Assembly: GCA_000004985.1 (NCBI GenBank) | Contig: GG738885.1 | Origin: Naegleria gruberi | Taxonomy: Eukaryota | Reading direction: 5' to 3' (one strand) | Length of the DNA: 64,000 nucleotides | Part shown: positions 1-64,000 of the stretch, piece after piece | Layout: each line of letters begins with the position of its first letter | Numbering within the stretch: the first letter of the stretch is position 1 | The notes under the pieces: generated by a model | Seen by the model: only the letters and a program-made list of their open reading frames with translations | What the model was told of the DNA's origin: nothing | Database searches by the model: none | Made by a program: the position numbers and the translations under genes

Positions 1-349
1 AAAAGGAGGAGAACTTACAAGGATGTGAAAAGAAGGCTGAGGAATCGTTTACTTTCGGATTGGTGGGAATGTCATGACGAGGATCGTAATTGGAGCTTGA
101 TTTGACTGCATAACATCTTCTACTGCTGTAGAGGAAACTATCTTTGAATAATCTACTCAAAAAATTAGAGTTTTTAAGCATTTCTTTTTTGAATATTTTA
201 CAAAATAATTTCGTCCAGTTTCTTTTAAAGAAATTTTACAAATTAGGATTGTACATCATCATTTGGGCAATCCATTTATACTATTACATTGAGGTCAATT
301 GAGATATCTCTTAAGGATTGATCCCATTAATTTTACAGAGATAACAAAA

Positions 350-1885
350 ATGATTCAAAAAAAAATGTCACTTCTCAACACATCTCAGTTGAACATTACT
401 TCACCATGTCATCCTCTATTATTTCAATTAGGAGCCCTTAATTACGAGCCAACCATCACCCCAAACACAACCATCTGTCCCGATTCAATATTTACTCCAA
501 TCATTTCATCAATTTCGACATTTCTCTGTCTTGTCATGATTTTTTTTAGTATTCCAATGATAATTATCAAAAGAAAGAGTGGACATATTGTGAACCGAAA
601 TATAATATTAATAGTAGTTGATTTGATATTTAATTCGTATTTTGTTTTGAATACTGGAGTGAGGTATATTGTGGGAAGGAGGAATTTTGGTTGTTTGATT
701 TATTCGATAACGTTTTTTGTGATTCCTCCTTCGATATTTATGCCAAATATATTGAAATGTTGGAGATTGTTTTGTTTGGATAAGATTAATTCGATGATTT
801 CGAATACTTTAAACGAAAGTTTGGATCATCAGCTCAATAATAATCAATTGACCAATTCTATAACAAGACAACACACAACAGATCAAATAGCAATCGAAAA
901 GGCATCCATTCCAACCGAAAGTACAAAACAATTATCACCCAAACAGAAACGATTCATTTCCCTTCTCAGATTTACAACCAGTAATTCCTTCTCAACTGTT
1001 TTTTACATTATCATTATACTATTCCACTTGGTGTTGTGGCTTATTTGTGGAGGAATTGATTTGGCAACACCAGGAAGGAAACTCTTCCTCGCCGATGGAA
1101 AATTATTGGATCCTCAATTTGGTTGCATTTTAGGATTGGGATCAATTGTTGTGGTTGCTGGTCAGTGTGTGGTTTACTTGGTTATTGAGCTGATTGTGTT
1201 GGGGTTGTGCTTTTATTCTGATAGAGATACTTGGAAAATTAAGAAGGAAACTATTATATGTGCTATATTTCAATTGATTAGTTGTGTATTGTTTGCTGTT
1301 TTAGGTAATATTGATATTGTAAAGTATTTAGTGGATAATTTGGTGCCGTATGGAAATGTTTTGGTGGCATATTCATTATTTGCAATATTTGTGTCGGTGG
1401 TTCTTCCAATTTTCTATTCCATTCGAGAAGATCGAAAGAAAATACTCGATTTGGAAAGTAATGTTGCTGGAGATGTTGAACAATTTTTGAAAAATAAGGA
1501 AAATTATGAGAAAATTTTGGATTTTGCAAGGAGAAGTTACTGTCCAGAGAATTTATTATGTTGGAGGGATATTCAGAGGTTTAAGAATTCGTTTCATATG
1601 AATGGGAAAGTGGAAGAAAGTGCAAGAATGGGAATTAACATTGTGGAGAGTTATTTGAAATCATGCTCATTGGCTCAGATTAATTTACCCTCCGATCTGG
1701 CCTTGAAAGTTGGAGAAATTGAAACATTGCTATCGAATTCACCTAATTTAATTAATCAAAATCTGTTCGATTCAATTCAAAGCCATTGCTTGGTAGATAT
1801 TCAATGTGATGTCTATATTCGATTCACAGTTCAATCAAAAGGAACCAAAAAAAATCAAAAAGAAGAAACATCAACCCAAATTTAG
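350..1885 (+). CDS. Seven-transmembrane receptor with C-terminal RGS domain (fungal class-VI GPCR-like / AtRGS1-like architecture)
   Basis: ORF 299..1885 contains seven hydrophobic helices (ISTFLCLVMIFFSIPMIII ... VLVAYSLFAIFVSVVLPIFY). They are followed by an RGS-like block, YCPENLLCWRDIQRFK...VESYLKSCSLAQINL. The first ATGs are at 350 and 365; the ORF-track M at 299 is probably not the true start. No intron is evident. Confidence 0.6.
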   Translation: MIQKKMSLLNTSQLNITSPCHPLLFQLGALNYEPTITPNTTICPDSIFTPIISSISTFLCLVMIFFSIPMIIIKRKSGHIVNRNIILIVVDLIFNSYFVLNTGVRYIVGRRNFGCLIYSITFFVIPPSIFMPNILKCWRLFCLDKINSMISNTLNESLDHQLNNNQLTNSITRQHTTDQIAIEKASIPTESTKQLSPKQKRFISLLRFTTSNSFSTVFYIIIILFHLVLWLICGGIDLATPGRKLFLADGKLLDPQFGCILGLGSIVVVAGQCVVYLVIELIVLGLCFYSDRDTWKIKKETIICAIFQLISCVLFAVLGNIDIVKYLVDNLVPYGNVLVAYSLFAIFVSVVLPIFYSIREDRKKILDLESNVAGDVEQFLKNKENYEKILDFARRSYCPENLLCWRDIQRFKNSFHMNGKVEESARMGINIVESYLKSCSLAQINLPSDLALKVGEIETLLSNSPNLINQNLFDSIQSHCLVDIQCDVYIRFTVQSKGTKKNQKEETSTQI

Positions 1886-2422
1886 AAAGTTAATAAATAA
1901 AATAAAAAAAATATTAAATAAATTTAAAATAAAAATCAAAAGAGTAGTTGCATTTCACAACTTACTTTGATTTTTATACAATTCATCATCAGACATTAAT
2001 TCGCATAATAATCCATCTCTCTTTCCCGTTCAACACCTTCTCTGGAACTTCTTCCCATTCTTTCCACCAACAACCCAAATAGTCCCACAGATAATAGATC
2101 AATTTTGAATACAATTCTTTCGATTGCACAATAAACACATTATCTACTTTCCCTTATCTCCTCTCTCGAGACACTATCCTCACGATCCAACAAGCAAACT
2201 TCTCCTATTAACACACAAAACCTATCATCACCCATCGAAACAATTCTCGCTCAAACACAAAATTCATTTTCTTTTTTAAAAAAATACAACGACACGAATA
2301 AATCTAGAGGGAACTCGTTCGTCAATTTTGCAAGATCATCACGTTTGTTTTGTGATTCTTCATCATTGTCATTTTGTAAATCTAGAGTTAGGAGGAGGAG
2401 AATTTTAATATTCATATATTAC

Positions 2423-3805
2423 ATGATGAGAAGATTATTGGCTAGACTTTCAATGAGAGGAGCTGGAGCTGGAGGGAATGGAGAGGGTAGTGAGGGAAGT
2501 TCATCAGATGAAGAAACCGGTTCCATTCTTGCTGAAATGAATTATTCGGAGACTATCAAACCAATGGCGATTGCTACAAATATGCAATTACCAGTTTATA
2601 ATAATGATTATTTGAAATCTGATTCAACGACCAGATATTATTGTGCCAATTCAATGCAGTATACTGAGAATTCTCACATGTATGCAGCATTGGTTGGTAA
2701 TGAAATCTTTTACTTTCCATCTGATTATATGGGAGTTAGTCATAGGAAACAAATCCTTTGTTGTAAATTGTCGAGTAGTTTGAAGGATAAGGCTGCTGAC
2801 ACAAACATGATTGAAAAACATCGAGATTTTCGTGTCACAACTGAGATATTTAATACTACTTATACTTGTAAAGATAATGTAAAGCAAGAGAATAATGTAT
2901 TGTTCCGAGCATTGTGTACAGATGAAGAAAAACACCTTGTCTATAGCTATGGTGGAAGTATTTTCACTTTTGAGCGAAGTCCAACTAATAATTTTCACAT
3001 TTTCAATGCCAAAAACAAAGAGTATAGCCTAATAGAGTTGAAGGATTCTGAAAACTTACCCAAATTAGAGGGTCACACATTAATAAGAAGAGATGCTAAC
3101 ACATTCTACACATTTGGAGGTTTACTAGAAAAGGCATTTTGTAACAAAATTTTTGAATTCAATATCAAAACTGGTGAGTGGCGAGAGGTTATTGCTACAA
3201 ATCATGATCAAGTCAAACCAAGATCCTATCATGTTGGGCAGTACGTGAAAAAGCATGACGTTATGGTCATTGTTTCTGGTAAACTCAAAGTTGGTCAATA
3301 TGCTCCAATGACCGATGAAATTTTGATCTATCACTTTAAGGAAAATAGATTCCAAATCATTACAAACTCGCCAACCCCATTCCACAAAATACCAGCATGC
3401 CATGTTATTCATTCATGTAATTTGACTGATAATCAGTTTGCATTTTATGGTGGATGTAAAACAACTGACTATAACGTGGATGAAGATTATGATCCTCATC
3501 TATTTGTATTCACTTTTAACAATAGAACTGATAAGAAATCAACGGATTTGACTCCTGTCGTTAGTATGTTCAATTTGCAGGAAAGAATTCCTTCATGTTA
3601 CACCACCATAGTATATCACAGGAAATTCAAATGTTTTGTTTTACTTGGTGCCAATGCAGGTCAAAGAAAGGATAGACTCAGTTTCTTTTATCTAGATCCA
3701 ATCTCTTACAATAATCCAATCGAAGCCTTTGTAAATATGAAATCAGTTATGGATTTTGAAGATCATTCCAGATTGCAAGATGTTACCCTTCATTGTACTC
3801 ATTAA
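2423..3805 (+). CDS. Kelch / galactose-oxidase-type beta-propeller repeat protein (paralog A of the gene at 22924..24621)
   Basis: Long ORF with the start taken at the MMRRLL ATG (2423). It shares long collinear motifs with the 22924..24621 protein: YSYGGSIF/YTYGGADF, EGHTLIRRD/EGHTMIKRHD, RSYHVGQYVKKHDVMVIVSGKLKVGQYAPMTDEILIYHFKENRFQII versus RSYHTCEYIPKYDIMVSVAGKVRKGIDAPMLNEILIYHFNRNEFQVI, and DYNVDEDYDPHLFVF/DYDSDQSYDPHLYIL. Confidence 0.55.
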   Translation: MMRRLLARLSMRGAGAGGNGEGSEGSSSDEETGSILAEMNYSETIKPMAIATNMQLPVYNNDYLKSDSTTRYYCANSMQYTENSHMYAALVGNEIFYFPSDYMGVSHRKQILCCKLSSSLKDKAADTNMIEKHRDFRVTTEIFNTTYTCKDNVKQENNVLFRALCTDEEKHLVYSYGGSIFTFERSPTNNFHIFNAKNKEYSLIELKDSENLPKLEGHTLIRRDANTFYTFGGLLEKAFCNKIFEFNIKTGEWREVIATNHDQVKPRSYHVGQYVKKHDVMVIVSGKLKVGQYAPMTDEILIYHFKENRFQIITNSPTPFHKIPACHVIHSCNLTDNQFAFYGGCKTTDYNVDEDYDPHLFVFTFNNRTDKKSTDLTPVVSMFNLQERIPSCYTTIVYHRKFKCFVLLGANAGQRKDRLSFFYLDPISYNNPIEAFVNMKSVMDFEDHSRLQDVTLHCTH

Positions 3806-3926
3806 AACAAAAAACTCTCATTTATTTACATTACATTTTCTATCTTATTGTTCAATTCACTGATGAATCATCTAAATTAAATTCAATCAATTTAAAAAGA
3901 GAATACGAATAAAATTCAAACAAAAA

Positions 3927-5217
3927 ATGTACAGAAACTCAACTCTCAAGCAACTAGTCCGTTCCGTAGCTAATAAATCCACTTCCGTAAGAAGACTCGG
4001 AAAGAACACCAATACCTTGTTCGGATCTTTAAGAGTGGCTTGCACTCATTCCATGACACCATCAGCAGTATCATCATCATCATGTTTTAAAACCTTCTCA
4101 ACAAGTATGCGTACTCTTGCTGATGAAACTGTTGAAGCCCAACATGTTTCTGAACGTTCCGATGTTATTATTGAAGCTGATGAAAATTTTAGAGCATTTA
4201 TTGATTCTGGAGAGCCAATTATTGTTGATTTCTATGCTGAGTATGTTTTACTATCGGAATTTGTTAATCATAATATTTATCGTTTTTAATCCTAACATTT
4301 ATGATAATAATAATATTAATAATTAATAATTGGATGATCAATTTATATTATTGGAATGAACTAGTTGGTGTGGCCCTTGTAAACAATTAGGACCTCTTTT
4401 GGAAAAGCATACATTGAAACATAATGGAGCTTTTAAATTGATTAAAGTTAATGTTGATAATCAACCACAAATTGCTGAAGCTTTCCGAGTTCAAGATATT
4501 CCACACGTATTATTTATTATGGATAAACAATTGGTTGACCAATTCAAGGGAGCCATTCCTGCAGATCATGTCGAAAAAACTTTGGAAAACTTTGCTAATG
4601 TAGCAAGAAATAGAGCCGCCAATCAAAGTGGACAATCTAATGAGGAACAACCACCACAAGTTGATGCTGATTCTCCAGAATATTTGATTTCAATTGCTGG
4701 TCAATTGATGGCTAAGGGAGAATTGGAAGAAGCATCAAAAGTATATAGTCAAGTTGTTGAAAAGGCTGTTGATAAGGAAATGCCAGACTATGCAGCAAAG
4801 GGTCTTGCAGGATTATTGACCATTTCAATTGCTCAATACAAGATGGATGCTGCCAAGTCAATTATTTCCAGATTGAACAAGGACCATGGTGAATTAATCA
4901 AGACTGATAAGGAAATTGTTGCTGCCATTTCACTTTATGAATGTTATAAGGAAGCAGGTGAACAAGTTGTTAAGGCCATTCATGAAGGAAAGACAATTAA
5001 TGAAATTCAAGGAAATAAGGAAAGAGTTCTCTACCTCTACTTGACAGGACAACAAAAGGAAGCTCTCGAAGCAGGTATTGCACTTTTAAAGAAGAGTGAC
5101 ACAAAGAATGAAGGAAGAACTGCTCTTGTTCACATTTTGAACTGTTTGGAAAATCAAGAAGCAAACAAGAAACTCGTCAGTGATACAAGAAAGAGAATGG
5201 CCAGCTTGTTATTCTAA
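3927..5217 (+). CDS. Thioredoxin-domain protein with C-terminal TPR-like region (YbbN/CnoX-type architecture), probable mitochondrial presequence
   Basis: Two exons, 3927..4240 and 4365..5217. The intron 4241..4364 runs GTATGT...CTAG and is phase 2. Splicing restores ...IIVDFYAD|WCGPCKQLGPLLEK..., giving the WCGPCK thioredoxin active site. The N-terminus MYRNSTLKQLVRSVANKSTSVRRL is rich in basic and hydroxylated residues. The C-terminal half is helical and TPR-like. Confidence 0.7.
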
Positions 5218-5612
5218 ATTGTCTTATTAAATTAACAATTATTGATTAAAACAGAGATAATTATTGTTTTATTGAAAGTGCTTGTAAAACTATTGATTTT
5301 ACACTGGAATTTGAACAGCTTAATAGTCGTTTCTTCGCACTTATGTAGTCATCACATCTGATAAAGAAACGAGTCATCACATTGTTGTGGCTATCGGAAA
5401 GTAACACAATGACCTCATCTGCCAAAGAGCAATCTTCAAACTTTCACTTCATAAACAGCACTTTGAATCACACTAATCGGTCAAACGTCAATCTTTCAAA
5501 CTCCAACAATTCAAAAAAATTCAATCATACCCATCTCTATTCATCATCCACTACCAACACACTTCAGTGAAAACAAATCCACCACCAAAACAACCATAAA
5601 CACACTATCAAA

Positions 5613-8600
5613 ATGATCGTTACATTTGCCTCCAATGTAGAGACTCACTATATGGGCTATATTGTGGTATGTCCTGCAGGAGAGAAGGCCATTCTCGATA
5701 AGAAGAGAGGTGGTTGGTGTTATATTCACTGCAAATTGAAAACTCCTTCCAATAATAATAATACTGAAAATTCATCATCATCCTCATCTCAAGGTACCTC
5801 AACAACAACATCATTCACTTGGGGAACACTTAGAGTACCAGCCATTTACCTCAATATTGATGATAACTTTTCCTCTTCGACTTCTTCCGATCATCATGAT
5901 AATTCTGATAACAATAACAAATTAAAAACACCTGGAAGTGCCTCTGAGGAAGATGCTCTCAATCCGTTGGAATGTGTCGAATATAAACAACCAGGCAGTA
6001 ACAACTCAACAACAGGCGCATCAACAACATCGCCATCAACAGCAACGAATAATACCAATTTGGTGAATGGCGCCAAATTTTCTCCTCATCAAAAAGTATC
6101 ATCATCACCTCAAGGTAAAACAACGACGGAACAACAACATGATACTGATCAAAAGAAGAGACCAGGTAGAACGTGGAGTGAAATTAATCAGGAATTTTTG
6201 GATGTTGTTCTTGATGAGAATATGGATGAAGGAGGAGGAGAGGCATCGAAACGATCTTCCACCTCATCAATTGGTTTAATTCAAAATATAAAGCCTACAA
6301 AGGATACGAGTAATGCTCTGATATTGGCATCTTATAGATCTTCAATGGATTCAGCAGCTATTTTTGATCAATTGGTGTATCATAACAATACGAATATTTC
6401 ATCATTGATAGGTGGTGGTGGTGCCAGCAGCAGTTCGAATAATACACCAACAACACCTGGAGGTAGCAATAAGAAGGCTGTGAAAAAAGTGGTCAAGAAG
6501 GTTGTACCAACAGTCGAACAAACAATACCAATTATTGAAGAGAATGCTAAATCAACTCCAGATGGTTCTGTTGAACAACAACCAATCATACCCGATAATA
6601 CTGTTCAACAAATGGAAGTTAAGGAGCCAACAGAGGCAGTAACAGAAAAACCAGTAGAAGAACCTAAAATTGATGCTCAATTGGATACTGTTCATTTAAA
6701 TGATGATGTGACAAGTACACGTAAAACCATTTCAATTGATTCTAGAGTGAGAGTAGCTCCAGAAGATCCTTGGGCAGGAGATGAAGAAGAAGATTTGGAA
6801 ACATTTGACACTGAGACAGATGGAGATTTTGTTTTAGAACATTCGACACGTGAAACATTTGACAATTCAGAGTTTGATTTGGAAGAATTGCTTGCTATGG
6901 CCGATATGGAAGAAATGGCAAGTTATGAACCTAATGTTGATAGTCAACAAATTGAAATTTACAAGACCAAATTACCTCACTTCTTTCACTTTGATGCAGC
7001 AAGTGATGATAGAAAGAACAAGTTACTGCATCACATTGCACTCCAACATGCGGCAAGAAAATTGGTCAATGTGGGTGCTGATTATGATTTGAAATTGGCC
7101 ATTCAACAAGGATTGGATAAAACCAGAGGAAAAGTTGTCAATAGAAAGGCAACCATTTTCTCTGGAGTTTCACCATTACAATATCAAGATTTTAAAAAGT
7201 TTTCAGTGGAAGAAGCTGGAAAACTGGTATCAAGAGCATTTGCTGATTGGTGGAAATTAAAGAAATTTGTAAATTACATGAAGACAGCTCCAGAATTCAA
7301 ACAACAGAGATTGAGACAAAACTGTCTGAAAGAAATCCTCTCCACAGAGAGAAGCTATGTCAATCAATTGGAAACATTGTACTATGACTTTTTCTTACCA
7401 ATGAAAAAGAATAACTTTGCCATTTTCAATCACTACAATCCTGCTCCAAATATTACTGCTTCCAATGTTGTTTCTCGTGATGGTCTCACTCCTGAGGAAC
7501 AATATAACATCATCTTTAGTAATATTGAGCAAATTTTAAAGACCAATACTGCCCTCTTACACGACTTGGAAATGGATTACAAGATGCACTACCCTAAAAA
7601 TCACTTCCCTTCAATCTTCAAGAAAATTCTCCCATTCTTGAAAGTGTACACTGTATATGTAAATAATTATGATAAGGCTAACGAACTTGTAGAAGAACTC
7701 TCTTTGAGAAATCCAAAGTTTAATGAGCTTTTGGAAAGCGTTTACAATAAGAAGAGTGTCACTCTTCAAAGTTTGTTAATTACTCCAATTCAAAGAATTC
7801 CTAGACTCAAAATGCTATTCCAAGATCTATTCAGGAGAACTATTCCAACCCATGTTGAATATAGTGTAATTGAAGAAACCTTGGCCATCCTTAATGAGCT
7901 TGCCCTCTTTGTCAATGAAAAGAAGAGACACGATGAAAATAATATCATCTTCCTTCGTCTCCAACAAATTTTAAGCAAGAGATATGGCAACTTGGTAACT
8001 CCTCACAGAAGATTTTTAAAGCGTGATGATTTTAGAGTTGTTTGCTCTAGAAAATTCCTCAATTCAGATTGCGAAGTTTATCTATGTAATGATATAATGA
8101 TTATTCTGCCAATGACACCAGAAAGAGGTCTCAGAATAGATTACAGTCATTTGATATTCTTTGCCTTTTCAGAAATGGACATAATCTCTGACGAAGATTT
8201 GAATGATGAAGAGAAGAAGGACTTTACCATTCGTGCATTTTTACGTAGTTCAGTTTTTACCTTCAAATTTGAAGCTATCAACGGTACAGAGAGAATCAAA
8301 TGGGAAAAGGACATTAGAGAATTAATTGATATGGAAAAATCAAGATGTAAAAAGTATGGAGTCAATCCAAGTTTAAAGCAAGATGATAAGAAACCACACG
8401 AAGAAAAGAATACTTCTACCTCTTCCGATAAGAAATCTTCGGAGGAAACTAGTCCAAGATCTAACGATTCTTCCTCTACTACCTCCACCTCTTCCTCGTC
8501 TGTTCACGTAGCACACAGTTCCCACCATTACACCCAAAGCTTGAGTGGATTGTTAAATACAAGTGGAAACAATGGTTCAGCAAGTCCTTCCCTTTTGGGT

Positions 8601-10277
8601 AATAATGGCAATGAGTTGTTCATTCAAGAGAAACGTATGAGATTATTCAACAGGTCTAAAATTAACAATTCTAAACTCAGTTCTTCTCAATTACAACACA
8701 AAAACTTGAAGCAAGATATGTACTCTTTGAGCAAAGTTGTAAGAGAACAAAAGAACCAAATTGCAGAATTGGAAAAACTCTTAAAAGCCAATGAGGAACA
8801 GTATAAGAAATTTGAGCTTGATTATGCTGATGTCGAAAAGAAATTATCACAAAATGAAGAAGAAAAGAAGGTAACTGACACTGAGCTGTTAGATGTCGAT
8901 TCCAAGATTATGGCAGCTTTGGGTAATGATGCAGACAGTTTTATGGAAATATTTGGTTCTGAGCCAGTTTGCACTTCAACAAAGGAAAAATACCAAAAGC
9001 CATTAGAAAGAACGGCAAGCAGCTTTATTATCAACAAATCCGTGAAGGTGGAAGGCAAGAATGAATCCAAAAATGAAGATCTTGAACAAGCTCGTAAGAA
9101 CCTTGTTGGAGGAAGTGGTGGTATTGATGAGTTGAAAGCTTTTGATAAGGAATTAATCATTCCTTACTTGGCACTGGATGCTAGAAGAACTTCTGATGCT
9201 GATTTCCAAATTAGTCATGAAGAACACATGTTGGAGAGTAATAGAGGCTCAAAGACTGCTAGAGGTAGCAACAGCAATAGAAAGACAGTCTTTTCAATGT
9301 CTTTTGGTACATCAGGAGATTCCAAATCAGAGAAGAGAAAAACTCTCTTACAAAAAGCCAAAGGAATGTTTGTTGGAAGAAACTCTGACTCTGATCAAGA
9401 TGCCAAGACTGTTCTAAAAAAGTCTTCCTCCACCGAAAATATCATCACCAATAAGCAAATTCTTCACATTAGACCAAGTGGAACCCAATCACCAGTTGCT
9501 GATGCACCACGTTATGGGTTGCCAACACTTCCTGGCAGTACCAACACAATGCCTGCTTTACCTACCTTCCTTTCCAAAACTTCAGCAACAGGTACTTCCA
9601 CTCCTTCATCCTCTTCTACAACAAATAATGATTCATTAGAATCTCCAGTTACAGAGTATAATCCATCATCATCTCTTTTACGATTCAATAGTAGTGGCAA
9701 TATGAAATCCCCTCGTAGGAAAGAGGATGTTATTCTCAAATCCAATTTTGATGACAAGAGGCCATTCCACTATAATAAGGAAACAATGGATTCATTCATA
9801 GATATTGATGCCAGAGATACCAGACACCAACAAAGAAGAGTTCCAATCAATGCCAGTTTATCTGCCTATGAGGAGCTCGATTTGGACAAGTTAAAACCTC
9901 GATCCAATATGGAAAGATTTATGGAAGAAAATGAGGAAATTGAATTTAATAATCCATTATTCAAACTTCGACCTCTTCCTTCTTGGAACACAATAGAGCA
10001 AGAAGAATTGAACTTTAAATACAAGGCAGATAGAGTCGTACACGGAGAGGATGTTTACTTTAGAACCTATCCTCTTCCAGTTGTTATTGGAAGAGAACGT
10101 GACAAGTATGCATGTCTCTACTTGGAAGATGCTAAGGATTTATTGGATATTGACAAATTACCAGACTCTGTGGACACCCTCAAGATTATGCTAGTTCAAA
10201 TGCAGAGAGATTTAACTCTTCTCAAAGAACAGATATTCTTTGGAGATGCTCATAAAGTTCCTCAAGGAGTCAACTAA
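5613..10277 (+). CDS. Rho guanine-nucleotide exchange factor (DH domain followed by PH-like region), large low-complexity flanks
   Basis: A 1554-aa ORF. The DH-domain signature is LKEILSTERSYVNQLETLYYDFFLP...IFSNIEQILKTNTALLHDLE...SLLITPIQRIPRLKMLFQDLFRRT. Ser/Thr/Asn-rich and charged coiled-coil regions flank it. Confidence 0.75.
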   Translation: MIVTFASNVETHYMGYIVVCPAGEKAILDKKRGGWCYIHCKLKTPSNNNNTENSSSSSSQGTSTTTSFTWGTLRVPAIYLNIDDNFSSSTSSDHHDNSDNNNKLKTPGSASEEDALNPLECVEYKQPGSNNSTTGASTTSPSTATNNTNLVNGAKFSPHQKVSSSPQGKTTTEQQHDTDQKKRPGRTWSEINQEFLDVVLDENMDEGGGEASKRSSTSSIGLIQNIKPTKDTSNALILASYRSSMDSAAIFDQLVYHNNTNISSLIGGGGASSSSNNTPTTPGGSNKKAVKKVVKKVVPTVEQTIPIIEENAKSTPDGSVEQQPIIPDNTVQQMEVKEPTEAVTEKPVEEPKIDAQLDTVHLNDDVTSTRKTISIDSRVRVAPEDPWAGDEEEDLETFDTETDGDFVLEHSTRETFDNSEFDLEELLAMADMEEMASYEPNVDSQQIEIYKTKLPHFFHFDAASDDRKNKLLHHIALQHAARKLVNVGADYDLKLAIQQGLDKTRGKVVNRKATIFSGVSPLQYQDFKKFSVEEAGKLVSRAFADWWKLKKFVNYMKTAPEFKQQRLRQNCLKEILSTERSYVNQLETLYYDFFLPMKKNNFAIFNHYNPAPNITASNVVSRDGLTPEEQYNIIFSNIEQILKTNTALLHDLEMDYKMHYPKNHFPSIFKKILPFLKVYTVYVNNYDKANELVEELSLRNPKFNELLESVYNKKSVTLQSLLITPIQRIPRLKMLFQDLFRRTIPTHVEYSVIEETLAILNELALFVNEKKRHDENNIIFLRLQQILSKRYGNLVTPHRRFLKRDDFRVVCSRKFLNSDCEVYLCNDIMIILPMTPERGLRIDYSHLIFFAFSEMDIISDEDLNDEEKKDFTIRAFLRSSVFTFKFEAINGTERIKWEKDIRELIDMEKSRCKKYGVNPSLKQDDKKPHEEKNTSTSSDKKSSEETSPRSNDSSSTTSTSSSSVHVAHSSHHYTQSLSGLLNTSGNNGSASPSLLGNNGNELFIQEKRMRLFNRSKINNSKLSSSQLQHKNLKQDMYSLSKVVREQKNQIAELEKLLKANEEQYKKFELDYADVEKKLSQNEEEKKVTDTELLDVDSKIMAALGNDADSFMEIFGSEPVCTSTKEKYQKPLERTASSFIINKSVKVEGKNESKNEDLEQARKNLVGGSGGIDELKAFDKELIIPYLALDARRTSDADFQISHEEHMLESNRGSKTARGSNSNRKTVFSMSFGTSGDSKSEKRKTLLQKAKGMFVGRNSDSDQDAKTVLKKSSSTENIITNKQILHIRPSGTQSPVADAPRYGLPTLPGSTNTMPALPTFLSKTSATGTSTPSSSSTTNNDSLESPVTEYNPSSSLLRFNSSGNMKSPRRKEDVILKSNFDDKRPFHYNKETMDSFIDIDARDTRHQQRRVPINASLSAYEELDLDKLKPRSNMERFMEENEEIEFNNPLFKLRPLPSWNTIEQEELNFKYKADRVVHGEDVYFRTYPLPVVIGRERDKYACLYLEDAKDLLDIDKLPDSVDTLKIMLVQMQRDLTLLKEQIFFGDAHKVPQGVN

Positions 10278-10721
10278 ACCTTAATAAAAATGATCACTCT
10301 ATCACCCACAACCTGACATTCTCAAAACCAATTTATCGTACCAAATTATACTCCAACTTCCTCTTCAAAACCAACACTCTAACTATGTTTTTATTATTTC
10401 CTTCGAATATTTGGTTTTCATCCGTTCCCATAAATGGATCGGGTTGTTATCGCTTGCGATACATCTAAAAAAATACGCGCTTATTGTCCACCTCAGAAGA
10501 CAACACATGGTGATGGACGAATGTAAAGTCGAGGTGATTTTAATGTGTACGACAAGTGGTGAAGGAGACTTTTCGACCATGATTGGATCTTACGCATCAA
10601 AGAGTTGAAATTTCCCTCATCTCTCTTGTTGCTATGATCCTCAATATAAATAGAGGGAAGAAAATCTCCATCAATACAATACAACAATAAGAAAAAAACA
10701 AAACAACACAACAACTTGATA

Positions 10722-13700
10722 ATGACTCAAGGAACATCTGATCAACAAACATGTCCAGTATCAGGCATGAGCACTCAAAATAATGAAGCTCAATGTCCAT
10801 TTGCTTCTGCTGATTCTCGTCGTAATAGTAAAGGAAGCAATGGCAGTAATCAACCATGTAAAGAAGAACCAATTCCTCAACCAGAACCACACTTTCTCGT
10901 TGGTAATATCTTTACAGTCGATAAAAAGAATCCATTTCCAAGTTTTATTGAATTGGCCAAAAAGTTCGATGGTATTTTCAAGATGAATATATTAGGTAAA
11001 CAATTAGTAGTAGTTTACAGTCAAGAATTGGTCAATGAATTATGTGATGAGAGCAGATTTGAAAAGGCACTTCCTCCAGGATTAAAACACGTTAAAGAGT
11101 TTGGTGGGGATGGTTTATTCACTGCAGAGAATAATGAACCAAATTGGGCTATTGCTCACAGAATTTTAATGCCAGCCTTTGGTCCAAAATCAATTCAGGA
11201 TATGTATCCTCAAATGTATGATATTGCAGAACAATTGTGTACCAAATGGGAAAGATTGGGAGAGCACTCAGTTATTGACATTGTTGATAACATGACCAGA
11301 TTGACCTTAGATACAATTGCCTTGTGTGCATTCAACTATAGATTTAACAGTTTCTATCATAATGAAATGCATCCATTCGTACAGTCCATGTTCGAGGCAT
11401 TGCAAGAAGCCAGCTCTAGAACTAAGAGACCTTCCATTTTGAACAATGTCTTGGTCAAGACAAAGAAAAAGCATCAAAGAAATATTGAATATATGCATGC
11501 AGTTGCAGACGAGATTGTAAAGGACAGAAAGAAGAATCCAAGTGATGTTAACGATTTGCTTAATAGAATGTTACTTGGAAAGGATCCAGTCACCAATCAA
11601 GGATTAAGTGATGAAAATATTAGATATCAAATGGTCACGTTTTTGATAGCCGGGCACGAGACGACTAGTGGTCTTTTGAGTTTCACGCTTTATGAACTTC
11701 TCAAACATCCAGAAGTTTTAAAGAAAGCTCAAAAAGAAGTTGACACTGTGATTGGAAATGAAAATATTCAAATCAAACATATTCCACAACTTGTCTATTT
11801 GGATCAAATCCTCAAAGAAACTCTTCGTCTGTGGCCAACTGCTCCTGGATTTGGTCTTGGTTGTAAAACTGATCAAGTCATTGGTGGAAAGTATAGAATT
11901 CACCCTTCAGATTTTATTATTGTGAGTAATTCCAATTTGCACAGAGATAAGAAAGTTTGGGGTGAAGATTGTGAACAATTCAATCCTGATAGAATGAGCC
12001 CAGAAAACTTTTCCTCACTTCCAAGTAACAGTTGGAAACCTTTTGGTAATGGATCGAGAGGTTGCATTGGCCGTCCATTTGCTTGGCAAGAAGCAATTTT
12101 GGTATTGGCTATGGTTCTTCAAAGATTTGAACTGATTGAGAATGATCCAAATTATCACTTGTCCATTACCCAAGCTTTGACCATCAAGCCAAATGGATTA
12201 TTCCTCAAAGTTAAGCCAAGATCTAATTGGAAAGGATCTCAATTGGTGAGAACTAATGCTTCTAATACTAGTTCTGAAAATTCTCATACTGATGATCAAA
12301 ATTCCACATCTACCGAATCAAAGGGTCCACTTTTGGTCTTGTACGGTTCTAACAGTGGTACATGTGAAAGCTTTGCCTCAATGTTGCACCAAGATGCTAA
12401 ATCCAAAGGATTTGATTGTAAAGTTGGTAGATTGAACACATTTACTGGTAACATTCCATTGGATACTCCAATTCTCATTGTAACAGCTTCATATGAAGGT
12501 CAACCAACTGAAGATGCCAAACAATTCGTTGGATGGCTCGAACATGTTCCAGAAAATACTCTCAAAGGACTCAAATATGCAGTTTTCGGATGTGGACACA
12601 GTGATTGGGTTGACACCTATCAAAGAATTCCAACATTCATTGACAACAAATTGAGTGAAGCTGGTGGTGAGAGAATTGCCCAGAGAGGAATTGGTAATGC
12701 TGCCAAAGACTTATTCTGTGAATTTGATCAGTGGAGAAAGACATTGTGGAGTTCTTTCGATCCTCATACCTCTCACGAACTTCCTCCAGTTGAAACAACC
12801 ATCATTAAGGGACATAGAGAAACAATTCTCCATTTCCAAAGTTTGGAACCTGGAAAGGTAATTGAAAATTATGATTTGGTTCCTGAGGACTATTGTGATG
12901 ATCATGGAACTTGTAGATCCAAGAGACATATTGAAATTCAATTGCCAGCTGGAGCTCATTATGAATCAGGTGATTATTTATCAGTATTACCTGTCAACTC
13001 TATGAAAGTTGTTAATAAGGCACTTTCTCATTTCAAATTAACTCACGATGATCAAATTGTCTTGAAGAGAAGTGAAACAATTTCATCTTCATCCTATCCT
13101 GTCAATGAGCCAATCTCTGCAGTCAACTTGTTCATGAATTATTTCGAATTGAGTCAACCAGCAACCAAGAGACAATTAGAAATTCTCCTCGAACACACAA
13201 AGGAAGCATCCGATAAGCAAGTACTCCAACAATTAATAGAAAAGGACTCTAACATTCCTCCAATTCTTGATATCGTTCATGATTTGAAATCTTGTACAAT
13301 TCCACTCGGAAATTTCTTGGATATTTCAATTCCTATGCGTACAAGACAATACTCAATCTCATCCTCTCCATTGTGGAATAAGGACAAGTGTACCATTACT
13401 GTTGGTGTATTGAGAGCTCCAGCAACCCATGGAAAAGGATTCCACGAAGGGGTTGCCTCCAATTTCTTGGCAAGTTGTCTTCCAGATATGCAAGTTTCGG
13501 TTCAAATTAGAAACTCTTCCTTCAAATTACCTAATGACCCATCTGTTCCAATTATCATGATTGGAGCTGGTACTGGTATTGCTCCATTCAGAGGTTTCGT
13601 TCAGGAAAGAGCTTGTCTCATTAAGGAAGGTAAGACTCTTGGTAAGGCTCTCTTGTTCCAAGGATGCAGAAATCCAGAACAAGATTACTTGTACAAGAAG

Positions 13701-13994
13701 GAACTCGAAGAATGGAGTCAATTGGGAGCTGTTGAATTGAGACCAGTTTTCTCAAGAATGGGAAGTAACGTAAAATATGTTCAAGATAAGATTATGGAAT
13801 GCAAGGAAGAAGTTGCTAAACTCTTACTGGAAGAAGCTCAAATCTACATTTGTGGTGAAGGAAATCATATGGCACCTGCTGTTAAGAAAGTCTTGATGGA
13901 AATTTATCAACAAGTTACCAATTGTACAAAGGAAGAAGCTGAAAAGAGAATGAGCTCGATGGATAAGCGTTTTGCTGTTGATGTTTTTGCATAA
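10722..13994 (+). CDS. Self-sufficient cytochrome P450-NADPH-P450 reductase fusion (CYP102A1/P450BM3-like; fungal CYP505-type fatty-acid hydroxylase)
   Basis: The N-terminal heme domain is collinear with P450BM3 (ELCDESRFEKAL, FGGDGLFTAE, I-helix AGHETTSG, EXXR at ETLRLWP, heme loop FGNGSRGCIGRPFAWQE). It is followed by a flavodoxin-like FMN domain (LLVLYGSNSGTCESFA) and an FAD/NADPH domain (RQYSISSSP, GAGTGIAPFRGF). The first ATG is at 10722; the ORF-track start at 10716 is TTG. Confidence 0.9.
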   Translation: MTQGTSDQQTCPVSGMSTQNNEAQCPFASADSRRNSKGSNGSNQPCKEEPIPQPEPHFLVGNIFTVDKKNPFPSFIELAKKFDGIFKMNILGKQLVVVYSQELVNELCDESRFEKALPPGLKHVKEFGGDGLFTAENNEPNWAIAHRILMPAFGPKSIQDMYPQMYDIAEQLCTKWERLGEHSVIDIVDNMTRLTLDTIALCAFNYRFNSFYHNEMHPFVQSMFEALQEASSRTKRPSILNNVLVKTKKKHQRNIEYMHAVADEIVKDRKKNPSDVNDLLNRMLLGKDPVTNQGLSDENIRYQMVTFLIAGHETTSGLLSFTLYELLKHPEVLKKAQKEVDTVIGNENIQIKHIPQLVYLDQILKETLRLWPTAPGFGLGCKTDQVIGGKYRIHPSDFIIVSNSNLHRDKKVWGEDCEQFNPDRMSPENFSSLPSNSWKPFGNGSRGCIGRPFAWQEAILVLAMVLQRFELIENDPNYHLSITQALTIKPNGLFLKVKPRSNWKGSQLVRTNASNTSSENSHTDDQNSTSTESKGPLLVLYGSNSGTCESFASMLHQDAKSKGFDCKVGRLNTFTGNIPLDTPILIVTASYEGQPTEDAKQFVGWLEHVPENTLKGLKYAVFGCGHSDWVDTYQRIPTFIDNKLSEAGGERIAQRGIGNAAKDLFCEFDQWRKTLWSSFDPHTSHELPPVETTIIKGHRETILHFQSLEPGKVIENYDLVPEDYCDDHGTCRSKRHIEIQLPAGAHYESGDYLSVLPVNSMKVVNKALSHFKLTHDDQIVLKRSETISSSSYPVNEPISAVNLFMNYFELSQPATKRQLEILLEHTKEASDKQVLQQLIEKDSNIPPILDIVHDLKSCTIPLGNFLDISIPMRTRQYSISSSPLWNKDKCTITVGVLRAPATHGKGFHEGVASNFLASCLPDMQVSVQIRNSSFKLPNDPSVPIIMIGAGTGIAPFRGFVQERACLIKEGKTLGKALLFQGCRNPEQDYLYKKELEEWSQLGAVELRPVFSRMGSNVKYVQDKIMECKEEVAKLLLEEAQIYICGEGNHMAPAVKKVLMEIYQQVTNCTKEEAEKRMSSMDKRFAVDVFA

Positions 13995-14183
13995 TAAATT
14001 TGTAATTTAATATTTAATTTCTCAATCCTATTGTGCAATTTTACCTATTGCAGCTGTCCTCAATTCCAGAGAAAGGAAGATGGCGAATATGATTTTTTTT
14101 CAGTTGGAATATTGAGAGTCAATTTGTAATTTATTTTGTTGTTTACAAGAATATTAACCCTATTGGAAATCTCGATCATTAAT

Positions 14184-15143
14184 TTACAAGGATGGCTTTT
14201 CTGACTTTTTGCATGTCTTTCTCTTGATACAAATCTTCTTCTTGATTGACTTGCAACACTTCTTCTTTCCACCAACCAATTTGAATTTCTTACAAATCTT
14301 CTTTCCCTTAGAACGTTTCAAACACTTCTTATAATACTTCTTCTTGAGACATCTTGGTGGAATGACAATTGATTTGGCACAATATTTCTTCTTTTGATAT
14401 TTGACACATTTAGAAAGAGTCTTCTTGTGCTTACAGAACTTGATAGTCTTATGCTTGGCACAGAAGAATTTCTTCTTAATGAGACAACATTTCTTGATGG
14501 ATTTTCTCTCCTTACAGTATTTAACCTTCTTATACTTGGCACATTTCTTTGCCCATGCAACAATCTTGCACTTTTTAACATATCTACATTTGGCAACCTT
14601 CTTCTTATAGGAATCAACAGTGTACTTATCGCAAATCTTCTTCTTTTCACACTTCTTGATTGGAACCTTCTTGAATTTCTTACAGACCTTCTTATATCCC
14701 TTCTTGACGCACTTGTTGACAATCTTGTGTTTGGCACAGAATTTCTTGTAACCCTTCTTCACACAAATCTTCTTAGTTCCATAAGAATCACAAACTTTCC
14801 AGTGCTTCTTCTTGGCACAACCAACAATCTTGTACGCATGCAAGACACATTTCTTTGTTGGCTTGCTATACTTGTCACATTTGGAATATTTCTTATGTTT
14901 GAGACATTTACCAGCACCGACAATGGCATATTGATCACAGACCTTCTTTTGACCAACGAGTTTGTGTTTCAAACACTTCTTAATCCACTTGTGCTTTAAA
15001 CATTTTCTCTTACTAATCTTTGGCTTGTGATACTTGTCAACTACGACTGGTCCAGGTTTGGTTTGATAGCTGTCAGTTGCTTGAACTGAAAGAATGGCAA
15101 GCAGGAGAAGAATTGCAATTGAAACAATTAGATTTGCTTTCAT
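14184..15143 (-). CDS. Secreted, extremely basic Lys/Cys-rich repeat protein (novel; function unknown)
   Basis: The N-terminal signal peptide is MKANLIVSIAILLLLAILSVQA. The mature part of about 295 aa is roughly one-third Lys with about 36 Cys, spaced every 7-12 residues in reiterated C-x-K-H-K / CxKKxYKKxC units. The same DNA yields long spurious ORFs in other frames (14394..14999 +, 14318..14737 -) because of the AAG/AAA-rich repeats. Confidence 0.6.
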   Translation of the reverse strand: MKANLIVSIAILLLLAILSVQATDSYQTKPGPVVVDKYHKPKISKRKCLKHKWIKKCLKHKLVGQKKVCDQYAIVGAGKCLKHKKYSKCDKYSKPTKKCVLHAYKIVGCAKKKHWKVCDSYGTKKICVKKGYKKFCAKHKIVNKCVKKGYKKVCKKFKKVPIKKCEKKKICDKYTVDSYKKKVAKCRYVKKCKIVAWAKKCAKYKKVKYCKERKSIKKCCLIKKKFFCAKHKTIKFCKHKKTLSKCVKYQKKKYCAKSIVIPPRCLKKKYYKKCLKRSKGKKICKKFKLVGGKKKCCKSIKKKICIKRKTCKKSEKPSL

Positions 15144-15416
15144 TTTTTTGTTTGTTGATATTCTGGTCTATGAGTTTGTGCTCATTAAATACTTTTTTGA
15201 ACAATGATGGAAACTCAAAACGAAACATGTAAGGTTACAAATTTAGATAGAAAACTGATTCAACACCATGCATCAAAATCTTTATAAATGCTAATCGTAG
15301 ATAATTCTTCACATTTCAATATTGGTTAATTGGAAGAATATTTACAATGTGTTATCACATATTGGAGCTTAAAATGATACTTTACTTTTGTTTCGAATAC
15401 CAAATTGGTAAAACTA

Positions 15417-16805
15417 CTATTGGAGATTACATTTTTGCTTTGTTCGTACTTTGGGTGATCCTATTGCCTTTTTACAATAAAAGTTTTGAACTAATTCCCT
15501 AACTTTTTGTTTAAGATTCGAATCGAAATCTGGTGCATCACTAATTACTAGTTCAGAAATACTTCCATACTGCTGAACATAATCTATGAATGCATGTAAT
15601 TGCTGCATTACTGAACCTATTATTATGAATGATTAGAGATTGAAGTAATTTTGGTTTGGATTTCAGATACTTAATTATTCCTGAATCAGTATTACCACAA
15701 TTAATAACTGTTAATCTAGTAATGGATCATTCCGTATTCCCAAATAACTCAAATCCATCATCTCCAATGTTTTGGTTTGAAGAAATAACCAATTCTCTCA
15801 AATGTTTCATATTTGCAATGATTTTACATGATTTAAACGAAATGGCATTGTTGCTCAAATTTAGATAATGCATTTTCTTAAATTCATTCCTACTCAAAAA
15901 TTCCATAACTGTGCTATCCTCAATATTATTGAATCCAACATGTAAATATTCCAAACTATAACAATGACACAACTAGGTCAACCCATTTCCAATTTTGTTA
16001 TCATGTAAATTGAAATGTTTCAATAATTTCAAATTTCCAAAATTTTTCAAACCTTCGCTACCTATCATATTCATTTCCAAATGTAATTCTTCCAGTTTAA
16101 CATTTTCTGATAAATAATTGGCTCCAACATCTCCTATTTGATTTTTTCTCACATCCAATTGTTTGAGTTGAATAGTTTAGTTCAGTGTGATTCCAATTTA
16201 TAAAGATGTTCCAATGCTGATTTTTTCAAATCAATCAAATAAATACACTTTCAACTTTTTAGCAAATTTGCTTTCGAATATTGAAATTAATGATTTTGAA
16301 TGCAAGTGACCGAATAATATTAATTTCTCCAATGGCCAATCCAATTTATCAAAAAGTAAATTTTCATCTCCCGAATTTGTCATTATTTTCATGGAGAGTG
16401 ATTTAATTTTTGACTTGCTTTCGAATAGTAAATTAATACTTTTAATACTCAATCCAGGTAATTCCATTTCTTGTAATGTTTTCAATTTTTCAATTTCAAT
16501 AATTAAATCATCACTACAGCTACTTTTCAATTTCAATACTTTCAAATTGGTTAACATGGAAATAAACGAATCTAAACTTATTCTCGTTTTGAAATTTAAA
16601 TGTGTTACCTTGCTCAATTTATCAGAATATTCAATTCGTGGGAATTTCTTGGCAGCAGCGGAAAGTAAAAAGTTTTTATGGATTTGTAATTTTCATTCCA
16701 ATATTTACAAACTAATCTGACATTGTTTAAAATCCATCGATATTCGAAATAGATGAAAATTTGATCAAAAATTATTTCGTGCGAAAGCAGAGAATGTACT
16801 TGCAT
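15417..16805 (-). pseudogene. F-box-like / RNI-type leucine-rich-repeat gene, fragmented (in-frame TAG and frame changes); pseudogene or multi-intron gene
   Basis: Five minus-strand ORF pieces carry an F-box-like N-terminus (EIIFDQIFIYFEYRWILNNVRLVCKYW) and RNI-type LRRs (NQIGDVGANYLSENVKLEELHLEMNMIGSEGLKNF; NLSNNAISFKSCKIIANMKHLRELVISSNQNIGDDG). ORFs 15973..16158 and 15727..15972 are contiguous in the same frame, separated only by a TAG at 15973..15975. Confidence 0.4.
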
Positions 16806-17145
16806 TCAATTTTCAATTTTTTTGTAAAATGTTTTTTCAATATTTCAGAGCCAATGGCTGTAATTCACATCTATTCCCATTTTCTTTATTCAATGTTTCT
16901 TGTAATGTTTATTAATCAAGTCAAAGTCAGACGAATGATATGATGGCATTATAATCCATTGATTGATCGTAGTCCACACTCTAATATCACCACACAATAA
17001 CAAATAGCAACGTATAATATCTGATACTTCAATAATAATGATAATTTGTCGAATTTGCCATATTTACTAGCATCAGCAAAAGTACCTTTTTTTCACACAA
17101 CACAAAAAATCTGCCTCACCACCCTCTCTTCACAATCATCATCAA

Positions 17146-18054
17146 ATGGCCACATCATCTTTATCTTCCTCACCATCATTATCAACATCCTCATCTTCAG
17201 TAGCAACACTAACACGCCAACAGCAATTGGTTCAACTCGAATTTAATCATGAGGGAAAATTTGCACTCATGACCCTCAACAACAAACCAGTAAATTCCTT
17301 AACACTCTCAATGATGAATTGCATCATTTCAAGTATTGAACAAGTGGAACAATATTCGCAAGCTCCAATGAATGCCTTGGTGATTACTTCAGCATGCCGA
17401 GGAGTTTTCTCAGCTGGATTGGATTTGAAATCGTTGTGTACTAGTTCGTTGGAATATTTGACTGAATTTTGGAATGTGCTGCAGAGAATGTTTATGAAAC
17501 TCTATTCGTGTCCATTGTTTACTGTTGCAATGATTAATGGACAATGTTTTGCAGGTGGATGTGTCTTGAGTTTGGCTTGTGATTATAGAATTATTCATGA
17601 ACAGTGTTCTATTGGGCTGAACGAAACTCAATTTGGATTAGTTCCTCCATGGTTCTTTATTGCTGCCTATGAGAATGTTATTGGAAAGAGATTGTGTGAA
17701 ATGCATGTTCAATTGGGAAGTTTATTACCAGCCAATGAAGCTTTGAAAATTTCACTTGTTGATGAAGTTCACTCCAATCCAAACTCAATGAAAGAATCAG
17801 CTCTGAAACAAGTAATGAAATGGAATAAGGTCAACCAATTTGCCAAGAGAGAATCCAAGCTTTTATTAAGAAAACCACTCATTGATCAGCTCACTGGATG
17901 TTGTAAGGAAAGAACTGAACAAGCTGTGAAGGTGATTGCTTCAGATAAGGCACAACAAATGATTCGTGGCCATCTCGAAAGTTTACACAAAAAGCAACAA
18001 GCAGCTGCCAATCAAAAGAAGGACGAAACTGCATCACGACCTTCAAAGTTATAA
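17146..18054 (+). CDS. Crotonase-superfamily enoyl-CoA delta-isomerase (mitochondrial ECI/DCI-like)
   Basis: Crotonase fold with the oxyanion-hole motif ...ITSACRGVFSAGLDLKSL... and ...NGQCFAGGCVLSLACDYRI. The N-terminus is Ser/Thr-rich and presequence-like. It is a single 302-aa ORF with an ATG at 17146. Confidence 0.7.
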   Translation: MATSSLSSSPSLSTSSSSVATLTRQQQLVQLEFNHEGKFALMTLNNKPVNSLTLSMMNCIISSIEQVEQYSQAPMNALVITSACRGVFSAGLDLKSLCTSSLEYLTEFWNVLQRMFMKLYSCPLFTVAMINGQCFAGGCVLSLACDYRIIHEQCSIGLNETQFGLVPPWFFIAAYENVIGKRLCEMHVQLGSLLPANEALKISLVDEVHSNPNSMKESALKQVMKWNKVNQFAKRESKLLLRKPLIDQLTGCCKERTEQAVKVIASDKAQQMIRGHLESLHKKQQAAANQKKDETASRPSKL

Positions 18055-18121
18055 ACCTTCACTGTTTATTGGATTGTGAACATTTTCATTGTAAACGAAA
18101 CTCATTTCCGATCCATTCCGA

Positions 18122-20257
18122 ATGAACATAAAGTGCAAAGTTGGAGATGAAGAACAAGGAAAAAAAATGCTCAACAATCAGCAGGATCATGCCGATGAAG
18201 ATGAGAATTTCAAATCATCATCGTCATCGTCATTATCATCATCTGGAATAAATATGATGGATGATTCTTTGGATAACGAAAATGAAAATAATAATCAACA
18301 ACAACATGATGGAAAGCGTGAGAAAAAGCATCCGATCAATTTTGAATATCAGGCTCATGTCATGATGAAGAATTCTAGAGTGGGACATCCTTATGATTTG
18401 GTTAGTAAGGAACAATTGGAGAATTGTTTGGAGACGATGAAGAAATTACATAAACATCGATACTTGTTGAAGAGTCCCGAGTTGAAGGATTTGTTTGAGG
18501 CTGGCTCAGCCTTGTTTAATCCATTGACGGAAGAGGAAAAGATAGAAAGAAGGAGACAGAGAAGAAAACAAGCAAAGGAAGGTAGAAAGAGTCATGATGA
18601 GACAATTTTAAATAATACAGAAATGAAAAAGAGAAAAATTAATGAAATTTCCATTATTAAAGAACAGTTGGAGGAAAGGAAAGCTTTGGAATGTTCGAAT
18701 TTGGATCAAGCAGAAACATCACTTGTGAAAATGGGTATTGAAACGGATGAAATGAAGAAAAAGAAGAGAAAACACATGATGCCTGATATTGGATTAAAAA
18801 GGATTAAAAAGCAAGATGTACTCAAATTGTCCAATTCTGTGGATGAGGATGATGAGGATGTGACTATTGAATCAATTACTGATGATTCCAACCAGACTGC
18901 ATCCAGCAGTAGTGCTTCTTCATCTCATGTCGACAGCAACTCAATGCAAGATGAAGAAAACAAGGCAACAACGGTTCCAACAATTCTCTTTTCACAAAGA
19001 CAATGCTATATGTGCAAACAAATGTTTGATAAGGTTCATTTCTTTTATCACAAAATGTGTACTCAGTGTGGAGAGTTCAACTATGAAAAGAGAAATGCAA
19101 CTTGTGACTTGTCAGGTCGTGTTGCTCTTGTGACTGGTGGCAGAGTTAAAATTGGTTATGAAAGTAGTTTGAAACTTCTCAGAAATAACATTTCTATGGT
19201 CATTGTAACAACTCGTTTCCCAAAGGATGCTGCTAAAAGATATACAGCTGAACCAGATTTTGATCAATGGAAAGATAAGCTTCAAATTTATGGATTGGAC
19301 ATGAAACACATTCCAAGTGTTTATGCATTTTGTGATTTTTTGAAACAAAAGCTTGATAGATTGGACATTATTATTAACAATGCCTGTCAAACCATTAGAA
19401 GGCCATGTGCATACTATAGACATGTCTGCCTCGATGAAATGACAGTCAGTTTGGAGGATTTGAGCGAGAATGTAAAGAAAATACTACCAACAGACTTTTT
19501 CATGAAACCAGAAATGATAGAACATACAGATTCAGGTATCAAGACTCTCATTTCTCCAACAAGTGATGAACTTATCGAGCATGCATCCAATAATCCAACA
19601 AGTAATCAAATTGTACCATACAGTGTAGATTCTTTGAGGGCTCTCACTGATTCCTGTAATGTTAGTACAAGTGCACTCATTTCTCAAATTCCAATCTTGA
19701 AAGAGGATCAGCTTTATGACAGTAATTTATTCCCACATAAGGTTCTCGATGTAAATAAGAGTCAAGTAGATTTGAGACAAAAGAATTCATGGGTTCAAAA
19801 ATTGGATCAGGTTCCAATTTTCGAATTTTTAGAAGTGCAAACCATCAATGTGACTGCGCCATTCATTATCAACTCTCGTTTGAAACCACTGATGGCCAAA
19901 ATGGTCGATCAAGACAAGTTTATCATTAATGTTAGCAGTATGGAAGGTCAGTTTTATAGAAAAACGAAAAAAACAACCCATCCACACTTGAATATGGCAA
20001 AGAGTTCTTTAAATATGATGACAAGAACAAGTGCCGCCGACTATGCCAAGAGCAGAATCTACATGGTCTCAGTCGACACTGGATGGAACAATGATGAAAA
20101 TCCATTGAATATCAACAATGTTAAGGAGACTTACTTTTGTCCACTGGACGAAATTGATGGCGCTGCAAGAATCATGCATCCAATTTTTACATGCATTAAG
20201 GAGGGAAAGAAAATATTTGGAGTTTTCATGAAGAATTATGATTCATACTATTGGTAA
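18122..20257 (+). CDS. Short-chain dehydrogenase/reductase-like protein with N-terminal charged region and Cys4 zinc-ribbon
   Basis: The Rossmann motif is VALVTGGRVKIGYESS. A putative zinc ribbon, CYMCKQ...HKMCTQCGEF, lies immediately upstream. A charged low-complexity block of about 290 aa lies at the N-terminus. The NVSS(M)EG region lacks the canonical YxxxK (sequence HPHLNMAK). Confidence 0.55.
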   Translation: MNIKCKVGDEEQGKKMLNNQQDHADEDENFKSSSSSSLSSSGINMMDDSLDNENENNNQQQHDGKREKKHPINFEYQAHVMMKNSRVGHPYDLVSKEQLENCLETMKKLHKHRYLLKSPELKDLFEAGSALFNPLTEEEKIERRRQRRKQAKEGRKSHDETILNNTEMKKRKINEISIIKEQLEERKALECSNLDQAETSLVKMGIETDEMKKKKRKHMMPDIGLKRIKKQDVLKLSNSVDEDDEDVTIESITDDSNQTASSSSASSSHVDSNSMQDEENKATTVPTILFSQRQCYMCKQMFDKVHFFYHKMCTQCGEFNYEKRNATCDLSGRVALVTGGRVKIGYESSLKLLRNNISMVIVTTRFPKDAAKRYTAEPDFDQWKDKLQIYGLDMKHIPSVYAFCDFLKQKLDRLDIIINNACQTIRRPCAYYRHVCLDEMTVSLEDLSENVKKILPTDFFMKPEMIEHTDSGIKTLISPTSDELIEHASNNPTSNQIVPYSVDSLRALTDSCNVSTSALISQIPILKEDQLYDSNLFPHKVLDVNKSQVDLRQKNSWVQKLDQVPIFEFLEVQTINVTAPFIINSRLKPLMAKMVDQDKFIINVSSMEGQFYRKTKKTTHPHLNMAKSSLNMMTRTSAADYAKSRIYMVSVDTGWNNDENPLNINNVKETYFCPLDEIDGAARIMHPIFTCIKEGKKIFGVFMKNYDSYYW

Positions 20258-20414
20258 TTTTACAAACAGTCAACAGTAAACAAATTCATTTAATGAAGTT
20301 GGTGAAGTTCGAGTAATTATTGGAACTGCAAATATCACCAAATTAAAATCAAATTAGAAAAAAAAAGCCACAACTCCTGTTAATCACCACCTGTAATCCT
20401 CATCCACCATCATC

Positions 20415-21194
20415 ATGAAGCGAACACTAAATGATTTCTTACAAACCTCAGATAAAAAGAAACAATCAACTCTCAAGAAGATAAAAAGTAATTCCGAAGT
20501 TTCTGGTGCGCCAGTAAAACAAATTTCTTCTTATAAAACGGATTCGGAAATTGGTGGTTTATATATTATTGAGAATATTATTGATGTGGCAGAAGAACGA
20601 AAATTAGTAAAATTCATTGATTCTCAAAAGTGGAACGATGAAATATCGAGAAGGACTCAACATTATGGAGTTTCTTATAATTATGGCGCAAGAGGTGTTA
20701 AGGAAGCTCTGAAAGTGCCACCAGTTCCATCAGAATTTTCAGATTTACTGGAAGAAATTAAGAATAAGGAAGGATTGGATTCTATTCGAAATTTGATGGA
20801 AGGAATTGATTTTAAACAAGTCATAATCAATGAATACAAGGGAGCCAAGCAAGGCATCTCAAAACATGTTGATCATTGTCAAGATTTTGGTCCTCTAATA
20901 TTAATTCTCAGTTTGGGTGATGAATGCGTAATGAAATTCCACAAATTAGAACAAGTGAAAGAAGAAGATTTGAAAAAGAAAAAAGTGAAACGAACAGAAG
21001 TATCACCATCAGAATGTTACGATAGAAGAATGCCCAGAAGATCACTCATTATTCTCTCAGGAGATGCCAGATATCAATATCAACATGAAATTCCCAAAAC
21101 AATGGTCTTTAAAATTGATGGTAAACAATTCTTGAAAAGAAGTGAAAGTTACCGAAGAGTTTCCATCACTTATAGATCCCTAACAACAGATTGA
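20415..21194 (+). CDS. AlkB-family 2-oxoglutarate/Fe(II)-dependent dioxygenase (ALKBH-like)
   Basis: Iron-binding HxD...H residues are present (KHVDHCQDFG ... QYQHEIP). The 2OG-binding motif is RxS/RVSITYRS. The product is 259 aa. Confidence 0.7.
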   Translation: MKRTLNDFLQTSDKKKQSTLKKIKSNSEVSGAPVKQISSYKTDSEIGGLYIIENIIDVAEERKLVKFIDSQKWNDEISRRTQHYGVSYNYGARGVKEALKVPPVPSEFSDLLEEIKNKEGLDSIRNLMEGIDFKQVIINEYKGAKQGISKHVDHCQDFGPLILILSLGDECVMKFHKLEQVKEEDLKKKKVKRTEVSPSECYDRRMPRRSLIILSGDARYQYQHEIPKTMVFKIDGKQFLKRSESYRRVSITYRSLTTD

Positions 21195-21761
21195 AACTAA
21201 TTACAATAGTGCAAATATGATTTTTCACACTGTATACCACAGAGATAATCCAAACTTGTAAAATTGTTCAAATTTCCAAGGAGATTAATAAACAGTAACA
21301 CTATTCAACGATTACCAATAATTCGAGCAGTAATTGGCCCAAACTCCTTATCCCCCGACCAGTACTTTACATACAAGCAGTTGAAGGAGTAACTTCTGAA
21401 CAAATTAAGGCACTTCTAGGAAATGCATCTGGCTCAGCATCTGACAGTTAGTTAATTACCTGTCAATAATTTAATGTTTTGACAGGAGAACAACTTGCCA
21501 TTTTGCAAGCTTACAAAGTCTACAATTTATTGAAGAAAGAATGGTATTTTTTTTTAATTTATTTAATTTTAACATTTTTAATAGTAAACATTAATTTTTA
21601 ATTAAAATTTTCACAAAATAAATAAAATTGACATTTCCAACCCATTAACATTCAATCTTTGCTTAATGCCTCACTGAAACCTGTCCAAAAGAGATAAAAA
21701 ATACTTGACACTTGACAAGTCCAAACATTTTGCCAAGCTACACACATTAAAAAAATACAAG

Positions 21762-22716
21762 ATGGTCGTCACTGTATTTCGTCCAATGGAAAAGAAATAT
21801 GCCACAAATGGTTGGCGTGTTCGTCTCATGCTCGAAGAAAAGGGAGTAAAATACGAAACTCGTCTCGTGATTTTAGAACATCGAGAACATTTGAACGAGG
21901 AAATTAGAAAATTAAGTTATAGAGGTTAGTTTAGTTGCTGATGATTTGTTTTTTTTAATATAGTTATGATCTTTGTGTTTCGTTTATTGTTGAATGGATG
22001 AAAATATATTCGAAACTTTGATCGGATAATGTTGGAAATTTTTTTGATCACATGATGATAATGTTCAATCTTGAAAAACAATTTTCTCTCGTGGATGGAT
22101 TGATTGTTGGATTTTCTTCTTCTTCTTTTAAAAAACAATTCTAATAATTTTATTCTAAACTACAACAATAGGCGAATTACCACTCTTTGAAGATTTTGCA
22201 GGAAGTTTAAGAGAAGAAACAGCCATGTTAAATTACATTGAAAAGAACTATCCAGAACCTCAATTAATTCCACCATCCGATGATCGTGCAAATTTTGGAC
22301 GAATCATTTCTCAATTCCATGAAGCCAATGGTCAATTCGCCCAAGTTTGCAAAGATATGATCAATACATTCATTGAATTGGAAGAAAAGAATATCACCTC
22401 TCACAAAAAACTACCAAAAGACATGAAAGATTACAAAACTCTTGTTTCTTATTGGAAACAAAAATTGGAAAGTGAAATGATCATTTGGGAAAATCGTTTA
22501 ACAAATGATTCTCTCTTTTTCAGTGGCACTGATCGTCCTTGCATTGTGGATGTTTCACTTTTCCCTTATTATTATCAAATTGTGAGATATGGATTGAGTG
22601 AATCATCTCTTCCAAAACTTAAAAAGTGGAGAGAGCGCATGGAAGATAGAGATAGTGTTAAGAGAACTAGTCCAGGAACAAGTTGGGTTGTACATCCATT
22701 CCTATTGAAATTTTAA
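21762..22716 (+). CDS. Glutathione S-transferase-like protein
   Basis: Two exons, 21762..21924 and 22172..22716. The intron 21925..22171 runs GTTAGT...AATAG and is phase 1. The thioredoxin-like N-domain reads VTVFRPMEKKYATNGWRVRLMLEEKGVKYE and is joined in frame to the helical GST C-domain. The ORF-track start at 21705 is TTG; the first ATG is at 21762. Confidence 0.7.
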
Positions 22717-22923
22717 ACTGTCTAGCTCAGGAAATGCGAATAAAATAGTAGAATTTTGATAGAATATATGCAAAAGAAATTGAATATTCATGTAGTACCA
22801 CTTGACTTATTGCTCTCCATTGATTAGTTTTCTTTACTAATCCATCAAATTGAAACATCAATATCAAATTTAAACTAGATAGACATTATGTAGAATTTTC
22901 AAAAACTTAAAAAAACAAAAAAA

Positions 22924-24621
22924 ATGGAAAATCAAAAAGTAGCACGTGGAAATTTGCTTGCGAAAATAGCACGTGAACAATGTAGAACCATCTACTTGGA
23001 TTTTAGTATTAATACATTGGAGAATGAAGTTGATCAGCGAGCATTACCTGATGATGATCTAATTGGTGATGAAGATGATGGATTTGTTACAGTTAGTGAT
23101 GAAGAAGAGGATATTCAACACCAACACCAACAACAAACTTCGGAAGCACCAATAGTAATGACATCCCTCATCAATGATGATGTAGCACAGAGAATTGTAA
23201 CGATTAGTACGAGTAGTACTGCCTCTCCTAATCATGTCTATCATTATGAGTATGGCATTCTAGGTGAAGACTCACATACTCAATCTGTCTTGTATAAGAA
23301 TCGATTGTATTGTATTAATATCAAGTATGAATATATTGGTGTTCATTCATTGTTGGATCCAGTGATGGAACAGCCAATGATTTCAATGCCAACTCTTTAT
23401 CAATCCACTGAGGGATTGATTGTTCCTGATGAAGTGAATTTGATTCCTAAACTTTCTCATTTGCAATCAAGAATGGGAGAAACTGATTTTGCATTGTCTG
23501 ATGGTAATACTATGAGTAATCACGTCATGTCTACCTATATTAAAACTGGCTTATTTAGTGGCCAGAATCCTCCATTGGATTTTAAAAGAGTTCATGCATT
23601 GTTTAAGGCAGTTTGCATGGATGAAAAATTGGGATTTGTCTATACATATGGTGGTGCTGATTTTAATGTGGTTCCACGTCAAGTTTCAAGGAATTTCCTT
23701 ATTTTGGATTTGGAAAGATTGGCCTATGTTCAATTACCAATTCCTGTCAATGTGGATAATGAAAGTGAACAATTAGTACCAATGGAAGGTCATACCATGA
23801 TAAAAAGACATGACAAGATTTACATTTTAGGAGGTAACACAAATGGATCTGAATTTATGAAGAGCTTGTATGAAATTGATGTTAGTGAGGTGGATAAATT
23901 TTGCCTAGATTTGAGAAGACGTGATTTTGGAACTGAACCTATGAGTGATATGATCATACCAGTTCCAAAGTTTAGAAAAATCATTGCCAAGAATCATGAT
24001 ATAATCTCCACAAGATCCTATCATACATGTGAATACATTCCAAAGTATGATATTATGGTTTCAGTGGCTGGTAAGGTCAGAAAAGGTATAGATGCTCCAA
24101 TGCTTAACGAAATTTTGATTTATCACTTTAATAGAAATGAATTCCAAGTCATTGGTGATCACAACATTCTCAATCCATGGTTGAAAGTTAAAGACCTGCC
24201 ATATGCTCACGTTCTCGGATCGACACGTATTTATGGCTATGATTCATTCTCAACATTTGACAATTGTTATCAAATGGCATACTATGGCGGCTGTTCCACA
24301 ACTGATTACGATTCAGACCAATCCTATGATCCTCACTTGTACATTTTATCATTCAAACCAAGCAAACGAGAAGTTTCCAATGTAGATGTCTTGGTAACCA
24401 AAGTCAATCTCAAAGAGAGAGCCAGTTCCGGCTATACAGCCATTAACTATCATCCAGAAACTTCAAGTTTTTACTTGTTTGGATCTTTCCAAGCTCAATC
24501 AAGAGATGAATTGAGTATTTTCACAATGAAATTTGCAAGCACCATTCCAGTTCTCAAACAATTTCCAAAACTTTCTCTTCAATCATCCTACAGTGACATT
24601 TCCTTTACAACTTTAGAGTAA
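22924..24621 (+). CDS. Kelch / galactose-oxidase-type beta-propeller repeat protein (paralog B of the gene at 2423..3805)
   Basis: A 565-aa ORF sharing collinear motifs with paralog A (see that feature). It has an additional acidic N-terminal extension. Confidence 0.55.
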   Translation: MENQKVARGNLLAKIAREQCRTIYLDFSINTLENEVDQRALPDDDLIGDEDDGFVTVSDEEEDIQHQHQQQTSEAPIVMTSLINDDVAQRIVTISTSSTASPNHVYHYEYGILGEDSHTQSVLYKNRLYCINIKYEYIGVHSLLDPVMEQPMISMPTLYQSTEGLIVPDEVNLIPKLSHLQSRMGETDFALSDGNTMSNHVMSTYIKTGLFSGQNPPLDFKRVHALFKAVCMDEKLGFVYTYGGADFNVVPRQVSRNFLILDLERLAYVQLPIPVNVDNESEQLVPMEGHTMIKRHDKIYILGGNTNGSEFMKSLYEIDVSEVDKFCLDLRRRDFGTEPMSDMIIPVPKFRKIIAKNHDIISTRSYHTCEYIPKYDIMVSVAGKVRKGIDAPMLNEILIYHFNRNEFQVIGDHNILNPWLKVKDLPYAHVLGSTRIYGYDSFSTFDNCYQMAYYGGCSTTDYDSDQSYDPHLYILSFKPSKREVSNVDVLVTKVNLKERASSGYTAINYHPETSSFYLFGSFQAQSRDELSIFTMKFASTIPVLKQFPKLSLQSSYSDISFTTLE

Positions 24622-24883
24622 ATTATTATATATAATATGAAATTTAAATTGATTCCTCTATAAAGTGAATTAGTTTTCTGCAATGTGTCTATTTGTCTAT
24701 CTCAATAGTTTCCAAACTGGGCGAAACACATTTTAGAATGTATTGAGGGCCATTTATGGTAATTATTCAACATTGCTTTGAAAAAGAATCAAAAAAAAAG
24801 AAACAACAATTATCCTTCTTGCCTCTCAATGATTTGAGATTTTTGCCATTCAAGAAGCTATCATCAGAAATTTTCATCGTGCC

Positions 24884-27800
24884 ATGGCATCAAATTCTTC
24901 ATTGAAAATTGAAGAATTTTCATCATCCGAAAATAATAATAGTTCAACTTCATCATGTGGAGTTACTACTACAACTAGTGCTGCTTTTAATGATTTACCC
25001 GATAGTGTATTGGGTAATATAATGTCTTTTGTATTTTCATCATTTAAATATCAATTAAACAAGCCTTTGATATCTTCATCATTCCATAGAACAAGTAATA
25101 ATAATTCGGAAGAACAAAATCATCATCATCATAATGGAGAAGTAAATGATTCATCATTATCTTCATCTATAGAACAAGATTGTTCTCCAGAGGAATTATA
25201 TCATCGATCTATTTATGAATTGGAAACTCTGCCCTCTGTTTCTCAATCTCCACTTCATAAGTATTTGCACAAGAATGTAAAGTTTCATCGTTCTAATAAT
25301 GGAGCAAATAGAGAATTTGATGAAGCAGATGATGAAGATTTTGATGAGGATACAAATTTTGGATTGATAGGAAGTGGAGATATAAATTACGAACAAAAGA
25401 TGATTGGTAACTTTTGTGAGTTTTTGCAGAATTGGATAAGTTTTGCATCTGTAAATAGCAAATTGAGAAAGTTTATGAAGAGAAGCAAATCTGTAGGAGA
25501 TTTGATTGAATTTGATTTGATTAATTTTGCTTATTTCTACATGTTTAATAATGAAAAGTTGGTCTCTCCCACCTATTCATGTGTTGTGGAAGGACAAGAC
25601 GTTTTCGTAAGGAATGAGTATAGAACTGTTGTTCATCAATTATTTATGGATTTTATCAGAGTATTTGTTGATAGAGAGTTTGTTAAGAGAATTTGTTTGG
25701 ATTGTTCCTATTTGTTTGATTGGGTTCCTATTAATGGGGATTCTCTTATTGATGATGGTGATTGCAAGACGTTCACTATCGACCCAAGCCCATCAACAAC
25801 TCCAAATTATTTGGAAGATTATAACAAGATGTTTCCCAATGTAAATGTCCTTACTATTAATTTTACCTACAGAGGAAAAACAGAGGGTTATGAGGAGAAT
25901 GAGCTGAGCCTTGATGATTTGCAATCGCACTTGCTAACACTCGATACTAGCAATTTCCAAACTCTCTCACATTGGAAGCACTTGAATGAATTAAGATTGT
26001 GTTGGCATGTCGATGTGGATGAGGATACTCAAGTATTGGACCTTGTTTTAGGATCTCATCTGATGCAAGAGTTTTTGAATATTGTCTCTGAGGCCAAGAA
26101 AATTAATCACTTATTGTATATATCAGTGTATATTAATGGATCTGCATTCCATGTAACAAGGACTGAATCTGGTCAAATTATTTGCAATGATTCCTATCCT
26201 ACTAGGGTTATGGAAGAATTGAGCAATGTTGTCGACGAAAACTCAATGCTCAAATTACTCTATATTTGTATTGATCATTATGGCTATGCACACTATAAGA
26301 AACAACCATTGCAACTTTCTCTTATGGAAAATATTCTTCACATTGAAATTAATGACATTACTTGCCCAACTATTAACCAATTATTTAATTTATCATATCC
26401 TAAATTGTTGACATTAATATTGACCGACATTTGTGCTCCATCAAAGGAGGAGAGAGATGTTGCCATTACATCAAAGTTTCCAAAACTCGAGGAGCTACTC
26501 ATCAAATCCAAATTGAATTCCACTAGTAGATACACTAAATTCAATTTGGATTTGAGCCATATGAAAGCAGAAAAGATTAAGAAAGTTTGTTTGTATGGTG
26601 TAAATGATTTCCTCATTTCTAAGAATTCATTTGGAAACGTCATTGAAACTCTTGAAATACTAGTGCTGAAGGACAATACCTTTAATTATTCTCACTGGTT
26701 TACAAGCTTATCCTCTCTGAAGAATCTTCGCTTCAAAGTGGAACCAACAAAAAAGAGAGTGGATGAAACAGACTACGATGACGAGTCTGTAATGCTCTGC
26801 ACTACACGTATGAAATCTTGTACCACAATTGTTCACGATAAGCTCACCAATTTGCATATCAAAGATAGGAATACAAAGGGAATTTCTGTAATATGCCCTC
26901 GTCTCAAGGAGCTCGTAGTGAAGGCACCCAACATTGAAAGTTGTGAAATTTTGTGCCCAACCGTAAAAACTATTGATTTGAATGATATTTTAATGGGATT
27001 CGAACAACCACACAATCACTCTGGAAACTTTATGAAATTTATCAAGTATTCCTCACATCAATGGAAGTGGCACACTCCACTGTTGAATCAATTGAATTTA
27101 ATGCACTCCCTGAGACCAAATTATACCACCAATGATAATGGAGGAACTAATGCCCTCATTCTGCCAAATGCTCTCATTTCTCATGTTAAGGAGTTACAAG
27201 TTAAATTATCGGTGACTACCTTTGATAATGAAAAGGAATTATTCCCACCCTTGTTTGCCAGAATTGATAATCTATGTGGACACAAGAACCTACACGGAAC
27301 TTTGGAGAAGGTTAAAATCAAATTGGATATTGCAACATACTACCTCTCAGAACCAATGCTCAAACATTTCAGAGCAGTTTTGGAATGGAATGGAAATGGA
27401 AATAATGCCTATGACAGTGATTCAATGAAGCTCACAATACAACAAATTATCCAAGTTGCTAAATGTGTAGACCACTTTACAGATCATACCATGATTTTGG
27501 ATTCTCCATACTTGGCTTCTTTGGATGTTCATTTGGATGAAAAGGTTGAAAGAACCAAGATATCATGTCCGAACTTGAAGAGATTTGAACTTATTGATTG
27601 TAATTTACCTGGTCGTGTCAAATTCAGTGATGAGACTGCCTCATCCCTTGAACACATCTGCTTAGTTGGCATTTGTTCACCATTCAATCCACCTCCACAC
27701 TCATTCTTTCAAGAATCTGAAAATCTTAGAGTTGGTCGATCCACTCCAAAGATTTTCTGTTCAATTAGAGCAATTGCCAGCATTGGAAGTTTTGGATATC

Positions 27801-28076
27801 AGAAGAGAATACGGCCAAACTCCACATGAGAGATCCTATGTACAACTTGAAAATTACACCCACACCAACATCAGAATGATAAGAATCAATAATATCCGTA
27901 ATGTTAGCATTTCTTTGAAATTGGATACACCTAAATTAAGAATTGTTCAAGTTTCATCAGTGACTTGCAAGAATTGTGATATTGAGTTTGTAAATTGTCC
28001 AAGATTACTCAAAAAAGAAATTCAATTCACCATCTTACAGCCATCACCCAGACTTGCTCCTAAGGAATTTATATAA
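24884..28076 (+). CDS. Large F-box-like / cysteine-containing LRR protein; coding frame changes near 27665-27710 (short atypical intron, real frameshift, or sequencing error)
   Basis: The N-terminal motif is FNDLPDSVLGNIMSFVF, F-box-like. Repeated LRR-CC motifs follow (CPNLKRFELIDCNLPG, CPRLKELVVKAPNIESCEILCPTVKTIDL). LRR-like sequence continues in the +1 frame as ORF 27666..28076 (FKNLKILELVD...LPALEVLDI...). A 49-nt GT..AG interval at 27665..27713 would join the two frames, but its donor GTTGGC is unlike all other donors in the window. Confidence 0.45.
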
Positions 28077-28092
28077 ATTATTTTGTGATTAA

Positions 28093-29875
28093 TTATTTGT
28101 CCTCTTGATTTTCCTTATCGGCAGGCGACAGTTCAATACTATTAACATCCTCCAGTTCAGTACTCGTGGTGGTTTCATTCTTATCAATAGTTGCTGCTAG
28201 TTCTTTTGCAGCTGCCTTACCTTCTCTCCACTTGGCCAGAATTACCATTATGACACCTAGGAATATTCCCAAAGCACCTGGTATGATCCACAATGAAACC
28301 TCCTCTCCAGAAATCAATACAGTCATTGCTGTTGTAACTGTTGGAGAAATGGTTGAATAAATTCCAATCACAGTTGGGCTTGTTAAACTTGATGCTTTTG
28401 AACTCAATATAAAGCTAAAAGTTCCATGAATAAGAACAGCATAGGCCATTCCAATATATGACATATCATCCAATCTCCTAATTTCAAAATCTCTTATATT
28501 ATAGAGTGCAGCTAAAAATGGAATAAACAATCCTCCCAAAAAAGTCCAAAAATTCAAAGTAATTCCAGGAATTTTCTTATTCAACAATTTCTTCAATAAA
28601 ATCAAATAGAAAGCATAGGCCACAGTATTGAGAATAAGGATTATCATACCAATGGTAAAAGAAAATGCTTCCAATGCCGATGATTCTGATGCTTGGGTTT
28701 CCTCAGTTATAGCCGCCTTCTCCTTCGTAAGTGAAGGAATAATCAGCATGGCCATAGCTCCCATAGCAGAAATAACAACTCCCAAAATTTTAACAATTGA
28801 ACTAGCTTCCCTTCCCAAAAATATTGAAATAAGGCAAACCTCTAAATTCATTGAGAAATAGTTAAAATTCAATATATAAATATATTTTAGTTTCATAACT
28901 ATTATTGAAAACTTACCAACAGCAACTATTATTTTCATTATATTGATGAATAAAATTGTAATAAATCAACAACTTACCCAATGGTTGAACAATAGCAGCA
29001 ATGGTTGCATTAATCATTTTCATACCAATCACAAAAAGTACCATATTCAACATGTACATGGATCCACACACTACCATTCTCTTAAAATCCTTAAAACTTG
29101 GTGTCTTTTTGTAAAGGTATCTCAGTATTGGATTTTTAATTCTCGATAAGAATCTCTCTGATCTAAATGAATAATTTCGATCTACAATTAATGACAAGAC
29201 AAAATAACAAATAACCATCAAAAAACTTCTAACAAATGCAAAAATTGTTGGTCTCATGGTTCTGATTGGATTTGGTGCCAACACACAAAATCCTTGAAAT
29301 TTCCATTAAATTTCCAAATATATCAATTTAAAATTAAATTTCCAAATTAATTCGTACTTCCAAAACCTACCTCCAAAAGTCAATAAAGTCGAAAACATTA
29401 ACATGTGTACATAAAACTGTGACTGAGTAAATGAATCCCAATATTTCATCACTACATTCTTTTTCAATTCCTCTCCTTTTTCCTCATCCTCTTCATGATG
29501 TATTATATCAGTTATAGTTGGCAAATGTTCTCCTCCTTCCTTCTCATCATGATCCACCAGATCTTTCCCATTAACAATACCTGCTTCCTCTTCTTCATAA
29601 TATTCAGCAGCTCTGCCTTCATCTTCCTCTTCATCCTTCAATAAATAATTTAATGATGATGAGAATAACATATTCGTCGATGATGATGAAGATGATATTG
29701 TATTTATCATGATTGGTGCATTCAATTCATCATCATGATCCTCTTCATAGTGTCCCAACTCTCCTTCATTATCCACCATCATCCTTGTCGTTTTTTCTTT
29801 ACTCGGAGTGGTGCTGAATTTATTATTACTGTTTTTCATACTAGTTATTGTTGAGAATTTAGTGTTGGATGCCAT
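28093..29875 (-). CDS. EamA/DMT-superfamily membrane transporter (SLC35F-like), acidic N-terminal tail
   Basis: Three exons on the minus strand: 29371..29875, 28978..29292 and 28093..28841. The minus-strand introns are 29293..29370 (GTAGGT..CAAG, phase 1) and 28842..28977 (GTAAGT..TTTAG, phase 1). The spliced protein of about 523 aa has an Asp/Glu-rich N-terminus followed by about 10 TM helices forming two EamA-type halves. Confidence 0.6.
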
Positions 29876-30184
29876 TATCAATGTTGGCACTTTTTTTGGT
29901 AGGGGGTATTTTTGAATATTGAGGATTCTCCACATTTTAAAAAAGATCAAATGTTTGGTGCGAGGTGGATCTTGAAGATGCATGAAAGAAATTGCGGGTG
30001 GTCAATTAAGATATTTTTGATTGAAAATGAGGATTATTTGGAGTTTCAATCATTTTTGTAAGCTTTGCAGCTCAATTATTCCTCTCAATCAACAAAATAA
30101 ATTATCCAATTGAAAGTTCTCAATGGGCTAATAGTCGATACTATTGTTATAAATAATGTTGAATGAGTTTATTTTGTAGGCATG

Positions 30185-31795
30185 TTAATTTCTGAAAATA
30201 TACTTGAATTGAGTACTTTGGAAACCATTGAATTGTGAGCTAGAGGCAGTAGTGTAAGCTCCAAAATTGGTAAAGTACAAGAAATCACCTTCATTAAGCT
30301 CTGGCAATAAATAACCCTTACAGGTGATATCGATACTGTCACAAGTTGGTCCAAAACAAGTAGATTTGTACTTGGCTCCCTTCTCTTCAGCAGTTTTGAT
30401 TGTCTTGAATGTTGGTTCAGCATGATCGAAATAGATATTGTTGAAAGAACCATAGATACCATCATTGAGATAATAGATGAAATCATCCCTATCGTGAACA
30501 ATATCGCTAGCACCAGACTCTTCAAGTTGCTTATAGTAAAGCTTATTCTCTTCACGCAAGTCCTTCTTGGAGAAAATGTTAACAACCAAAACAGACACAG
30601 CTTGGGCAATAAAACGACCTGGTTCTGAAATGACCTTAACATGAGATGGGAACAAGTCATCGATCAAATCTCTAACATTAGAAGCAACATCTTCAACAGT
30701 TGGTGTCTCCTTGATATTACCCAAGAAACCACCACCAATATCTAACAAGTTGAATGAGTAACCATATTCTTCAGCCATGTCAAAGATAATTCTGGCATCC
30801 TTGACTGCTTTAACATAGGCATTAACATCTTGGCAACCAGAACCAACGTGGAAGCTAACACCACACAATTCAACATTGTTATCTTTGGCAGATTGGAAGA
30901 TTCCTCTTGCATTCTCGATTGATACACCAAATTTGGAAGAGAAGGCACAAGCAGAGTTGCTATCATCAGTTTTGATTCTAATGACACCCTTAACATCCTT
31001 CCATTGTCTTGCCAACTTTTCAACTTCTTGTGGAGAGTCAATTGTTGTCCATTGTAAACCATTGTCTCTGGCATATCTAACGTGAGACAATTGCTTACAT
31101 GGATTGGCAAAGATAATGTCAGTAGTGGTACAGAACTTCTTGCTCATTACTTGTTCAACAGTGACATTATTTACAAAAGCCAAAACCTCATAGAAATGAG
31201 GATGTTTGGCAAACCATTCATCAACTTCATTGCAGAGTTGAGTTACCAATTTGATTTCATTCAAAGAGGCACAATCAAATCCACAACCCATCATGTACAT
31301 AACCTTGATAATGCTTTCATTTGGATTACATTTGACAGCATAGTATGGGTTAATACGTGGGAAACATAGTCTCCATCTTTCAACTTGTCTAATAACATGA
31401 GACAAGTCAACAATATGGAAATTGTCTTCTTCGACATCCTTACAAATGTTTCTAACAATTTGTTTGGTTGTCATCTTCTTGGCATCACTTTCAATTGGGT
31501 AAAATTCAGCTTCAAAATATACCCTCAAGATTGTTTGCATGGCAGCTACTTTATCACAGTTGTAGTTGTGATGGAAAGTTTTCTTTTCATTTCTGATAGC
31601 ATTATTAATGGTATTTTGAATTAATGCAGCATGATCTTTCTTTGAGAAAGAATTGAGTAAGTTTTCTTCAATAGAAGTAGGTTGTCCATATAGTTCTAAT
31701 AAGAACTTATTAGCTTGATTGAAATCAAGACTTGATTGGTTGTTAACAGTGACAGTGGATGAAAATTCAGTATTTGCAAGGACAACACTACTCAT
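30185..31795 (-). CDS. Ornithine decarboxylase (PLP-dependent group IV decarboxylase)
   Basis: The ODC signature is PYYAVKCNPNESIIKVMYMMGCGFDCASLNEIKLV (PLP-binding Lys in YAVKCN). The glycine-rich loop DIGGGF and the C-terminal beta-barrel are present. The first ATG is at 31795; 92 further codons upstream remain open in frame to a TTG at 32071. Confidence 0.8.
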   Translation of the reverse strand: MSSVVLANTEFSSTVTVNNQSSLDFNQANKFLLELYGQPTSIEENLLNSFSKKDHAALIQNTINNAIRNEKKTFHHNYNCDKVAAMQTILRVYFEAEFYPIESDAKKMTTKQIVRNICKDVEEDNFHIVDLSHVIRQVERWRLCFPRINPYYAVKCNPNESIIKVMYMMGCGFDCASLNEIKLVTQLCNEVDEWFAKHPHFYEVLAFVNNVTVEQVMSKKFCTTTDIIFANPCKQLSHVRYARDNGLQWTTIDSPQEVEKLARQWKDVKGVIRIKTDDSNSACAFSSKFGVSIENARGIFQSAKDNNVELCGVSFHVGSGCQDVNAYVKAVKDARIIFDMAEEYGYSFNLLDIGGGFLGNIKETPTVEDVASNVRDLIDDLFPSHVKVISEPGRFIAQAVSVLVVNIFSKKDLREENKLYYKQLEESGASDIVHDRDDFIYYLNDGIYGSFNNIYFDHAEPTFKTIKTAEEKGAKYKSTCFGPTCDSIDITCKGYLLPELNEGDFLYFTNFGAYTTASSSQFNGFQSTQFKYIFRN

Positions 31796-32792
31796 TGAGT
31801 GTACTGGATTTCTTATTATTGTTGTGTTTTGATCCAAAAGGGAGGATTCCAATGTATTGCTATGGTTCAAGCTTGTTGAGGAAACGCGCTGAGGAGTGGA
31901 TGAAAAAAACTCAAAGGCTTTCAAGGTTGGATAAGTATTGAGAGAATAAAAAAGCTGTAGCAACAAGAGGTGGATACCAAAAACGCTTTGCTTTGTTTTT
32001 TTTGTTTGAATTGAGAAAAACGGTTCGCTTACCCTCAGCGCTTTAAATTCTCTGCCAAAACGACGCAGCAAACAACATCAAACTTTGCTCTCTGTGTTCT
32101 CGCACACTTTATTAATAGCCGATCGACTTCGTCCAATGAAAATCAAGAGAGTTGAGATGATGATGTGATTCTCAGCGAATAAACAATCGACAGAGACATA
32201 TTATTAGCCACACAGTTAAAGTTCTGTTGGAAGGGAATTTTGCTGTGTGCATCTGCTGTGTGATTATTCAATATTGGGCGTTGAATACCCTGTTGGGATT
32301 TTTGAGACAATTCAAAGCCTACAGAAATTTAACCTTGATGATCAACTCGCTGTTTAGAAATGGAATTGATGACTTTTGCAGAGAAGGTTGGAAATGAGGA
32401 ATTTCTCAGTAATTCACGTTGGCCGGTTGTATCAGGATTGACAAGTGGCAGATAAGAGAATTTGTTAAATGAAGGATTGAGTATTTACCCTTCTGCTCCT
32501 TAGCTAGAGTTTACAAAAAGTAAGGAAAATAGCACAGATTCAATGGTCCATTCAGATTCGAATACTAATGTACAGTATTTGAATGTTATCTTGAGGTTAG
32601 TTAAAAATAGAGTTTAGTAAGGAAACCTCCTTCTTCGAATAAGGATAACAATAGCAGTTCAAATTAGAAAGTTAATTTTATAAATAGCCATTCCACAAGT
32701 TCTAAAATTCGAAACTAAAGTTAATTTTGGACACAGACTATAGTTCACAAGTAAAATGAAGTTTAGTTTACAATAATTGACTACAGTAAATC

Positions 32793-33479
32793 TTAACAAT
32801 AATAAATTTCATCCTCAATAAACTCATAAATCAAAGATTCCAATCCTTTCCACTTTGATTTGAGTTTCAATCTTCTCTTGAGTGCAGAGAATTTATCACT
32901 CAAAATCTTTACAATGCAAACAGTTAATGGTTGAGTGGATTCTTCATCGTGATTATCTGGACACCACATTTCTAAAAAATCTTCACTTCGTTCCACTAGC
33001 TCAATAATATCGTCATCATTGAAGTGGTTTCGTCTTGCTTCGATGAGTTCAATAGATTTTGAGAATAATTTTGGATATTGTAAAATTCTTGACAAGTCCA
33101 ATAATTTGAAGATAAATTCCAAATAATTGGTTCCTTCAATAACTGATGACAAGTCACAAGTCCAAATGTCGTACATTAGTTTGAGAGTTGTTTCCAATGC
33201 TTGACAATTTAAAGTCTTTTCACCTTGACTCATTTCATTCTTGAAGCATAATTTTACAATATCCAATGGTTTTGTATCGTCGTGGGCACTATTGGAAAGT
33301 TGCTTTCTAATAGTTTCAGAATAACTCGATAACACATCCTTATGGAGGACCAAGTTGGTCTTTCCTATCTGAATCTTTAAATCACTCGATTCCTCAATGT
33401 TAAATAGTTTGTTAATTTCTACTGGGTCAGAAATTTGTTCATTGTGTGAAATTTCATTCATCATGGTCAATTCATACAC
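32793..33479 (-). CDS. BTB/POZ-domain protein; possibly the 3' exon(s) of the upstream RCC1-repeat gene (RCBTB-like)
   Basis: A 228-aa ORF. The BTB-like core is TNLVLHKDVLSSYSETIRKQL...LDIVKLCF.... It lies 72 bp downstream, on the same strand, of the end of the RCC1-repeat ORF. Confidence 0.4.
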   Translation of the reverse strand: MYELTMMNEISHNEQISDPVEINKLFNIEESSDLKIQIGKTNLVLHKDVLSSYSETIRKQLSNSAHDDTKPLDIVKLCFKNEMSQGEKTLNCQALETTLKLMYDIWTCDLSSVIEGTNYLEFIFKLLDLSRILQYPKLFSKSIELIEARRNHFNDDDIIELVERSEDFLEMWCPDNHDEESTQPLTVCIVKILSDKFSALKRRLKLKSKWKGLESLIYEFIEDEIYYC

Positions 33480-33550
33480 TCTACAAGTTCCTTTGAAAAG
33501 ATTTGGAAGTTTGCTTTTAGTTTCTGGTTTTTCATCGCTGTGTAATTCCT

Positions 33551-36070
33551 TTATGGTCTTTTTGTAAAAGTTGCAAAATCTCTTTCCAATAGACAGAATC
33601 GAATGGGAGAAAGTGAAAGTCCTCTCAATTTCTCAATATTTAAACCCATTGCCTCTGGGTTGAATTCATCAAATTTCAATAAACTATTCATATTTGTCAT
33701 TTCATGAATCATTTCGTCAGATAATTTTGAAACATGTCTTACATTACTCGAGTTGACCTTTTCAAACAAATTTTCCAGCAAGGTTGTTTTTAAATTAATT
33801 AAATATCCAAAAGGAACACAAATTGACACTGTAAAAAGCATCTTGACAATATCCTTTGCCGATAACTCATTAAAAAATCGAGAATCAAATCGATCATTAT
33901 TAATGGTTGCATTAATTATAAATTGAACGTGTGAAATGTCGAAATGAACTGTCATCTTATCGAGTAAATTCAAGAAGTGAATCGTCATTGGACAGAATCT
34001 ATTCAGTAATGGCTTGAATATGTATAAATCTCCTGATTTAGTTTGAATTCGTGTAGATCTTGGTTCTATCAATACATTCGATTTTGAAAGCATTGACTGA
34101 TTATCAACCTTGTTCACATTTGAATTATTATAGAAAATTGTAAAACTCTCTCCACATGCAACCGAGTTAAAATCCAACTCTCCAACTTTCTCCTTTGGAA
34201 ATTTAACTCTTTTCAGATAATTCTGATACTCGTTATCTTGTATTCCATTAATGAATCCCAATCTTCCATCTTCATTCTTTCCACATGCAAAGAATTGATC
34301 CAGATAATTTACAAACACTGAGTGGTGATAACCACAAGTCAGGTTTTTAAAACTATTCTTTGAACTTTCGCCATCTCCAAAAGTAATAAACTTGAAAGTT
34401 GGATTTGTCACATGAGTCTTGAATGAGGATAAGGAACCAACAGAGTAAATATCAGTCCTAGATCTAGGACTGTCATTATGTGAATCTGCAGAGAATGGTC
34501 GAGGAGAACACAAATCCTGAAATAAATTTGAAGGAGAATAATTTGGATTCGAATGAAAAATGTAAATTTTCTTGGAAGAGTTTGAAATAGCCAATGTAAA
34601 ATAAATTCCACTACTCAATTGGTCCACTTTCTCATTAAGAGGAACTTTCTTAAAGAATGGAATGATTGAATTCTTTCTATACATGGTTGACCTCTTTTCT
34701 TCAGGCATTGTTGATACATCCACAACTGATGCAGCATCATTCATATCACCACCAATTCCACAACTGAAAATTTCACCATCCATTGATAAAATTGCAGCTG
34801 TGTCTATATTAAAAGAAATTGATTTGATTGGAATGTTGAAGAGTGGAATTTGTGTAAAGACTGAAATTTTAGTCTTGTGAAGAAAAAGTCCCAATTGAGC
34901 ATTTGCATTCGATCCACATACGAAAACTTCTCTTTTTGAAGTGATTATTGCAGAATTATTGAACTGACAATGAATATCATCAATATGTTGATCCTTATTC
35001 AGGTAAAAATTGACTTTTGAAAAGACAAATCGATCACTAAAATCACCCAATCCCAATTGACCATCATTATTCCTTCCCGTTGAATAAACATCCCCATTCT
35101 GAGTCACAATCATTGTGTGCTTATCTCCACATGAAACCAACTTGACATTGTACAAATTTTTCAAATTCAAATTTCTAGAAATTGTCCTCGAAGGTCTCCT
35201 CATTGGTAACATGGGTTTTCCAATACTCTCAACGAGTGGTAAGAGGTTAGTGAGATGGACCTCTCTCAGGAAATTCAATTCCAAATCTTCGTGTGGTTCC
35301 AATTCGGATTGTATATGAGAAAGTGTGGAAGGAGAAGACGAAACTCTTGGTGAGTGAATAGGTGTAATGTCTGGAACATCAGAGTCACTTCCAATCGAAT
35401 CATTACTCGAATTTAAATCGGAATTTTGACCCCTTCTATGAGTTATTGTTTTAGGAATTCCCAATTGACCGAAATCATTCCATCCAGAACAGAATAATCT
35501 TCCACCATGTGTTAAAATCATGTAATGTTTGGATCCACATGAAATTTTCTTAATTTTCTCTCCAAATGGAATTGTTTTATAATAATTCAATCGATCCCTT
35601 AATGAAATTGTCGGCAATAACGTTGCTGACTTTCCCATATAATTATCCGAATGTTGTTTTGATTTTTGCTGTTGTTGAATAAATTCCAATCTCTTTTGCT
35701 GTTCTCGAGATGTGTTGTAAATTGAGCCACACAACAGGAGTCCGTCAAATTTTCCTCTTGACGAATCTTCATAACATGTTTGATTTGCAGCTTCACTATT
35801 AGACGATTCGAAACTTTGATTTAGAGTTTGGTTTAGGTTAGTTTCCTTGTTGTTGATTTCAACACGGAGTAGTGGTGGTGTATTATCGGCATCTAGAGAA
35901 GATGCTTGACTTGTTGCTGATGAATAGGAAGAAGCATCTTCTTCATCTCCTTTCCCACAATCATTATTCGAATGAACGTTTAGAAAATTATTCGAATTCA
36001 TTAAATACCCATCATCACTATATTCCAAAACACTACTGATCGAAAGAGAAGGAACTCTTTTCTTATCCAT
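33551..36070 (-). CDS. RCC1-repeat (regulator of chromosome condensation-like) protein with BTB-like C-terminal region
   Basis: An 839-aa ORF with a Ser-rich N-terminus. RCC1 blade motifs recur (CGSKHYMILTHGGRLFCSGWNDFGQLGI; CGDKHTMIVTQNGDVYSTGRNNDGQLGLGD; CGSNANAQLGL). The C-terminus is BTB-like (TVHFDISHVQFIINATINNDRFDSRFF). Confidence 0.6.
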   Translation of the reverse strand: MDKKRVPSLSISSVLEYSDDGYLMNSNNFLNVHSNNDCGKGDEEDASSYSSATSQASSLDADNTPPLLRVEINNKETNLNQTLNQSFESSNSEAANQTCYEDSSRGKFDGLLLCGSIYNTSREQQKRLEFIQQQQKSKQHSDNYMGKSATLLPTISLRDRLNYYKTIPFGEKIKKISCGSKHYMILTHGGRLFCSGWNDFGQLGIPKTITHRRGQNSDLNSSNDSIGSDSDVPDITPIHSPRVSSSPSTLSHIQSELEPHEDLELNFLREVHLTNLLPLVESIGKPMLPMRRPSRTISRNLNLKNLYNVKLVSCGDKHTMIVTQNGDVYSTGRNNDGQLGLGDFSDRFVFSKVNFYLNKDQHIDDIHCQFNNSAIITSKREVFVCGSNANAQLGLFLHKTKISVFTQIPLFNIPIKSISFNIDTAAILSMDGEIFSCGIGGDMNDAASVVDVSTMPEEKRSTMYRKNSIIPFFKKVPLNEKVDQLSSGIYFTLAISNSSKKIYIFHSNPNYSPSNLFQDLCSPRPFSADSHNDSPRSRTDIYSVGSLSSFKTHVTNPTFKFITFGDGESSKNSFKNLTCGYHHSVFVNYLDQFFACGKNEDGRLGFINGIQDNEYQNYLKRVKFPKEKVGELDFNSVACGESFTIFYNNSNVNKVDNQSMLSKSNVLIEPRSTRIQTKSGDLYIFKPLLNRFCPMTIHFLNLLDKMTVHFDISHVQFIINATINNDRFDSRFFNELSAKDIVKMLFTVSICVPFGYLINLKTTLLENLFEKVNSSNVRHVSKLSDEMIHEMTNMNSLLKFDEFNPEAMGLNIEKLRGLSLSPIRFCLLERDFATFTKRP

Positions 36071-36723
36071 TTTTTAATGATGACAAGATTGCAATCAATA
36101 ATAATACACTTTCGAATAGTTTTTTTCACAGTGTCTACAACTACCCTTTCTGCCTGTTTTTTTAGAACTGTATTGATGTTGCCATGACAGCAAACTTTGA
36201 CTCTTTGCTAGTTGATACCTTTTTTGGAAGATGGATGATTACTATTTAACAAATGAGCCAGTTGAAGTATTTCCACAACGTAAAAAAAGATTTTAGGAAT
36301 GAAAGAGATAAAAAAATTTTTGAAAATTATTAAATATCGAAAATCGAGTTTTGATAATGAAGGAATTGATGAGGAAAAGCAAAACTGAAATTGGAAAGGA
36401 ATGGGAGATGGGTTATTGGTGTGGAGATTTGATGGATTTTTATGGATGTTGTATGACAAAAGTATGGTTGGACTTGTTGTTTATTGATTGGATGGGTTAT
36501 TTAGTAAGGTTTCTTTAGTATACACATTACAATATATTCGAAACTTGTAAAATTATAAAATGTGAAAAAAACATAGATGATGAAATATGTTATCTTCGAT
36601 CATTTTGACCTTAGAGGAAATCCGCCTTTAAGTTTATTAACAAAGAGATGATGACGCGCTTAATGCGATACTGAACACATTTTAATTGACACCTGAATTA
36701 ATTTCTCTGACATTTAGAAAAAA

Positions 36724-38562
36724 ATGCAAAGAAGGTTCCAACATCAAACTCTCAAGAATTTATTCTCCGTGCTTCATCAACAACAAGATCAAATCCTGTT
36801 GAGAAAATTCTCATATTCTTCTTCAGTTTCCAATTCAGCTGAAACTAAAGTTCAACAAGACGAAACAGCAAAATGTCCTTACCACCAACAAAAACAAGAG
36901 AAAATTCTCACCTTTGATGATCTCCCTGGTCCTAAAGGTTTACCACTCGTTGGAAGTCTCTTTGATTTGATGAGAGCTTCGAATGGAATTCAAAATTATT
37001 TTTCACAACTTGTTGGTGATTATGGTAAAACTGTCAAGATCAAATTGTTGAATAAGAGAATGATCATTACACAGGATCCTGATTTGGCTAATGAAATTGC
37101 AAAACAGGATGAAGGAAGAGAAACTCTTGAACCAGGTAAGTTTTCTTCACATTGAGTTGATAATTTTAATTTGAATAGCAAGAAAATTCAAGGTTGAAAG
37201 AGGATTGCCTCAGAATCCAGTCGAATCTTACAATTATGAAGATTGGTATGATATGAGACAATTGTATAATATTGCAATGCGTAAGTTGACTATTTATTGA
37301 GATTGCCAAAATTTATATGGATAGGTCCTGAATTTGTTCAAAATGTTATCATTCCACAATTAACTGAACTCAATAGTGAATTTTTACAATATCTCACCAA
37401 AAATTTGGCCTATGACAAGGAGAAGGATCATTTCGAATTACAAAATGGAACAAGAGTTGTCAATAGATATACTTTCAATTCTGTTGTAAAGGTTTTCATG
37501 GGTGCCAAGATGACCGATGAAGCTGCCTCAAAGCTCTCTTACTCAATTGATGAATTTGTTAATTTGGTTGTTGTGTTTTTGGATAACATTTTGAAACTCC
37601 AAAATGGATCTCAACTTTACAAATTATTTAAAACCAAGGAATATCGTGATATGGAAAATGGATATGAATTGGGATTGAATAGATCAAAGGAATGTATTGA
37701 CATGTTTGATAAGGGTGAATATGCTGGAAAACCAAGAATGAAAGAACTCATTGAAGAAAGAGCTTCAAAATTCCAAGATAACAAGGATAAGCAACTCTAT
37801 GTAAATGTTGTGTTGAGCTCCTTCTTGATGGCTGGTGTTGATATCACTGCTCGTACCATAGTAGGTGAGTATTCTTTGTATTGAGAATTTTTCAATAATT
37901 CAATTTTAATGTGTTTGTTGTTTTGTGGAATAGTCTTAATGTATAGATTGGCCACTGAGAAGGAATTCCAAGAGAAACTCTACCAAGAAACTGTTGAAGT
38001 ATTTGGAGAACCAACATTGGATGAATTGACTTCAGAAAATGGTCTCACAATCACTCCAGAAACTTTGAAGAAACTCAAGTTATGCAGAGCCTTTGCAGAT
38101 GAAAGTTTGAGATTGAATCACATCATTAAATCGACAAGCACCAGACAATTGAGTAAGGATATTGTTGCTAGTGGAATTAAGATTGAACAGGGCACAACTG
38201 TCATGTTCTTGGAAGATCCTGCCAGGTATCAACAATGGGTTAAAAAGAGTACTGAATTCATTCCTGAAAGACATGAAAGAGGTTCTGACCTTGCCGTTCC
38301 AAAGACATTCTCTGGACCTTTCGGTAAAGGAGCTAGAAAATGTCCTGGTGAAAGAGTTGCCTTTACTGAAATTTACTTTGCCTTGATTAATCTTGCAAGA
38401 CATTTCAGATTATCTCACTCTAATGGAAACACTCTTCCTCCACTCAATGAAACCACAACTTTGGGGTATTTGGATATGAATAAGTATCATTTGTATTTCA
38501 AACCAAGAGAGCATTTGGCTGAATACTTTGAACAATTAAAGAAGACCCAAGCAAAACATTAA
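36724..38562 (+). CDS. Cytochrome P450, mitochondrial-clan-like
   Basis: Four exons: 36724..37135, 37179..37280, 37325..37864 and 37934..38562. The introns are 43, 44 and 69 nt (GTAAGT, GTAAGT, GTGAGT; phases 1, 1, 1). The spliced protein has a presequence-like N-terminus, the FDDLPGPKGLPLVGSL entry motif, the I-helix AGVDITARTIV, ESLRL (EXXR) and the heme loop FGKGARKCPGERVAF. Confidence 0.7.
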
Positions 38563-39148
38563 TTTGCATGTGGGATTTTGTACTAGAAAGTCAAATAAAC
38601 AATGTTATTATTGAACACCCATGAGGACTAGTAAAACGACAAAGATGATATTCCATATATGCCATTGATGTTAATTTTTTTGTAATCTCCTTCGTTCATC
38701 TGGTTGTGATTCTAATCAAGAATGTTTACAATACCAAACAATGATTTAGAAATGAATCCATTTAAAGACCTACCCTCTATCTATTCAGAATTGAAAACTC
38801 CTCAGTAATAATGTATTTCATACTCTCCCAATAATACACCCTCAATTATATTCTTCATAAAATCCTATTAAACTTCCTCTCCTCAATATTCCATTATCAT
38901 CATCACTACAACCTTCTCTCCCTATTACATAACACCTCCAGAAGAACATTCCTCCAATAATAACAGCACGTTTATCAACTTCTTACTTTGAGGCTTATTT
39001 AAAATTGTTTGTGCTTTAGAGAAATTTTTTAAAGTTTGAAAAAAATCAGCGAAGAGCTTTTGATAGGTCGGCACCTCATCGTTAGCACAACAACAACAAA
39101 ATAATATTGATTATTGCTGCATCAATAGAATCATCAGATATATAGAAT

Positions 39149-40326
39149 ATGAGTCGTCCAATTAATGTGGATCCGATAGCGTCTGGATCATACGGAGCCA
39201 TTGAATCGAGTAAAAAGTTTGATAAACCAAAGGATGCTGGTAAAACAGAATTATTTATTGATGAGAGGGATTTTAGGAAGGACGATGATTTGGAGGAAAA
39301 TTATAGAATTGTTGATGAAGGGAAGAAAAAATCGGCAGCACGAAAGCTTTGTTTGAGTATTGTGAAGGCTTTTGTTATCTTGTTGCTTTTTGCAGTTTTT
39401 GTTGGTATTGTCGTTTTGATTGTTGAATTGGTTGAATTGTTCCACACAAGTCAGGTGAGTTTTTCATTGTCACACCATATATCAATGATGGAATTAATGT
39501 GCTTGTACAATTATTATTATTATTATTGAATATTATTATAATTATTTGAAAATTATTGAATCACACATGATGAAAATATCTATTGGAATGTTCGGAATAA
39601 TGATAACAGGTTGCTGATTTGAATATTCACTTTAAATTGAGTGCTGAATGTGAAGCATCTGCAATGGATATCAATAATATTATTACTGGTTTGGATAAGA
39701 ATCAACAAATTAACTTTAATGTTACCCAACAACCACACGTTACTTTATACTTGACAAGATTCCTCAGTGAATTTACTGACACTATTATTTCAAGTGTCAA
39801 TCAAACATTACTTGCTGAAAGTAAACTTTACAATCTGACTGATTGTACTGCCACTACCAATACATTTGTCAATGTAACTGGTTCCTATGCATTATGGAAC
39901 ATGCCAATTCCAGCTTGTTTACAAAGAATGAGTGATATCATTGTAAATGCCACTTCTCAATTTGTAGATCCTAGAGTTAAGAACACTATTCCATCATGGG
40001 TCAATAATTTACCAAATGCTCTCAAGGAAGTTAAAATCAAAATGATTCACTTTTATGGATCTCCAAATGTTTATTCTCAATTCCAACCTCAGTAAGTTTT
40101 TCAAATATATATTTCAATTTTGAATCTCATACATTTATACAGTGTGACAGTTGCTCACGACGACGTCAATCCAAAGGAATTAGAACATGCCTTTGCCACC
40201 TTAGGACCTGTCCAATCATGCTCCTTCAAGATTAAGACCATTGCTATTGGCCAAACTGGCGATTATGGTACTGTTTTGAGAGGAAAGGACATTGCCTCTT
40301 TTGATCTTTCTCAATATTCCAATTAA
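39149..40326 (+). CDS. 2H phosphoesterase-superfamily-like protein with N-terminal signal-anchor (type II membrane topology) and multiple N-glycosylation sequons
   Basis: Three exons: 39149..39454, 39610..40091 and 40143..40326. The introns are 39455..39609 (GTGAGT..ACAG) and 40092..40142 (GTAAGT..ACAG, phase 2, restoring FQP|H). The spliced protein has a cytosolic N-tail and one TM helix (LCLSIVKAFVILLLFAVFVGIVVLIV). Its luminal domain carries two H-x-T-x motifs (QPHVTLYLT and QPHVTVAHD), the hallmark of the 2H cyclic phosphodiesterase/LigT fold. There are five NxT/S sequons. Confidence 0.5.
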
Positions 40327-40697
40327 TTAATCTATGTTAATATATTAAACATTTCAAATTATTATTTTGTAACATTTATTGTAAAACATTCACAAAATCA
40401 TCACATAATGCTACAAGTTGTTAACAATCTATTTTTAAAAAAAAATAAAAAGTTTGGCGCTCTCTTTGTGTCCTTCATCACCAAGATCAAACTTTTTCGG
40501 GATCACAGAGAACAAATCCTTTGATTGCGATTTTACAGCAATCATTTGATAACTAACAACACATCTTATTACCTATATTGATAATATTAAACATATATAA
40601 TAGACGAGAAATATTGTAATTTAATAACAAACATTACCTCAAGAAACGCTAGAGAGAATTTATCACATCCTAATCACACTGATTTAATTGTAAAATT

Positions 40698-42194
40698 ATG
40701 CTTCCATCATCATCAAATAATAATATATTCACTACTCCCCAATTACCTTCTGCATCCTCATCAACACCAAGTGGAAATAATGGCATGATACCGTCCTTTC
40801 AAAGTAATAATAATAATAATACTAGTAGTAGTAGTGTGGATTCACAACAACAACAACATCAATATTCATCACACCTCCAACCCACCTTTTCAAATCATCC
40901 TCCCTATCATTCTATTCATTCAACAGCTAGTAATGGACCTGGACTCTCCCATCATCATCACCATCATGGACATCATCAAGCCTCTCTCCAACCTCCAATC
41001 CCGATCATGAATGGAAATCAAAAGATTCCCAATGCAAATAATAGATTTGTTTTTCCAACACATCCATCCATGTTAATGATGAGTAATCCTTCACAACATC
41101 CCTATATGCCTCCACATCATGGTGGTGTAATGCCATCCTCCTCCACAGCTCAACAACCTCCTTCTCAATACTCTCAAGAAGTAGTATCAAATTCTAGGAC
41201 AATACCCCCAAATGTTAATAATATTCCAATGAATACTACCGTAAAATATAGTAATAGTACAATAATGAATAACAAGTATTCGACAACTATAGCTGATAAC
41301 TCAATCCCAACAACAACACCACAAGAATCCTACATATCAACAACAGTTCCATCAACAGCTTTACCTGTTTGGCAAAATTTAGTGTCTGAAATGGTCAACC
41401 CAACATCTAAAAAACCAAAGAATGAACTCCCACTCGCCAGAATTAAAAAGATTATGAAATCAGATGAAGAAGTAAGAACTAAAACAATGATTAGTGCAGA
41501 GGCACCAGTATTATTTGCCAAAGCATGTGAAATGTTTATTATTGAACTCACACTTCATGCATGGGTTCACACAGAGGAATCAAAAAGAAGAACACTCCAG
41601 AGAAATGATATTGCTGCAGCAATTGGAAAGACAGACATCTTTGACTTTTTGATAGATATTGTTCCGAGAGAGAATGAAAAACCAGCAACCAACTCTAATA
41701 GTCATCAACAATCTTCACACAGTCATCATCAACATGCCTCCAACAGTGGTGGAGGTGGAAAAGGAGTTTCTGCTACTGCTTCCTATCATCACAATCAACA
41801 AACATCACTTCCACAACAACAACAATTAATTGATCCACAAGAAGAAGAACACAATACTGTCGAAGAGGAAATTGATGATGAGGATGGTTTTCAAATTGAT
41901 GATGAAGATGACACTCATTCCGATGATGAATTCGAGCCACCTCAACAAGATATTACTCCAACAAAGAATGAAGATGTCTCCAAGCTGCTTTTGCCATCCC
42001 TAGATCCAAAGAATATGAGCGGAGAAAACTCTATCAAATTTGTACCAGGTCTTGGTGTTATTGGTTCTTCACAGAAACAAGCGAATATCGAACGAGAGAC
42101 AAGTGCTATACTTGTAGATGCTCCCGAGCTGACATCAGAGCCTAGCCAATTCTTAGATGATTCCCAGACATTCCTTCCACTCGATAATCAATAA
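40698..42194 (+). CDS. HAP5: CCAAT-binding factor subunit C (NF-YC / HAP5), histone-fold protein with long low-complexity flanks
   Basis: The core [82 protein letters not shown] is near-identical to the conserved NF-YC histone-fold domain. The flanks are Gln/His/Ser-rich. Confidence 0.85.
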
Positions 42195-42452
42195 ATTATT
42201 GAACAATGGTTGTTACATTTACGTTTTTTCGTTATTTAGAGCAAGCAATAGGGAAAAGAAAATTGCTGCTGAAATTGAGTGAAATGGATATCTTGGTAGC
42301 AAACTTTCGGAGAATGTATAATTTAACTACAACATTTAATATAACTACTACAATGTTTGCGCATCATGGAATTAATACTAACAAACTTCATCAACTGCGC
42401 AATTATAATAACCAAAACCATCATGAATTTTAATATGATTTATTGGTTAAAT

Positions 42453-42710
42453 TTAATCAGTCTTAACTCTGAAAGAGCAACCTTCAGTCAAACGGGCCTT
42501 ACCACCGGTTGGTTGGCACAAGACAGTTGAACAAGTACCACACAAAACGACTCTCTTAGCATGGGAGAAAACAGTGGTGATCTTATAACAACCTGGACAC
42601 TTAACATCCATGAAGAAAGAGTTTGGAGTTGGGATCAATCTCTTCAACTTATGTTGAGTAGCTTGTTGCTTGGCATTAGGATAAAGGAGATCTTCTTCTA
42701 AAAAGCCCAT
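42453..42710 (-). CDS. RPS27: Ribosomal protein eS27 (40S S27)
   Basis: An 85-aa ORF. The sequence [60 protein letters not shown] is the eS27 C4 zinc-finger core. Confidence 0.9.
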
Positions 42711-43299
42711 GGTGATATTGTTGATTTTTTTTCGAACAAGAAAAATGAATTTTGGTTGATATGAATTTTACAATGAAAACTCACTAGCTAGGCAAACAAT
42801 AAAAAATTTGTTATCTTACCATCTACTCCTTGTTGTGCTGTTGTGATAACCTTCCAAGAAACTAATTTTGATAAGAAGGAATTGGTAAATTAATAGGAAA
42901 GTACTAAGAGGAATATCTTGGATATCTTCTAAATTATTGTTGAACATACTTGCATAGATTGAATTATAGTATTGCAATGTTTCAATCTAATCATGGAAGA
43001 GGAGAAGCCTCTCCAAGTCTATTCACTCACATCAGGGATTGGCTCTTCTCGCATAATGAACACAATTTGGATCTGTGTGGTGGCTTGGAAACTATTCGTC
43101 AATGTTTATCTCGATCGAAGGCTTTCCAATTTTCGTAGGTTTTTCTCTTCTTTGATCATCTTGATATTTATTGTCTGTGATGGAATTAAACAATTAATAA
43201 TAACGGATTAATTAACTATGGAATGATATGGAATAATTTAATGCCAATGATGAGAATAGGAATAATCTTCGTTATCAAATCTATAAAACAATTACTCAA

Positions 43300-45576
43300 G
43301 TGGAGGGGAAATCTTTCTATCAACAATTCATCAAACATTGTCCAAACTTGAAATTAACAATTGAGCAACATGAATCAACCGATGAAGAAGGAGAACAAGA
43401 TAACCTCTCTGTTAATTTGAACTATTCAACTCTATTTAATTGTTATTTAAACGTAAAACACTTGTCCAAGATGGACCCAATGATATCTGGTGTGCTTGAT
43501 ATTCTCCAACAGAATCATCATCAAACAGAACCATTTAATGATTCCAATCATCCGATTCATCTTTACATGTTCCTTACAAGGAATGTCATTGAATATTTGG
43601 GAGAATGTTTAATTAATTTCATGGATCTGTACTTTGAATTCATTATTCAATTATTCATTTGTGGAAATGTTAGTAGGGGGGAATTATTGGCCAATCAACT
43701 ACTAGAGGACATGGAACAAATTTCCGAAGAGAGCTTCATCTTGTTGGAAAACATGTTGAATGAAATTTACATATTTGGTATCGATTTTCAGGATGAATTT
43801 ATAACAAGCAAGCAAAAACTGTCCAAATTAATCAATTTAATATTTGGAGTGATTTATTTCAATAAGGGTAACGAGACCAAATACCTGCAATATATGGAAC
43901 GTGTATATTCTGACGAAATAATCGAAAGGAAAATACTGAGAGTGATCTTCTTGAATAGAATAGGAGATTTTGAGAAGGCCTATGAAGTAGTGAAAGGCCT
44001 GATTCATTTCCATGATTTTTACAAATACCTTGATGAATATTGCAAGACCATGATAGGACTGAATAGAACCGAAGAGCTCTTCCAAGACCTAGAACCGATA
44101 GTGAGTGTCAAGATTCAAGAAAGTGATGCTAGAACTTTTGTACAGGAGAATTTTGGAGTAATTTATTGCCTCTACCTTTCTGCCAGCTTATCAGGTAGGC
44201 TTAATGAATTGGAGCATTTGAACAAATATAATGTAGAATATGCAGCTTGCTTTAGTAACAAGCTTAAAATTCTCAAATGCTACGCGAAATTCCAAATAAG
44301 CATGTCATATGGATTTTTAGAGCAAATGAATCGATCCTCATTCGTTCTACTTAATAGTTATTGCTTGTCAATGTTTGATTCCAACAATCAGTTCATGCAG
44401 CAAAGTAAGGAACATACAAAAGTTATTCATGGAGATCAATTGAAACTTTTCGTTAACATGTACTCTACAACAAGTTTCCGATTCCAAGTTGATTTTGATT
44501 TTTCCAAATTGATTTCTAATGAAGCAATTCTAACTGAATTCAAATATTCCTACAATCCAAAAAATCTTTCTCTGCTCTATGACCCAGAGAACAGTCCAGA
44601 GAGGGAAATATATAGCGATAATACCACCAAAGTATTTGCCAATCTTGATAGTGTTTATATTTGTAAACCTGATGATTGTTGGGCAAAAGAAATGCCTACT
44701 GAATATGGATCACAAATCATCTGCTACAAGAACCATTTACTACTCAAGAAGGACTTTTCCATAAAGTCAGTATCATTCAATAATGGAAAGGAAAAGAAGC
44801 TTAAATTATCTAACTGTAGATCACTTGATGTGAAATATGATACAGAGAATTGGATTTCCTTTTTATTTAATAGAGAAGATGAGAATTTAATAGCTCTTGG
44901 ACAGGACTGTGGGCCGAGTATTATAGCTTCTTCCCTGCACGGTGTAGATATTGTGAGTTTTGAGGAAATTGAGGATGGCATTGCATGTTATTTAGCGATT
45001 GAAAGATTACCATCACGAACATCTAATATATGTAAATACTACATCAGTGTTGAAAATGGGCATTTACATCAAAGAAAGGTATTATTTTCAGATGATAATC
45101 ACTTCTCGATTGATTTTTATCACGAGAAGGAGAAAATTATTGGCTATTCCTGCCCTGAACATTTACAATTTTACAATGTCAACACAAATAAGTTGCTCTA
45201 TCAAACGACTGTAAAATCATTATATTTACTTGACCAATTTCAAGACATGATTCTAATTGCAAGCGATGTGGAAAAAAGATTAATGGTATTTAATCTGAGT
45301 AAGGATTCAGTTAAGGTACTTGTAGATTTATCCTACAAGAATAGCCCTTCAATTGTGCTAGGAAGATTTTGTGGATCTCGTTCGTTCATTATTGAAAGAG
45401 AAGACACCACCCTCTATGAGTACTCTTTATCCAATGGTGAATGTCTTGCTGTTTATCCCTTCAAGATTAATTTTACAACATCTGTGGAATATTTCGAGCA
45501 TTCCCCTTCACAAAAGAGATTTCTTCTCGTATTGGAACTTGATTGCATTCATCTCATTGAATTGTCATCAATTTAA
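43300..45576 (+). CDS. Hypothetical protein (758-aa ORF; helical N-half, possible beta-rich C-half)
   Basis: A long uninterrupted ORF with no motif I recognise. The track start at 43300 is GTG, so the true start and any upstream exon in 42950..43250 are unresolved. Confidence 0.35.
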   Translation: MEGKSFYQQFIKHCPNLKLTIEQHESTDEEGEQDNLSVNLNYSTLFNCYLNVKHLSKMDPMISGVLDILQQNHHQTEPFNDSNHPIHLYMFLTRNVIEYLGECLINFMDLYFEFIIQLFICGNVSRGELLANQLLEDMEQISEESFILLENMLNEIYIFGIDFQDEFITSKQKLSKLINLIFGVIYFNKGNETKYLQYMERVYSDEIIERKILRVIFLNRIGDFEKAYEVVKGLIHFHDFYKYLDEYCKTMIGLNRTEELFQDLEPIVSVKIQESDARTFVQENFGVIYCLYLSASLSGRLNELEHLNKYNVEYAACFSNKLKILKCYAKFQISMSYGFLEQMNRSSFVLLNSYCLSMFDSNNQFMQQSKEHTKVIHGDQLKLFVNMYSTTSFRFQVDFDFSKLISNEAILTEFKYSYNPKNLSLLYDPENSPEREIYSDNTTKVFANLDSVYICKPDDCWAKEMPTEYGSQIICYKNHLLLKKDFSIKSVSFNNGKEKKLKLSNCRSLDVKYDTENWISFLFNREDENLIALGQDCGPSIIASSLHGVDIVSFEEIEDGIACYLAIERLPSRTSNICKYYISVENGHLHQRKVLFSDDNHFSIDFYHEKEKIIGYSCPEHLQFYNVNTNKLLYQTTVKSLYLLDQFQDMILIASDVEKRLMVFNLSKDSVKVLVDLSYKNSPSIVLGRFCGSRSFIIEREDTTLYEYSLSNGECLAVYPFKINFTTSVEYFEHSPSQKRFLLVLELDCIHLIELSSI

Positions 45577-46371
45577 CTGTATTTGCGTAACAGAAGCTTG
45601 CGATCAATTTATGAAACACAATAGTTGGATTAATATTACAAAAGAGTCACATTACTATGAATGTTATTATTTATTAAATGGATGGTGAACTTTTAAAAGT
45701 AACATGTTAATACCCAAGGGTAATATCCAACAACAGAGAACATATCATCTATTGAAATGGTAAAGAATCTTTTTATGATTAATCACTCTGTCATTAAAAC
45801 ATCCAACAAAACATTAATTTACAGTGTATTGAATTCAACTAAACTACATGAACATTTGAAACATTTTATTTAATTCAAAATTTAAGAGTGATTGGAAACT
45901 GTAGCAAGTTGAAGAATAATAGGTCACATGTTCCCAATTTGGTTTCAAAGTCAAAAATCGTCGAAAGTCACAACCAAAACAATAATGCTCCTAGACATTT
46001 AAGAACAACCCTCCAGCAAGATATGACATTAGCCCTTCTATTAGAAACCTTCAAGAAGAAAAAAGAAAAAAAACATCTCTTACTAAACTCTGAGTTTCTC
46101 TCATCCTCTTGATTGAAACGATAGAATAATCTAATACCACACACTCTCTATTGTTAATACCACTCCAAACGACTATTGTGTTCCAGGGTAATATCAGCTT
46201 ACACTCAACATTTTTTGGATTTATCCAGCCAACATATCAAAATCTTGAAAGTTATTGCTGGCATTTTACTAAAAAACAAGGCAACGAAGGTCTCATCATT
46301 CTCTTCTTCTATTTATCCTAAACTTTGATCTGTTTATTTCATCATCGAACAACTTTCGTCTACTTTATCTC

Positions 46372-48624
46372 ATGACCTTTCTAACACCAACTGTTGATAA
46401 CAGTACCACATCTACTCGAAAGAATAGTACACTTCTGACCCCTCCTCCAACTGGAACCAAATCACCTTCTTCCACAACACATTCAGCCACCAATCCAACA
46501 AACCAAGACGAAACTCGATCAGCAGTCTCTAAAGCAGGAGGAAATTCTTCTATTGAAAATGGCAACATTAAGAAGGAATTATACATGAAGAGAAAGAGAA
46601 TCACATTACTGAGCAGTATCTTGGGTTTAATATTTGCAGTATTAGCTGTTGCTGTTCTGTCACCAATCATTGTCATTGTCATTCACTCATTGGAAAAACA
46701 GAGAAAAGATGGATATGTAGAGAGAGTGAAACAGATTGCAATTACTGCAGAGCTGCTAATCAGAAAACAAGTTGAAGTTTCGTTTGGTTCTCTACAAATT
46801 ATGAGTCAAGTCGCCCAAGAATGGAATTATTCGATTAATTTGGAAAGATTTAACAATTTTGCTTCAAGGTTGACCAAAGATTTTCCAGAATTGAATACTT
46901 TTGAGTATGCTCTGACGGATGAGTTTGTTTTGGAGTATATTTATCCATTGGCAGGATTGGAATTTATGATTGGACATCACATGGGTCTTAATACGTATGT
47001 AATTTTTACAATTTTTGTAATTTTTTAATTTTTTAAATATTTTGTAATTTATTTAATAATATTTAATAATATTTAATTTGAAATTGTAAAATATTGAATG
47101 AAATTGTATTGAAATAGACCTGCTCATACAACAATTATTAAGGAAGCAGTTGCTACGAAAAAGACAAAAATCTTTGGACCAATCAATATGATCAATTTGG
47201 ATCCTAATTCTGTGGCTGTAATTGCTCAGAATCCAATTTACTATCCGAATGGAACTTTCTTTGGTTTGAGTGTGGAACTGTTCGATTTTATGAAACTATT
47301 CGAAACTATAGATTTACACACAGTTCTATCAGGATTCCAATACCAACTATTCGAATATGCTCAAAATCAAATCTTTATGCAAAATCTCAATGGAACCAAA
47401 TCAGGAACCATTGGAACTATAGGAAATCCCAATGTGAAATATTTAACAGATTCAATCGAACGAAACATGACAGTCATGAACAGTAATTGGAAAATTATCC
47501 TTCGTCCAATTGATGGCTGGGACACTGACAGCTTACTCTGGCTTGAAGTCTGCATTGGCATTGCAGTTGCCTTAGTAGTTTTCATTCTCGTCATTTTAGG
47601 AGTCAACCAATTGGTTCAAGATTATTTCAGAAAGAAGGAATATCAATATATTCAAGATAGTTTGGAAATGAAAGTTAAGGAGAGAACGAAAGATTTGGCT
47701 AGCTCACATTCTCAATTATTGTTGCTTTTGGATAGAATTTCATTTGAGGAGCAGAGAACGAAAAAGATTATGAATTCTCTGGAAGATTCGGTTATCACGA
47801 TTGATTCGTCAGCTATGGGAAAGATTATACATTCGAATAATGCATTTTTTAAGAATTTTGGATATACTGATTCGGATTTGATTAGAAATTTGTCAATTTC
47901 AACTCTTTTACCAAAGTTAAATTTGAGTACGATTGTGACAGAGTTGAAGAATCAAGCCGATTTGAAAGTAGCCGAAACTACTGCCAATACAAAGACAGGA
48001 GTTTCGCTCAATGTGAAAGTTTCCATCTCCATGAGTCAAATTTACAATCAACCTTCCAATAATCAACAAAATTCGATTGGTCAACCAGGAATTCCAACCA
48101 TTACCATCACAGACGAAAAGGAAAGAGAAATGGCAACCATCAGAGAATGCAAACTCCAAACTGTCTACGTTATCCTAATCCACATCCTCGACACAATCAT
48201 CCATCCAACAGGTTTCAACGAACACTATCAACTCACCAACCAAATCACAAATGAATTTCTGGAATTTTTCACAGATATTGAAAATCGAAAGAAATTTAAA
48301 GAATTTTGCTCGACTGAAAGAAACGATGAAAATATTTGCTTTTTGGAAGATGTGGAATTTTACAAAAGTTTGGGGAATATTCAAGAAAGAGTTACAATGC
48401 AAGAGGAAATGTATAACAAGTATCTTAAGGCTAATTCTCCAAAACAGTTGAATATTTCAAAGAAACAATTAGAAACTCATTCGTTCAAGATTAGTCGAGG
48501 TTTGGGAGAATTTGAACTGTTTGACGAGTTGGAGAGGACTGTTATCTTGACAGTTTCAATGGATAGCTTTAAGAGATGGCAAGAGAAGGAGAGAAGAAAT
48601 GAGGATCATCTCAATTATCTGTAA
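46372..48624 (+). CDS. Two-TM sensor protein: extracytoplasmic CHASE-like domain - TM - coiled coil - PAS - C-terminal RGS domain
   Basis: Two exons, 46372..46994 and 47118..48624. The intron 46995..47117 runs GTATGT..AATAG and is phase 2. The Ser/Thr-rich N-terminus leads into TM1 (ITLLSSILGLIFAVLAVAVLSPIIVIVI). An extracytoplasmic domain of about 270 aa follows (...IMSQVAQEWNYS...PAHTTIIKEAVATKKTKIFGPINMINLDPNSVAVIAQNPIYY...), then TM2 (LLWLEVCIGIAVALVVFILVILGV). A PAS-like block (LEDSVITIDSSAMGKIIHSNNAFFKNFGYTDSDLI) and an RGS-like C-terminus (NDENICFLEDVEFYKSL...FELFDELERTVILTVSMDSFKRW) complete it. Confidence 0.55.
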
Positions 48625-48727
48625 TTTTATAAATTCTATTCGAATCCATTCGAAACTCTTTTCAAAGGTTACACATGGTACTCAGACGTTGTACGCACTG
48701 TATGAACTTTTTAAAGTTACAAAAAAA

Positions 48728-49291
48728 ATGCAACAACTTCTCCATACGTTATCCAAACACTTGCCAAGGAAACAAATCTTTCACTCATTGAACGATCAAA
48801 CAAACGTTCTAATTTTGGAAAGATTCAATTTATTATCTTTTGAAAATGGACCTGGTTTAGTGTTACATCGATTTGTGCATTCAGATCCTGATAGAGGGTA
48901 TCATGATCATCCGTGGAGGTTTGGCATTAGTTTGATATTAAGTGGTTCGTATAGGGAAATTAAAGTTTCGCATTCGAATAAAAAGATGAGTGAGAAGGAG
49001 TTTCGTGCAGGAAGTGTTAATTATTTCAGTGGGAAGGATTATCACCGAGTCTTGCTGAAACCTCAACCGAATGAGAATAAGGAAATCAAGGAATTGGATG
49101 AAAATAATGAGGAAATTGTGGACGAATGTGAGGTGTGGACTTTATTCTTTCATTGGAAACGAGTTAAAATGTGGGGATTCCTCAAAGAGGAAGAAACCTC
49201 TCCGGATGGATGGAAATTCAATCAATACAGCAAGACAGTGGAAGATATGGATGGTGCTTGGTGGAAGGATGAAATCAAAGTAAAGAATTAA
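48728..49291 (+). CDS. Hypothetical protein (HDHPW / aromatic-rich motif protein)
   Basis: The ORF-track entry 48599..49291 overlaps the upstream gene; the first ATG is at 48728. Motifs that look conserved are LVLHRFVHSDPDRGYHDHPWRFGISLILSGSYRE and VWTLFFHWKRVKMWGF. I recognise no family. Confidence 0.3.
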   Translation: MQQLLHTLSKHLPRKQIFHSLNDQTNVLILERFNLLSFENGPGLVLHRFVHSDPDRGYHDHPWRFGISLILSGSYREIKVSHSNKKMSEKEFRAGSVNYFSGKDYHRVLLKPQPNENKEIKELDENNEEIVDECEVWTLFFHWKRVKMWGFLKEEETSPDGWKFNQYSKTVEDMDGAWWKDEIKVKN

Positions 49292-49483
49292 AGTTATTTA
49301 TTTTTTTTCAGAAATTATATAGGTTACTGAACTGAGGCAATTTTCTCAATAGGTTCAAATTGTCAGCCAGAGAAAGTAGATTAGATATGATATTACGTGA
49401 TATATAATATTCATATGTAGACACGCATTTTTCCAATGAACATTTTTAATATTCCTTATTATCATTGTATTATCAATATGAAT

Positions 49484-49601
49484 GGCTACGGCCATATCAC
49501 GATTCATGCACCTCATCCCGTCCGATTTGAGAAGTTAAGCATCGTCGAGCCACATCAGTACTGAGGTTGGAGACAACTTGGGAACCTGTGGTGCTGTAGT
49601 C
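49484..49601 (+). rRNA. 5S ribosomal RNA gene
   Basis: GGCTACGGCCATATCACGATTCATGCACCTCATCCCGTCCGATTTGAGAAGTTAAGCATCGTCGAGCCACATCAGTACTGAGGTTGGAGACAACTTGGGAACCTGTGGTGCTGTAGTC aligns with eukaryotic 5S along its length. Matching blocks include GCGGCCATA, CCCGTCCGAT, AAGTTAAGC, the AGTA loop and the GGTGCTGTAG 3' end. A TTTTT Pol III terminator lies at 49602..49606. Confidence 0.9.
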
Positions 49602-49877
49602 TTTTTGCCTTATCAGAATGTGATACTAGTGTTACTTATCAAGTTTGCCATCTTTATGGTCAATCCAGTTTGCTTCTCTCTTTCTTTCCATTATTCCAAA
49701 CAGCTTCGTTGGATTGATTACCTACATTGCTCCATCATCAATTAGTAATTAAGATTCACTACATGTTCAATAATTGTACTAGGCATTATTATTTATTAAA
49801 ATACCACAAACATTTAGCCAATCCTCACTCGACAACAAACAGAATAAATACAATGATCCTTATGTAATACTCAAAAC

Positions 49878-50065
49878 CATCTTTCTCGGCCAATTGGCTT
49901 TGATCGAGTATCTATTCTTTTCAGTTTAATAGCTGAAAGCAGCCCACGGGTTGCATTACTATTAACTCAATTTTTTGTAGGGATCAGGGGTTGAGCTTAA
50001 TTGCTCACTTTGATTTGGTTTCAATCAGACATTGCACAAACCGTCAGATTAGGAGCCACCCAACT
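49878..50065 (+). ncRNA. U2 spliceosomal snRNA gene (variant branch-point-interaction region)
   Basis: ATCTTTCTCGGCCAATTGGCTTTGATCGAGTATCTATTCTTTTCAGTTTAATAGCTGAAAG parallels the U2 5' end (AUCGCUUCUCGGCCUUUUGGCUAAGAUCAAGUGUAGUAUCUGUUCUUAUCAGUUUAAUAUCUGAUA). An Sm site AATTTTTTG is present. The 3' stem-loops end ...GGAGCCACCC, compared with ...GGUGCACCC in human. Total length is about 188 nt. The GUAGUA hexamer region reads CGAGUA and is 5 nt shorter. Confidence 0.6.
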
Positions 50066-51072
50066 CTTTTTATTAATTGAAAATTCATTGCGCATTGAGA
50101 ATCTCAATCAGAGTAAAATTGAGTTTTTTTTCAAATTCCGAGCTTGTATGATGACGAAGATATTAAATTAAATAATAGTAAGCATGATGAGGGACCCAAA
50201 CCATGAACAAGATGGAGGATAAATTGAATCCATCAAATATCAAATGCAGTCCTCCAACTTCGTGTACTGCATTCATTAAGGCTGCTCCTTCATTGAAAGT
50301 AGAAACAAAAAAACAATTAGTTCCTTTGAATACAAACAAAATTCTGGATAACTTTCATTGTTTAAAGAAAAATGGAAGGTAAAGCACAAGAAATCCAAAA
50401 TGTAATTTCATTAAAGTGAAAAACATTATTTGGTAAATTTGTTCAATTTCAAGAGGCACAAGATTTATTACTGGACAAAGCAGTATTAAAATACATCAGA
50501 TGCATAGAAAACGTTCATTGGTTTTTTGAGCTCAACTTTGCCAAGTTCAGTTGAGTATCTGCTTGTGATTTTTGCAGAAAATAGGTCAGTATAATCTGAG
50601 GTTATCTTCTTTATGGTTTTAAGAGATGATCATTTGAAAATCGAGAATTAGGTAGACTAGATGCTTTTATCGATATTTTGAATATTAAAATTAAGAGATG
50701 AAGTGAAAAATTAATCTCGAGTGCCGGGAATTGAAACGCTCCTGCCTTTTGGTTGAAGTAAAATTTCAAACAACCTTCACTGCAATTCTTCTTCTTTGTG
50801 TTATTAAAAAAACAAAAGGCATTGAGAGCATTCAAATTGAATTTGCTTCAAAACAGACTTTCTTAAATCATTTATATCCACTCTAGATACCTTACTTAAA
50901 TTATCAAGTGCTGACGGATCATATCTCTCTTATATAGTACAGTATCGAGAAATTTAAGTTAATGGAAGGAACATTAGGTAAAGGTAATGACTCGAAAGCA
51001 TCTCCAAAATTCCACATACACGATTTCACAATTTTCAAATATTCTTTTGAATTGGTTTATTTAGCAATCACA

Positions 51073-51981
51073 TTATGATCCACCTCCACTCACTCCATCA
51101 TAAATAATTTCAGTCTTTCTCAATAATTCTCTATCCTCCACTGTGGTGACATTCCTTTCCCTCCAATTTTCATAAAAGTTTCTCATAATTGAGGCACACA
51201 AATTTCCCTCATACTTATTACATCCAGCCAAGTGAAATATAAATGATTTACCCTCCCTATAATCATACATGTACGAATTGAGGAATGATTTCAAGGCAAC
51301 TCGAACATTCTGAGATTTTCCATGTTCGAGTTCCATAGCGAGTGGAGTTTGTTCTGCATACCAATGCATGGAATAGAGAAAGTATTTCCAACTGAGTACA
51401 TTATTCAATATCTGATGTGACCATTTACAATTTCTAATAGCCATTATTCCACTATTCAATCCATTTCTATCATATGAAATGATTAGGTTAATTTCTCTAT
51501 TCTTATTCGGATCTCGTTTCAACGATTCCTCAATAATTTGATCCAAATCAACTTGATGCAATAACACAAGTGCATCAGAATCAATCCAAATAATCCAATC
51601 ATAACTACTCAATTGACTTTTGATAAGTGGAATCTTATTCCAAGCAGGTTTCACAAACCATGATTTATAGAAAGGTTGATTGAATAGGATAAAATCATAA
51701 TTATGTTTTAGAGAGTAGAAAATCTTGTTCAGACTTGTCATTCGTCCAATTTCTTGAAAGCTTTTCGTATGGAATGAAACGATTGCAATTTTAGCTTTCG
51801 AATATTTGTTTCGGATTATGATTGGATGAAGAAAAGTTAATTTTTCATCAATATTTGGTTGATAGAGAATGAAGAGAAATATATACACGAGACAACTAGA
51901 TATTGTCAGTAAAATAAAGGAAAGTATTGTTCTACGTCTTGTTATCCACATTTTTTTTAATATTCGAATAGACAGAGACAA
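51073..51981 (-). CDS. Type II membrane glycosyltransferase, GT34-like (Mnn10/Gma12-type alpha-1,6-mannosyl/galactosyl-transferase family)
   Basis: An N-terminal signal-anchor (ILSFILLTISSCLVYIFLFILY) is followed by AKIAIVSF...YDWIIWIDSDALV (DxD motif) and a C-terminal HLAGC block, consistent with the GT34 fold. Confidence 0.55.
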   Translation of the reverse strand: MSLSIRILKKMWITRRRTILSFILLTISSCLVYIFLFILYQPNIDEKLTFLHPIIIRNKYSKAKIAIVSFHTKSFQEIGRMTSLNKIFYSLKHNYDFILFNQPFYKSWFVKPAWNKIPLIKSQLSSYDWIIWIDSDALVLLHQVDLDQIIEESLKRDPNKNREINLIISYDRNGLNSGIMAIRNCKWSHQILNNVLSWKYFLYSMHWYAEQTPLAMELEHGKSQNVRVALKSFLNSYMYDYREGKSFIFHLAGCNKYEGNLCASIMRNFYENWRERNVTTVEDRELLRKTEIIYDGVSGGGS

Positions 51982-52449
51982 ATGACATTTATTTACTTCT
52001 TTGATGTTTGTTAAATAACAATAATTTAATAGTACTCACGTTAACTGGATACAACAAGCTCCTCTGGATTTGTTTCATTTAATATTTGGAATCAATTTAA
52101 TGGAAGCAGCTGTGGGAATTTCAAGAGATGTACAACAACAGTTCCCAACTAATGAACTAGCAAGGTTTTTTAAAGAACAAGGTTTTAAATGTAAAACAAT
52201 GAAAGCATTTCTTCGTCAGTGAGGATTTTATTGGATTGGATTCTGGCTTGAAGAAAGTTTGGTTTCGTTTAAATATTCTTTGCATAATTCGAAACAGTTT
52301 ATCCATAATTTATCCAAATCCAAAATATCTTTTTGGGGAAAATTCAGAAGAGCAATTAGAGCAGCTCAATAAGGGTATGCTTTCAATCTTTTTTGTTAGG
52401 TGTGTTTATTGATTTAAAAATATACAAGGTGACTTACTTTCATACTTCC

Positions 52450-53340
52450 TGTATAATACTACTTAGTACTAAGTGATGTTAATTGTTTCATTTCACTTAT
52501 GAATTTGAATCCTTCTACACTAATTTGATTTCCACCAATATCAAGTGATTTTAATTGTCTCATTTCACTTATAAATTTGGCTCCTTCATCACCAATTTGA
52601 TTTCCACCAATAACAAGTGATTTTAATCGTTTCATTTCACTAATAAATTGACTCCTTCATCACCAATTCGATTGTTATAAATAGTCGAGTGATGTTAATT
52701 GTTTCATTTCACTTATTAATATGGCTCCTTCATCACCAACTCGATTTCTACCAATACCAAGTGATGTTAATCGTTTCATTTCGCTTATTGATTTGACTCC
52801 TTCATCACCAATTCTATTGTAACTAATATCAAGTGATGTTAATTGTTTCATTTCACTTATAAATATGGCTCCTTCATCACCAATTCGATTTTCAGAAATA
52901 TTAAGTGATGTTAATTGTTTCATTTCAATAATAAATTTGACTCCTTCATCACCAATTCGATTGTTATAAATATAAGTGATGTTAATTGTTTCATTTCGCT
53001 TATTGACTTGGCTCCTTCATCACCAATTCGATTTCCACCAATACCAAGTGATGTTAATCGTTTCATTTCACTTATTGATTTGACTCCTTCATCACCAATT
53101 CGATTGTTACTAATATCAAGTGATATTAACTGTTTCATTTCACTTATAAATTTGGCTCCTTCATCACCAATTCGATTTTACAAATATCAAGTGATGTTAA
53201 TTGTTTCATTTCAGTTATGAATGTGGGTTTTTCTATAGAGTCAAACAACCTTTTAGTAAATATAACATTAACAATACTATTCATAAATTGACTTTTCGTG
53301 AATAATTCATTCTTTTCACCAATTCTTTTTAAATATATCA
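52450..53340 (-). pseudogene. Frame-decayed partial duplicate of the downstream F-box/LRR gene's RNI-type LRR array
   Basis: About ten 84-bp LRR-coding units (MKQLTSLDISNNRIGDEGVKSISE consensus) are read on the minus strand. They are broken by at least four single-base indels relative to the intact units. At about 53180, attgttactaatatc reads attttacaaatatc. At about 52975, atagtaagtg reads atataagtg. At about 52685, atagtaagtg reads atagtcgagtg. At about 52640, aaatttgactcc reads aaattgactcc. The 5' boundary at about 53221..53300 duplicates the segment at 53941..54020. Confidence 0.5.
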
Positions 53341-54000
53341 AGTGATGTTAATCGTGTCATTTCACTTATGAACTTGACTCCTTCATCACCAATTTGATTT
53401 CCGCCAATATCAAGTGATTTTAATTGTTTCATTTCACATATAAATTTGGCTTCTTTATCACCAATTCGATTGTAACATATATCAAGTGATGTTAATTGTT
53501 TCAGTTCACTTATAAATATGGCTCCTTCGTCACCAATTCGATTTTCAGAAATATTAAGTGATGTTAATTGTTTCATTTCACTTATTGATTTGGCTCCTTC
53601 ATCACCAATTCGATTGTTATAAATAGTAAGTGATGTTAATTGTTTCATTTCACATATAAATTTGACTCCTTCATCACCAGTTTGATTGTTATTAATATCA
53701 AGTGATGTTAATTGTTTCATTTCGCTTATTGACTTGGCTCCTTCATCACCAATTTGATTTCCACCAATACCAAGTGATGTTAATCGTTTCATTTCAATTA
53801 TTGATTTGACTCCTTCATCACCAATTCCATTGTTATAAATACCAAGTGATATTAACTGTTTCATTTCACTTATAAATTTGACTCCTTCATCACCAATTCG
53901 ATTGTTACTAATATCAAGTGATGTTAATTGTTTCATTTCAGTTATGAATGTGGGTTTTTCTATAGAGTCAAACAACCTTTTAGAAAATTTAACATTAACA
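52450..54000. repeat. Tandem array of ~84-bp (28-codon) LRR-coding units; ~720-bp segmental tandem duplication
   Basis: Period-84 repetition is visible directly in the sequence (gtgatgttaattgtttcatttcacttataaat...ctccttcatcaccaattcgatt...). The block 53161..53300 recurs at 53881..54020. Confidence 0.7.
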
Positions 54001-54332
54001 ATACTATTCATAAATTGACTTTTCGTGAATAATTCAATTCTTTTCTCTGTAAATTTCTTTTTAAATTTAATAAAAAGTTTTGAACGTTCCTTGATCACAT
54101 TAAAGAATTGTTTTGAAATCAAGGAACAATTATTCAAAATAAACCACGAATCATCAATCATGGAAATTATTTCAAAACAAATATCATCGGAAAATATTTC
54201 TTCTCGTTGGAGCGACACTAGTTTTTTCTTTTTTGCCTTCTCCTCCATGTTATTATTATTATGATTGATCACGAGTAGCAGTTCCTCCGAAGTTTTTAGC
54301 TTTTCGAAATCTTGTCTGTTTCGTTTGCTCAT
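53316..54332 (-). CDS. F-box-like / RNI-type leucine-rich-repeat protein (intact copy)
   Basis: A 338-aa ORF. It has an F-box-like segment (DDICFEIISMIDDSWFILNNCSLISKQFFNVIK). It is followed by eight near-perfect 28-aa repeats (xEMKQLTSLDISNNRIGDEGVKFISE). The C-terminus, ...LDIFKKNW, runs into the duplication junction, so the true 3' end is uncertain. Confidence 0.55.
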   Translation of the reverse strand: MSKRNRQDFEKLKTSEELLLVINHNNNNMEEKAKKKKLVSLQREEIFSDDICFEIISMIDDSWFILNNCSLISKQFFNVIKERSKLFIKFKKKFTEKRIELFTKSQFMNSIVNVKFSKRLFDSIEKPTFITEMKQLTSLDISNNRIGDEGVKFISEMKQLISLGIYNNGIGDEGVKSIIEMKRLTSLGIGGNQIGDEGAKSISEMKQLTSLDINNNQTGDEGVKFICEMKQLTSLTIYNNRIGDEGAKSISEMKQLTSLNISENRIGDEGAIFISELKQLTSLDICYNRIGDKEAKFICEMKQLKSLDIGGNQIGDEGVKFISEMTRLTSLDIFKKNW

Positions 54333-54556
54333 TTTTTTGTTTGTTAATTTTCATCAGATGCTTACAAAAAAACTGATTCATATTATTAATATTGTAAAAC
54401 CAAGAAGAAAAATAATACTTTGAATTTCGTTGCTGAATCTCATTAGACATGAACTTGCTTTTTGTAAAAAAATCAAAAAAAAAAATGTCAAGAACACTCT
54501 ACATTGCTAATACCCTTCAGTTTGATAGTGAGTTTTTTAAATCAAATTTTTAGATC

Positions 54557-55513
54557 ATGATGATGACGATGATCAACAAAATAGATTTTGTTTCATACAC
54601 TTATACTGATAAATTTGTCAGATTAGAGATTGATGGTAAATCTTCCTTTGCTTTTAGTAATATTATCGGAGGAGATAAGAGTATATTCTTTGTTTGTGCA
54701 TCTTCTAATAGACTGGTCGAGATCAATGCTAAAGAATTTATTAGGCATAAAACACACAATACAGTAAAAACACCTATTACTTTGATTGATCACGATAAAG
54801 ATAATAGAATAGAAATGACAAAGATTGAATACCCAAATTTGATGGAGGACTCTATTGTTTATAATATTCAATATGTTATGGGAAAGGATTATGTGTATTT
54901 AGTGGACAAAAAAGATGGGAATGTTGGATCTTTTTCTCTCACTACAGGTCAATTATTAGTTAACAATTATTCAGATCATAGAGGAATCAGAAAGTTTATC
55001 GCTGGACCTCTTTCTTCTTGTCATGTCGTGCTGACCTATGACGGAACTATTTTTGAGAATGGAAAGGAGGTTGTTTTTTTTTCTACTGATCCACAACCGA
55101 ATATTTTGAGAGCTGCATGTTGTGGAAGAGGATCAATTCTGGCTTCTTCTCATGATCTTTATGCAAGAGGAGGCGATAATGTATTCTTTGTGTTTTCAGA
55201 AAAGTTTGGAGACTACAATCAAAATGTTTCATCAACACAGTTTGTGCATATTGCTAAATTTGAACACGAAATTAGAGATATCCAATGTGGATACTTTCAT
55301 ACTGTGGTTCTTTTGCAGAATAATGAATTATTTGCATGTGGCTACAATTGTTTGAATCAAGCCACTTGGGATAATTCCAGTGGTGAGATTAAACAATTTA
55401 CCAAAATTCAATACTCATTCGGTTATATTGAGAGATTTGGATGTTCCTCAAGAGGTACTTGGGTTGTTAGTGGTGAGTATTTTGTTCTTCTTTTGCTAAT
55501 CTTTTTAAGGTGA
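54557..55513 (+). CDS. RCC1-like repeat protein (divergent)
   Basis: A 318-aa ORF with weak RCC1-blade motifs (CGRGSILASSHDLYARGG; CGYFHTVVLLQNNELFACGYN). A GTGAGT..TTTAAG interval of only 37 nt (55473..55509) would join it in frame to ORF 55524..55751. That is shorter than any other intron here, so the 3' structure is unresolved. Confidence 0.35.
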   Translation: MMMTMINKIDFVSYTYTDKFVRLEIDGKSSFAFSNIIGGDKSIFFVCASSNRLVEINAKEFIRHKTHNTVKTPITLIDHDKDNRIEMTKIEYPNLMEDSIVYNIQYVMGKDYVYLVDKKDGNVGSFSLTTGQLLVNNYSDHRGIRKFIAGPLSSCHVVLTYDGTIFENGKEVVFFSTDPQPNILRAACCGRGSILASSHDLYARGGDNVFFVFSEKFGDYNQNVSSTQFVHIAKFEHEIRDIQCGYFHTVVLLQNNELFACGYNCLNQATWDNSSGEIKQFTKIQYSFGYIERFGCSSRGTWVVSGEYFVLLLLIFLR

Positions 55514-55912
55514 TGAGGTTACAATGGTAGGAGAGGTTGTTGAACATTTTACAACTTTAGTTTCAAATACAGTTGTTCCAAAAATCATAAAGTTTCATCT
55601 GGAGGGCTTTGCTTGTGATACATTGACGAATTGTGGATGGCACTACGTAATGTACAAGCAAAACTCAAAGAAGAGTAACTATTTCAAAGAAAGACTTCAT
55701 ACCATGGTTGACTCGGAACGAATTTCTGACCTTGATTTCATTTACCAATAATTTATGTAAAATCATATTTTTAACTTAATGCCTGTGTAACCATTAATAT
55801 GGTCATTATCCTTCCTTTTGTTACATCCACTAACTCTACCATCCTAAACTGGAATCCATGTCACAGTTAAATCTGATTTGACTTGCAATACCACCGCTCT
55901 TCAACAAAAAAA

Positions 55913-57202
55913 ATGCCAAAACAACAAACAACCAAGAAAACCACAACCAATATCACTGAATCAAAGCAAGCCAAGACAAATATCTTGTTAGCACAGAATG
56001 AATTCTCTTCTGCCCTTTTCTCCCAAGTTGTCGATGAGAGTGCAGTAGATTCCAATGTAATTATTTCTCCATTTTCTATTTACCTGGCCATGATTAATTG
56101 CATGATGGCAACTGGAGGAAATACATTGAAGGAAATGATAAACGGTTTATTCCTTAAGGATAGTTTCGACAGTTGTAAGATGAACGATTTCAATGAACAG
56201 TTCCAACAATGGAAGGAAAGTGAATTGAAGCAGTACTCTACAATGATCAAGAAGATTGTTCAAAATCAGGATGTTTTATCAATTGCAAACAGAATTTATG
56301 TTGAAAAGTCTGTCGATATTAAGAGCGAATTTATTCAAGAATTAGAAGATCAATTTGATTCTGAAACTCAGTTGGCTAATTTCAAGAATGGTACCAAATC
56401 AGAAGTTTCAAAAATTAACAATTGGGTTGCTTCCATCACAAAGAATTCCATTAGAAATTTGATTACTGAACTTGACAAGGAAACACTCATGGTTCTTGTA
56501 AATGCCATCTACTTTAATGGTAAATGGAAGCATCAATTTCTTAAGAATAGAACTGTGGAAACTGCATTCAGAACTGTCAAAGATCCAGAGGGTGACTCAA
56601 CCAATTGCCAAATGATGAGTTTGGAAGATTGTAAAAGTAATTTTTATTTTGAAGAAATAGAAGATTGTCACATTTTAAAATTACCATACACAGACGAAGA
56701 TTATTGTATGCTCATTATCAAACCAGATGATTCCATTGATGTAGACGAGGAAAATGAAATTAGCTTCAACAAATGGATCAATTCAAAATTAACTGATATT
56801 ACCCAAATCTATCCTAAAGAAATGGTAAAGATGAGAAAGATTAGAATTCCTAAATTCAAATTTGAAAAGCAATTCGCCAACATTATTTCCAAAATGTCAG
56901 GCAACCCATTCAATATCAAGTCCTTATTCAATTCTAACACAGCTGATTTTTCCAACATGCTCTCTAATCCAAACACTGATGGAATCTATGTAGATCAAAT
57001 AATTCACAAGGCATGCATTGAAGTGGACGAATGTGGAACTGTTGCAAGTGCAGCAACTGCCATCTCAGCCAGAAAAAAGAGTAAATCTAGCTCTTCTGAA
57101 AAGGTATACGAATTTATTGCAGATAGACCTTTTGCATTCGTATTGAACCACATTCCTACCCAAAGTGTTCTCTTTGTTGGTAAAATTAATCAAATAAATT
57201 AA
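55913..57202 (+). CDS. Serpin (serine protease inhibitor), no signal peptide (intracellular-type)
   Basis: It has the serpin breach/shutter motifs LMVLVNAIYFNGKWKHQF, the hinge plus reactive-centre loop EVDECGTVASAATAISARKKSKSSSS, and the C-terminal signature FIADRPFAFVL. The first ATG is at 55913; the track start at 55883 is TTG. The N-terminus is basic and hydrophilic, not a signal peptide. Confidence 0.8.
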   Translation: MPKQQTTKKTTTNITESKQAKTNILLAQNEFSSALFSQVVDESAVDSNVIISPFSIYLAMINCMMATGGNTLKEMINGLFLKDSFDSCKMNDFNEQFQQWKESELKQYSTMIKKIVQNQDVLSIANRIYVEKSVDIKSEFIQELEDQFDSETQLANFKNGTKSEVSKINNWVASITKNSIRNLITELDKETLMVLVNAIYFNGKWKHQFLKNRTVETAFRTVKDPEGDSTNCQMMSLEDCKSNFYFEEIEDCHILKLPYTDEDYCMLIIKPDDSIDVDEENEISFNKWINSKLTDITQIYPKEMVKMRKIRIPKFKFEKQFANIISKMSGNPFNIKSLFNSNTADFSNMLSNPNTDGIYVDQIIHKACIEVDECGTVASAATAISARKKSKSSSSEKVYEFIADRPFAFVLNHIPTQSVLFVGKINQIN

Positions 57203-57240
57203 TAGAATTCTCATTGTTAAATTGAGTATATTTGATAAAG

Positions 57241-58889
57241 TTATAAAATGATAACTTCTTGTGGTGGAGGCGTTAAAGGCTTTGGATTATTTACAATTAT
57301 TGAAATATCTGTGTAAAAATCTGTAACTAATCTACGCTTCATTCTAGCAAATGTCCAAGCTAGCCTAGTATTCTCTTTCTTAGTGAGATAAATGCTACGA
57401 GATTTAGAGCTAGTAAATAATTGATAAGAAAAGGAAGGGTTTTGTAGAAAAGAGTTGGGCAAGAGAATTCTATGAGGTACAGAAATGTCTCCCTCAATCT
57501 TTTCACAATAACTTGAACCAGTGATGTAAAAGTGTCCCTTTTTGGTTCCAAATACAGAACATGCTCTTCCTGCATGAATTGAAGTAATGAGCTCGTTAAC
57601 AGTGTTAATTCTTGTAGGCATATTCCTATCGGAATAATCTCCTAATCCTAATTGGCCATGCTTGTTTCTTCCTGAACAATAAAGCTGATTATTCCTAGTA
57701 AGGAAAAGAGTATGATTCCATCCACAAGCAATCATTGAAATGGATTGGTTGGAAAAGTGCTTCTTATCGATCAGAGTAATATCTGACCTCGATTTAAAGT
57801 CTTGTAACCCAAGTTGACCATAAGAATTCCTTCCACATGCAAAAACTTGTCCTAATTTTGTCAGAAATACAGAATGCAACTCGCCACAAGATGCAAATAT
57901 AACATAATCATTACTCTCCACCAATTCATCAAAGAATGTCAGTCTACTTGGTATTTTTATATCAACATCTCCATACATTTCTCCACAGAAATAGACCTTG
58001 TTGGTTCTTGTTATCATGATGGTATGATACGATCCACAAGCAAGTAGTTTGACCTTCTCATCAATTCTCGTCTTGGAAAGTGTGTTTACTCTACAATAGT
58101 CCTCTCCCAAATAATTTTCATCATTGACACATCCAATCTGTCCATAAATATTATATCCTAATTAGCCAGTTGCATGAATTTTGTAATAATATTAGACCAA
58201 AACCAATGTTCCACCAACAACTTACCCACTCCATACACCTGTCCATCTTTTGTCAATATCATACTATTTCTTTTACCACAAGCAATGTCTTTAATTTCTA
58301 AATCTTCCAAACAAAATTTCAAAATGTGTTTGTATACAGTAGAGTGTACAGTGCTACTAATATTCAATTGAGAATCAGCATTCTTTCCAATTGCAAATAT
58401 CCTATTCTTACTTGTTAAAATTAGAGTATGCCAAGATCCAGATTCAATCTTTTCAATATTTTCATCAATATCCAATACAGTAGACTTGATACTTTTCACT
58501 TGATGATCAATATTATTCATGCACAAGACTCCACCTTTACAGAATGCATTCATCCTATTGTTTTTGTGAGGGATCTTTACAAAGTGATCAATTTGCTCTG
58601 TTTCTTCTTGTTGTTGCAACTGGGAATCAACAATTAAAACATGTTCTTCAACAAATTCATCACCATACACAAATAATTCATTGGTTCTTAAAGGCTTTCT
58701 CTGTAAAATCTTGATCAACTTGTCATCATCAAGCACAGTTTCGGAACAATTAATTTCCTCATTAAATAATAGCAAGGAACCACTACTAGATGAATGTTGA
58801 TGATTACTACTACTAGTAGTATTATGATTATTATTAATTAATAGAAAGGGAACAACAGTCGTATCATCATCATAAATAATTTGCGTCAT
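57241..58889 (-). CDS. RCC1-repeat protein
   Basis: Two exons on the minus strand, 58226..58889 and 57241..58157. The intron 58158..58225 runs GTAAGT..AATTAG and is phase 1. Splicing joins ...KDGQVYGVG|GYNIYGQIGCVNDENYLGEDYC.... Repeated blades include CGSYHTIMITRTNKVYFCGE, CGELHSVFLTKLGQVFACGRNSYGQLGL, CGWNHTLFLTRNNQLYCSGRNKHGQLGLGD and GSWHTLILTSKNRIFAIGKNADSQL. Confidence 0.65.
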
Positions 58890-59087
58890 GGATGATGATA
58901 ATTTGGAACTAAATCACGGAATATTATCGGTTGTTACTTGTAAATAATTCAAGTCCTTTCGGGACATTAAATTTGTTGCTTTTGGTGTTGTTGGATTTTT
59001 TTGATTTTTTTAAAATACAAAAAATAATATTAAATTATTTAAAAAATTAGTTTTAAATATTGTAAATTAATAAATAGAGAAATGATT

Positions 59088-60729
59088 CTAAATCAATAGA
59101 GCAGTTGGTTTTTTCTTCTTTTCACAATCAACTGGTGCAACAAATTTTTCCAAAATAAAAAAGGCAATCAAGCAAGCAACATAGGAGCAAGCAATAATAA
59201 TTTGAATCGTATTTACAGTGAGATAAATTCCACAGAAAAATCCAACAGCTGATGATAGAGATTGAGTCATCTTGAATGCTGCAAAGGCCTCAGCAGTATT
59301 CTTCTTCTTGTAGTAATTCTTACTTCCCAATATTCCATAAATTGTGTTTGTGAGGAAACTATCTGAAAGTCCAAATAAGGCCATATTCACAAAGAATAAC
59401 AAATAAATTGGTGCATTAAAGCTTTCATCCAATTTGTTATCCTTCAATTCCTTTCCCCAATAGACCATTTGAGAACTAAGGGCAATTGCAATACAATAAA
59501 TAACCAGAGTAAAGATCATGGTCACTCGTTTTCCAATCTTGTCAAGCATTTTACCAGAAATTAAAGCACCAGACACTTGAGTAATACCAAACATTATCAT
59601 GACCCATCCCAACATTGTTTTACCAACAATAGGTGGTAAACTGCCAGTAAAGTATGAAGATCCAAATCCACTGTGGAATGAAATGACACTAAAGACCAAC
59701 ATTTTAGGAGAAACCAACACCAGAATGGATTCTTTCAATAGAGCTACAAATTGCTTTGCCTGGCCAGATAATTCCTCAGTGAAATATACCTTAATTTTGT
59801 GAATAATCTTGTTAAAGTAAGATCCACCAATAGCTCCATAAGTTGGTTCATCTGTTGGTGCTTTTTCTTCATCTATATCCTCAACTTCGCTCTTCGATAT
59901 TGGTCTAATAGCAAGCATTAAACCAACACCCACAACAGCAATAATTGACAAGATGAGAAACAGTTGAAAATTAGACATTCCAGCTCCAAACAAAGCTCCA
60001 GCAAGAGAATTTCCAAAAATTGAATTCAATTGAAAAATTGCAAAGAAAACTCCAGAAAACAAGCCCATAACTTCCACACTCTTTTTTCCACTTTCATCAT
60101 TCGATTGAGATTTCTTCACCTTATTCTGTGCAACAACTGCACTTTGTGTAATCATTGTTCCTTGAGCACACCATACTATTCGATGAATTTGAATCATTGA
60201 AATTCATTTACCACCAAAACAATTACTTACCCATAGCTGCACCAAATCCATTCACAACTGATGCCGAATAGAACAAGACTGTCGACTCAAATCCAGCAGC
60301 AAACACAAACAAACAATAACACAAAGCTCCTATAATGCATGCATACTTTGGAGTCAATAATTGACAAAAGGAAGGAGCAAAGAAATTGGAAAATGCAAAT
60401 ACTGCATACAATATCGAGAGTGACACAAATCCCTCCGACTTTCTCACAGTAGTAACAAATGATTGTGTTGTACCAAAGGCTGCAAATAACAAAAAGAAGG
60501 AAAATCCAAGAATGACCACATTGAAGAATCCCTTATTTAAAAACGAAGGTCCCAATACTTGTTTTAAAAATCCAAACTTTTGTGAATTCATCTTCTTATA
60601 ACTCGAATCTTTTGTTACTAATGAAATTTCCACTACAACTTCTTCGGAAGGTGGATCATCACCATCATTATTGGTACTTCCTCTCCTCGGTGAGTGTATC
60701 ACCATATGTAATGGTTTATCTTCATCCAT
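59088..60729 (-). CDS. Major-facilitator-superfamily transporter, UNC-93/MFSD11-like
   Basis: Two exons on the minus strand, 60231..60729 and 59088..60175. The intron 60176..60224 (49 nt) runs GTAAGT..AATAG and is phase 1. The protein has 11-12 TM helices (FFNVVILGFSFFLLFAAFG..., GFGAAMG|VWCAQGT..., FQLFLILSIIAVVGVGLMLAI...) and a cytoplasmic loop between the two 6-helix halves. Confidence 0.55.
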
Positions 60730-61070
60730 ATTATTATTACTATTATTAATTGTTATCCAAAATATATATTAAAATATATATAATAATTTAAATGAATTTA
60801 TGTGAAGCTGAACGTTCAGACAACAAGTAACAGGACGACAGTGCTGTTTGCTTTTTCTTTTTTTTGATGATTTTCCTTGGATTTGCTAAACAAGCATGTC
60901 GGAGAGCGGGAAAATGAACCGTTGAATTGTCATAATATTTTGTAAACTGTGTATCAATTTGTTAGTGTTGCCAAAGGTAGAATGGGAAGAACAAGTTCAA
61001 TAGATGATATTTCAACTGAAATGTTTAAATAATAGAATATCTTTAAAAAAAATACGAAACTTTGAGCAAG

Positions 61071-62147
61071 ATGGGTTTGATGGAAAAATTCAAGATTAAA
61101 TCGAGTAAAGATGATGATGATAATTCCATCAAATTACCTCCAATTAATAGCAATAATTATTCTAATACTAATTTTCGAATAATTCCTGAGGAAAGTTCTT
61201 TAAACAATGTCAAGAATTTGAAGAATACAAAAGTAATCAAGATTGAAAATTCAAAACTCATGATGAAAACAATGCAAATTGTGCAAGATTCAATTTTTGA
61301 TTTTCTTACCATTGTCGATTTGATTCAAATTGAATCGGCTTGTCATGCTTTTAATGAGATGGTAGTTTCGTATTTTGAAAGTAGAAATGCTGTTTGGTGG
61401 GCAAGAGCTTGGCAAATTCACTTTCTTAATGAAATGGACAAGGAGATTGATTCTAATTATCAATCGGTTATTGGAACTATCAATTCGAGAACTGAAAATA
61501 CCTCAACACGAAATACTTATACTGCCAGTAGAAATTCAATTGAGGAAATTGAAAATAATTATCCATTTGTGTATTCAAATAATCAAAACGAAACAACTGA
61601 CGATACAAATGACGAACCAAATGATGAATATTACGGACAAAGGAATTATACTGAACTAGTCATTGATTCCAAACAGCAAATTGATCAATTATTCGAAAAT
61701 GGAGGATTCATCCAAGATGCCACTCATTTAAAATACTCATCCAGTGGTAAGAGTGGCTCAGCAGATGGCATATTCTCAATTCCTCTCATCAACTTGATTG
61801 ATTTTAAAGAAAATATTCCTTCACACTCCTTCTCCCAACGAGAAAAACACGAAAGATCACCAATTGTTCTGACAATTGAATCTTTTTTAAGGAAATTCTT
61901 CAAATTACTTTTGAATAATTGGTGGCTCGCCTCCAGAAATCAAAAATCAAAAAATCAAAACACAAATGAAGAACAACTCATTCTCACAAATTCACACATC
62001 TCACGAAAGCAACAGAGAGGTTACGATAAATATGGACCTGTCTACAGTACAGAGAATATCAAGACATTTTCAATTAGGTATAGAGCACATAACACACCTG
62101 AAACTATTCTTTGCTCCCTCACTAATGTTTGTTCATACTATGGATAA
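61071..62147 (+). CDS. Hypothetical protein with F-box-like N-terminal motif
   Basis: The first ATG is at 61071; the track start at 61062 is TTG. The motif IQDSIFDFLTIVDLIQIESACHAFNEMV is F-box-like. The remainder is Asn/Ser-rich with no recognisable domain. Confidence 0.3.
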   Translation: MGLMEKFKIKSSKDDDDNSIKLPPINSNNYSNTNFRIIPEESSLNNVKNLKNTKVIKIENSKLMMKTMQIVQDSIFDFLTIVDLIQIESACHAFNEMVVSYFESRNAVWWARAWQIHFLNEMDKEIDSNYQSVIGTINSRTENTSTRNTYTASRNSIEEIENNYPFVYSNNQNETTDDTNDEPNDEYYGQRNYTELVIDSKQQIDQLFENGGFIQDATHLKYSSSGKSGSADGIFSIPLINLIDFKENIPSHSFSQREKHERSPIVLTIESFLRKFFKLLLNNWWLASRNQKSKNQNTNEEQLILTNSHISRKQQRGYDKYGPVYSTENIKTFSIRYRAHNTPETILCSLTNVCSYYG

Positions 62148-62441
62148 TGTAAATGAATAAGAAAGATTTGAATTTTTTATGTTACAATATGAAATTTCAA
62201 TACATACTTTGCTAAATTTCCCGATTTGCTCCAATCAATAGATTACAACATTGTTCAAGTAGTAAATCGGTTGTGTGACATTTCGAATAGTATCTTCCTT
62301 TACGCTAAATCGATTCTAGTTGACAGCAGTGATGTTTTATGTGTTCTAACTTGTTATTGATGAGAAAATGGATGGTTCCAGTTTGTAGATCTTTTCAAGT
62401 CATGACATCAGTCAACAATCAACAATTCAAACTTTAAAAAA

Positions 62442-64000
62442 ATGTACAATTGTGTGTTGAAAGGAAACTTTTATGTGTGGAATACTGATTTCGCAAAGGC
62501 TAAGGAGTATTTGAATGACAAGATTCATATTCCAAGAATGGCTATGGAATTGGCAACAATTCGTAAGTTTCTTCTACTTTCTTTTCTTTTCGAATAATGA
62601 AAGCTGCCTTCAGTTCTGGTATTTCTGGTGAAACTAATCAAAGAGAAGTTGCTTTCGAACAAATCGTAGCTGCTGAAAACAGTTTAAAGAAGGTCCATCG
62701 TCAAGATGACATTTTAAAAATGATTCATGACATTAAACAATATAATAAGGAACTTTATGACATGCCATCAACTTCCAGCAATTCAGAATTAGATGTTGCT
62801 GTCGATTTCTTTGATTCTGCAGATAAATCTCATCCAAATTACTGTCTTTTAGACGAAATGACAGAAGAACAACAACTTTCGAATTTTGAACTTGATCTGA
62901 AACTTGTCGATGCCGAAGCTCACTTAATTAGAGGTCTTTTACAATTCATGGATGGTTCCTATCTGAGAGGATTTTACAATTTCAGAAATTCCTATTTGAA
63001 ATTCAAAGAAGTTTACCACAAAATTGAAACTCTCAAAGATGAACCAAAAACTTCATCAAAATTTGTTCACAGTGATGTGATTTTCCCTTCCTATTTTGGA
63101 ATGGGTGTTTTCAACTTTTTAATTTCAGTTTTGCCTCCAACTTTGGCCTCCATTTTAAGTGTTTTGGGTTTTGATGCTGATAGGGAATTGGGTTTGAAAT
63201 TAATGACACAAGCTCAGGAATATGGTGGCAGAGGATTGGGAAATGCCAGTTTCATGTTGTGTATTAATTATTTGTTTGTTCCACGTGCATTGCAAGATCG
63301 TCAAGTGAATTTGAATTTGGTCAAGCCAATTCTTGATAAGATTTATAAGCAATATCCGAAAGGAGGTTTCTTTAAATGGGTTCTTTCACATTACGAGTTA
63401 AAGATTGGTGATTTGACAAATTCTGTCATTCACATTAAGGAAGCTGTTTCATTGTTGAAGGAAGCTATGGGTACCTCTCCAAATAATTACCTATTCGAAA
63501 CTGGTTTTACATTGGTCGTTGCCATGCAATTCGAGGAAGCTCAAGAGATATTGTACGAATTAATCAATAAGGAACATGCCAATGACTCCAAAGGTAATGC
63601 AGCTCTCATTTTGGCCGTTTGCAAATTGAAATGTGGAGATATCAAGGGAGCCAATGAAATTATTGACAACTTGTCAAAATATGTTCCAAAACAAAGCAAA
63701 TTCTCCAATGAAAAGATTGAAACTTTGAAATATGCCAAGAATGAAGAAGAAAGACATCTCATCCTGTACTTGAGTTTCTTCCAATTGATGTATTTGAGAA
63801 GAGATTTGGCCAACTTGAAACCAGAACATGCCAAGCCATTATATGAACTATTCCAAAAGACATGTCTCTCTAAAACTATCGATGAAAAATCCAAAGTTTA
63901 TCCAGATATCCAAGCTTGCTTATCAGTCATCAGAGCTCAATTCACCAAGATTTTGGATGATGCAGAGAAGAGTTTGCCAGAATTCCAAAATGCCATCGCC
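62442..64000 (+). CDS. TTC39 / IML2-family (DUF3808-like) helical-repeat protein, 3'-partial (runs off window end)
   Basis: It is not in the ORF track, presumably because it lacks an in-window stop. Exon 1 is 62442..62562 (MYNCVLKGNFYVWNTDF...MAMELATI). The intron 62563..62603 (41 nt) runs GTAAGT..AAAG and is phase 1. Exon 2 is open from 62604 to the window end (...LIRGLLQFMDGSYLRGFYNFRNSYLKFKEVY...MLCINYLFVPRAL...). The family call rests on remembered motif resemblance only. Confidence 0.4.

What the first reader, a model, noticed from the sequence alone, without database searches (positions are those of the whole stretch)
14184..15143. Secreted, hyper-basic Lys/Cys repeat protein with no recognisable family
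A 319-aa ORF has a clean signal peptide (MKANLIVSIAILLLLAILSVQA). Its mature region is about one-third lysine and carries about 36 cysteines at 7-12-residue spacing, in reiterated units such as KC-LKHK-x-KKC and C-x-KKGYKK-x-C. The even Cys count and regular spacing suggest a disulfide-laddered, highly cationic secreted molecule. That could be an antimicrobial or defensin-like protein, a cell-wall or nucleic-acid binding protein, or a host-targeted effector. I know no described family with this architecture. The gene is convergent with the P450-CPR fusion, with about 190 bp between their stops.
Basis: seen in the sequence. Interest (0 to 1): 0.65.

Follow-up and report, generated by a model that had tools for sequence, protein, structure and literature searches.

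The report
Secreted polycationic cystine-ladder rod protein
A real gene that is missing from the Naegleria gruberi reference protein set encodes a secreted, 36%-lysine protein whose cysteines are placed mirror-symmetrically, as if the chain folds into one very long hairpin pinned by about 14 disulfide rungs. It belongs to an uncharacterised family whose named members all come from Naegleria and Willaertia amoebae, and its function is untested (best guess: a cross-linkable rod of the cyst wall or extracellular matrix).

Summary

New finding: the Cys positions are mirror-symmetric about residues 172-185, giving 14 pairs from 171-186 out to 48-305. Paralogues show matching deletions, Cys losses and insertions at mirrored sites. 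AlphaFold2 independently predicts one giant two-stranded β-hairpin (pLDDT above 90 over most of both arms), about 37-40 nm long if extended. Three Cys are left unpaired, and every Asp sits in a D-x-Y motif.

Function is inferred only. My best guess is a cross-linkable polycationic rod of the cyst wall or matrix (about 0.35); the main rival is a bacteria-binding or antimicrobial protein (about 0.2).

The parts
14184..15143 (-). Complete single-exon CDS (319 codons plus TAA stop at 14184-14186) of the Lys/Cys ladder protein
   Evidence: ORF list and sequence. A full-length paralogue aligns end to end. dN/dS is 0.136 against orthologue L002.
15078..15143 (-). Signal peptide, aa 1-22 (MKANLIVSIAILLLLAILSVQA), with predicted cleavage after VQA
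   Evidence: Read from the sequence. An equivalent hydrophobic N-terminus is present in the full-length paralogues. AF2 models it as helix 2-21. No SignalP-type tool was available.
15003..15077 (-). N-terminal tail, aa 23-47, with two D-x-Y motifs (TDSY, VDKY). Low-confidence, probably flexible.
   Evidence: pLDDT below 50 for residues 22-44. D-x-Y enrichment.
14631..15002 (-). N-arm of the ladder, aa 48-171. It has 14 Cys at 48, 57, 69, 80, 89, 99, 109, 118, 127, 136, 145, 154, 165 and 171.
   Evidence: Cys positions. Mirror pairing with the C-arm. AF2 beta strands E46-59, 69-75, 80-92 and 96-171.
14589..14630 (-). Hairpin tip loop, aa 172-185 (DKYTVDSYKKKVAK), carrying two D-x-Y motifs
   Evidence: Centre of the Cys mirror symmetry. 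The only non-strand stretch between E96-171 and E186-261, with pLDDT below 50 at 175-181.
14229..14588 (-). C-arm of the ladder, aa 186-305. Cys are at 186, 192, 201, 210, 219/220, 228, 237, 246, 255, 265, 274, 284, 296/297 and 305. The two CC doublets each leave one Cys without a mirror partner.
   Evidence: AF2 strands E186-261, 265-277, 281-287 and 298-310 mirror the N-arm strands.
14187..14228 (-). C-terminal tail, aa 306-319, including Cys311. Its mirror partner, a Cys four residues before the first rung, is present in P0001 and P0004-type paralogues but is Ser44 here.
   Evidence: Alignments. Unpaired list.
13995..14183 (.). 189-bp spacer between the convergent stops of the P450-CPR fusion gene and this gene (shared 3' region)

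Best explanation
The explanation has three layers, each with its own confidence.

(1) Gene and family (shown, about 0.95). This is a genuine single-exon gene that is missing from the Naegleria gruberi NEG-M protein set. It encodes a signal-peptide-bearing member of an uncharacterised protein family. All named members of that family come from Naegleria (gruberi, fowleri, lovaniensis) and Willaertia.

(2) Structure (inferred from two independent lines, about 0.65). The mature chain folds back on itself at residues 172-185 into one two-stranded antiparallel beta ribbon. Cys of the N-arm bond to mirror-positioned Cys of the C-arm. The 14 rungs are 171-186, 165-192, 154-201, 145-210, 136-219/220, 127-228, 118-237, 109-246, 99-255, 89-265, 80-274, 69-284, 57-296/297 and 48-305. 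This would give a thin rod of roughly 37-40 nm coated with about 100 net positive charges. Three Cys (one of 219/220, one of 296/297, and 311) stay free for intermolecular bonds. D-x-Y motifs sit at both ends of the rod.

(3) Function (inference only, about 0.35). The rod is exported and acts as a structural, cross-linkable polycation of an extracellular layer, most plausibly the cyst wall or a surface matrix. It would bind acidic or polysaccharide wall material electrostatically and become insoluble through intermolecular disulfides, and possibly through Tyr-based cross-links.
For: Gene and organism:
- Six neighbouring ORFs are exact matches to NEG-M proteins on one 362,555-bp scaffold.
- The ORF product itself has no exact or 100% hit.
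- dN/dS is 0.136, and substitutions are dominated by the third codon position.

Family:
- Hits are P0003 (6e-58), P0004 (4e-23) and others, all labelled 'predicted protein'.
- An exhaustive profile search of 1.84 billion representatives found 21 hits.
- The named ones come from N. gruberi, N. fowleri, N. lovaniensis and Willaertia magna.

Hairpin ladder:
- Mirrored pair sums are 353-357 along the whole chain, and the irregular gaps are mirrored too (6/6, 10/10, 12/12.5). Only 6 of 5000 permutations matched this.
- A mirror alignment allowing skipped Cys finds 14-15 pairs in all 10 members tested. 0/200 permutations reach the observed score in 7 of them, and 6/200 or fewer in the other 3.
- Correlated changes occur at mirrored sites in paralogues. 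P0003 loses residues in both the 57-80 and the 274-297 segments. P0004/P0008/P0009/P0040 lack a Cys on both arms (17 vs 18 gaps). P0010/P0037 have insertions on both arms (15-17 vs 21 residues), each carrying PDPY or PDTY.
- Arm lengths co-vary across members (r = 0.94).
- AF2 with a 12-sequence alignment gives mean pLDDT 74, about 90 or higher for residues ~80-165 and ~195-265. The strands pair as 46-59/298-310, 69-75/281-287, 80-92/265-277 and 96-171/186-261.

Function hints:
- Three Cys have no mirror partner.
- All seven Asp are in D-x-Y, and paralogue tails carry tandem IDSYKP repeats.
- A much less basic member (P0018, net +30) keeps the ladder, so the scaffold rather than the charge is the conserved property.
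- From general knowledge, disulfide-rich repeat proteins are typical of protist cyst, oocyst and spore walls. Basic Lys/Tyr-rich rods such as plant extensins act as cross-linked wall scaffolds.
Against: - No expression, proteomic or localisation data could be found. There was no literature hit for any family locus tag, and nothing in the N. fowleri cyst transcriptome paper.
- The structure is a prediction from only 12 sequences, and pTM is 0.28.
- I could not inspect coordinates or S-S distances.
- A rung spacing of 9 (an odd number) would alternate hydrogen-bonded and non-hydrogen-bonded cross-strand sites. A perfectly regular flat ribbon is therefore unlikely without bulges.
- Mirror symmetry fits an antiparallel disulfide-linked homodimer as well as an intramolecular hairpin.
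- Extreme basicity is not typical of the protist wall proteins I know of (my own knowledge, not checked here).
Confidence: 0.4

Rival explanations
1. Antimicrobial or prey-handling protein. On this reading it is a giant version of the cationic disulfide-stapled beta-hairpin antimicrobial peptides. It would be secreted, or delivered to food vacuoles, to bind, agglutinate or permeabilise the anionic envelopes of the bacteria that Naegleria eats.
For: - Polycationic (net +103, pI 10.1).
- Predicted single antiparallel hairpin closed by intramolecular disulfides. That matches the structural definition of beta-hairpin AMPs in PMC13001179.
- Signal peptide.
- Multi-copy family in bacterivorous amoebae.
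Against: - The mature protein is 297 aa. The members described in the passages read from PMC13001179 are 16-21 residues with 1-4 disulfides.
- There is strong purifying selection (dN/dS 0.14) rather than the fast evolution often seen in immune effectors.
- Family members with low net charge keep the ladder (P0018).
- Unpaired Cys and D-x-Y/IDSYKP motifs point to cross-linking rather than a soluble effector.
- No activity data exist.
Confidence: 0.2
2. Polyanion-condensing or packaging protein of the secretory pathway. The polylysine rod would neutralise and compact an acidic cargo inside secretory vesicles or after release. Candidate cargoes are acidic polysaccharide, polyphosphate and extracellular DNA. 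The role would not be load-bearing.
For: - Extreme and evenly distributed positive charge, with Lys favoured at +/-2 and +4 from each Cys.
- Rigid periodic scaffold.
- Signal peptide.
Against: - No partner is identified.
- Less basic paralogues exist.
- Nothing in the sequence is specific to this idea.
Confidence: 0.1
3. Precursor polyprotein. The ladder would be cut between rungs at its many dibasic sites, releasing about 14 small two-chain, single-disulfide cationic peptides.
For: - KK/KR dibasic sites lie between nearly all rungs.
- Each rung would hold two roughly 9-residue segments together.
Against: - Inter-rung residues and gap lengths are conserved on both arms, and indels are compensated. 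This indicates that the intact ribbon is what is selected.
- Dibasic sites are too dense for specific processing.
- There is no precedent.
Confidence: 0.05
4. Not a functional gene. On this reading it is a chance or antisense ORF in AT-rich, AAG-rich DNA, or a nuclear Lys-rich protein mistaken for a secreted one.
For: - It is absent from the reference annotation.
- The composition is low-complexity.
- A 201-aa ORF lies on the opposite strand.
- The orthologous contig L002 carries one in-frame TGA.
Against: - dN/dS is 0.136, and 30 of 31 Cys are conserved at 77% DNA identity.
- Substitutions are dominated by the third codon position, and the antisense ORF is not conserved.
- At least 7 paralogues exist in N. 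gruberi, with orthologues in three other species.
- There is no linker-histone or other nuclear domain.
- The signal peptide is present in the full-length paralogues.
Confidence: 0.02

Closest known systems
Uncharacterised Naegleria/Willaertia 'predicted proteins': NAEGRDRAFT_67458, 64508, 48501, 64980, 66117, 57793 and 76199 (C-terminal part); N. fowleri FDP41_004030 and FDP41_008345; N. lovaniensis C9374_009239; W. magna ABK040_005866
   Same: True homologues, with E-values from 6e-58 to 4e-23 against single sequences and down to 1e-117 against the profile. They share the signal peptide, the 9-residue Cys period, the mirror-symmetric ladder and the D-x-Y motifs.
   Different: The window protein is the most lysine-rich member (36% K, net +103/+104). 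Among the full-length paralogues compared, the others have 13-26% K and net +30 to +88; only the orthologue L002 comes close (32% K, net +94). With P0003, it has the shortest ladder (14 rungs against 15-17). It is not itself in any protein database. No member has a known function.
Beta-hairpin antimicrobial peptides (protegrins, tachyplesins, arenicins, theta-defensins; review PMC13001179)
   Same: Cationic. A single pair of antiparallel strands closed by concentric, ladder-like intramolecular disulfides, which is predicted here. Made with a signal peptide.
   Different: Those described in the passages read have 16-21 residues and 1-4 disulfides. This protein has 297 residues and about 14 rungs spaced 9 residues apart. 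There is no sequence homology, no clear amphipathic face, and activity is untested. This is a resemblance in principle only.
Cysteine-rich cyst, oocyst and spore wall proteins of protists (Entamoeba Jacob lectins, Giardia CWPs, Cryptosporidium COWPs, Acanthamoeba Leo/Luke/Jonah lectins, Dictyostelium spore-coat and EcmA/B repeat proteins)
   Same: Secreted. Built of reiterated Cys-containing units. Multi-paralogue and lineage-restricted. Thought to be made insoluble by disulfides. The Acanthamoeba examples are documented in PMC6541295 (title and abstract seen); the others I cite from general knowledge.
   Different: No sequence or Pfam relationship. To my knowledge those proteins use compact multi-Cys domains and are not polycationic. 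Nothing is published on Naegleria wall proteins that I could find.
Basic, Lys/Tyr-rich cross-linkable structural proteins: plant extensins, mussel foot proteins, Bacillus subtilis spore-coat CotG (from my own knowledge, not tested)
   Same: High pI. Lys plus Tyr (and for mfp-6 and CotG also Cys) in short reiterated motifs. A rod-like or extended shape. Function by covalent cross-linking and by binding acidic partners. Tails such as IDSYKP x4 in paralogue P0009 recall the Y-K-P motifs of mfp-1.
   Different: No Ser-Hyp4 or mfp decapeptide repeats and no homology. The rod here would be a disulfide-stapled beta ribbon, not a polyproline-II helix or a disordered chain.
Disulfide-braced repetitive beta proteins such as Tenebrio antifreeze protein, and long two-stranded beta stems of pore-forming toxins (lysenin, aerolysin)
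   Same: Strictly periodic Cys in a repetitive beta structure (TmAFP, from my own knowledge). The toxin stems were the only, and insignificant, Foldseek hits, because they too are very long beta hairpins.

Membership tests
Naegleria/Willaertia Lys/Cys ladder family (unnamed, uncharacterised) | Significant full-length sequence homology to the other members | tested here: met
   P0003: 46% identity over 89% of the query, E 6e-58. P0004: E 4e-23. Profile search: 16 hits at E <= 1e-10.
Naegleria/Willaertia Lys/Cys ladder family (unnamed, uncharacterised) | N-terminal signal peptide followed by a 9-residue-period Cys array that is mirror-symmetric about a central loop | tested here: met
   14 mirrored pairs, with 0/200 permutations reaching the observed score.
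Beta-hairpin antimicrobial peptides | Short polypeptide (the described members are 16-21 residues in the passages read) | tested here: not met
   The mature protein is 297 aa. Class definition from PMC13001179.
Beta-hairpin antimicrobial peptides | Cationic | tested here: met
   K+R is 113 against D+E 10; pI 10.1.
Beta-hairpin antimicrobial peptides | Single pair of antiparallel strands cyclised by intramolecular disulfides | tested here: inconclusive
   Predicted by AF2 and consistent with the Cys mirror symmetry. There is no experimental disulfide map, and an antiparallel dimer is not excluded.
Beta-hairpin antimicrobial peptides | Experimentally shown antimicrobial activity | not testable with these tools
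   Requires recombinant protein and killing or binding assays.
Any Pfam family, including linker histone and known Cys-rich wall or lectin domains | Match to the family HMM | tested here: not met
   0 families at E <= 10 for the window protein. Nothing near the gathering cut-off at E <= 1 for eight paralogues.
Proteins of known three-dimensional structure | Sequence, profile or fold similarity to a PDB entry | tested here: not met
Plant extensins | Ser-Pro3-5 (Ser-Hyp) repeats with Y-x-Y cross-link motifs | tested here: not met
   No SPPP and no YxY motif in the sequence. Only 8 Pro in total.
Cyst-wall structural proteins (functional class) | Presence in purified cyst walls, or induction during encystment | not testable with these tools
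   No Naegleria wall proteome or usable expression table could be found.

The most novel reading that the evidence does not exclude
The family embodies a protein architecture that has not been described. It would be a single two-stranded beta hairpin about 37-40 nm long, stapled by 14-17 mirror-paired disulfides and carrying up to about 100 net positive charges. Vahlkampfiid amoebae would use this covalently braced 'nanorod' as a cross-linkable building block of the cyst wall or surface matrix, through spare cysteines and terminal D-x-Y motifs. That would make it both a new fold class and the first molecular component known for the Naegleria wall.
Probability: 0.3. Interest if true: 0.8.

Novelty: new variant of a known kind. 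Interest (0 to 1): 0.6.

Why it matters
- If the mirror-paired ladder is real, it is the longest cystine-ladder hairpin that I know of. It would be a natural, genetically encoded, rigid polycationic rod, of interest to structural biology and biomaterials.
- No family member has a described function in anything I could find, and I found no study of Naegleria cyst-wall proteins. Cysts underlie the environmental persistence and disinfectant resistance of N. fowleri, which has two orthologues. A wall role would therefore give a first molecular handle and a lineage-specific marker or target.
- It exposes an annotation gap. The gene's product is missing from the NEG-M reference proteome, and its near-identical copy is fused to an unrelated SAM-PB1 model.
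- If the protein is antimicrobial instead, it would greatly extend the size range of beta-hairpin antimicrobial proteins.

Tried and rejected
- Pfam on the window protein and on eight paralogues gave nothing usable.
- PDB sequence and profile searches gave nothing.
- The first AF2 run, with 5 sequences, was too poor to use (pLDDT 43.8). Only the 12-sequence run was informative.
- Tandem Repeats Finder found no DNA-level repeat array, only a 12-bp unit in 2.4 copies. The 9-aa period is therefore old and maintained at the protein level, not recent slippage.
- There is no second copy in the window.
- The bacterial promoter/terminator scan is irrelevant for a eukaryote and was at background.
- Literature searches were empty. 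I searched all family locus tags and Naegleria cyst-wall proteins. The 1967 Werth & Kahn cyst-wall analysis is not held.
- The N. fowleri cyst/trophozoite RNA-seq paper has no usable table.
- Exact-sequence contig look-ups for the ORF, P0001, P0002, P0003 and the neighbouring gene were not on record. I therefore could not see the reference gene calls or the DNA of the 95% copy.
- The N-terminal 4-Cys-repeat domain of the long paralogues gave no homologues and no PDB hit.
- Rejected readings: antisense artefact, chance ORF, nuclear Lys-rich protein (see rivals), and fungal origin.
Full report
**1. The observation**

The minus strand of 14184-15143 carries an uninterrupted ATG-to-TAA ORF of 319 codons. 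The N-terminus is MKANLIVSIAILLLLAILSVQA. It has the n/h/c layout of a signal peptide, with V-Q-A at -3/-1. I judged this by eye because no SignalP-type tool was available.

The 297-residue mature part contains 107 Lys (36%), 31 Cys, 18 Tyr, 6 Arg and only 10 acidic residues. The net charge is about +103, the pI is 10.1 and the mass is 34.9 kDa.

There are 31 Cys. The convergent arrangement with the P450-CPR fusion is also correct: the spacer is 189 bp, and the fusion carries p450, flavodoxin, FAD-binding and NAD-binding domains.

The Cys spacing is far from random.
- 14 of 30 gaps are exactly 9 residues.
- The lag-9 autocorrelation is 16, against 3.07 +/- 1.58 in shuffles (0/5000).
- Harmonics appear at lags 18 and 27.
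- Lys is preferred at -2, +2 and +4 from each Cys, which is an alternating, strand-like pattern.
- There is no DNA-level tandem repeat, so the periodicity is maintained at the protein level.

**2. It is a real gene in Naegleria gruberi, missing from the reference proteome**

Six other ORFs of the window are exact matches to N. gruberi NEG-M proteins on one 362,555-bp scaffold. They include EFC41451 (rhoGEF) and EFC41453 (enoyl-CoA hydratase), which flank the locus.

The Lys/Cys product itself has no exact entry and no 100% hit. Its best N. gruberi match is the C-terminal 137 residues of NAEGRDRAFT_76199, at 95% identity. That model is 443 aa, lies on a 39.8-kb scaffold, and has an N-terminal SAM + PB1 part. 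The SAM + PB1 part is not encoded anywhere in the window. The model is evidently chimeric.

An orthologous 1.3-kb contig (L002, 77% DNA identity) allowed a selection test.
- dN is 0.144, dS is 1.06 and dN/dS is 0.136. Because dS is near saturation, the ratio is approximate.
- Substitutions at codon positions 1/2/3 are 48/36/114.
- 30 of 31 Cys are conserved.
- The 201-aa ORF on the opposite strand is not preserved in L002. It is a by-product of the AAG-rich coding strand.

Codon usage differs from the neighbours. AAG makes up 73% of Lys codons here, against 32-58% in nine neighbouring genes. GC3 is 0.47, against 0.24-0.36. This fits either avoidance of poly(A) runs or translational selection; that is inference.

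**3. Family and distribution**

Word-indexed and exhaustive HMM searches recover about 20 relatives in total. The exhaustive search read 1.84 billion representatives. Every named relative is from Naegleria gruberi (at least seven loci), N. fowleri (two), N. lovaniensis or Willaertia magna. All are annotated as predicted or hypothetical. The remaining hits are unnamed metagenome fragments of the same type, plus one spurious repeat match (P0025).

No member hits Pfam. The family profile hits nothing in the PDB. No paper mentions any of the locus tags.

Basicity varies widely, from net +30 in P0018 to +104 here, while the Cys array is kept.

**4.

With a 12-sequence alignment, AlphaFold2 gave mean pLDDT 74.1, about 90 or higher for residues ~80-165 and ~195-265. 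The 5-sequence run had given only 43.8.

The secondary structure is almost all strand, arranged as mirrored segments: 46-59/298-310, 69-75/281-287, 80-92/265-277 and 96-171/186-261. The break is at 172-185. In other words, the model is one giant two-stranded hairpin.

I tested this idea without using the model. Pairing Cys outward from the 171|186 gap gives sums i+j of 357, 357, 355, 355, 355.5, 355, 355, 355, 354, 354, 354, 353, 353.5 and 353. The irregular gaps are mirrored as well (6/6, 10/10, 12/12.5). Only 6 of 5000 permutations of the gap order do as well.

A mirror alignment that allows skipped Cys finds 14-15 pairs in all ten family members tested. 0/200 permutations reach the observed score in seven members, and 6/200 or fewer in the other three.

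Paralogues also show independent, compensated changes at mirrored sites.
- P0003 has shortened both the 57-80 and the 274-297 inter-rung segments to 9+9 residues. The two 3-residue deletions are visible, and the gaps.
- P0004, P0008, P0009 and P0040 lack one Cys on each arm at mirrored positions (gaps of 17 vs 18).
- P0010 and P0037 carry insertions on both arms at mirrored positions (15-17 vs 21 residues). Each insertion contains PDPY or PDTY.
- The window protein and P0003 have 14 rungs per arm, while P0004-type proteins have two more on both arms.
- Arm lengths correlate across members (r = 0.94).

A mirrored spacing cannot arise from DNA duplication. It must be selected by antiparallel pairing of the two halves.

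The simplest reading is an intramolecular hairpin ladder of 14 disulfides. With about 123 residues per arm, it would be about 37-40 nm long if extended.

Caveats:
- I could not inspect coordinates.
- pTM is low (0.28), as expected for a rod.
- A 9-residue (odd) rung spacing implies bulges or irregularities.
- An antiparallel homodimer would satisfy the same symmetry.

**5. Further anatomy**

Three Cys have no mirror partner: one of 219/220, one of 296/297, and 311. The partner of Cys311, a Cys four residues before the first rung, is present in P0001 and in P0004-type paralogues. Here it is Ser44. The orthologue L002 has 30 Cys; the second CC doublet is CF there.

All seven Asp of the mature protein lie in D-x-Y. 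Two are in the N-terminal tail, two at the hairpin tip, and three immediately follow a rung Cys. The motif is enriched in nine of the ten members tested: 0/5000 shuffles reach the observed count in seven, and 9/5000 or fewer in two more. Several paralogues end in tandem I-D-S/T-Y-K-P repeats. The motifs therefore mark the ends and bulges of the rod.

**6. Mechanism: what is shown and what is inferred**

- Shown: coding potential, purifying selection, family membership, taxonomic restriction among the named hits, Cys periodicity and mirror symmetry, and correlated indels.
- Predicted: signal-peptide cleavage and export, and the hairpin-ladder rod.
- Inferred from analogy: function.

I favour an extracellular structural role, at about 0.35. 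A rigid polycationic rod with three spare thiols and Tyr-containing end motifs would bind anionic or polysaccharide wall material and be locked in by intermolecular disulfides, and perhaps by Tyr cross-links. Its most plausible location is the cyst wall.

Two precedents, both from general knowledge, support this. Disulfide-rich repeat proteins are found in protist cyst, oocyst and spore walls. Basic Lys/Tyr-rich rods or coats such as extensins, mussel foot proteins and B. subtilis CotG act as cross-linked scaffolds.

The main rival, at about 0.2, is a bacteria-binding or antimicrobial role. The protein would then be a more than ten-fold enlarged analogue of beta-hairpin AMPs (definition in PMC13001179). 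Several points count against this: the size, the strong sequence conservation, the persistence of the ladder in weakly charged paralogues, and the cross-linking features.

Polyanion packaging and a polyprotein precursor are minor alternatives. An artefact is excluded.

**7. Comparison with known families, and novelty**

The protein is a member only of its own unnamed Naegleria/Willaertia family. It fails the tests for any Pfam family, any PDB fold, extensins and, by size, beta-hairpin AMPs.

It resembles beta-hairpin AMPs in topology and charge. It resembles wall proteins in being secreted, repetitive and Cys-rich.

I rate it a new variant of a known broad kind (secreted disulfide-stapled repeat or hairpin proteins). 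There is a substantial chance (about 0.3) that it represents a new architecture and the first Naegleria wall component.

Interest is 0.6. The mirror-paired ladder is surprising and directly testable. Function and expression are unknown.

Noticed in passing
window 14184-15143 (protein aa 24, 36, 70, 90, 119, 172, 177); paralogues P0009, P0022, P0024, P0010, P0037: Every Asp of the mature protein is followed two residues later by Tyr ([C/V/T]-D-x-Y). The motif is enriched in nine of ten family members tested, and it forms tandem I-D-S/T-Y-K-P repeats in paralogue tails. It may be a Tyr modification or cross-link motif; its meaning is unknown.
   Followed up: partly
window 14184-15143 versus NCBI model NAEGRDRAFT_76199 (EFC36128, 39.8-kb scaffold): The gene's product is absent from the NEG-M reference proteome. 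A 95%-identical copy of its C-terminal 137 residues is fused in a chimeric model to an unrelated SAM + PB1 N-terminus that is not encoded in this window. Whether that copy is an allele or a paralogue is undetermined.
   Followed up: partly
window 15417-16617, minus strand: A leucine-rich-repeat gene (Pfam LRR_6/LRR_4/LRR_8) lies just upstream of the Lys/Cys gene. It is split into several ORFs. Two same-frame pieces are separated by a single stop at 15973-15975, which suggests an intron or a pseudogene. Only one protein accession (EFC41452) seems to lie between the flanking annotated genes, so this gene or the P450 fusion may also lack a model.
   Followed up: partly
window 10716-13994, plus strand: A self-sufficient P450-CPR fusion (p450 + flavodoxin + FAD-binding + NAD-binding domains, CYP102/CYP505-like architecture) in a heterolobosean amoeba.
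   Followed up: partly
P0028 (NAEGRDRAFT_57793), P0027 (L003 10001-12223), P0017 (L004 3836-5977): Long paralogues (about 710-740 aa) carry an extra ~380-residue N-terminal region in front of a weakly basic ladder domain. That region is built of ~38-residue four-Cys repeats (C-P-x6-9-C-x3-G-...-C-x4-C). It has no Pfam hit, and no PDB or homology hit for the P0028 copy.
   Followed up: partly
L002 (Logan SRR32051688), codon aligned to window Gly108: The orthologous contig has one in-frame TGA (AAT TGA TGT) in an otherwise fully conserved ORF. This could be a sequencing or assembly error, or a recent pseudogenisation in that strain.
   Followed up: no
window 14184-15143: Lys codon use is 73% AAG, against 32-58% in nine neighbouring genes. 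GC3 is 0.47, against 0.24-0.36. This may reflect avoidance of poly(A) tracts in a KK/KKK-rich message, or high expression.
   Followed up: partly

What the first reader, a model, noticed from the sequence alone, without database searches (positions are those of the whole stretch)
49484..50070. 5S rRNA and U2 snRNA genes linked head-to-tail; U2 copy has an altered branch-site-pairing hexamer
A canonical 5S rRNA gene ending in a T5 terminator is followed 276 bp later, on the same strand, by a U2 snRNA gene of about 188 nt. The U2 gene has a recognisable 5' end, Sm site and terminal stem-loops. Linkage of 5S genes to other small-RNA genes is known in several lineages but is not universal, and it is useful as a synteny marker. 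In my manual alignment the U2 region that should read GAUCAAGUGUAGUAUCUGUUC reads GAUCGAGUAUCUAUUC. That is 5 nt shorter, with CGAGUA in place of the branch-point-pairing GUAGUA. This could be a variant or pseudo U2 copy, a lineage-specific U2, or my misalignment.
Basis: partly seen in the sequence, partly recalled or inferred. Interest (0 to 1): 0.5.

Follow-up and report, generated by a model that had tools for sequence, protein, structure and literature searches.

The report
Naegleria 5S-linked U2 lacking branch-site hexamer
In the amoeba Naegleria gruberi, a normal 5S rRNA gene sits just upstream of a full-length U2 spliceosomal RNA gene that is intact except for a real 5-base deletion in the near-universal sequence that pairs with intron branch sites; I could not determine whether this is Naegleria's normal U2 or an odd extra copy.

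Summary
Rfam finds a full-length 5S rRNA (49484-49602, 100 bits) and, 274 nt downstream on the same strand, a full-length U2 snRNA (49877-50064, 95 bits). The window is Naegleria gruberi: one ORF is 100% identical to its ornithine decarboxylase.

Infernal places a 5-nt gap where other U2s read AGUGU. The gene reads GAUCG-AGUAUCUAUUC. No GUAGUA occurs anywhere in it, even with one mismatch, so this is not a misalignment. Sixteen other distinct U2 5' regions (62 copies) all keep GAUC(A)AAGUGUAGUAUCUGUUC.

Everything else is intact:
- stems I, IIa, IIb, III and IV
- the helix Ia/Ib nucleotides that pair with U6
- the Sm site
- the stem IV loop, AUUGCAC

No second Naegleria U2 locus could be obtained. 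So a lineage-typical functional U2 (about 0.5) and a variant or pseudogene copy (about 0.35) remain unresolved. Thirty-eight Naegleria introns show no excess complementarity to either GUAGUA or the truncated site.

Two precedents exist within Discoba: trypanosomatid U2 replaces GUAGUA, and Diplonema has SL-5S-U2 repeats. The 5S-U2 pair is absent from the orthologous N. lovaniensis locus.

The parts
49484..49602 (+). 5S rRNA gene, full length
   Evidence: Rfam RF00001, 100.3 bits, model 1-120/120
49602..49606 (+). T5 run at the 3' end of the 5S gene (Pol III terminator type)
   Evidence: Sequence read directly. The terminator function is inferred from established Pol III biology.
49607..49876 (.). 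AT-rich spacer between 5S and U2. No repeat, tRNA or other Rfam hit.
49843..49850 (+). AATAAATA, a TATA-like element at about -36 to -29 from the probable U2 5' end (A at 49879)
   Evidence: Sequence read directly. A promoter role is inference only.
49877..50064 (+). U2 snRNA gene, full length. The probable mature 5' end is AUCUUUCUCGG at 49879.
   Evidence: Rfam RF00004, 94.6 bits, model 1-192/192. The single-strand fold reproduces the U2 architecture: -53 kcal/mol, z=-3.1.
49884..49903 (+). Stem-loop I (UCUCGGCC AAUU GGCUUUGA). The usual AA/UA internal pair/bulge is UU here.
   Evidence: cmscan structure line; fold
49897..49906 (+). Nucleotides that form U2/U6 helix Ib (GCU, 49897-49899) and helix Ia (GAUC + G, 49902-49906). 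They are retained, with the last A replaced by G.
   Evidence: Alignment to the model and to 16 other U2s. The pairing partners are assigned from established U2/U6 models, not tested here.
49906..49910 (+). Remnant of the branch-point recognition sequence: G-AGUA. The 5-nt gap lies between 49906 and 49907. GUAGUA and the 3-nt linker to helix Ia are not both present.
49912..49917 (+). CUAUUC, where all 16 comparison U2s have CUGUUC (A at 49914)
49919..49938 (+). Stem-loop IIa
49939..49954 (+). Stem-loop IIb (GCAGCCC AC GGGUUGC). The sequence is lineage-specific but fully paired.
49969..49977 (+). Sm site AAUUUUUUG
   Evidence: cmscan alignment; sequence
49982..50016 (+). Stem-loop III
50017..50057 (+). 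Stem-loop IV with the conserved loop AUUGCAC. The assignment of this loop as the U2A'/U2B'' binding loop comes from established knowledge, not from a test here.
50067..50071 (+). T5 run 2 nt after the U2 3' end
   Evidence: Sequence. Its significance is uncertain because the gene itself contains a T6 run.

Best explanation
This is a genuine, structurally intact U2 snRNA gene of Naegleria gruberi. It lies 274 nt downstream of, and on the same strand as, a genuine 5S rRNA gene, in a unique gene-dense chromosomal region. My preferred reading is that it represents the functional Naegleria type of U2. In that reading, a 5-nt loss has fused the helix Ia segment (GAUCG) directly to a shortened branch-interacting sequence (AGUA, or GAGUA if the G is shared). 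The neighbouring, otherwise invariant CUGUUC has also changed to CUAUUC. U2 would then make only 4-5 base pairs with the intron upstream of the branch adenosine, perhaps leaving a two-nucleotide bulge or using a shifted register. Branch-site choice would rest mainly on proteins (SF1, U2AF, SF3B), as is argued for trypanosomatids, the other Discoba lineage whose U2 lacks GUAGUA. The U2 gene is probably transcribed on its own by Pol II rather than by Pol III with the 5S gene. The reason is that its Sm site contains a T6 run, longer than the T5 run that ends the 5S gene. Shown here: the identity and completeness of both genes, the deletion, intact structure elsewhere, and the absence of a canonical branch-site consensus in a small intron sample. 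Inferred: that this copy is expressed and typical of the genome, the pairing model, and the polymerase assignment.
For: (1) Full-length Rfam hits for both genes. (2) All other U2 modules are intact: stems I, IIa, IIb, III and IV fold as expected, with lineage-specific but paired sequences (IIb, III, IV). Also intact are GCU..GAUC for U6 pairing, the Sm site AAUUUUUUG, and the stem IV loop AUUGCAC. (3) All three departures from invariant U2 sequence lie within about 10 nt of each other, in one functional module: A-to-G at the end of helix Ia, the 5-nt loss, and G-to-A in CUGUUC. The rest of the conserved single-stranded blocks are untouched. That pattern is expected for co-evolution of a module and is less expected for random decay. 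(4) The linked 5S gene is also perfect (100 bits), so the unit as a whole does not look decayed. (5) In 38 Naegleria introns (11 from the window, 27 from N. lovaniensis and N. fowleri), complementarity to canonical GUAGUA with a bulged A is no better than in shuffles (z = -0.4 and 0.0). No UACUAAC or CUAAC-type k-mer is enriched. So there is no sign that these introns need a canonical U2. (6) There is precedent in the same supergroup: L. major U2 has UUAUAA in place of GUAGUA (PMC4950102), and kinetoplastids lack a conserved branch-point motif (PMC11613528; PMC6698659).
Against: No second Naegleria U2 gene could be examined, so 'typical of the genome' is untested. GUAGUA and its spacing from helix Ia are invariant in all 16 other distinct U2s sampled. 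They are also, from general knowledge, invariant in nearly all eukaryotes that do cis-splicing. Even trypanosomatid U2 keeps the spacing (PMC4950102 primer sequences read GATCATGTTTATA). A 5-nt loss at the catalytic core is therefore a priori unlikely to be tolerated. Complementarity of the introns to the truncated site CGAGUA is not enriched either (z = -2.8 and -0.9). The 5S-U2 pair is missing from the orthologous N. lovaniensis locus, which is what one expects of a recently dispersed and possibly dispensable copy. Expression was not tested.
Confidence: 0.5

Rival explanations
1. It is a non-functional or barely functional paralogue: a young U2 pseudogene carried along with a 5S gene. Naegleria's working U2 genes, elsewhere in the genome, would have the canonical GAUCAAGUGUAGUAUCUGUUC. 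This copy suffered a 5-nt deletion that happens to fall in the branch-site region and has not yet decayed elsewhere.
For: The canonical sequence and spacing are invariant in every other U2 sampled. The locus is not conserved in N. lovaniensis, consistent with recent dispersal of a 5S-U2 unit. Multi-copy snRNA families commonly contain variant and dead copies, and expressed and silent human U2 variants are documented (bioRxiv 10.1101/2020.01.24.917260). The introns show no complementarity to the truncated site.
Against: Everything else in the 188-nt gene, and the linked 5S gene, is intact. A random 5-nt deletion has only about a 6% chance of falling in this roughly 12-nt module. Two further changes at otherwise invariant positions sit right next to it. 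No canonical U2 fragment is present in the window. The introns show no complementarity to GUAGUA either.
Confidence: 0.27
2. It is an expressed minor U2 variant that coexists with canonical U2 and serves a subset of introns or a life-cycle stage. This would resemble the stage-regulated U2 variants reported in Dictyostelium (from memory) and the expressed human U2 variants.
For: The Sm site, protein-binding loops and U6-pairing nucleotides are intact, so it could assemble into a snRNP. An enriched intron motif, TGGAAT/GGAATG, occurs in about a quarter of introns. That would allow for intron subclasses.
Against: There is no evidence for a second U2 class, for expression, or for a class of introns complementary to the variant site.
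Confidence: 0.1
3. The 5-nt gap is an assembly or sequencing error in the reference genome.
For: None specific. It cannot be formally excluded because no independent assembly of this locus was reachable.
Against: The region is not a homopolymer or simple repeat. A clean 5-nt loss plus two adjacent substitutions is not a typical error. The flanking sequence aligns to the model with high posterior probability.
Confidence: 0.03
4. The reader's manual alignment was wrong, and an intact GUAGUA lies elsewhere in the molecule.
For: None.
Against: The Infernal alignment reproduces the gap. No GTAGTA with <=1 mismatch occurs in 49877-50064.
Confidence: 0.01

Closest known systems
Canonical U2 spliceosomal snRNA (Rfam RF00004)
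   Same: Full-length match with the same stem-loops I, IIa, IIb, III and IV, the same U6-pairing nucleotides, Sm site and stem IV loop, and a size of about 186-188 nt.
   Different: It lacks 5 nt between helix Ia and the branch-interacting sequence, so GUAGUA is reduced to (G)AGUA. CUGUUC is CUAUUC, and the stem I internal AA is UU.
Trypanosomatid U2 snRNA (L. major, T. brucei)
   Same: It belongs to the same supergroup (Discoba). The canonical GUAGUA is absent, and branch-point selection is not explained by canonical U2 pairing (PMC4950102, PMC6698659, PMC11613528).
   Different: Trypanosomatid U2 substitutes the hexamer (UUAUAA) but keeps the spacing. It is short (about 143 nt), has a non-canonical Sm site without a U run, is made by Pol III from tRNA-like upstream promoters, and works mostly in trans-splicing. 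The Naegleria gene has a deletion, a canonical Sm site with U6, full length, and no tRNA nearby.
5S rRNA genes linked to small-RNA genes: the SL-5S-U2 tandem repeats of Diplonema papillatum, and SL-5S units of euglenozoans
   Same: A 5S gene and a U2 gene are adjacent in a Discoba genome (PMC10161547 and its Additional file 1).
   Different: Here there is a single dispersed 5S-U2 pair between protein-coding genes. There is no SL RNA gene and no tandem array. It is not conserved at the orthologous N. lovaniensis site.
Small-RNA gene islands in uncultured eukaryotes (metagenome contigs L004, L005)
   Same: 5S and U2 lie within a few hundred nt of each other.
   Different: Those islands also carry U1, U4, U5, U6, SRP or U3 genes in about 2 kb, and their U2s are canonical.
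Variant or pseudogene snRNA copies (for example human U2 variants)
   Same: A member of a multi-copy snRNA family that departs from the consensus.
   Different: Typical pseudogenes show scattered substitutions and truncations. Here the only departures are clustered in the branch-site module.

Membership tests
U2 snRNA (RF00004) | Covariance-model score above the curated gathering threshold over the full model | tested here: met
   94.6 bits against a threshold of 46, model 1-192/192
U2 snRNA (RF00004) | Stem-loops I, IIa, IIb, III and IV | tested here: met
   cmscan structure line. An independent MFE fold gives the same helices, z=-3.1.
U2 snRNA (RF00004) | Branch-point recognition sequence GUAGUA at the canonical distance from helix Ia | tested here: not met
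   5-nt gap, sequence GAUCGAGUAUCU. No GUAGUA within one mismatch in the gene.
U2 snRNA (RF00004) | Nucleotides that pair with U6 (helix Ib GCU, helix Ia GAUCA) | tested here: inconclusive
   GCU and GAUC are present and the fifth position is G instead of A. The N. gruberi U6 was not available, so pairing could not be checked.
U2 snRNA (RF00004) | Sm site RAU(3-6)GR between stems IIb and III | tested here: met
   AAUUUUUUGUA at 49969-49979
U2 snRNA (RF00004) | Expression and incorporation into a U2 snRNP | not testable with these tools
   No RNA-seq access
5S rRNA (RF00001) | Covariance-model score above threshold, full length, all helices | tested here: met
   100.3 bits against a threshold of 38, model 1-120/120
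5S rRNA (RF00001) | Pol III terminator T run at the 3' end | tested here: met
   T5 at 49602-49606
Tandem 5S-snRNA/SL repeat units (Diplonema type) | The unit is repeated head-to-tail many times | tested here: not met
   One 5S and one U2 in 64 kb, with no direct repeats around them
Trypanosomatid-type Pol III U2 gene | Upstream tRNA or tRNA-like A/B boxes, and no internal T run | tested here: not met
   No tRNA in the window. The Sm site contains T6.
snRNA pseudogene | A canonical parent gene elsewhere in the same genome, and no expression of this copy | not testable with these tools
   The N. gruberi genome outside the window is not indexed in any searchable collection

The most novel reading that the evidence does not exclude
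All U2 genes of Naegleria (a free-living eukaryote with thousands of ordinary GT-AG cis-introns and a protein-rich spliceosome) carry this 5-nt deletion. Its spliceosome would then work with a 4-5-nt branch-interacting sequence that abuts U2/U6 helix Ia. That implies a remodelled geometry between the branch helix and the catalytic core, and largely protein-driven branch-site choice. It would be the first such case outside the trans-splicing trypanosomatids.
Probability: 0.45. Interest if true: 0.75.

Novelty: new variant of a known kind. Interest (0 to 1): 0.45.

Why it matters
GUAGUA in U2, and its fixed distance from the U2/U6 catalytic helices, is among the most conserved RNA features in eukaryotes. 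It underlies the textbook model of how the branch adenosine is bulged out and presented to the active site. If a cis-splicing organism with about ten thousand introns manages with this module shortened by 5 nt, it would be a natural experiment. It would show how much of branch-site recognition and positioning is really RNA-based. Together with trypanosomatids, it would also suggest relaxed constraint on this module across Discoba. If the copy is only a damaged paralogue, the finding is ordinary. In that case it mainly records that 5S and U2 genes travel together in Naegleria, as 5S, SL and U2 genes do in Diplonema.

Tried and rejected
(1) Finding other Naegleria U2 loci. All attempts failed.
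- The metagenome pattern scan, anchored on GGCTNTGATC with a 0-9 nt spacer, returned 5 U2s. All have canonical length and come from unrelated eukaryotes.
- A broad scan of GTDB genomes returned 28 loci. All are canonical U2s from eukaryotic contamination of MAGs.
- The IMG/VR scan returned none.
- I searched the protein database with concatenated six-frame 'peptides' of the U2 gene, hoping to catch spurious ORF calls over other copies. It returned nothing.
- N. gruberi genes are not indexed for contig look-up.

(2) Synteny. The N. lovaniensis orthologue of the upstream cupin-like gene (L001), an ENA contig (L002) and a Logan contig (L038) carry no 5S or U2. Neither do the N. fowleri and N. lovaniensis ODC loci (L036, L037).

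(3) Branch-site consensus.
- Sliding every U2 hexamer, with a bulged A, over the last ~53 nt (AG excluded) of 38 introns gave no convincing peak for the canonical or the truncated site. The z-values scatter between about -5 and +3 for reasons of dinucleotide composition.
- An EM search found a degenerate motif, WTKSAMW (TTTCAAA, TTGGAAT). It is about 2-fold enriched in the sense strand of intron 3' ends. But it is near-palindromic, has no fixed distance to the 3' splice site, and was evaluated on the data it was trained on. I do not claim it as the branch site.

(4) A 'mini branch-point-interacting stem-loop' around AGUA. The predicted hairpins are no more stable than shuffles, for Naegleria and for the canonical sequence alike. 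I dropped this.

(5) Pol III co-transcription with the 5S gene. I rejected this because of the T5 terminator after 5S and the T6 run inside U2.

(6) U12 identity. Rfam clan competition keeps U2, and the architecture is that of U2.

(7) Literature. No paper in the library describes the Naegleria U2 sequence, and the exact string GATCGAGTATCT / GAUCGAGUAUCU occurs in no paper.

Full report
**What is there.** Rfam 15 at curated thresholds finds two RNA genes in the 64-kb window, both on the + strand. One is a 5S rRNA at 49484-49602 (100.3 bits, full model). The other is a U2 snRNA at 49877-50064 (94.6 bits, full model 1-192). A permissive scan (E<=1) adds nothing, and ARAGORN finds no tRNA. The 5S gene ends in a T5 run (49602-49606). 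The U2 gene begins 274 nt later and is followed, 2 nt after its end, by another T5 run.

**Which organism.** The window is 32-38% G+C with long, closely spaced ORFs. The ornithine decarboxylase ORF at 30185-32071 (-) is 100% identical to the Naegleria gruberi protein. The next-best hits are two unnamed proteins from Logan assemblies (65% and 62%) and N. fowleri (66% identity over a shorter span). The window is therefore N. gruberi nuclear DNA (Heterolobosea, Discoba). The ORFs carry RhoGEF, RGS, LRR, RCC1, serpin, UNC-93 and P450 domains.

**The altered branch-site region is real.**
- Infernal's own alignment opens a 5-column gap opposite model positions AGUGU, giving GAUCGA-----GUAUCUAUUC. 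Posterior probability is high on both sides.
- No GTAGTA, even with one mismatch, exists anywhere in the gene.
- No second canonical branch-site region exists in the window.
- For comparison I collected U2 genes from public collections with patterns that allowed 0-9 nt between GATC and GTATCT. Sixteen other distinct 5' regions (62 copies, from unrelated uncultured eukaryotes and from host contamination in MAGs) all read GATC-(A)AAGTGTA-GTATCTGTTC. The window copy alone reads GATC-GA-GTATCTATTC.
- So three departures from otherwise invariant sequence lie within about 10 nt of each other: A-to-G at the last helix Ia position, the 5-nt loss, and G-to-A in CUGUUC.
- The same sequence can also be described as loss of AAGU plus the U of GUAGUA. 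That leaves G-AGUA directly abutting GAUC.

**Everything else is intact.**
- The cmscan structure line and an independent minimum-free-energy fold of 49879-50064 both give stem-loops I, IIa, IIb, III and IV (-53 kcal/mol, z=-3.1 against shuffles).
- Stems IIb, III and IV use lineage-specific sequences that still pair.
- The GCU and GAUC nucleotides, the Sm site AAUUUUUUG and the stem IV loop AUUGCAC are all present. GCU and GAUC form U2/U6 helices Ib and Ia in established models.
- The linked 5S gene is also flawless.
- This is not a decayed locus. It is either a working gene of unusual design or a very young casualty.

**Attempts to decide between those two.** The decisive datum is the sequence of the other U2 genes of Naegleria. 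I could not obtain it.
- IMG/VR returned none.
- A search for spurious ORF calls overlapping U2 copies found nothing.
- N. gruberi genes are not indexed for contig retrieval.
- Synteny did not help. The cupin-like gene that ends 193 nt upstream of the 5S gene has an N. lovaniensis orthologue (61% identity), and the 20.6-kb locus around it contains no 5S or U2. The same holds for the two short contigs from related uncultured organisms and for the ODC loci of N. fowleri and N. lovaniensis.
- The 5S-U2 pair is therefore a dispersed unit, not a conserved landmark.

**What the introns say.** I assembled 38 Naegleria introns.
- Eleven come from the window. I found them by requiring a GTRNGW donor (the likely-real ones read GTRNGT) and open frames of at least 50 codons on both sides.
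- Twenty-seven come from N. lovaniensis and N. fowleri genes. There I solved the exon structure exactly from the annotated span and protein length, and 11 of the 14 genes (20 of the 27 introns) gave a unique solution.
- Donors are GTRNGT, and acceptors are mostly YAG (32 of 38).
- In the last 50 nt there is no enrichment of UACUAAC or CUAAC-type words.
- Complementarity to GUAGUA with a bulged A equals that of shuffles (z = -0.4 and 0.0). Complementarity to the truncated CGAGUA is no better (z = -2.8 and -0.9).
- An EM search finds a degenerate motif, WTKSAMW (TTTCAAA, TTGGAAT, TTTCACA). It occurs at 23.5 per kb in intron 3' ends, against 10-14 per kb in antisense, in the rest of the introns and in non-ORF DNA.
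- That motif is near-palindromic, has no fixed position, and was tested on its training data. I treat it as an unexplained lead, not as the branch site.
- Conclusion: these introns give no evidence that Naegleria needs a canonical U2, and no evidence that they have adapted to the truncated one. The test has low power.

**Most likely mechanism.** I favour, at about even odds, that this is the functional Naegleria type of U2. U2 would pair with the intron through AGUA (plus the shared G) and leave the branch adenosine, possibly two nucleotides, unpaired. Proteins would supply most of the specificity.

The clustering of all three changes in one module, the intact remainder, and the intact 5S partner fit this reading better than random damage does. 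Discoba also supplies a precedent. L. major U2 carries UUAUAA for GUAGUA (PMC4950102). Branch-point choice in T. brucei is not explained by canonical pairing (PMC6698659), and kinetoplastids have no conserved branch motif (PMC11613528).

Two points count against it. Trypanosomatids keep the spacing, whereas here 5 nt are gone next to the catalytic helices. And no second copy was seen.

The U2 gene is probably an independent Pol II unit. It contains a T6 run, and a T5 run suffices to end the 5S gene, so co-transcription or Pol III transcription is unlikely. This is an inference. A TATA-like AATAAATA lies at about -36 to -29.

**Rivals.**
- A young pseudogene (about 0.27) or an expressed minor variant (about 0.10) would be the ordinary explanations. 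Both are favoured by the extreme conservation of the canonical sequence and by the non-conserved location.
- An assembly error is unlikely (about 0.03).
- Misalignment is refuted.

**Comparison with what is known.**
- By homology this is unambiguously a U2 gene. It fails one functional hallmark of the family, GUAGUA at the canonical distance.
- 5S linkage to small-RNA genes is known. Diplonema papillatum has SL-5S-U2 tandem repeats, and SL-5S units are common in euglenozoans (PMC10161547). I also ran into compact small-RNA islands that include 5S and U2 in two metagenome contigs.
- The Naegleria arrangement differs in being a single dispersed pair without an SL gene.
- I found no description of the Naegleria U2 sequence or of this deletion in the searchable literature.

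**Verdict.** Its meaning hinges on one simple computation that these tools could not perform: a U2 scan of the whole genome, or RNA-seq mapping. Interest is moderate overall (0.45). It would be high if the deletion proves genome-wide and low if it is a lone variant.

Noticed in passing
window introns 4241-4364(+), 37865-37933(+), 39455-39609(+), 43135-43259(+); also introns in L001, L036, L037: TGGAAT / GGAATG is over-represented in the last 50 nt of Naegleria introns. TGGAAT occurs 7 times against 0.95 expected, and GGAATG 5 times against 0.4. A broader degenerate motif, WTKSAMW (TTTCAAA, TTGGAAT, TTTCACA), is about 2-fold enriched in the sense strand of intron 3' ends. It could be a degenerate branch site or a splicing enhancer. 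It has no fixed distance to the 3' splice site.
   Followed up: partly
L004 194-2159 and L005 662-2063 (JGI metagenome contigs Ga0164294_10055722, Ga0115007_10064390): These are compact small-RNA gene islands in unidentified eukaryotes. L004 carries U5, SRP RNA, U6, 5S, U4, U2 and U1 within about 2 kb. L005 carries U2, U1, U4, U5 and U3 within about 1.4 kb.
   Followed up: no
L008, L009, L015, L019-L021, L024, L028, L029, L032 (contigs of MAG 'uncultured Hormoscilla sp.' CAWUFA03): A GTDB cyanobacterial MAG contains long tandem arrays of a canonical eukaryotic U2 gene with a period of about 1378 bp. This is presumably host (sponge) DNA binned into the MAG. Several other MAGs (Poribacteria, Dehalococcoidia, Endozoicomonas, Cetobacterium, Dysgonomonas) also carry eukaryotic U2 genes.
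   Followed up: no
L003 3951-4142, L006 5972-6163, L007 1705-1889: These are U2 genes from uncultured eukaryotes. They share the unusual GGCUUUGAUC (UU instead of AA/UA) and the UUCUUUUCAGUUUAAU of the Naegleria gene, but they keep the canonical AAGUGUAGUA. Their 5' ends lack the usual CUUCUCGGCC half of stem I. Their taxon is unknown.
   Followed up: partly
window 10716-13994 (+): A single 1092-aa ORF fuses a cytochrome P450 domain to flavodoxin/FAD/NAD reductase domains. This is the self-sufficient P450-reductase fusion architecture.
   Followed up: no
window 52459-54332 (-): A run of leucine-rich-repeat ORFs has near-identical repeat units (motif SEMKQLTSL...GDEGA). It is split into several ORFs, suggesting a repetitive LRR gene with introns or frame breaks.
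   Followed up: no
window 18122-32071 versus L036 (N. fowleri VFQX01000029.1): Synteny around ornithine decarboxylase is only partial. ODC and the EamA-type transporter stay adjacent in both species. The adh_short gene and others are rearranged, and the region 18 kb away that holds 5S-U2 in N. gruberi is not covered.
   Followed up: partly
window 299-1885 (+) and 46372-48624 (+): There are two RGS-domain genes in one window. The second also has a weak, sub-threshold PAS-domain match and a 123-nt, 90% A+T intron at 46995-47117.
   Followed up: no

Follow-up and report, generated by a model that had tools for sequence, protein, structure and literature searches.

The window that we analysed is a stretch of 64,000 nucleotides from the free-living amoeboflagellate Naegleria gruberi NEG-M (Discoba, phylum Heterolobosea according to a taxonomy look-up), and all positions given here refer to it. 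On its plus strand, a single-exon coding sequence at 55913..57202 runs intron-less and uninterrupted from an ATG at 55913 to a stop codon ending at 57202 and encodes a serpin of 429 amino acids. The same 429 residues, at 100% identity and 100% coverage, make up the N. gruberi "predicted protein" P0001, and seven further open reading frames (ORFs) of the window exactly match proteins of N. gruberi NEG-M that lie on the same contig of 362,555 bp. A first-pass annotation of this DNA had suspected an early-diverging fungus as the host, but a fungal host is ruled out by these exact matches and by the heterolobosean taxonomy. An additional upstream exon of the serpin gene is unlikely because in-frame stop codons lie just 5' of its ATG and the stop codon of the neighboring gene is only 161 nt away.

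Both neighbors of the serpin gene encode RCC1 repeats. The upstream one is a divergent RCC1-like gene on the plus strand (54557..55751) in which a single RCC1_2 repeat passes the threshold (33.9 bits at a cutoff of 22). Its ORF at 54557..55513 probably continues to a stop codon at 55751 via a putative, frame-preserving intron of 37 nt (GTGAGT...AAG, 55473-55509) that we propose from the sequence. The downstream gene is convergent, lies on the minus strand at 57241..58889, and encodes a robust RCC1 protein (RCC1, E 2.7e-27; RCC1_2, E 1.3e-27). A short intron presumably connects its two ORFs (58889-58158 and 58110-57241), and only 38 nt separate its stop codon from that of the serpin gene. The two flanking RCC1 genes described in the first-pass annotation are therefore real, while the "fungus-like genome" invoked in the same statement is not found in the sequence. 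A functional gene cluster of the serpin and these two genes would fit their direct adjacency on both sides, but we regard it as highly improbable. A third RCC1 gene is encoded about 20 kb away at 33551..36070, and with three such genes among the 31 window ORFs of at least 200 amino acids, their adjacency to the serpin is expected from the abundance of the family alone. Furthermore, a serpin locus of N. fowleri has unrelated neighbors without any RCC1 gene, the two flanking genes resemble each other only at the level of repeats (26% over 105 amino acids), and we know of no biology that links RCC1 propellers and serpins. Because of this repeat-level similarity, we also rejected an origin of the flanking genes by tandem duplication. 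Their position next to the serpin gene thus looks incidental, and they do not appear to be part of its function.

The protein itself is a bona fide serpin, as had been proposed. It falls into the serpin superfamily (Pfam PF00079/MEROPS I4) and matches the Pfam Serpin profile with an E-value of 1.3e-81 and 275.2 bits (cutoff, 27 bits) over profile positions 2-369 of 370, this domain is its only one in Pfam, and a sequence search of the PDB returned 196 matching serpin chains (best E 1.6e-42). Three serpin motif blocks reported before are present exactly where they had been placed, i.e., NAIYFNGKWK of strand s3A and the breach with its invariant alignment columns (aa 197-206; 56501..56530), the hinge block EVDECGTVASAATA (aa 370-383; 57020-57061), and FIADRPFAFVL of the s1C/s4B region that follows the reactive-centre loop (RCL; aa 401-411; 57113..57145), all on the plus strand. 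In an alignment with human alpha-1-antitrypsin (reference sequence checked 394/394 against PDB 2qug), residues N197, F201, and W205 share columns with N186, F190, and W194, which are conserved. More broadly, the core, shutter, and breach residues of alpha-1-antitrypsin are kept in invariant columns (S53, S56, N186, W194, F198, Y244, P255, P289, F312, H334, and E342), and S52, P53, and S55 are nearly invariant in an alignment of 40 sequences.

Ahead of helix A, the first 22 amino acids (55913..55978, plus strand) form a Lys/Thr-rich, hydrophilic extension for which disorder is predicted. This extension does not represent a signal peptide, in agreement with the first-pass annotation, and neither a signal peptide nor any N-terminal hydrophobic segment was found in the first 30 residues (Kyte-Doolittle means over 12 residues, -1.8 to -0.2). 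The helix C-D region (aa about 80-115; 56150..56257, plus strand) is extended by an insertion in alignments with alpha-1-antitrypsin and leukocyte elastase inhibitor and contains a clade-specific motif, W-[KR]-x(3,4)-[LM]-[KV]-x-[YF], which reads FQQWKESELKQY in the window protein. An AF2 model (pLDDT 87.6, pTM 0.86) begins helix A at residue 23 and places helices of the C-D region at 82-86 and 93-115. Low confidence is confined to the N-terminus and the RCL (pLDDT <50 at residues 1-3, 8-18, and 381-395), which for residues 381-395 is consistent with an exposed loop. As predicted by this model, the protein has the three beta-sheets, 8-9 helices, and exposed RCL of the serpin fold, and the best among the Foldseek matches listed for the PDB were all serpins (E about 1e-30, TM normalised to target 0.73-0.88). 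The model says nothing about the native metastable state because residues 375-381 are drawn as a beta-strand and several of the top Foldseek matches are latent or cleaved forms.

The hinge fits that of inhibitory serpins, and the RCL offers a plausible P1. The hinge from P17 to P9 (E373-C-G-T-V-A-S-A-A381; 57029..57055, plus strand) aligns with inhibitory serpins, as anticipated by the first-pass annotation, and follows their consensus with Glu at P17, Gly at P15, Thr at P14, A-S-A-A at P12-P9, and no proline. Its P14 residue is uncharged and every sequence rule for loop insertion is satisfied, though P16 Cys and P13 Val are uncommon. In the RCL stretch AISARKKSKSSSSEKVYEF (aa 383-401, plus strand), the predicted reactive centre comprises R387-K388-K389 as P3-P2-P1 and S390 as P1' (57071..57082). 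K389 is the 17th residue counted from P17, as expected for P1, and it aligns with the P1 residue M358 of alpha-1-antitrypsin in a register that also pairs E373 with E342 (P17), G375 with G344, T376 with T345, and S390 with S359. The same lysine is found opposite the P1 Cys (C344) of leukocyte elastase inhibitor, and these alignments bear out the earlier suggestion of a basic residue at the probable P1. However, this register is not fixed since the P' side exceeds that of leukocyte elastase inhibitor by four residues and several lysines and serines occur in the loop. Cleavage could alternatively fall at K388 or K391, and phmmer places RKKS opposite RRKR of Drosophila Spn42Da, so that S390 faces the P1 Arg of the latter.

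Within its host, the window gene is an ordinary, uncharacterised member of a multigene serpin clade found across Naegleria. N. gruberi encodes at least four serpins, others are present in N. fowleri and N. lovaniensis, and a rough NJ tree (distance-based and with limited sampling) joins the Naegleria serpins and their environmental relatives in one clade with a bootstrap value of 75, apart from the sampled bacterial and metazoan serpins. Reactive centres in this clade are mostly basic and occasionally acidic, with K or R at the canonical P1 in 8 of 14 members, e.g., CKRK/RR in a 66%-identical paralogue (P0002), GTRK/SK in N. gruberi D2VPM2, and IVGR/TT in N. fowleri (the slash marks the P1-P1' bond). 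The subclade of the window serpin has basic N-terminal extensions, among them an RGG-rich one of 100 amino acids in the environmental relative P0003, and there is one secreted branch in the pathogen N. fowleri. The relatives from N. fowleri and N. lovaniensis already carry the name "Serpin domain-containing protein" in public databases. The literature that we searched contains no paper on Naegleria serpins and no biochemical, expression, or localisation data for them, only incidental mentions (host Serpin A3M, Acanthamoeba serpins, and antistasin-like inhibitors), and Naegleria is absent from the main text of the serpin phylogeny by Spence et al. 2021 (PMC8233489).

The first-pass annotation had considered the gene a notable occurrence or a candidate for horizontal acquisition. 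Instead, the protein was already public, and Naegleria has at least four serpins including this one, so that it is an ordinary family member and neither rare nor horizontally acquired. That serpins might prove common in the host lineage had been named as a circumstance that would speak against the original interpretation, and this is in spirit what we found given how numerous the serpins of Naegleria are. Serpins are patchily distributed among protists and those of Bacteroidota appear among the matches at 26-28% identity, as one might expect after a recent gain from a bacterial, animal, or giant-virus source, or on a contaminant contig. Nevertheless, such an origin is extremely unlikely. The paralogues of N. 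gruberi fall into one clade with the N. fowleri and N. lovaniensis genes, homologues found beyond the Naegleria/environmental clade reach at most about 36% identity, and the gene is embedded among exact N. gruberi genes. Its GC content (0.336), GC3 (0.342), and codon usage are within the range of 25 neighboring ORFs, and a scan of IMG/VR with the serpin protein found no close viral relative. Clade membership, neighbor-like composition, and the viral scan thus give no hint of a recent horizontal gain, and we rejected this origin and contamination on the grounds of composition, clade structure, and the lack of any close relative outside the clade.

The window protein is a genuine serpin of the inhibitory type, with inhibition itself predicted from its sequence. 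Among solved structures, it comes closest to inhibitory serpins that are intracellular or directed at furin, i.e., leukocyte elastase inhibitor (4ga7), Spn42Da (4p0f), and PAI-2. In our interpretation, which we hold with good confidence, it is an intracellular, clade-B-like (ovalbumin-type) serpin from a chromosomal gene of N. gruberi that would act as a suicide-substrate inhibitor of a Lys/Arg-specific protease. This protease would attack the exposed RCL at or beside the K389-S390 bond behind Arg-Lys-Lys at P3-P1 and would then be trapped by the standard serpin suicide-substrate mechanism, presumably in the cytosol or nucleus. Candidate targets may be trypsin-like or subtilisin/kexin-like serine proteases, either endogenous or derived from prey or pathogens, and possibly, through cross-class inhibition, Arg/Lys-specific metacaspases or papain-like cysteine proteases.

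A variant of this explanation differs in the target alone and supposes that the physiological one is a cysteine protease (an Arg/Lys-specific metacaspase or a papain-like/cathepsin enzyme) rather than a trypsin-like serine protease. Cathepsin-B-like cysteine proteases are plentiful in Naegleria, and few S1 proteases of the chymotrypsin fold are known from most protists, both of which count in its favor, as do the lack of a signal peptide and the basic residues at the predicted P1. A precedent is Arabidopsis AtSerpin1, which has Arg at P1 and is an inhibitor both of metacaspase-9, in vitro, and of RD21, a papain-like protease, in vivo (PMC3534287), and papain-like cysteine proteases are inhibited by Spn42Da isoforms (PMC4006314). 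Cathepsin-B-like cysteine proteases of Naegleria are mentioned in PMC6831594, and PMC5982838, which bears on the metacaspase question, has the N. gruberi proteome among those covered. However, an RCL sequence alone cannot tell serine from cysteine protease targets, and we regard a cysteine protease as the less probable though plausible target.

More distant from the proposed suicide-substrate inhibitor is a non-inhibitory serpin, e.g., a chaperone, storage, or chromatin-associated protein that would have kept the fold but would not trap proteases. The unusual P16 and P13 residues and the long, Ser-rich P' side could be read in this way, and the basic or RGG-rich N-termini of the subclade could hint at an association with nucleic acids as in MENT, a nuclear serpin that the window protein also matched in the PDB search. 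Yet a hinge that fully conforms to the rules of loop insertion and the conserved shutter and breach residues make a loss of inhibition improbable. MENT itself is an inhibitor, and residence in the nucleus would thus not mean that inhibition had been lost.

Beyond the single gene, we tentatively suggest a lineage-specific radiation of intracellular serpins in Naegleria and heterolobosean relatives, though we think it rather doubtful. Its polybasic subclade (RKK/S, KRK/RR) with basic or RGG-rich N-termini would then serve as a cytosolic or nuclear brake on endogenous Arg/Lys-specific proteases such as metacaspases or kexin-like convertases. These serpins might act in amoeba-flagellate-cyst differentiation, in cell death, or against the proteases of ingested bacteria.

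The significance of the window gene beyond its correct annotation is small because its sequence was released together with the N. gruberi NEG-M genome and already carried the tag PF00079. The useful results are negative in that the idea of a fungal serpin or of horizontal transfer is removed and the RCC1 neighborhood appears to be incidental. A distinct clade of Naegleria serpins with at least four genes and a secreted branch in N. fowleri could nonetheless interest work on proteolysis or virulence.

Several known serpins invite comparison with the window protein. Celpin is a secreted serpin with dockerin domains that is associated with the cellulosome of the anaerobic fungus Piromyces. It shares with the window protein a serpin domain in a microbial eukaryote, but the latter has a hydrophilic N-terminus without signal peptide, no dockerin domain by Pfam, and a heterolobosean rather than fungal host, so it does not belong to this type. 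The best matches among solved structures are vertebrate clade B serpins (SERPINB1/leukocyte elastase inhibitor 4ga7, E 1.6e-42; PAI-2, E 6e-38). Like the window protein, they lack a cleavable signal peptide, are only slightly extended at either terminus, and have the canonical hinge of inhibitory serpins at a distance of 17 residues from P1; an enlarged helix C-D region is shared with PAI-2. However, identity is only about 25-30%, P1 is Lys instead of Cys or Phe in the clade B comparators, and the longer P' side and the protein's own clade-specific W-K...K-x-Y motif in the C-D region set it apart. The NJ tree places it with the Naegleria/environmental clade and not with LEI-like and oyster B-like sequences.

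Drosophila Spn42Da-A/B (Spn4A; furin/PC2-directed; 4p0f/4p0o) is the second-best PDB sequence match (E 7e-41), and the polybasic RCLs align. Spn42Da-A, whose P4-P1 residues are RRKR, uses the classical mechanism to inhibit furin and PC2, and Spn42Da isoforms without signal peptide act in the cytosol (PMC4006314). In the window protein, P4-P1 read ARKK in the canonical and RKKS in the +1 register given by pairing with Spn42Da, without Arg at both P4 and P1 in either, and it thus lacks the furin consensus R-X-K/R-R, to which its paralogue P0002 comes far nearer. It also has neither an alternative RCL exon nor an HDEL motif, unlike Spn42Da. Finally, AtSerpin1 (3le2, E 4.1e-33), an "LR" plant serpin, resembles the window protein as an intracellular serpin (predicted here for the latter) with basic P1 from a non-animal eukaryote, but it belongs to plant clade P and has Leu-Arg instead of Lys-Lys at P2-P1. 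If the suggested radiation were true, the polybasic Naegleria serpins would be the equivalent, in a protist, of MENT or AtSerpin1.

The serpin is encoded on the plus strand by a single uninterrupted open reading frame (ORF) of 429 codons, from the first ATG at 55913 to the end of the stop codon at 57202; the mechanical ORF opens with a TTG at 55883, ahead of this ATG. Because in-frame stop codons immediately 5' of the ATG close the frame and the stop codon of the upstream gene is only 161 nt away, the sequence makes a missing 5' exon unlikely. The three serpin motif blocks quoted in the first-pass annotation, i.e., NAIYFNGKWK (aa 197-206, nt 56501-56530), EVDECGTVASAATA (aa 370-383, nt 57020-57061), and FIADRPFAFVL (aa 401-411, nt 57113-57145; all plus strand), each occur in the translation exactly where they had been placed. 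Its call of a bona fide serpin is borne out by a near full-length match to the Pfam Serpin profile PF00079 (profile positions 2-369 of 370, E 1.3e-81), with a score of 275 bits where the curated cutoff is 27 bits. The protein also matches 196 distinct serpin chains in the PDB, with human leukocyte elastase inhibitor/SERPINB1 at the top (4ga7, E 1.6e-42) and Drosophila Spn42Da (4p0f, E 7e-41) and PAI-2 among the further best matches. An AlphaFold2 model built from an input alignment of 40 sequences is confident (pLDDT 87.6, pTM 0.86) except for residues 1-18 and the reactive-centre loop (residues 381-395), and its best Foldseek matches listed from the PDB are all serpins (E about 1e-30). By all sequence and fold criteria tested, the window protein belongs to the serpin superfamily.

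We aligned the window serpin and its relatives with human alpha-1-antitrypsin, using a reference sequence that is 394/394 identical to PDB 2qug. In this alignment, E373, G375, T376, K389, and S390 correspond to antitrypsin E342 (P17), G344 (P15), T345 (P14), M358 (P1), and S359 (P1'), respectively. A plain 17-residue count yields the same register with K389 as P1, in agreement with the basic P1 proposed from the first reading, and the phmmer alignment to leukocyte elastase inhibitor gives it too, with K389 paired with the P1 Cys of that serpin. The hinge E-C-G-T-V-A-S-A-A agrees with the inhibitory consensus as had been claimed, and shutter, breach, and core residues are kept (S53, S56, N186, W194, F198, Y244, P255, P289, F312, and H334 in antitrypsin numbering). 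Compared with leukocyte elastase inhibitor, the window serpin has four additional residues on the P' side (S-K-S-S-S-S-E-K-V-Y-E), and phmmer places R387-K388-K389-S390 opposite R-R-K-R of Spn42Da. The experimentally supported P1 of Spn42Da is the last Arg of this motif (PMC4006314) and thus lies one residue farther from the hinge than the canonical P1 of the window serpin. With these two caveats, the canonical rule predicts K389-S390 as the scissile bond, and K388 or K391 are alternative positions.

The first-pass annotation had taken the genome for fungus-like, with serpins rare in fungi, and had raised horizontal acquisition as a candidate; the host is not a fungus, and neither rarity nor horizontal acquisition appears to apply. 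The window serpin and a 429-aa Naegleria gruberi "predicted protein" are the same sequence (100% identity, 100% coverage); the latter is encoded on a 362,555-bp contig and already carries a PF00079 tag in the database. Seven other ORFs across the window, including a RhoGEF, an enoyl-CoA hydratase, an AlkB-like dioxygenase, and an NF-YB-like protein, are exact N. gruberi NEG-M proteins (EFC41451-EFC41463) of the same contig, i.e., of an organism belonging to phylum Heterolobosea of the Discoba. N. gruberi has at least four serpins, including a paralogue with 66% identity to the window serpin (P0002) and the more distant D2VPM2/NAEGRDRAFT_70913 and D2VFT7/NAEGRDRAFT_49183, and others are found in N. 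fowleri (FDP41_004767) and N. lovaniensis (C9374_004032) besides several metagenomic serpins of 34-49% identity. A HMMER search of 1.84 billion representatives returned 32,800 serpins; among the best-scoring matches put to names, only Naegleria or environmental sequences exceeded about 36% identity.

In a neighbour-joining tree (29 sequences, 368 trimmed columns, 100 bootstraps), the six named Naegleria serpins and seven environmental relatives form one clade with a bootstrap support of 75 (71 once an eighth environmental sequence, P0176, is included), while serpins of Bacteroidota, Firmicutes, Verrucomicrobia, insects, molluscs, and vertebrates fall outside; the window serpin and P0002 pair at 100. 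Such a rough distance tree does not have the resolution to place the clade's deep origin. The composition of the gene (GC 0.336, GC3 0.342, codon-usage distance 0.91) is within the range of 25 neighbouring ORFs (0.29-0.38, 0.22-0.47, and 0.48-1.41, respectively), and no close viral relative turned up when the viral contigs of IMG/VR were scanned. A recent transfer or a contaminant is thus argued against by the multi-species clade, the typical composition, and the viral scan, and all of these results taken together point to a serpin family that diversified within the Naegleria lineage.

Within this clade, Lys or Arg occupies P1 of the canonical register in 8 of 14 members. P4-P1 read C-K-R-K (then R-R) in P0002, G-T-R-K (then S-K) in D2VPM2, and I-V-G-R (then T-T) in the N. 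fowleri serpin P0005 (locus L001, 8001..9455), and among environmental sequences M-K-K-R (then S-K) in P0124, M-R-T-K (then S-K) in P0006, M-K-T-R (then S-I) in P0176, and I-R-G-R (then G-G) in P0189. The reactive centre of N. gruberi D2VFT7 (P0152) is acidic (A-E-E-D, then N), as is that of environmental P0185 (E-E-D-G, then C), and these two therefore differ in predicted protease specificity, which is possibly Asp/Glu-directed. Common to the clade is an enlarged helix C-D region bearing the motif W-[KR]-x(3,4)-[LM]-[KV]-x-[YF], which is missing from antitrypsin and leukocyte elastase inhibitor. Only P0005 and environmental P0149, which make up the N. fowleri branch, have an N-terminal hydrophobic segment resembling a signal peptide or anchor. 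A serpin of this branch may be one of the secreted "protease inhibitors" mentioned for the secretome of N. fowleri (PMC6831594). The other members, including the window serpin, lack such a segment, consistent with the earlier remark that a signal peptide is absent. The closest non-gruberi relative (P0003, 49% identical; L003, 811..2361, ENA metagenome ERZ929261) carries an N-terminal extension of roughly 100 aa rich in RGG/RGGN repeats, a repeat type that usually occurs in RNA-binding or nucleolar proteins, and the window serpin and P0002 have shorter, Lys-rich extensions. Extensions of either kind may hint at a nuclear location.

RCC1-repeat genes do lie on both sides of the serpin as first described. 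The convergent downstream gene (57241..58889, minus strand) has a clear RCC1 match and consists of two ORFs that a short intron presumably connects; 38 nt separate the stop codons of this gene and the serpin. The upstream gene (from 54557, plus strand) encodes an RCC1-like protein of divergent sequence, has one RCC1_2 repeat above threshold, and probably runs on via a putative 37-nt intron (GTGAGT...AAG), whose splicing would preserve the reading frame, to a stop at 55751. Some 20 kb away from the serpin there is a third RCC1-repeat gene (33551..36070, minus strand, 839 aa), so the family is locally abundant, and three such genes within one 64-kb window suggest that it is strongly expanded in the N. 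gruberi genome. This abundance, the merely repeat-level similarity of the two flanking genes (26% over 105 aa), and the unrelated neighbours of the N. fowleri serpin argue against a functional link, of which we found no sign in the window neighbourhood, the flank comparison, or the N. fowleri locus; the flanking itself is real but looks incidental.

The remaining window, with about 33% GC and RGS, Kelch, P450-reductase fusion, ornithine decarboxylase, EamA, and UNC-93/MFS genes, looks like an ordinary compact eukaryotic chromosome. Its 1092-aa ORF at 10716..13994 (plus strand) combines a cytochrome P450 domain (E 6e-88) in one chain with flavodoxin, FAD-binding, and NAD-binding reductase domains, i.e., a self-sufficient P450BM3/CYP102/CYP505-type architecture in a heterolobosean. 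A 319-aa ORF at 14184..15143 (minus strand) has no Pfam match and a GC3 of 0.47 compared to 0.22-0.36 in almost all others, and is overlapped on the opposite strand by a 201-aa ORF (14394..14999, plus strand); one of the two may be coding. The 478-aa RGS-domain ORF at 47188..48624 (plus strand) clusters with the longer annotated N. gruberi protein EFC41463 (709 aa) and therefore probably has further upstream exons, perhaps including ORF 46372..47028. At 53316..54332 (minus strand), an RNI-type leucine-rich-repeat protein with near-identical 24-residue repeats (…NNRIGDEGVKFISEMKQLTSL…) shows the lowest GC (0.29), lowest GC3 (0.215), and most deviant codon usage among the ORFs compared; its exact translation is absent from the protein collection, which means that the public gene model has to be a different one.

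Given the structural prerequisites seen in its sequence and model, the window serpin is most likely an intracellular suicide-substrate inhibitor, for which we infer inhibition, target, and cellular location. A protease cutting after Lys or Arg would attack the exposed loop, which would then insert into sheet A and leave the acyl-enzyme trapped. Trypsin-like enzymes, the targets originally predicted, are just one possibility among several: candidates would include trypsin-like or subtilisin/kexin-like serine proteases, with Spn42Da-A, which inhibits furin and PC2, as a precedent (PMC4006314), and across classes Arg/Lys-specific metacaspases or papain-like cysteine proteases, given that AtSerpin1 (P1 Arg) inhibits metacaspase-9 in vitro and RD21 in vivo (PMC3534287).

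Overall, the first-pass annotation stands as regards serpin identity, the inhibitory hinge, a basic P1, and the missing signal peptide; it does not stand as regards a fungal host, the rarity of serpins, horizontal transfer, or a meaning of the RCC1 flanks. Sequence and Pfam assignment are already public and the searched literature contained no publication characterising any Naegleria serpin, so the protein is known but unstudied, an ordinary member of a known family that is multi-copy in the N. gruberi genome. It does not belong to the fungal celpin type, and it lacks the consensus of the furin-directed class (P4-P1 A-R-K-K canonically, R-K-K-S in the +1 register), to which its paralogue P0002 comes much nearer. 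In its proposed mode of working, it resembles plant AtSerpin1 and the intracellular clade-B serpins of vertebrates, though phylogenetically it is not part of clade B.
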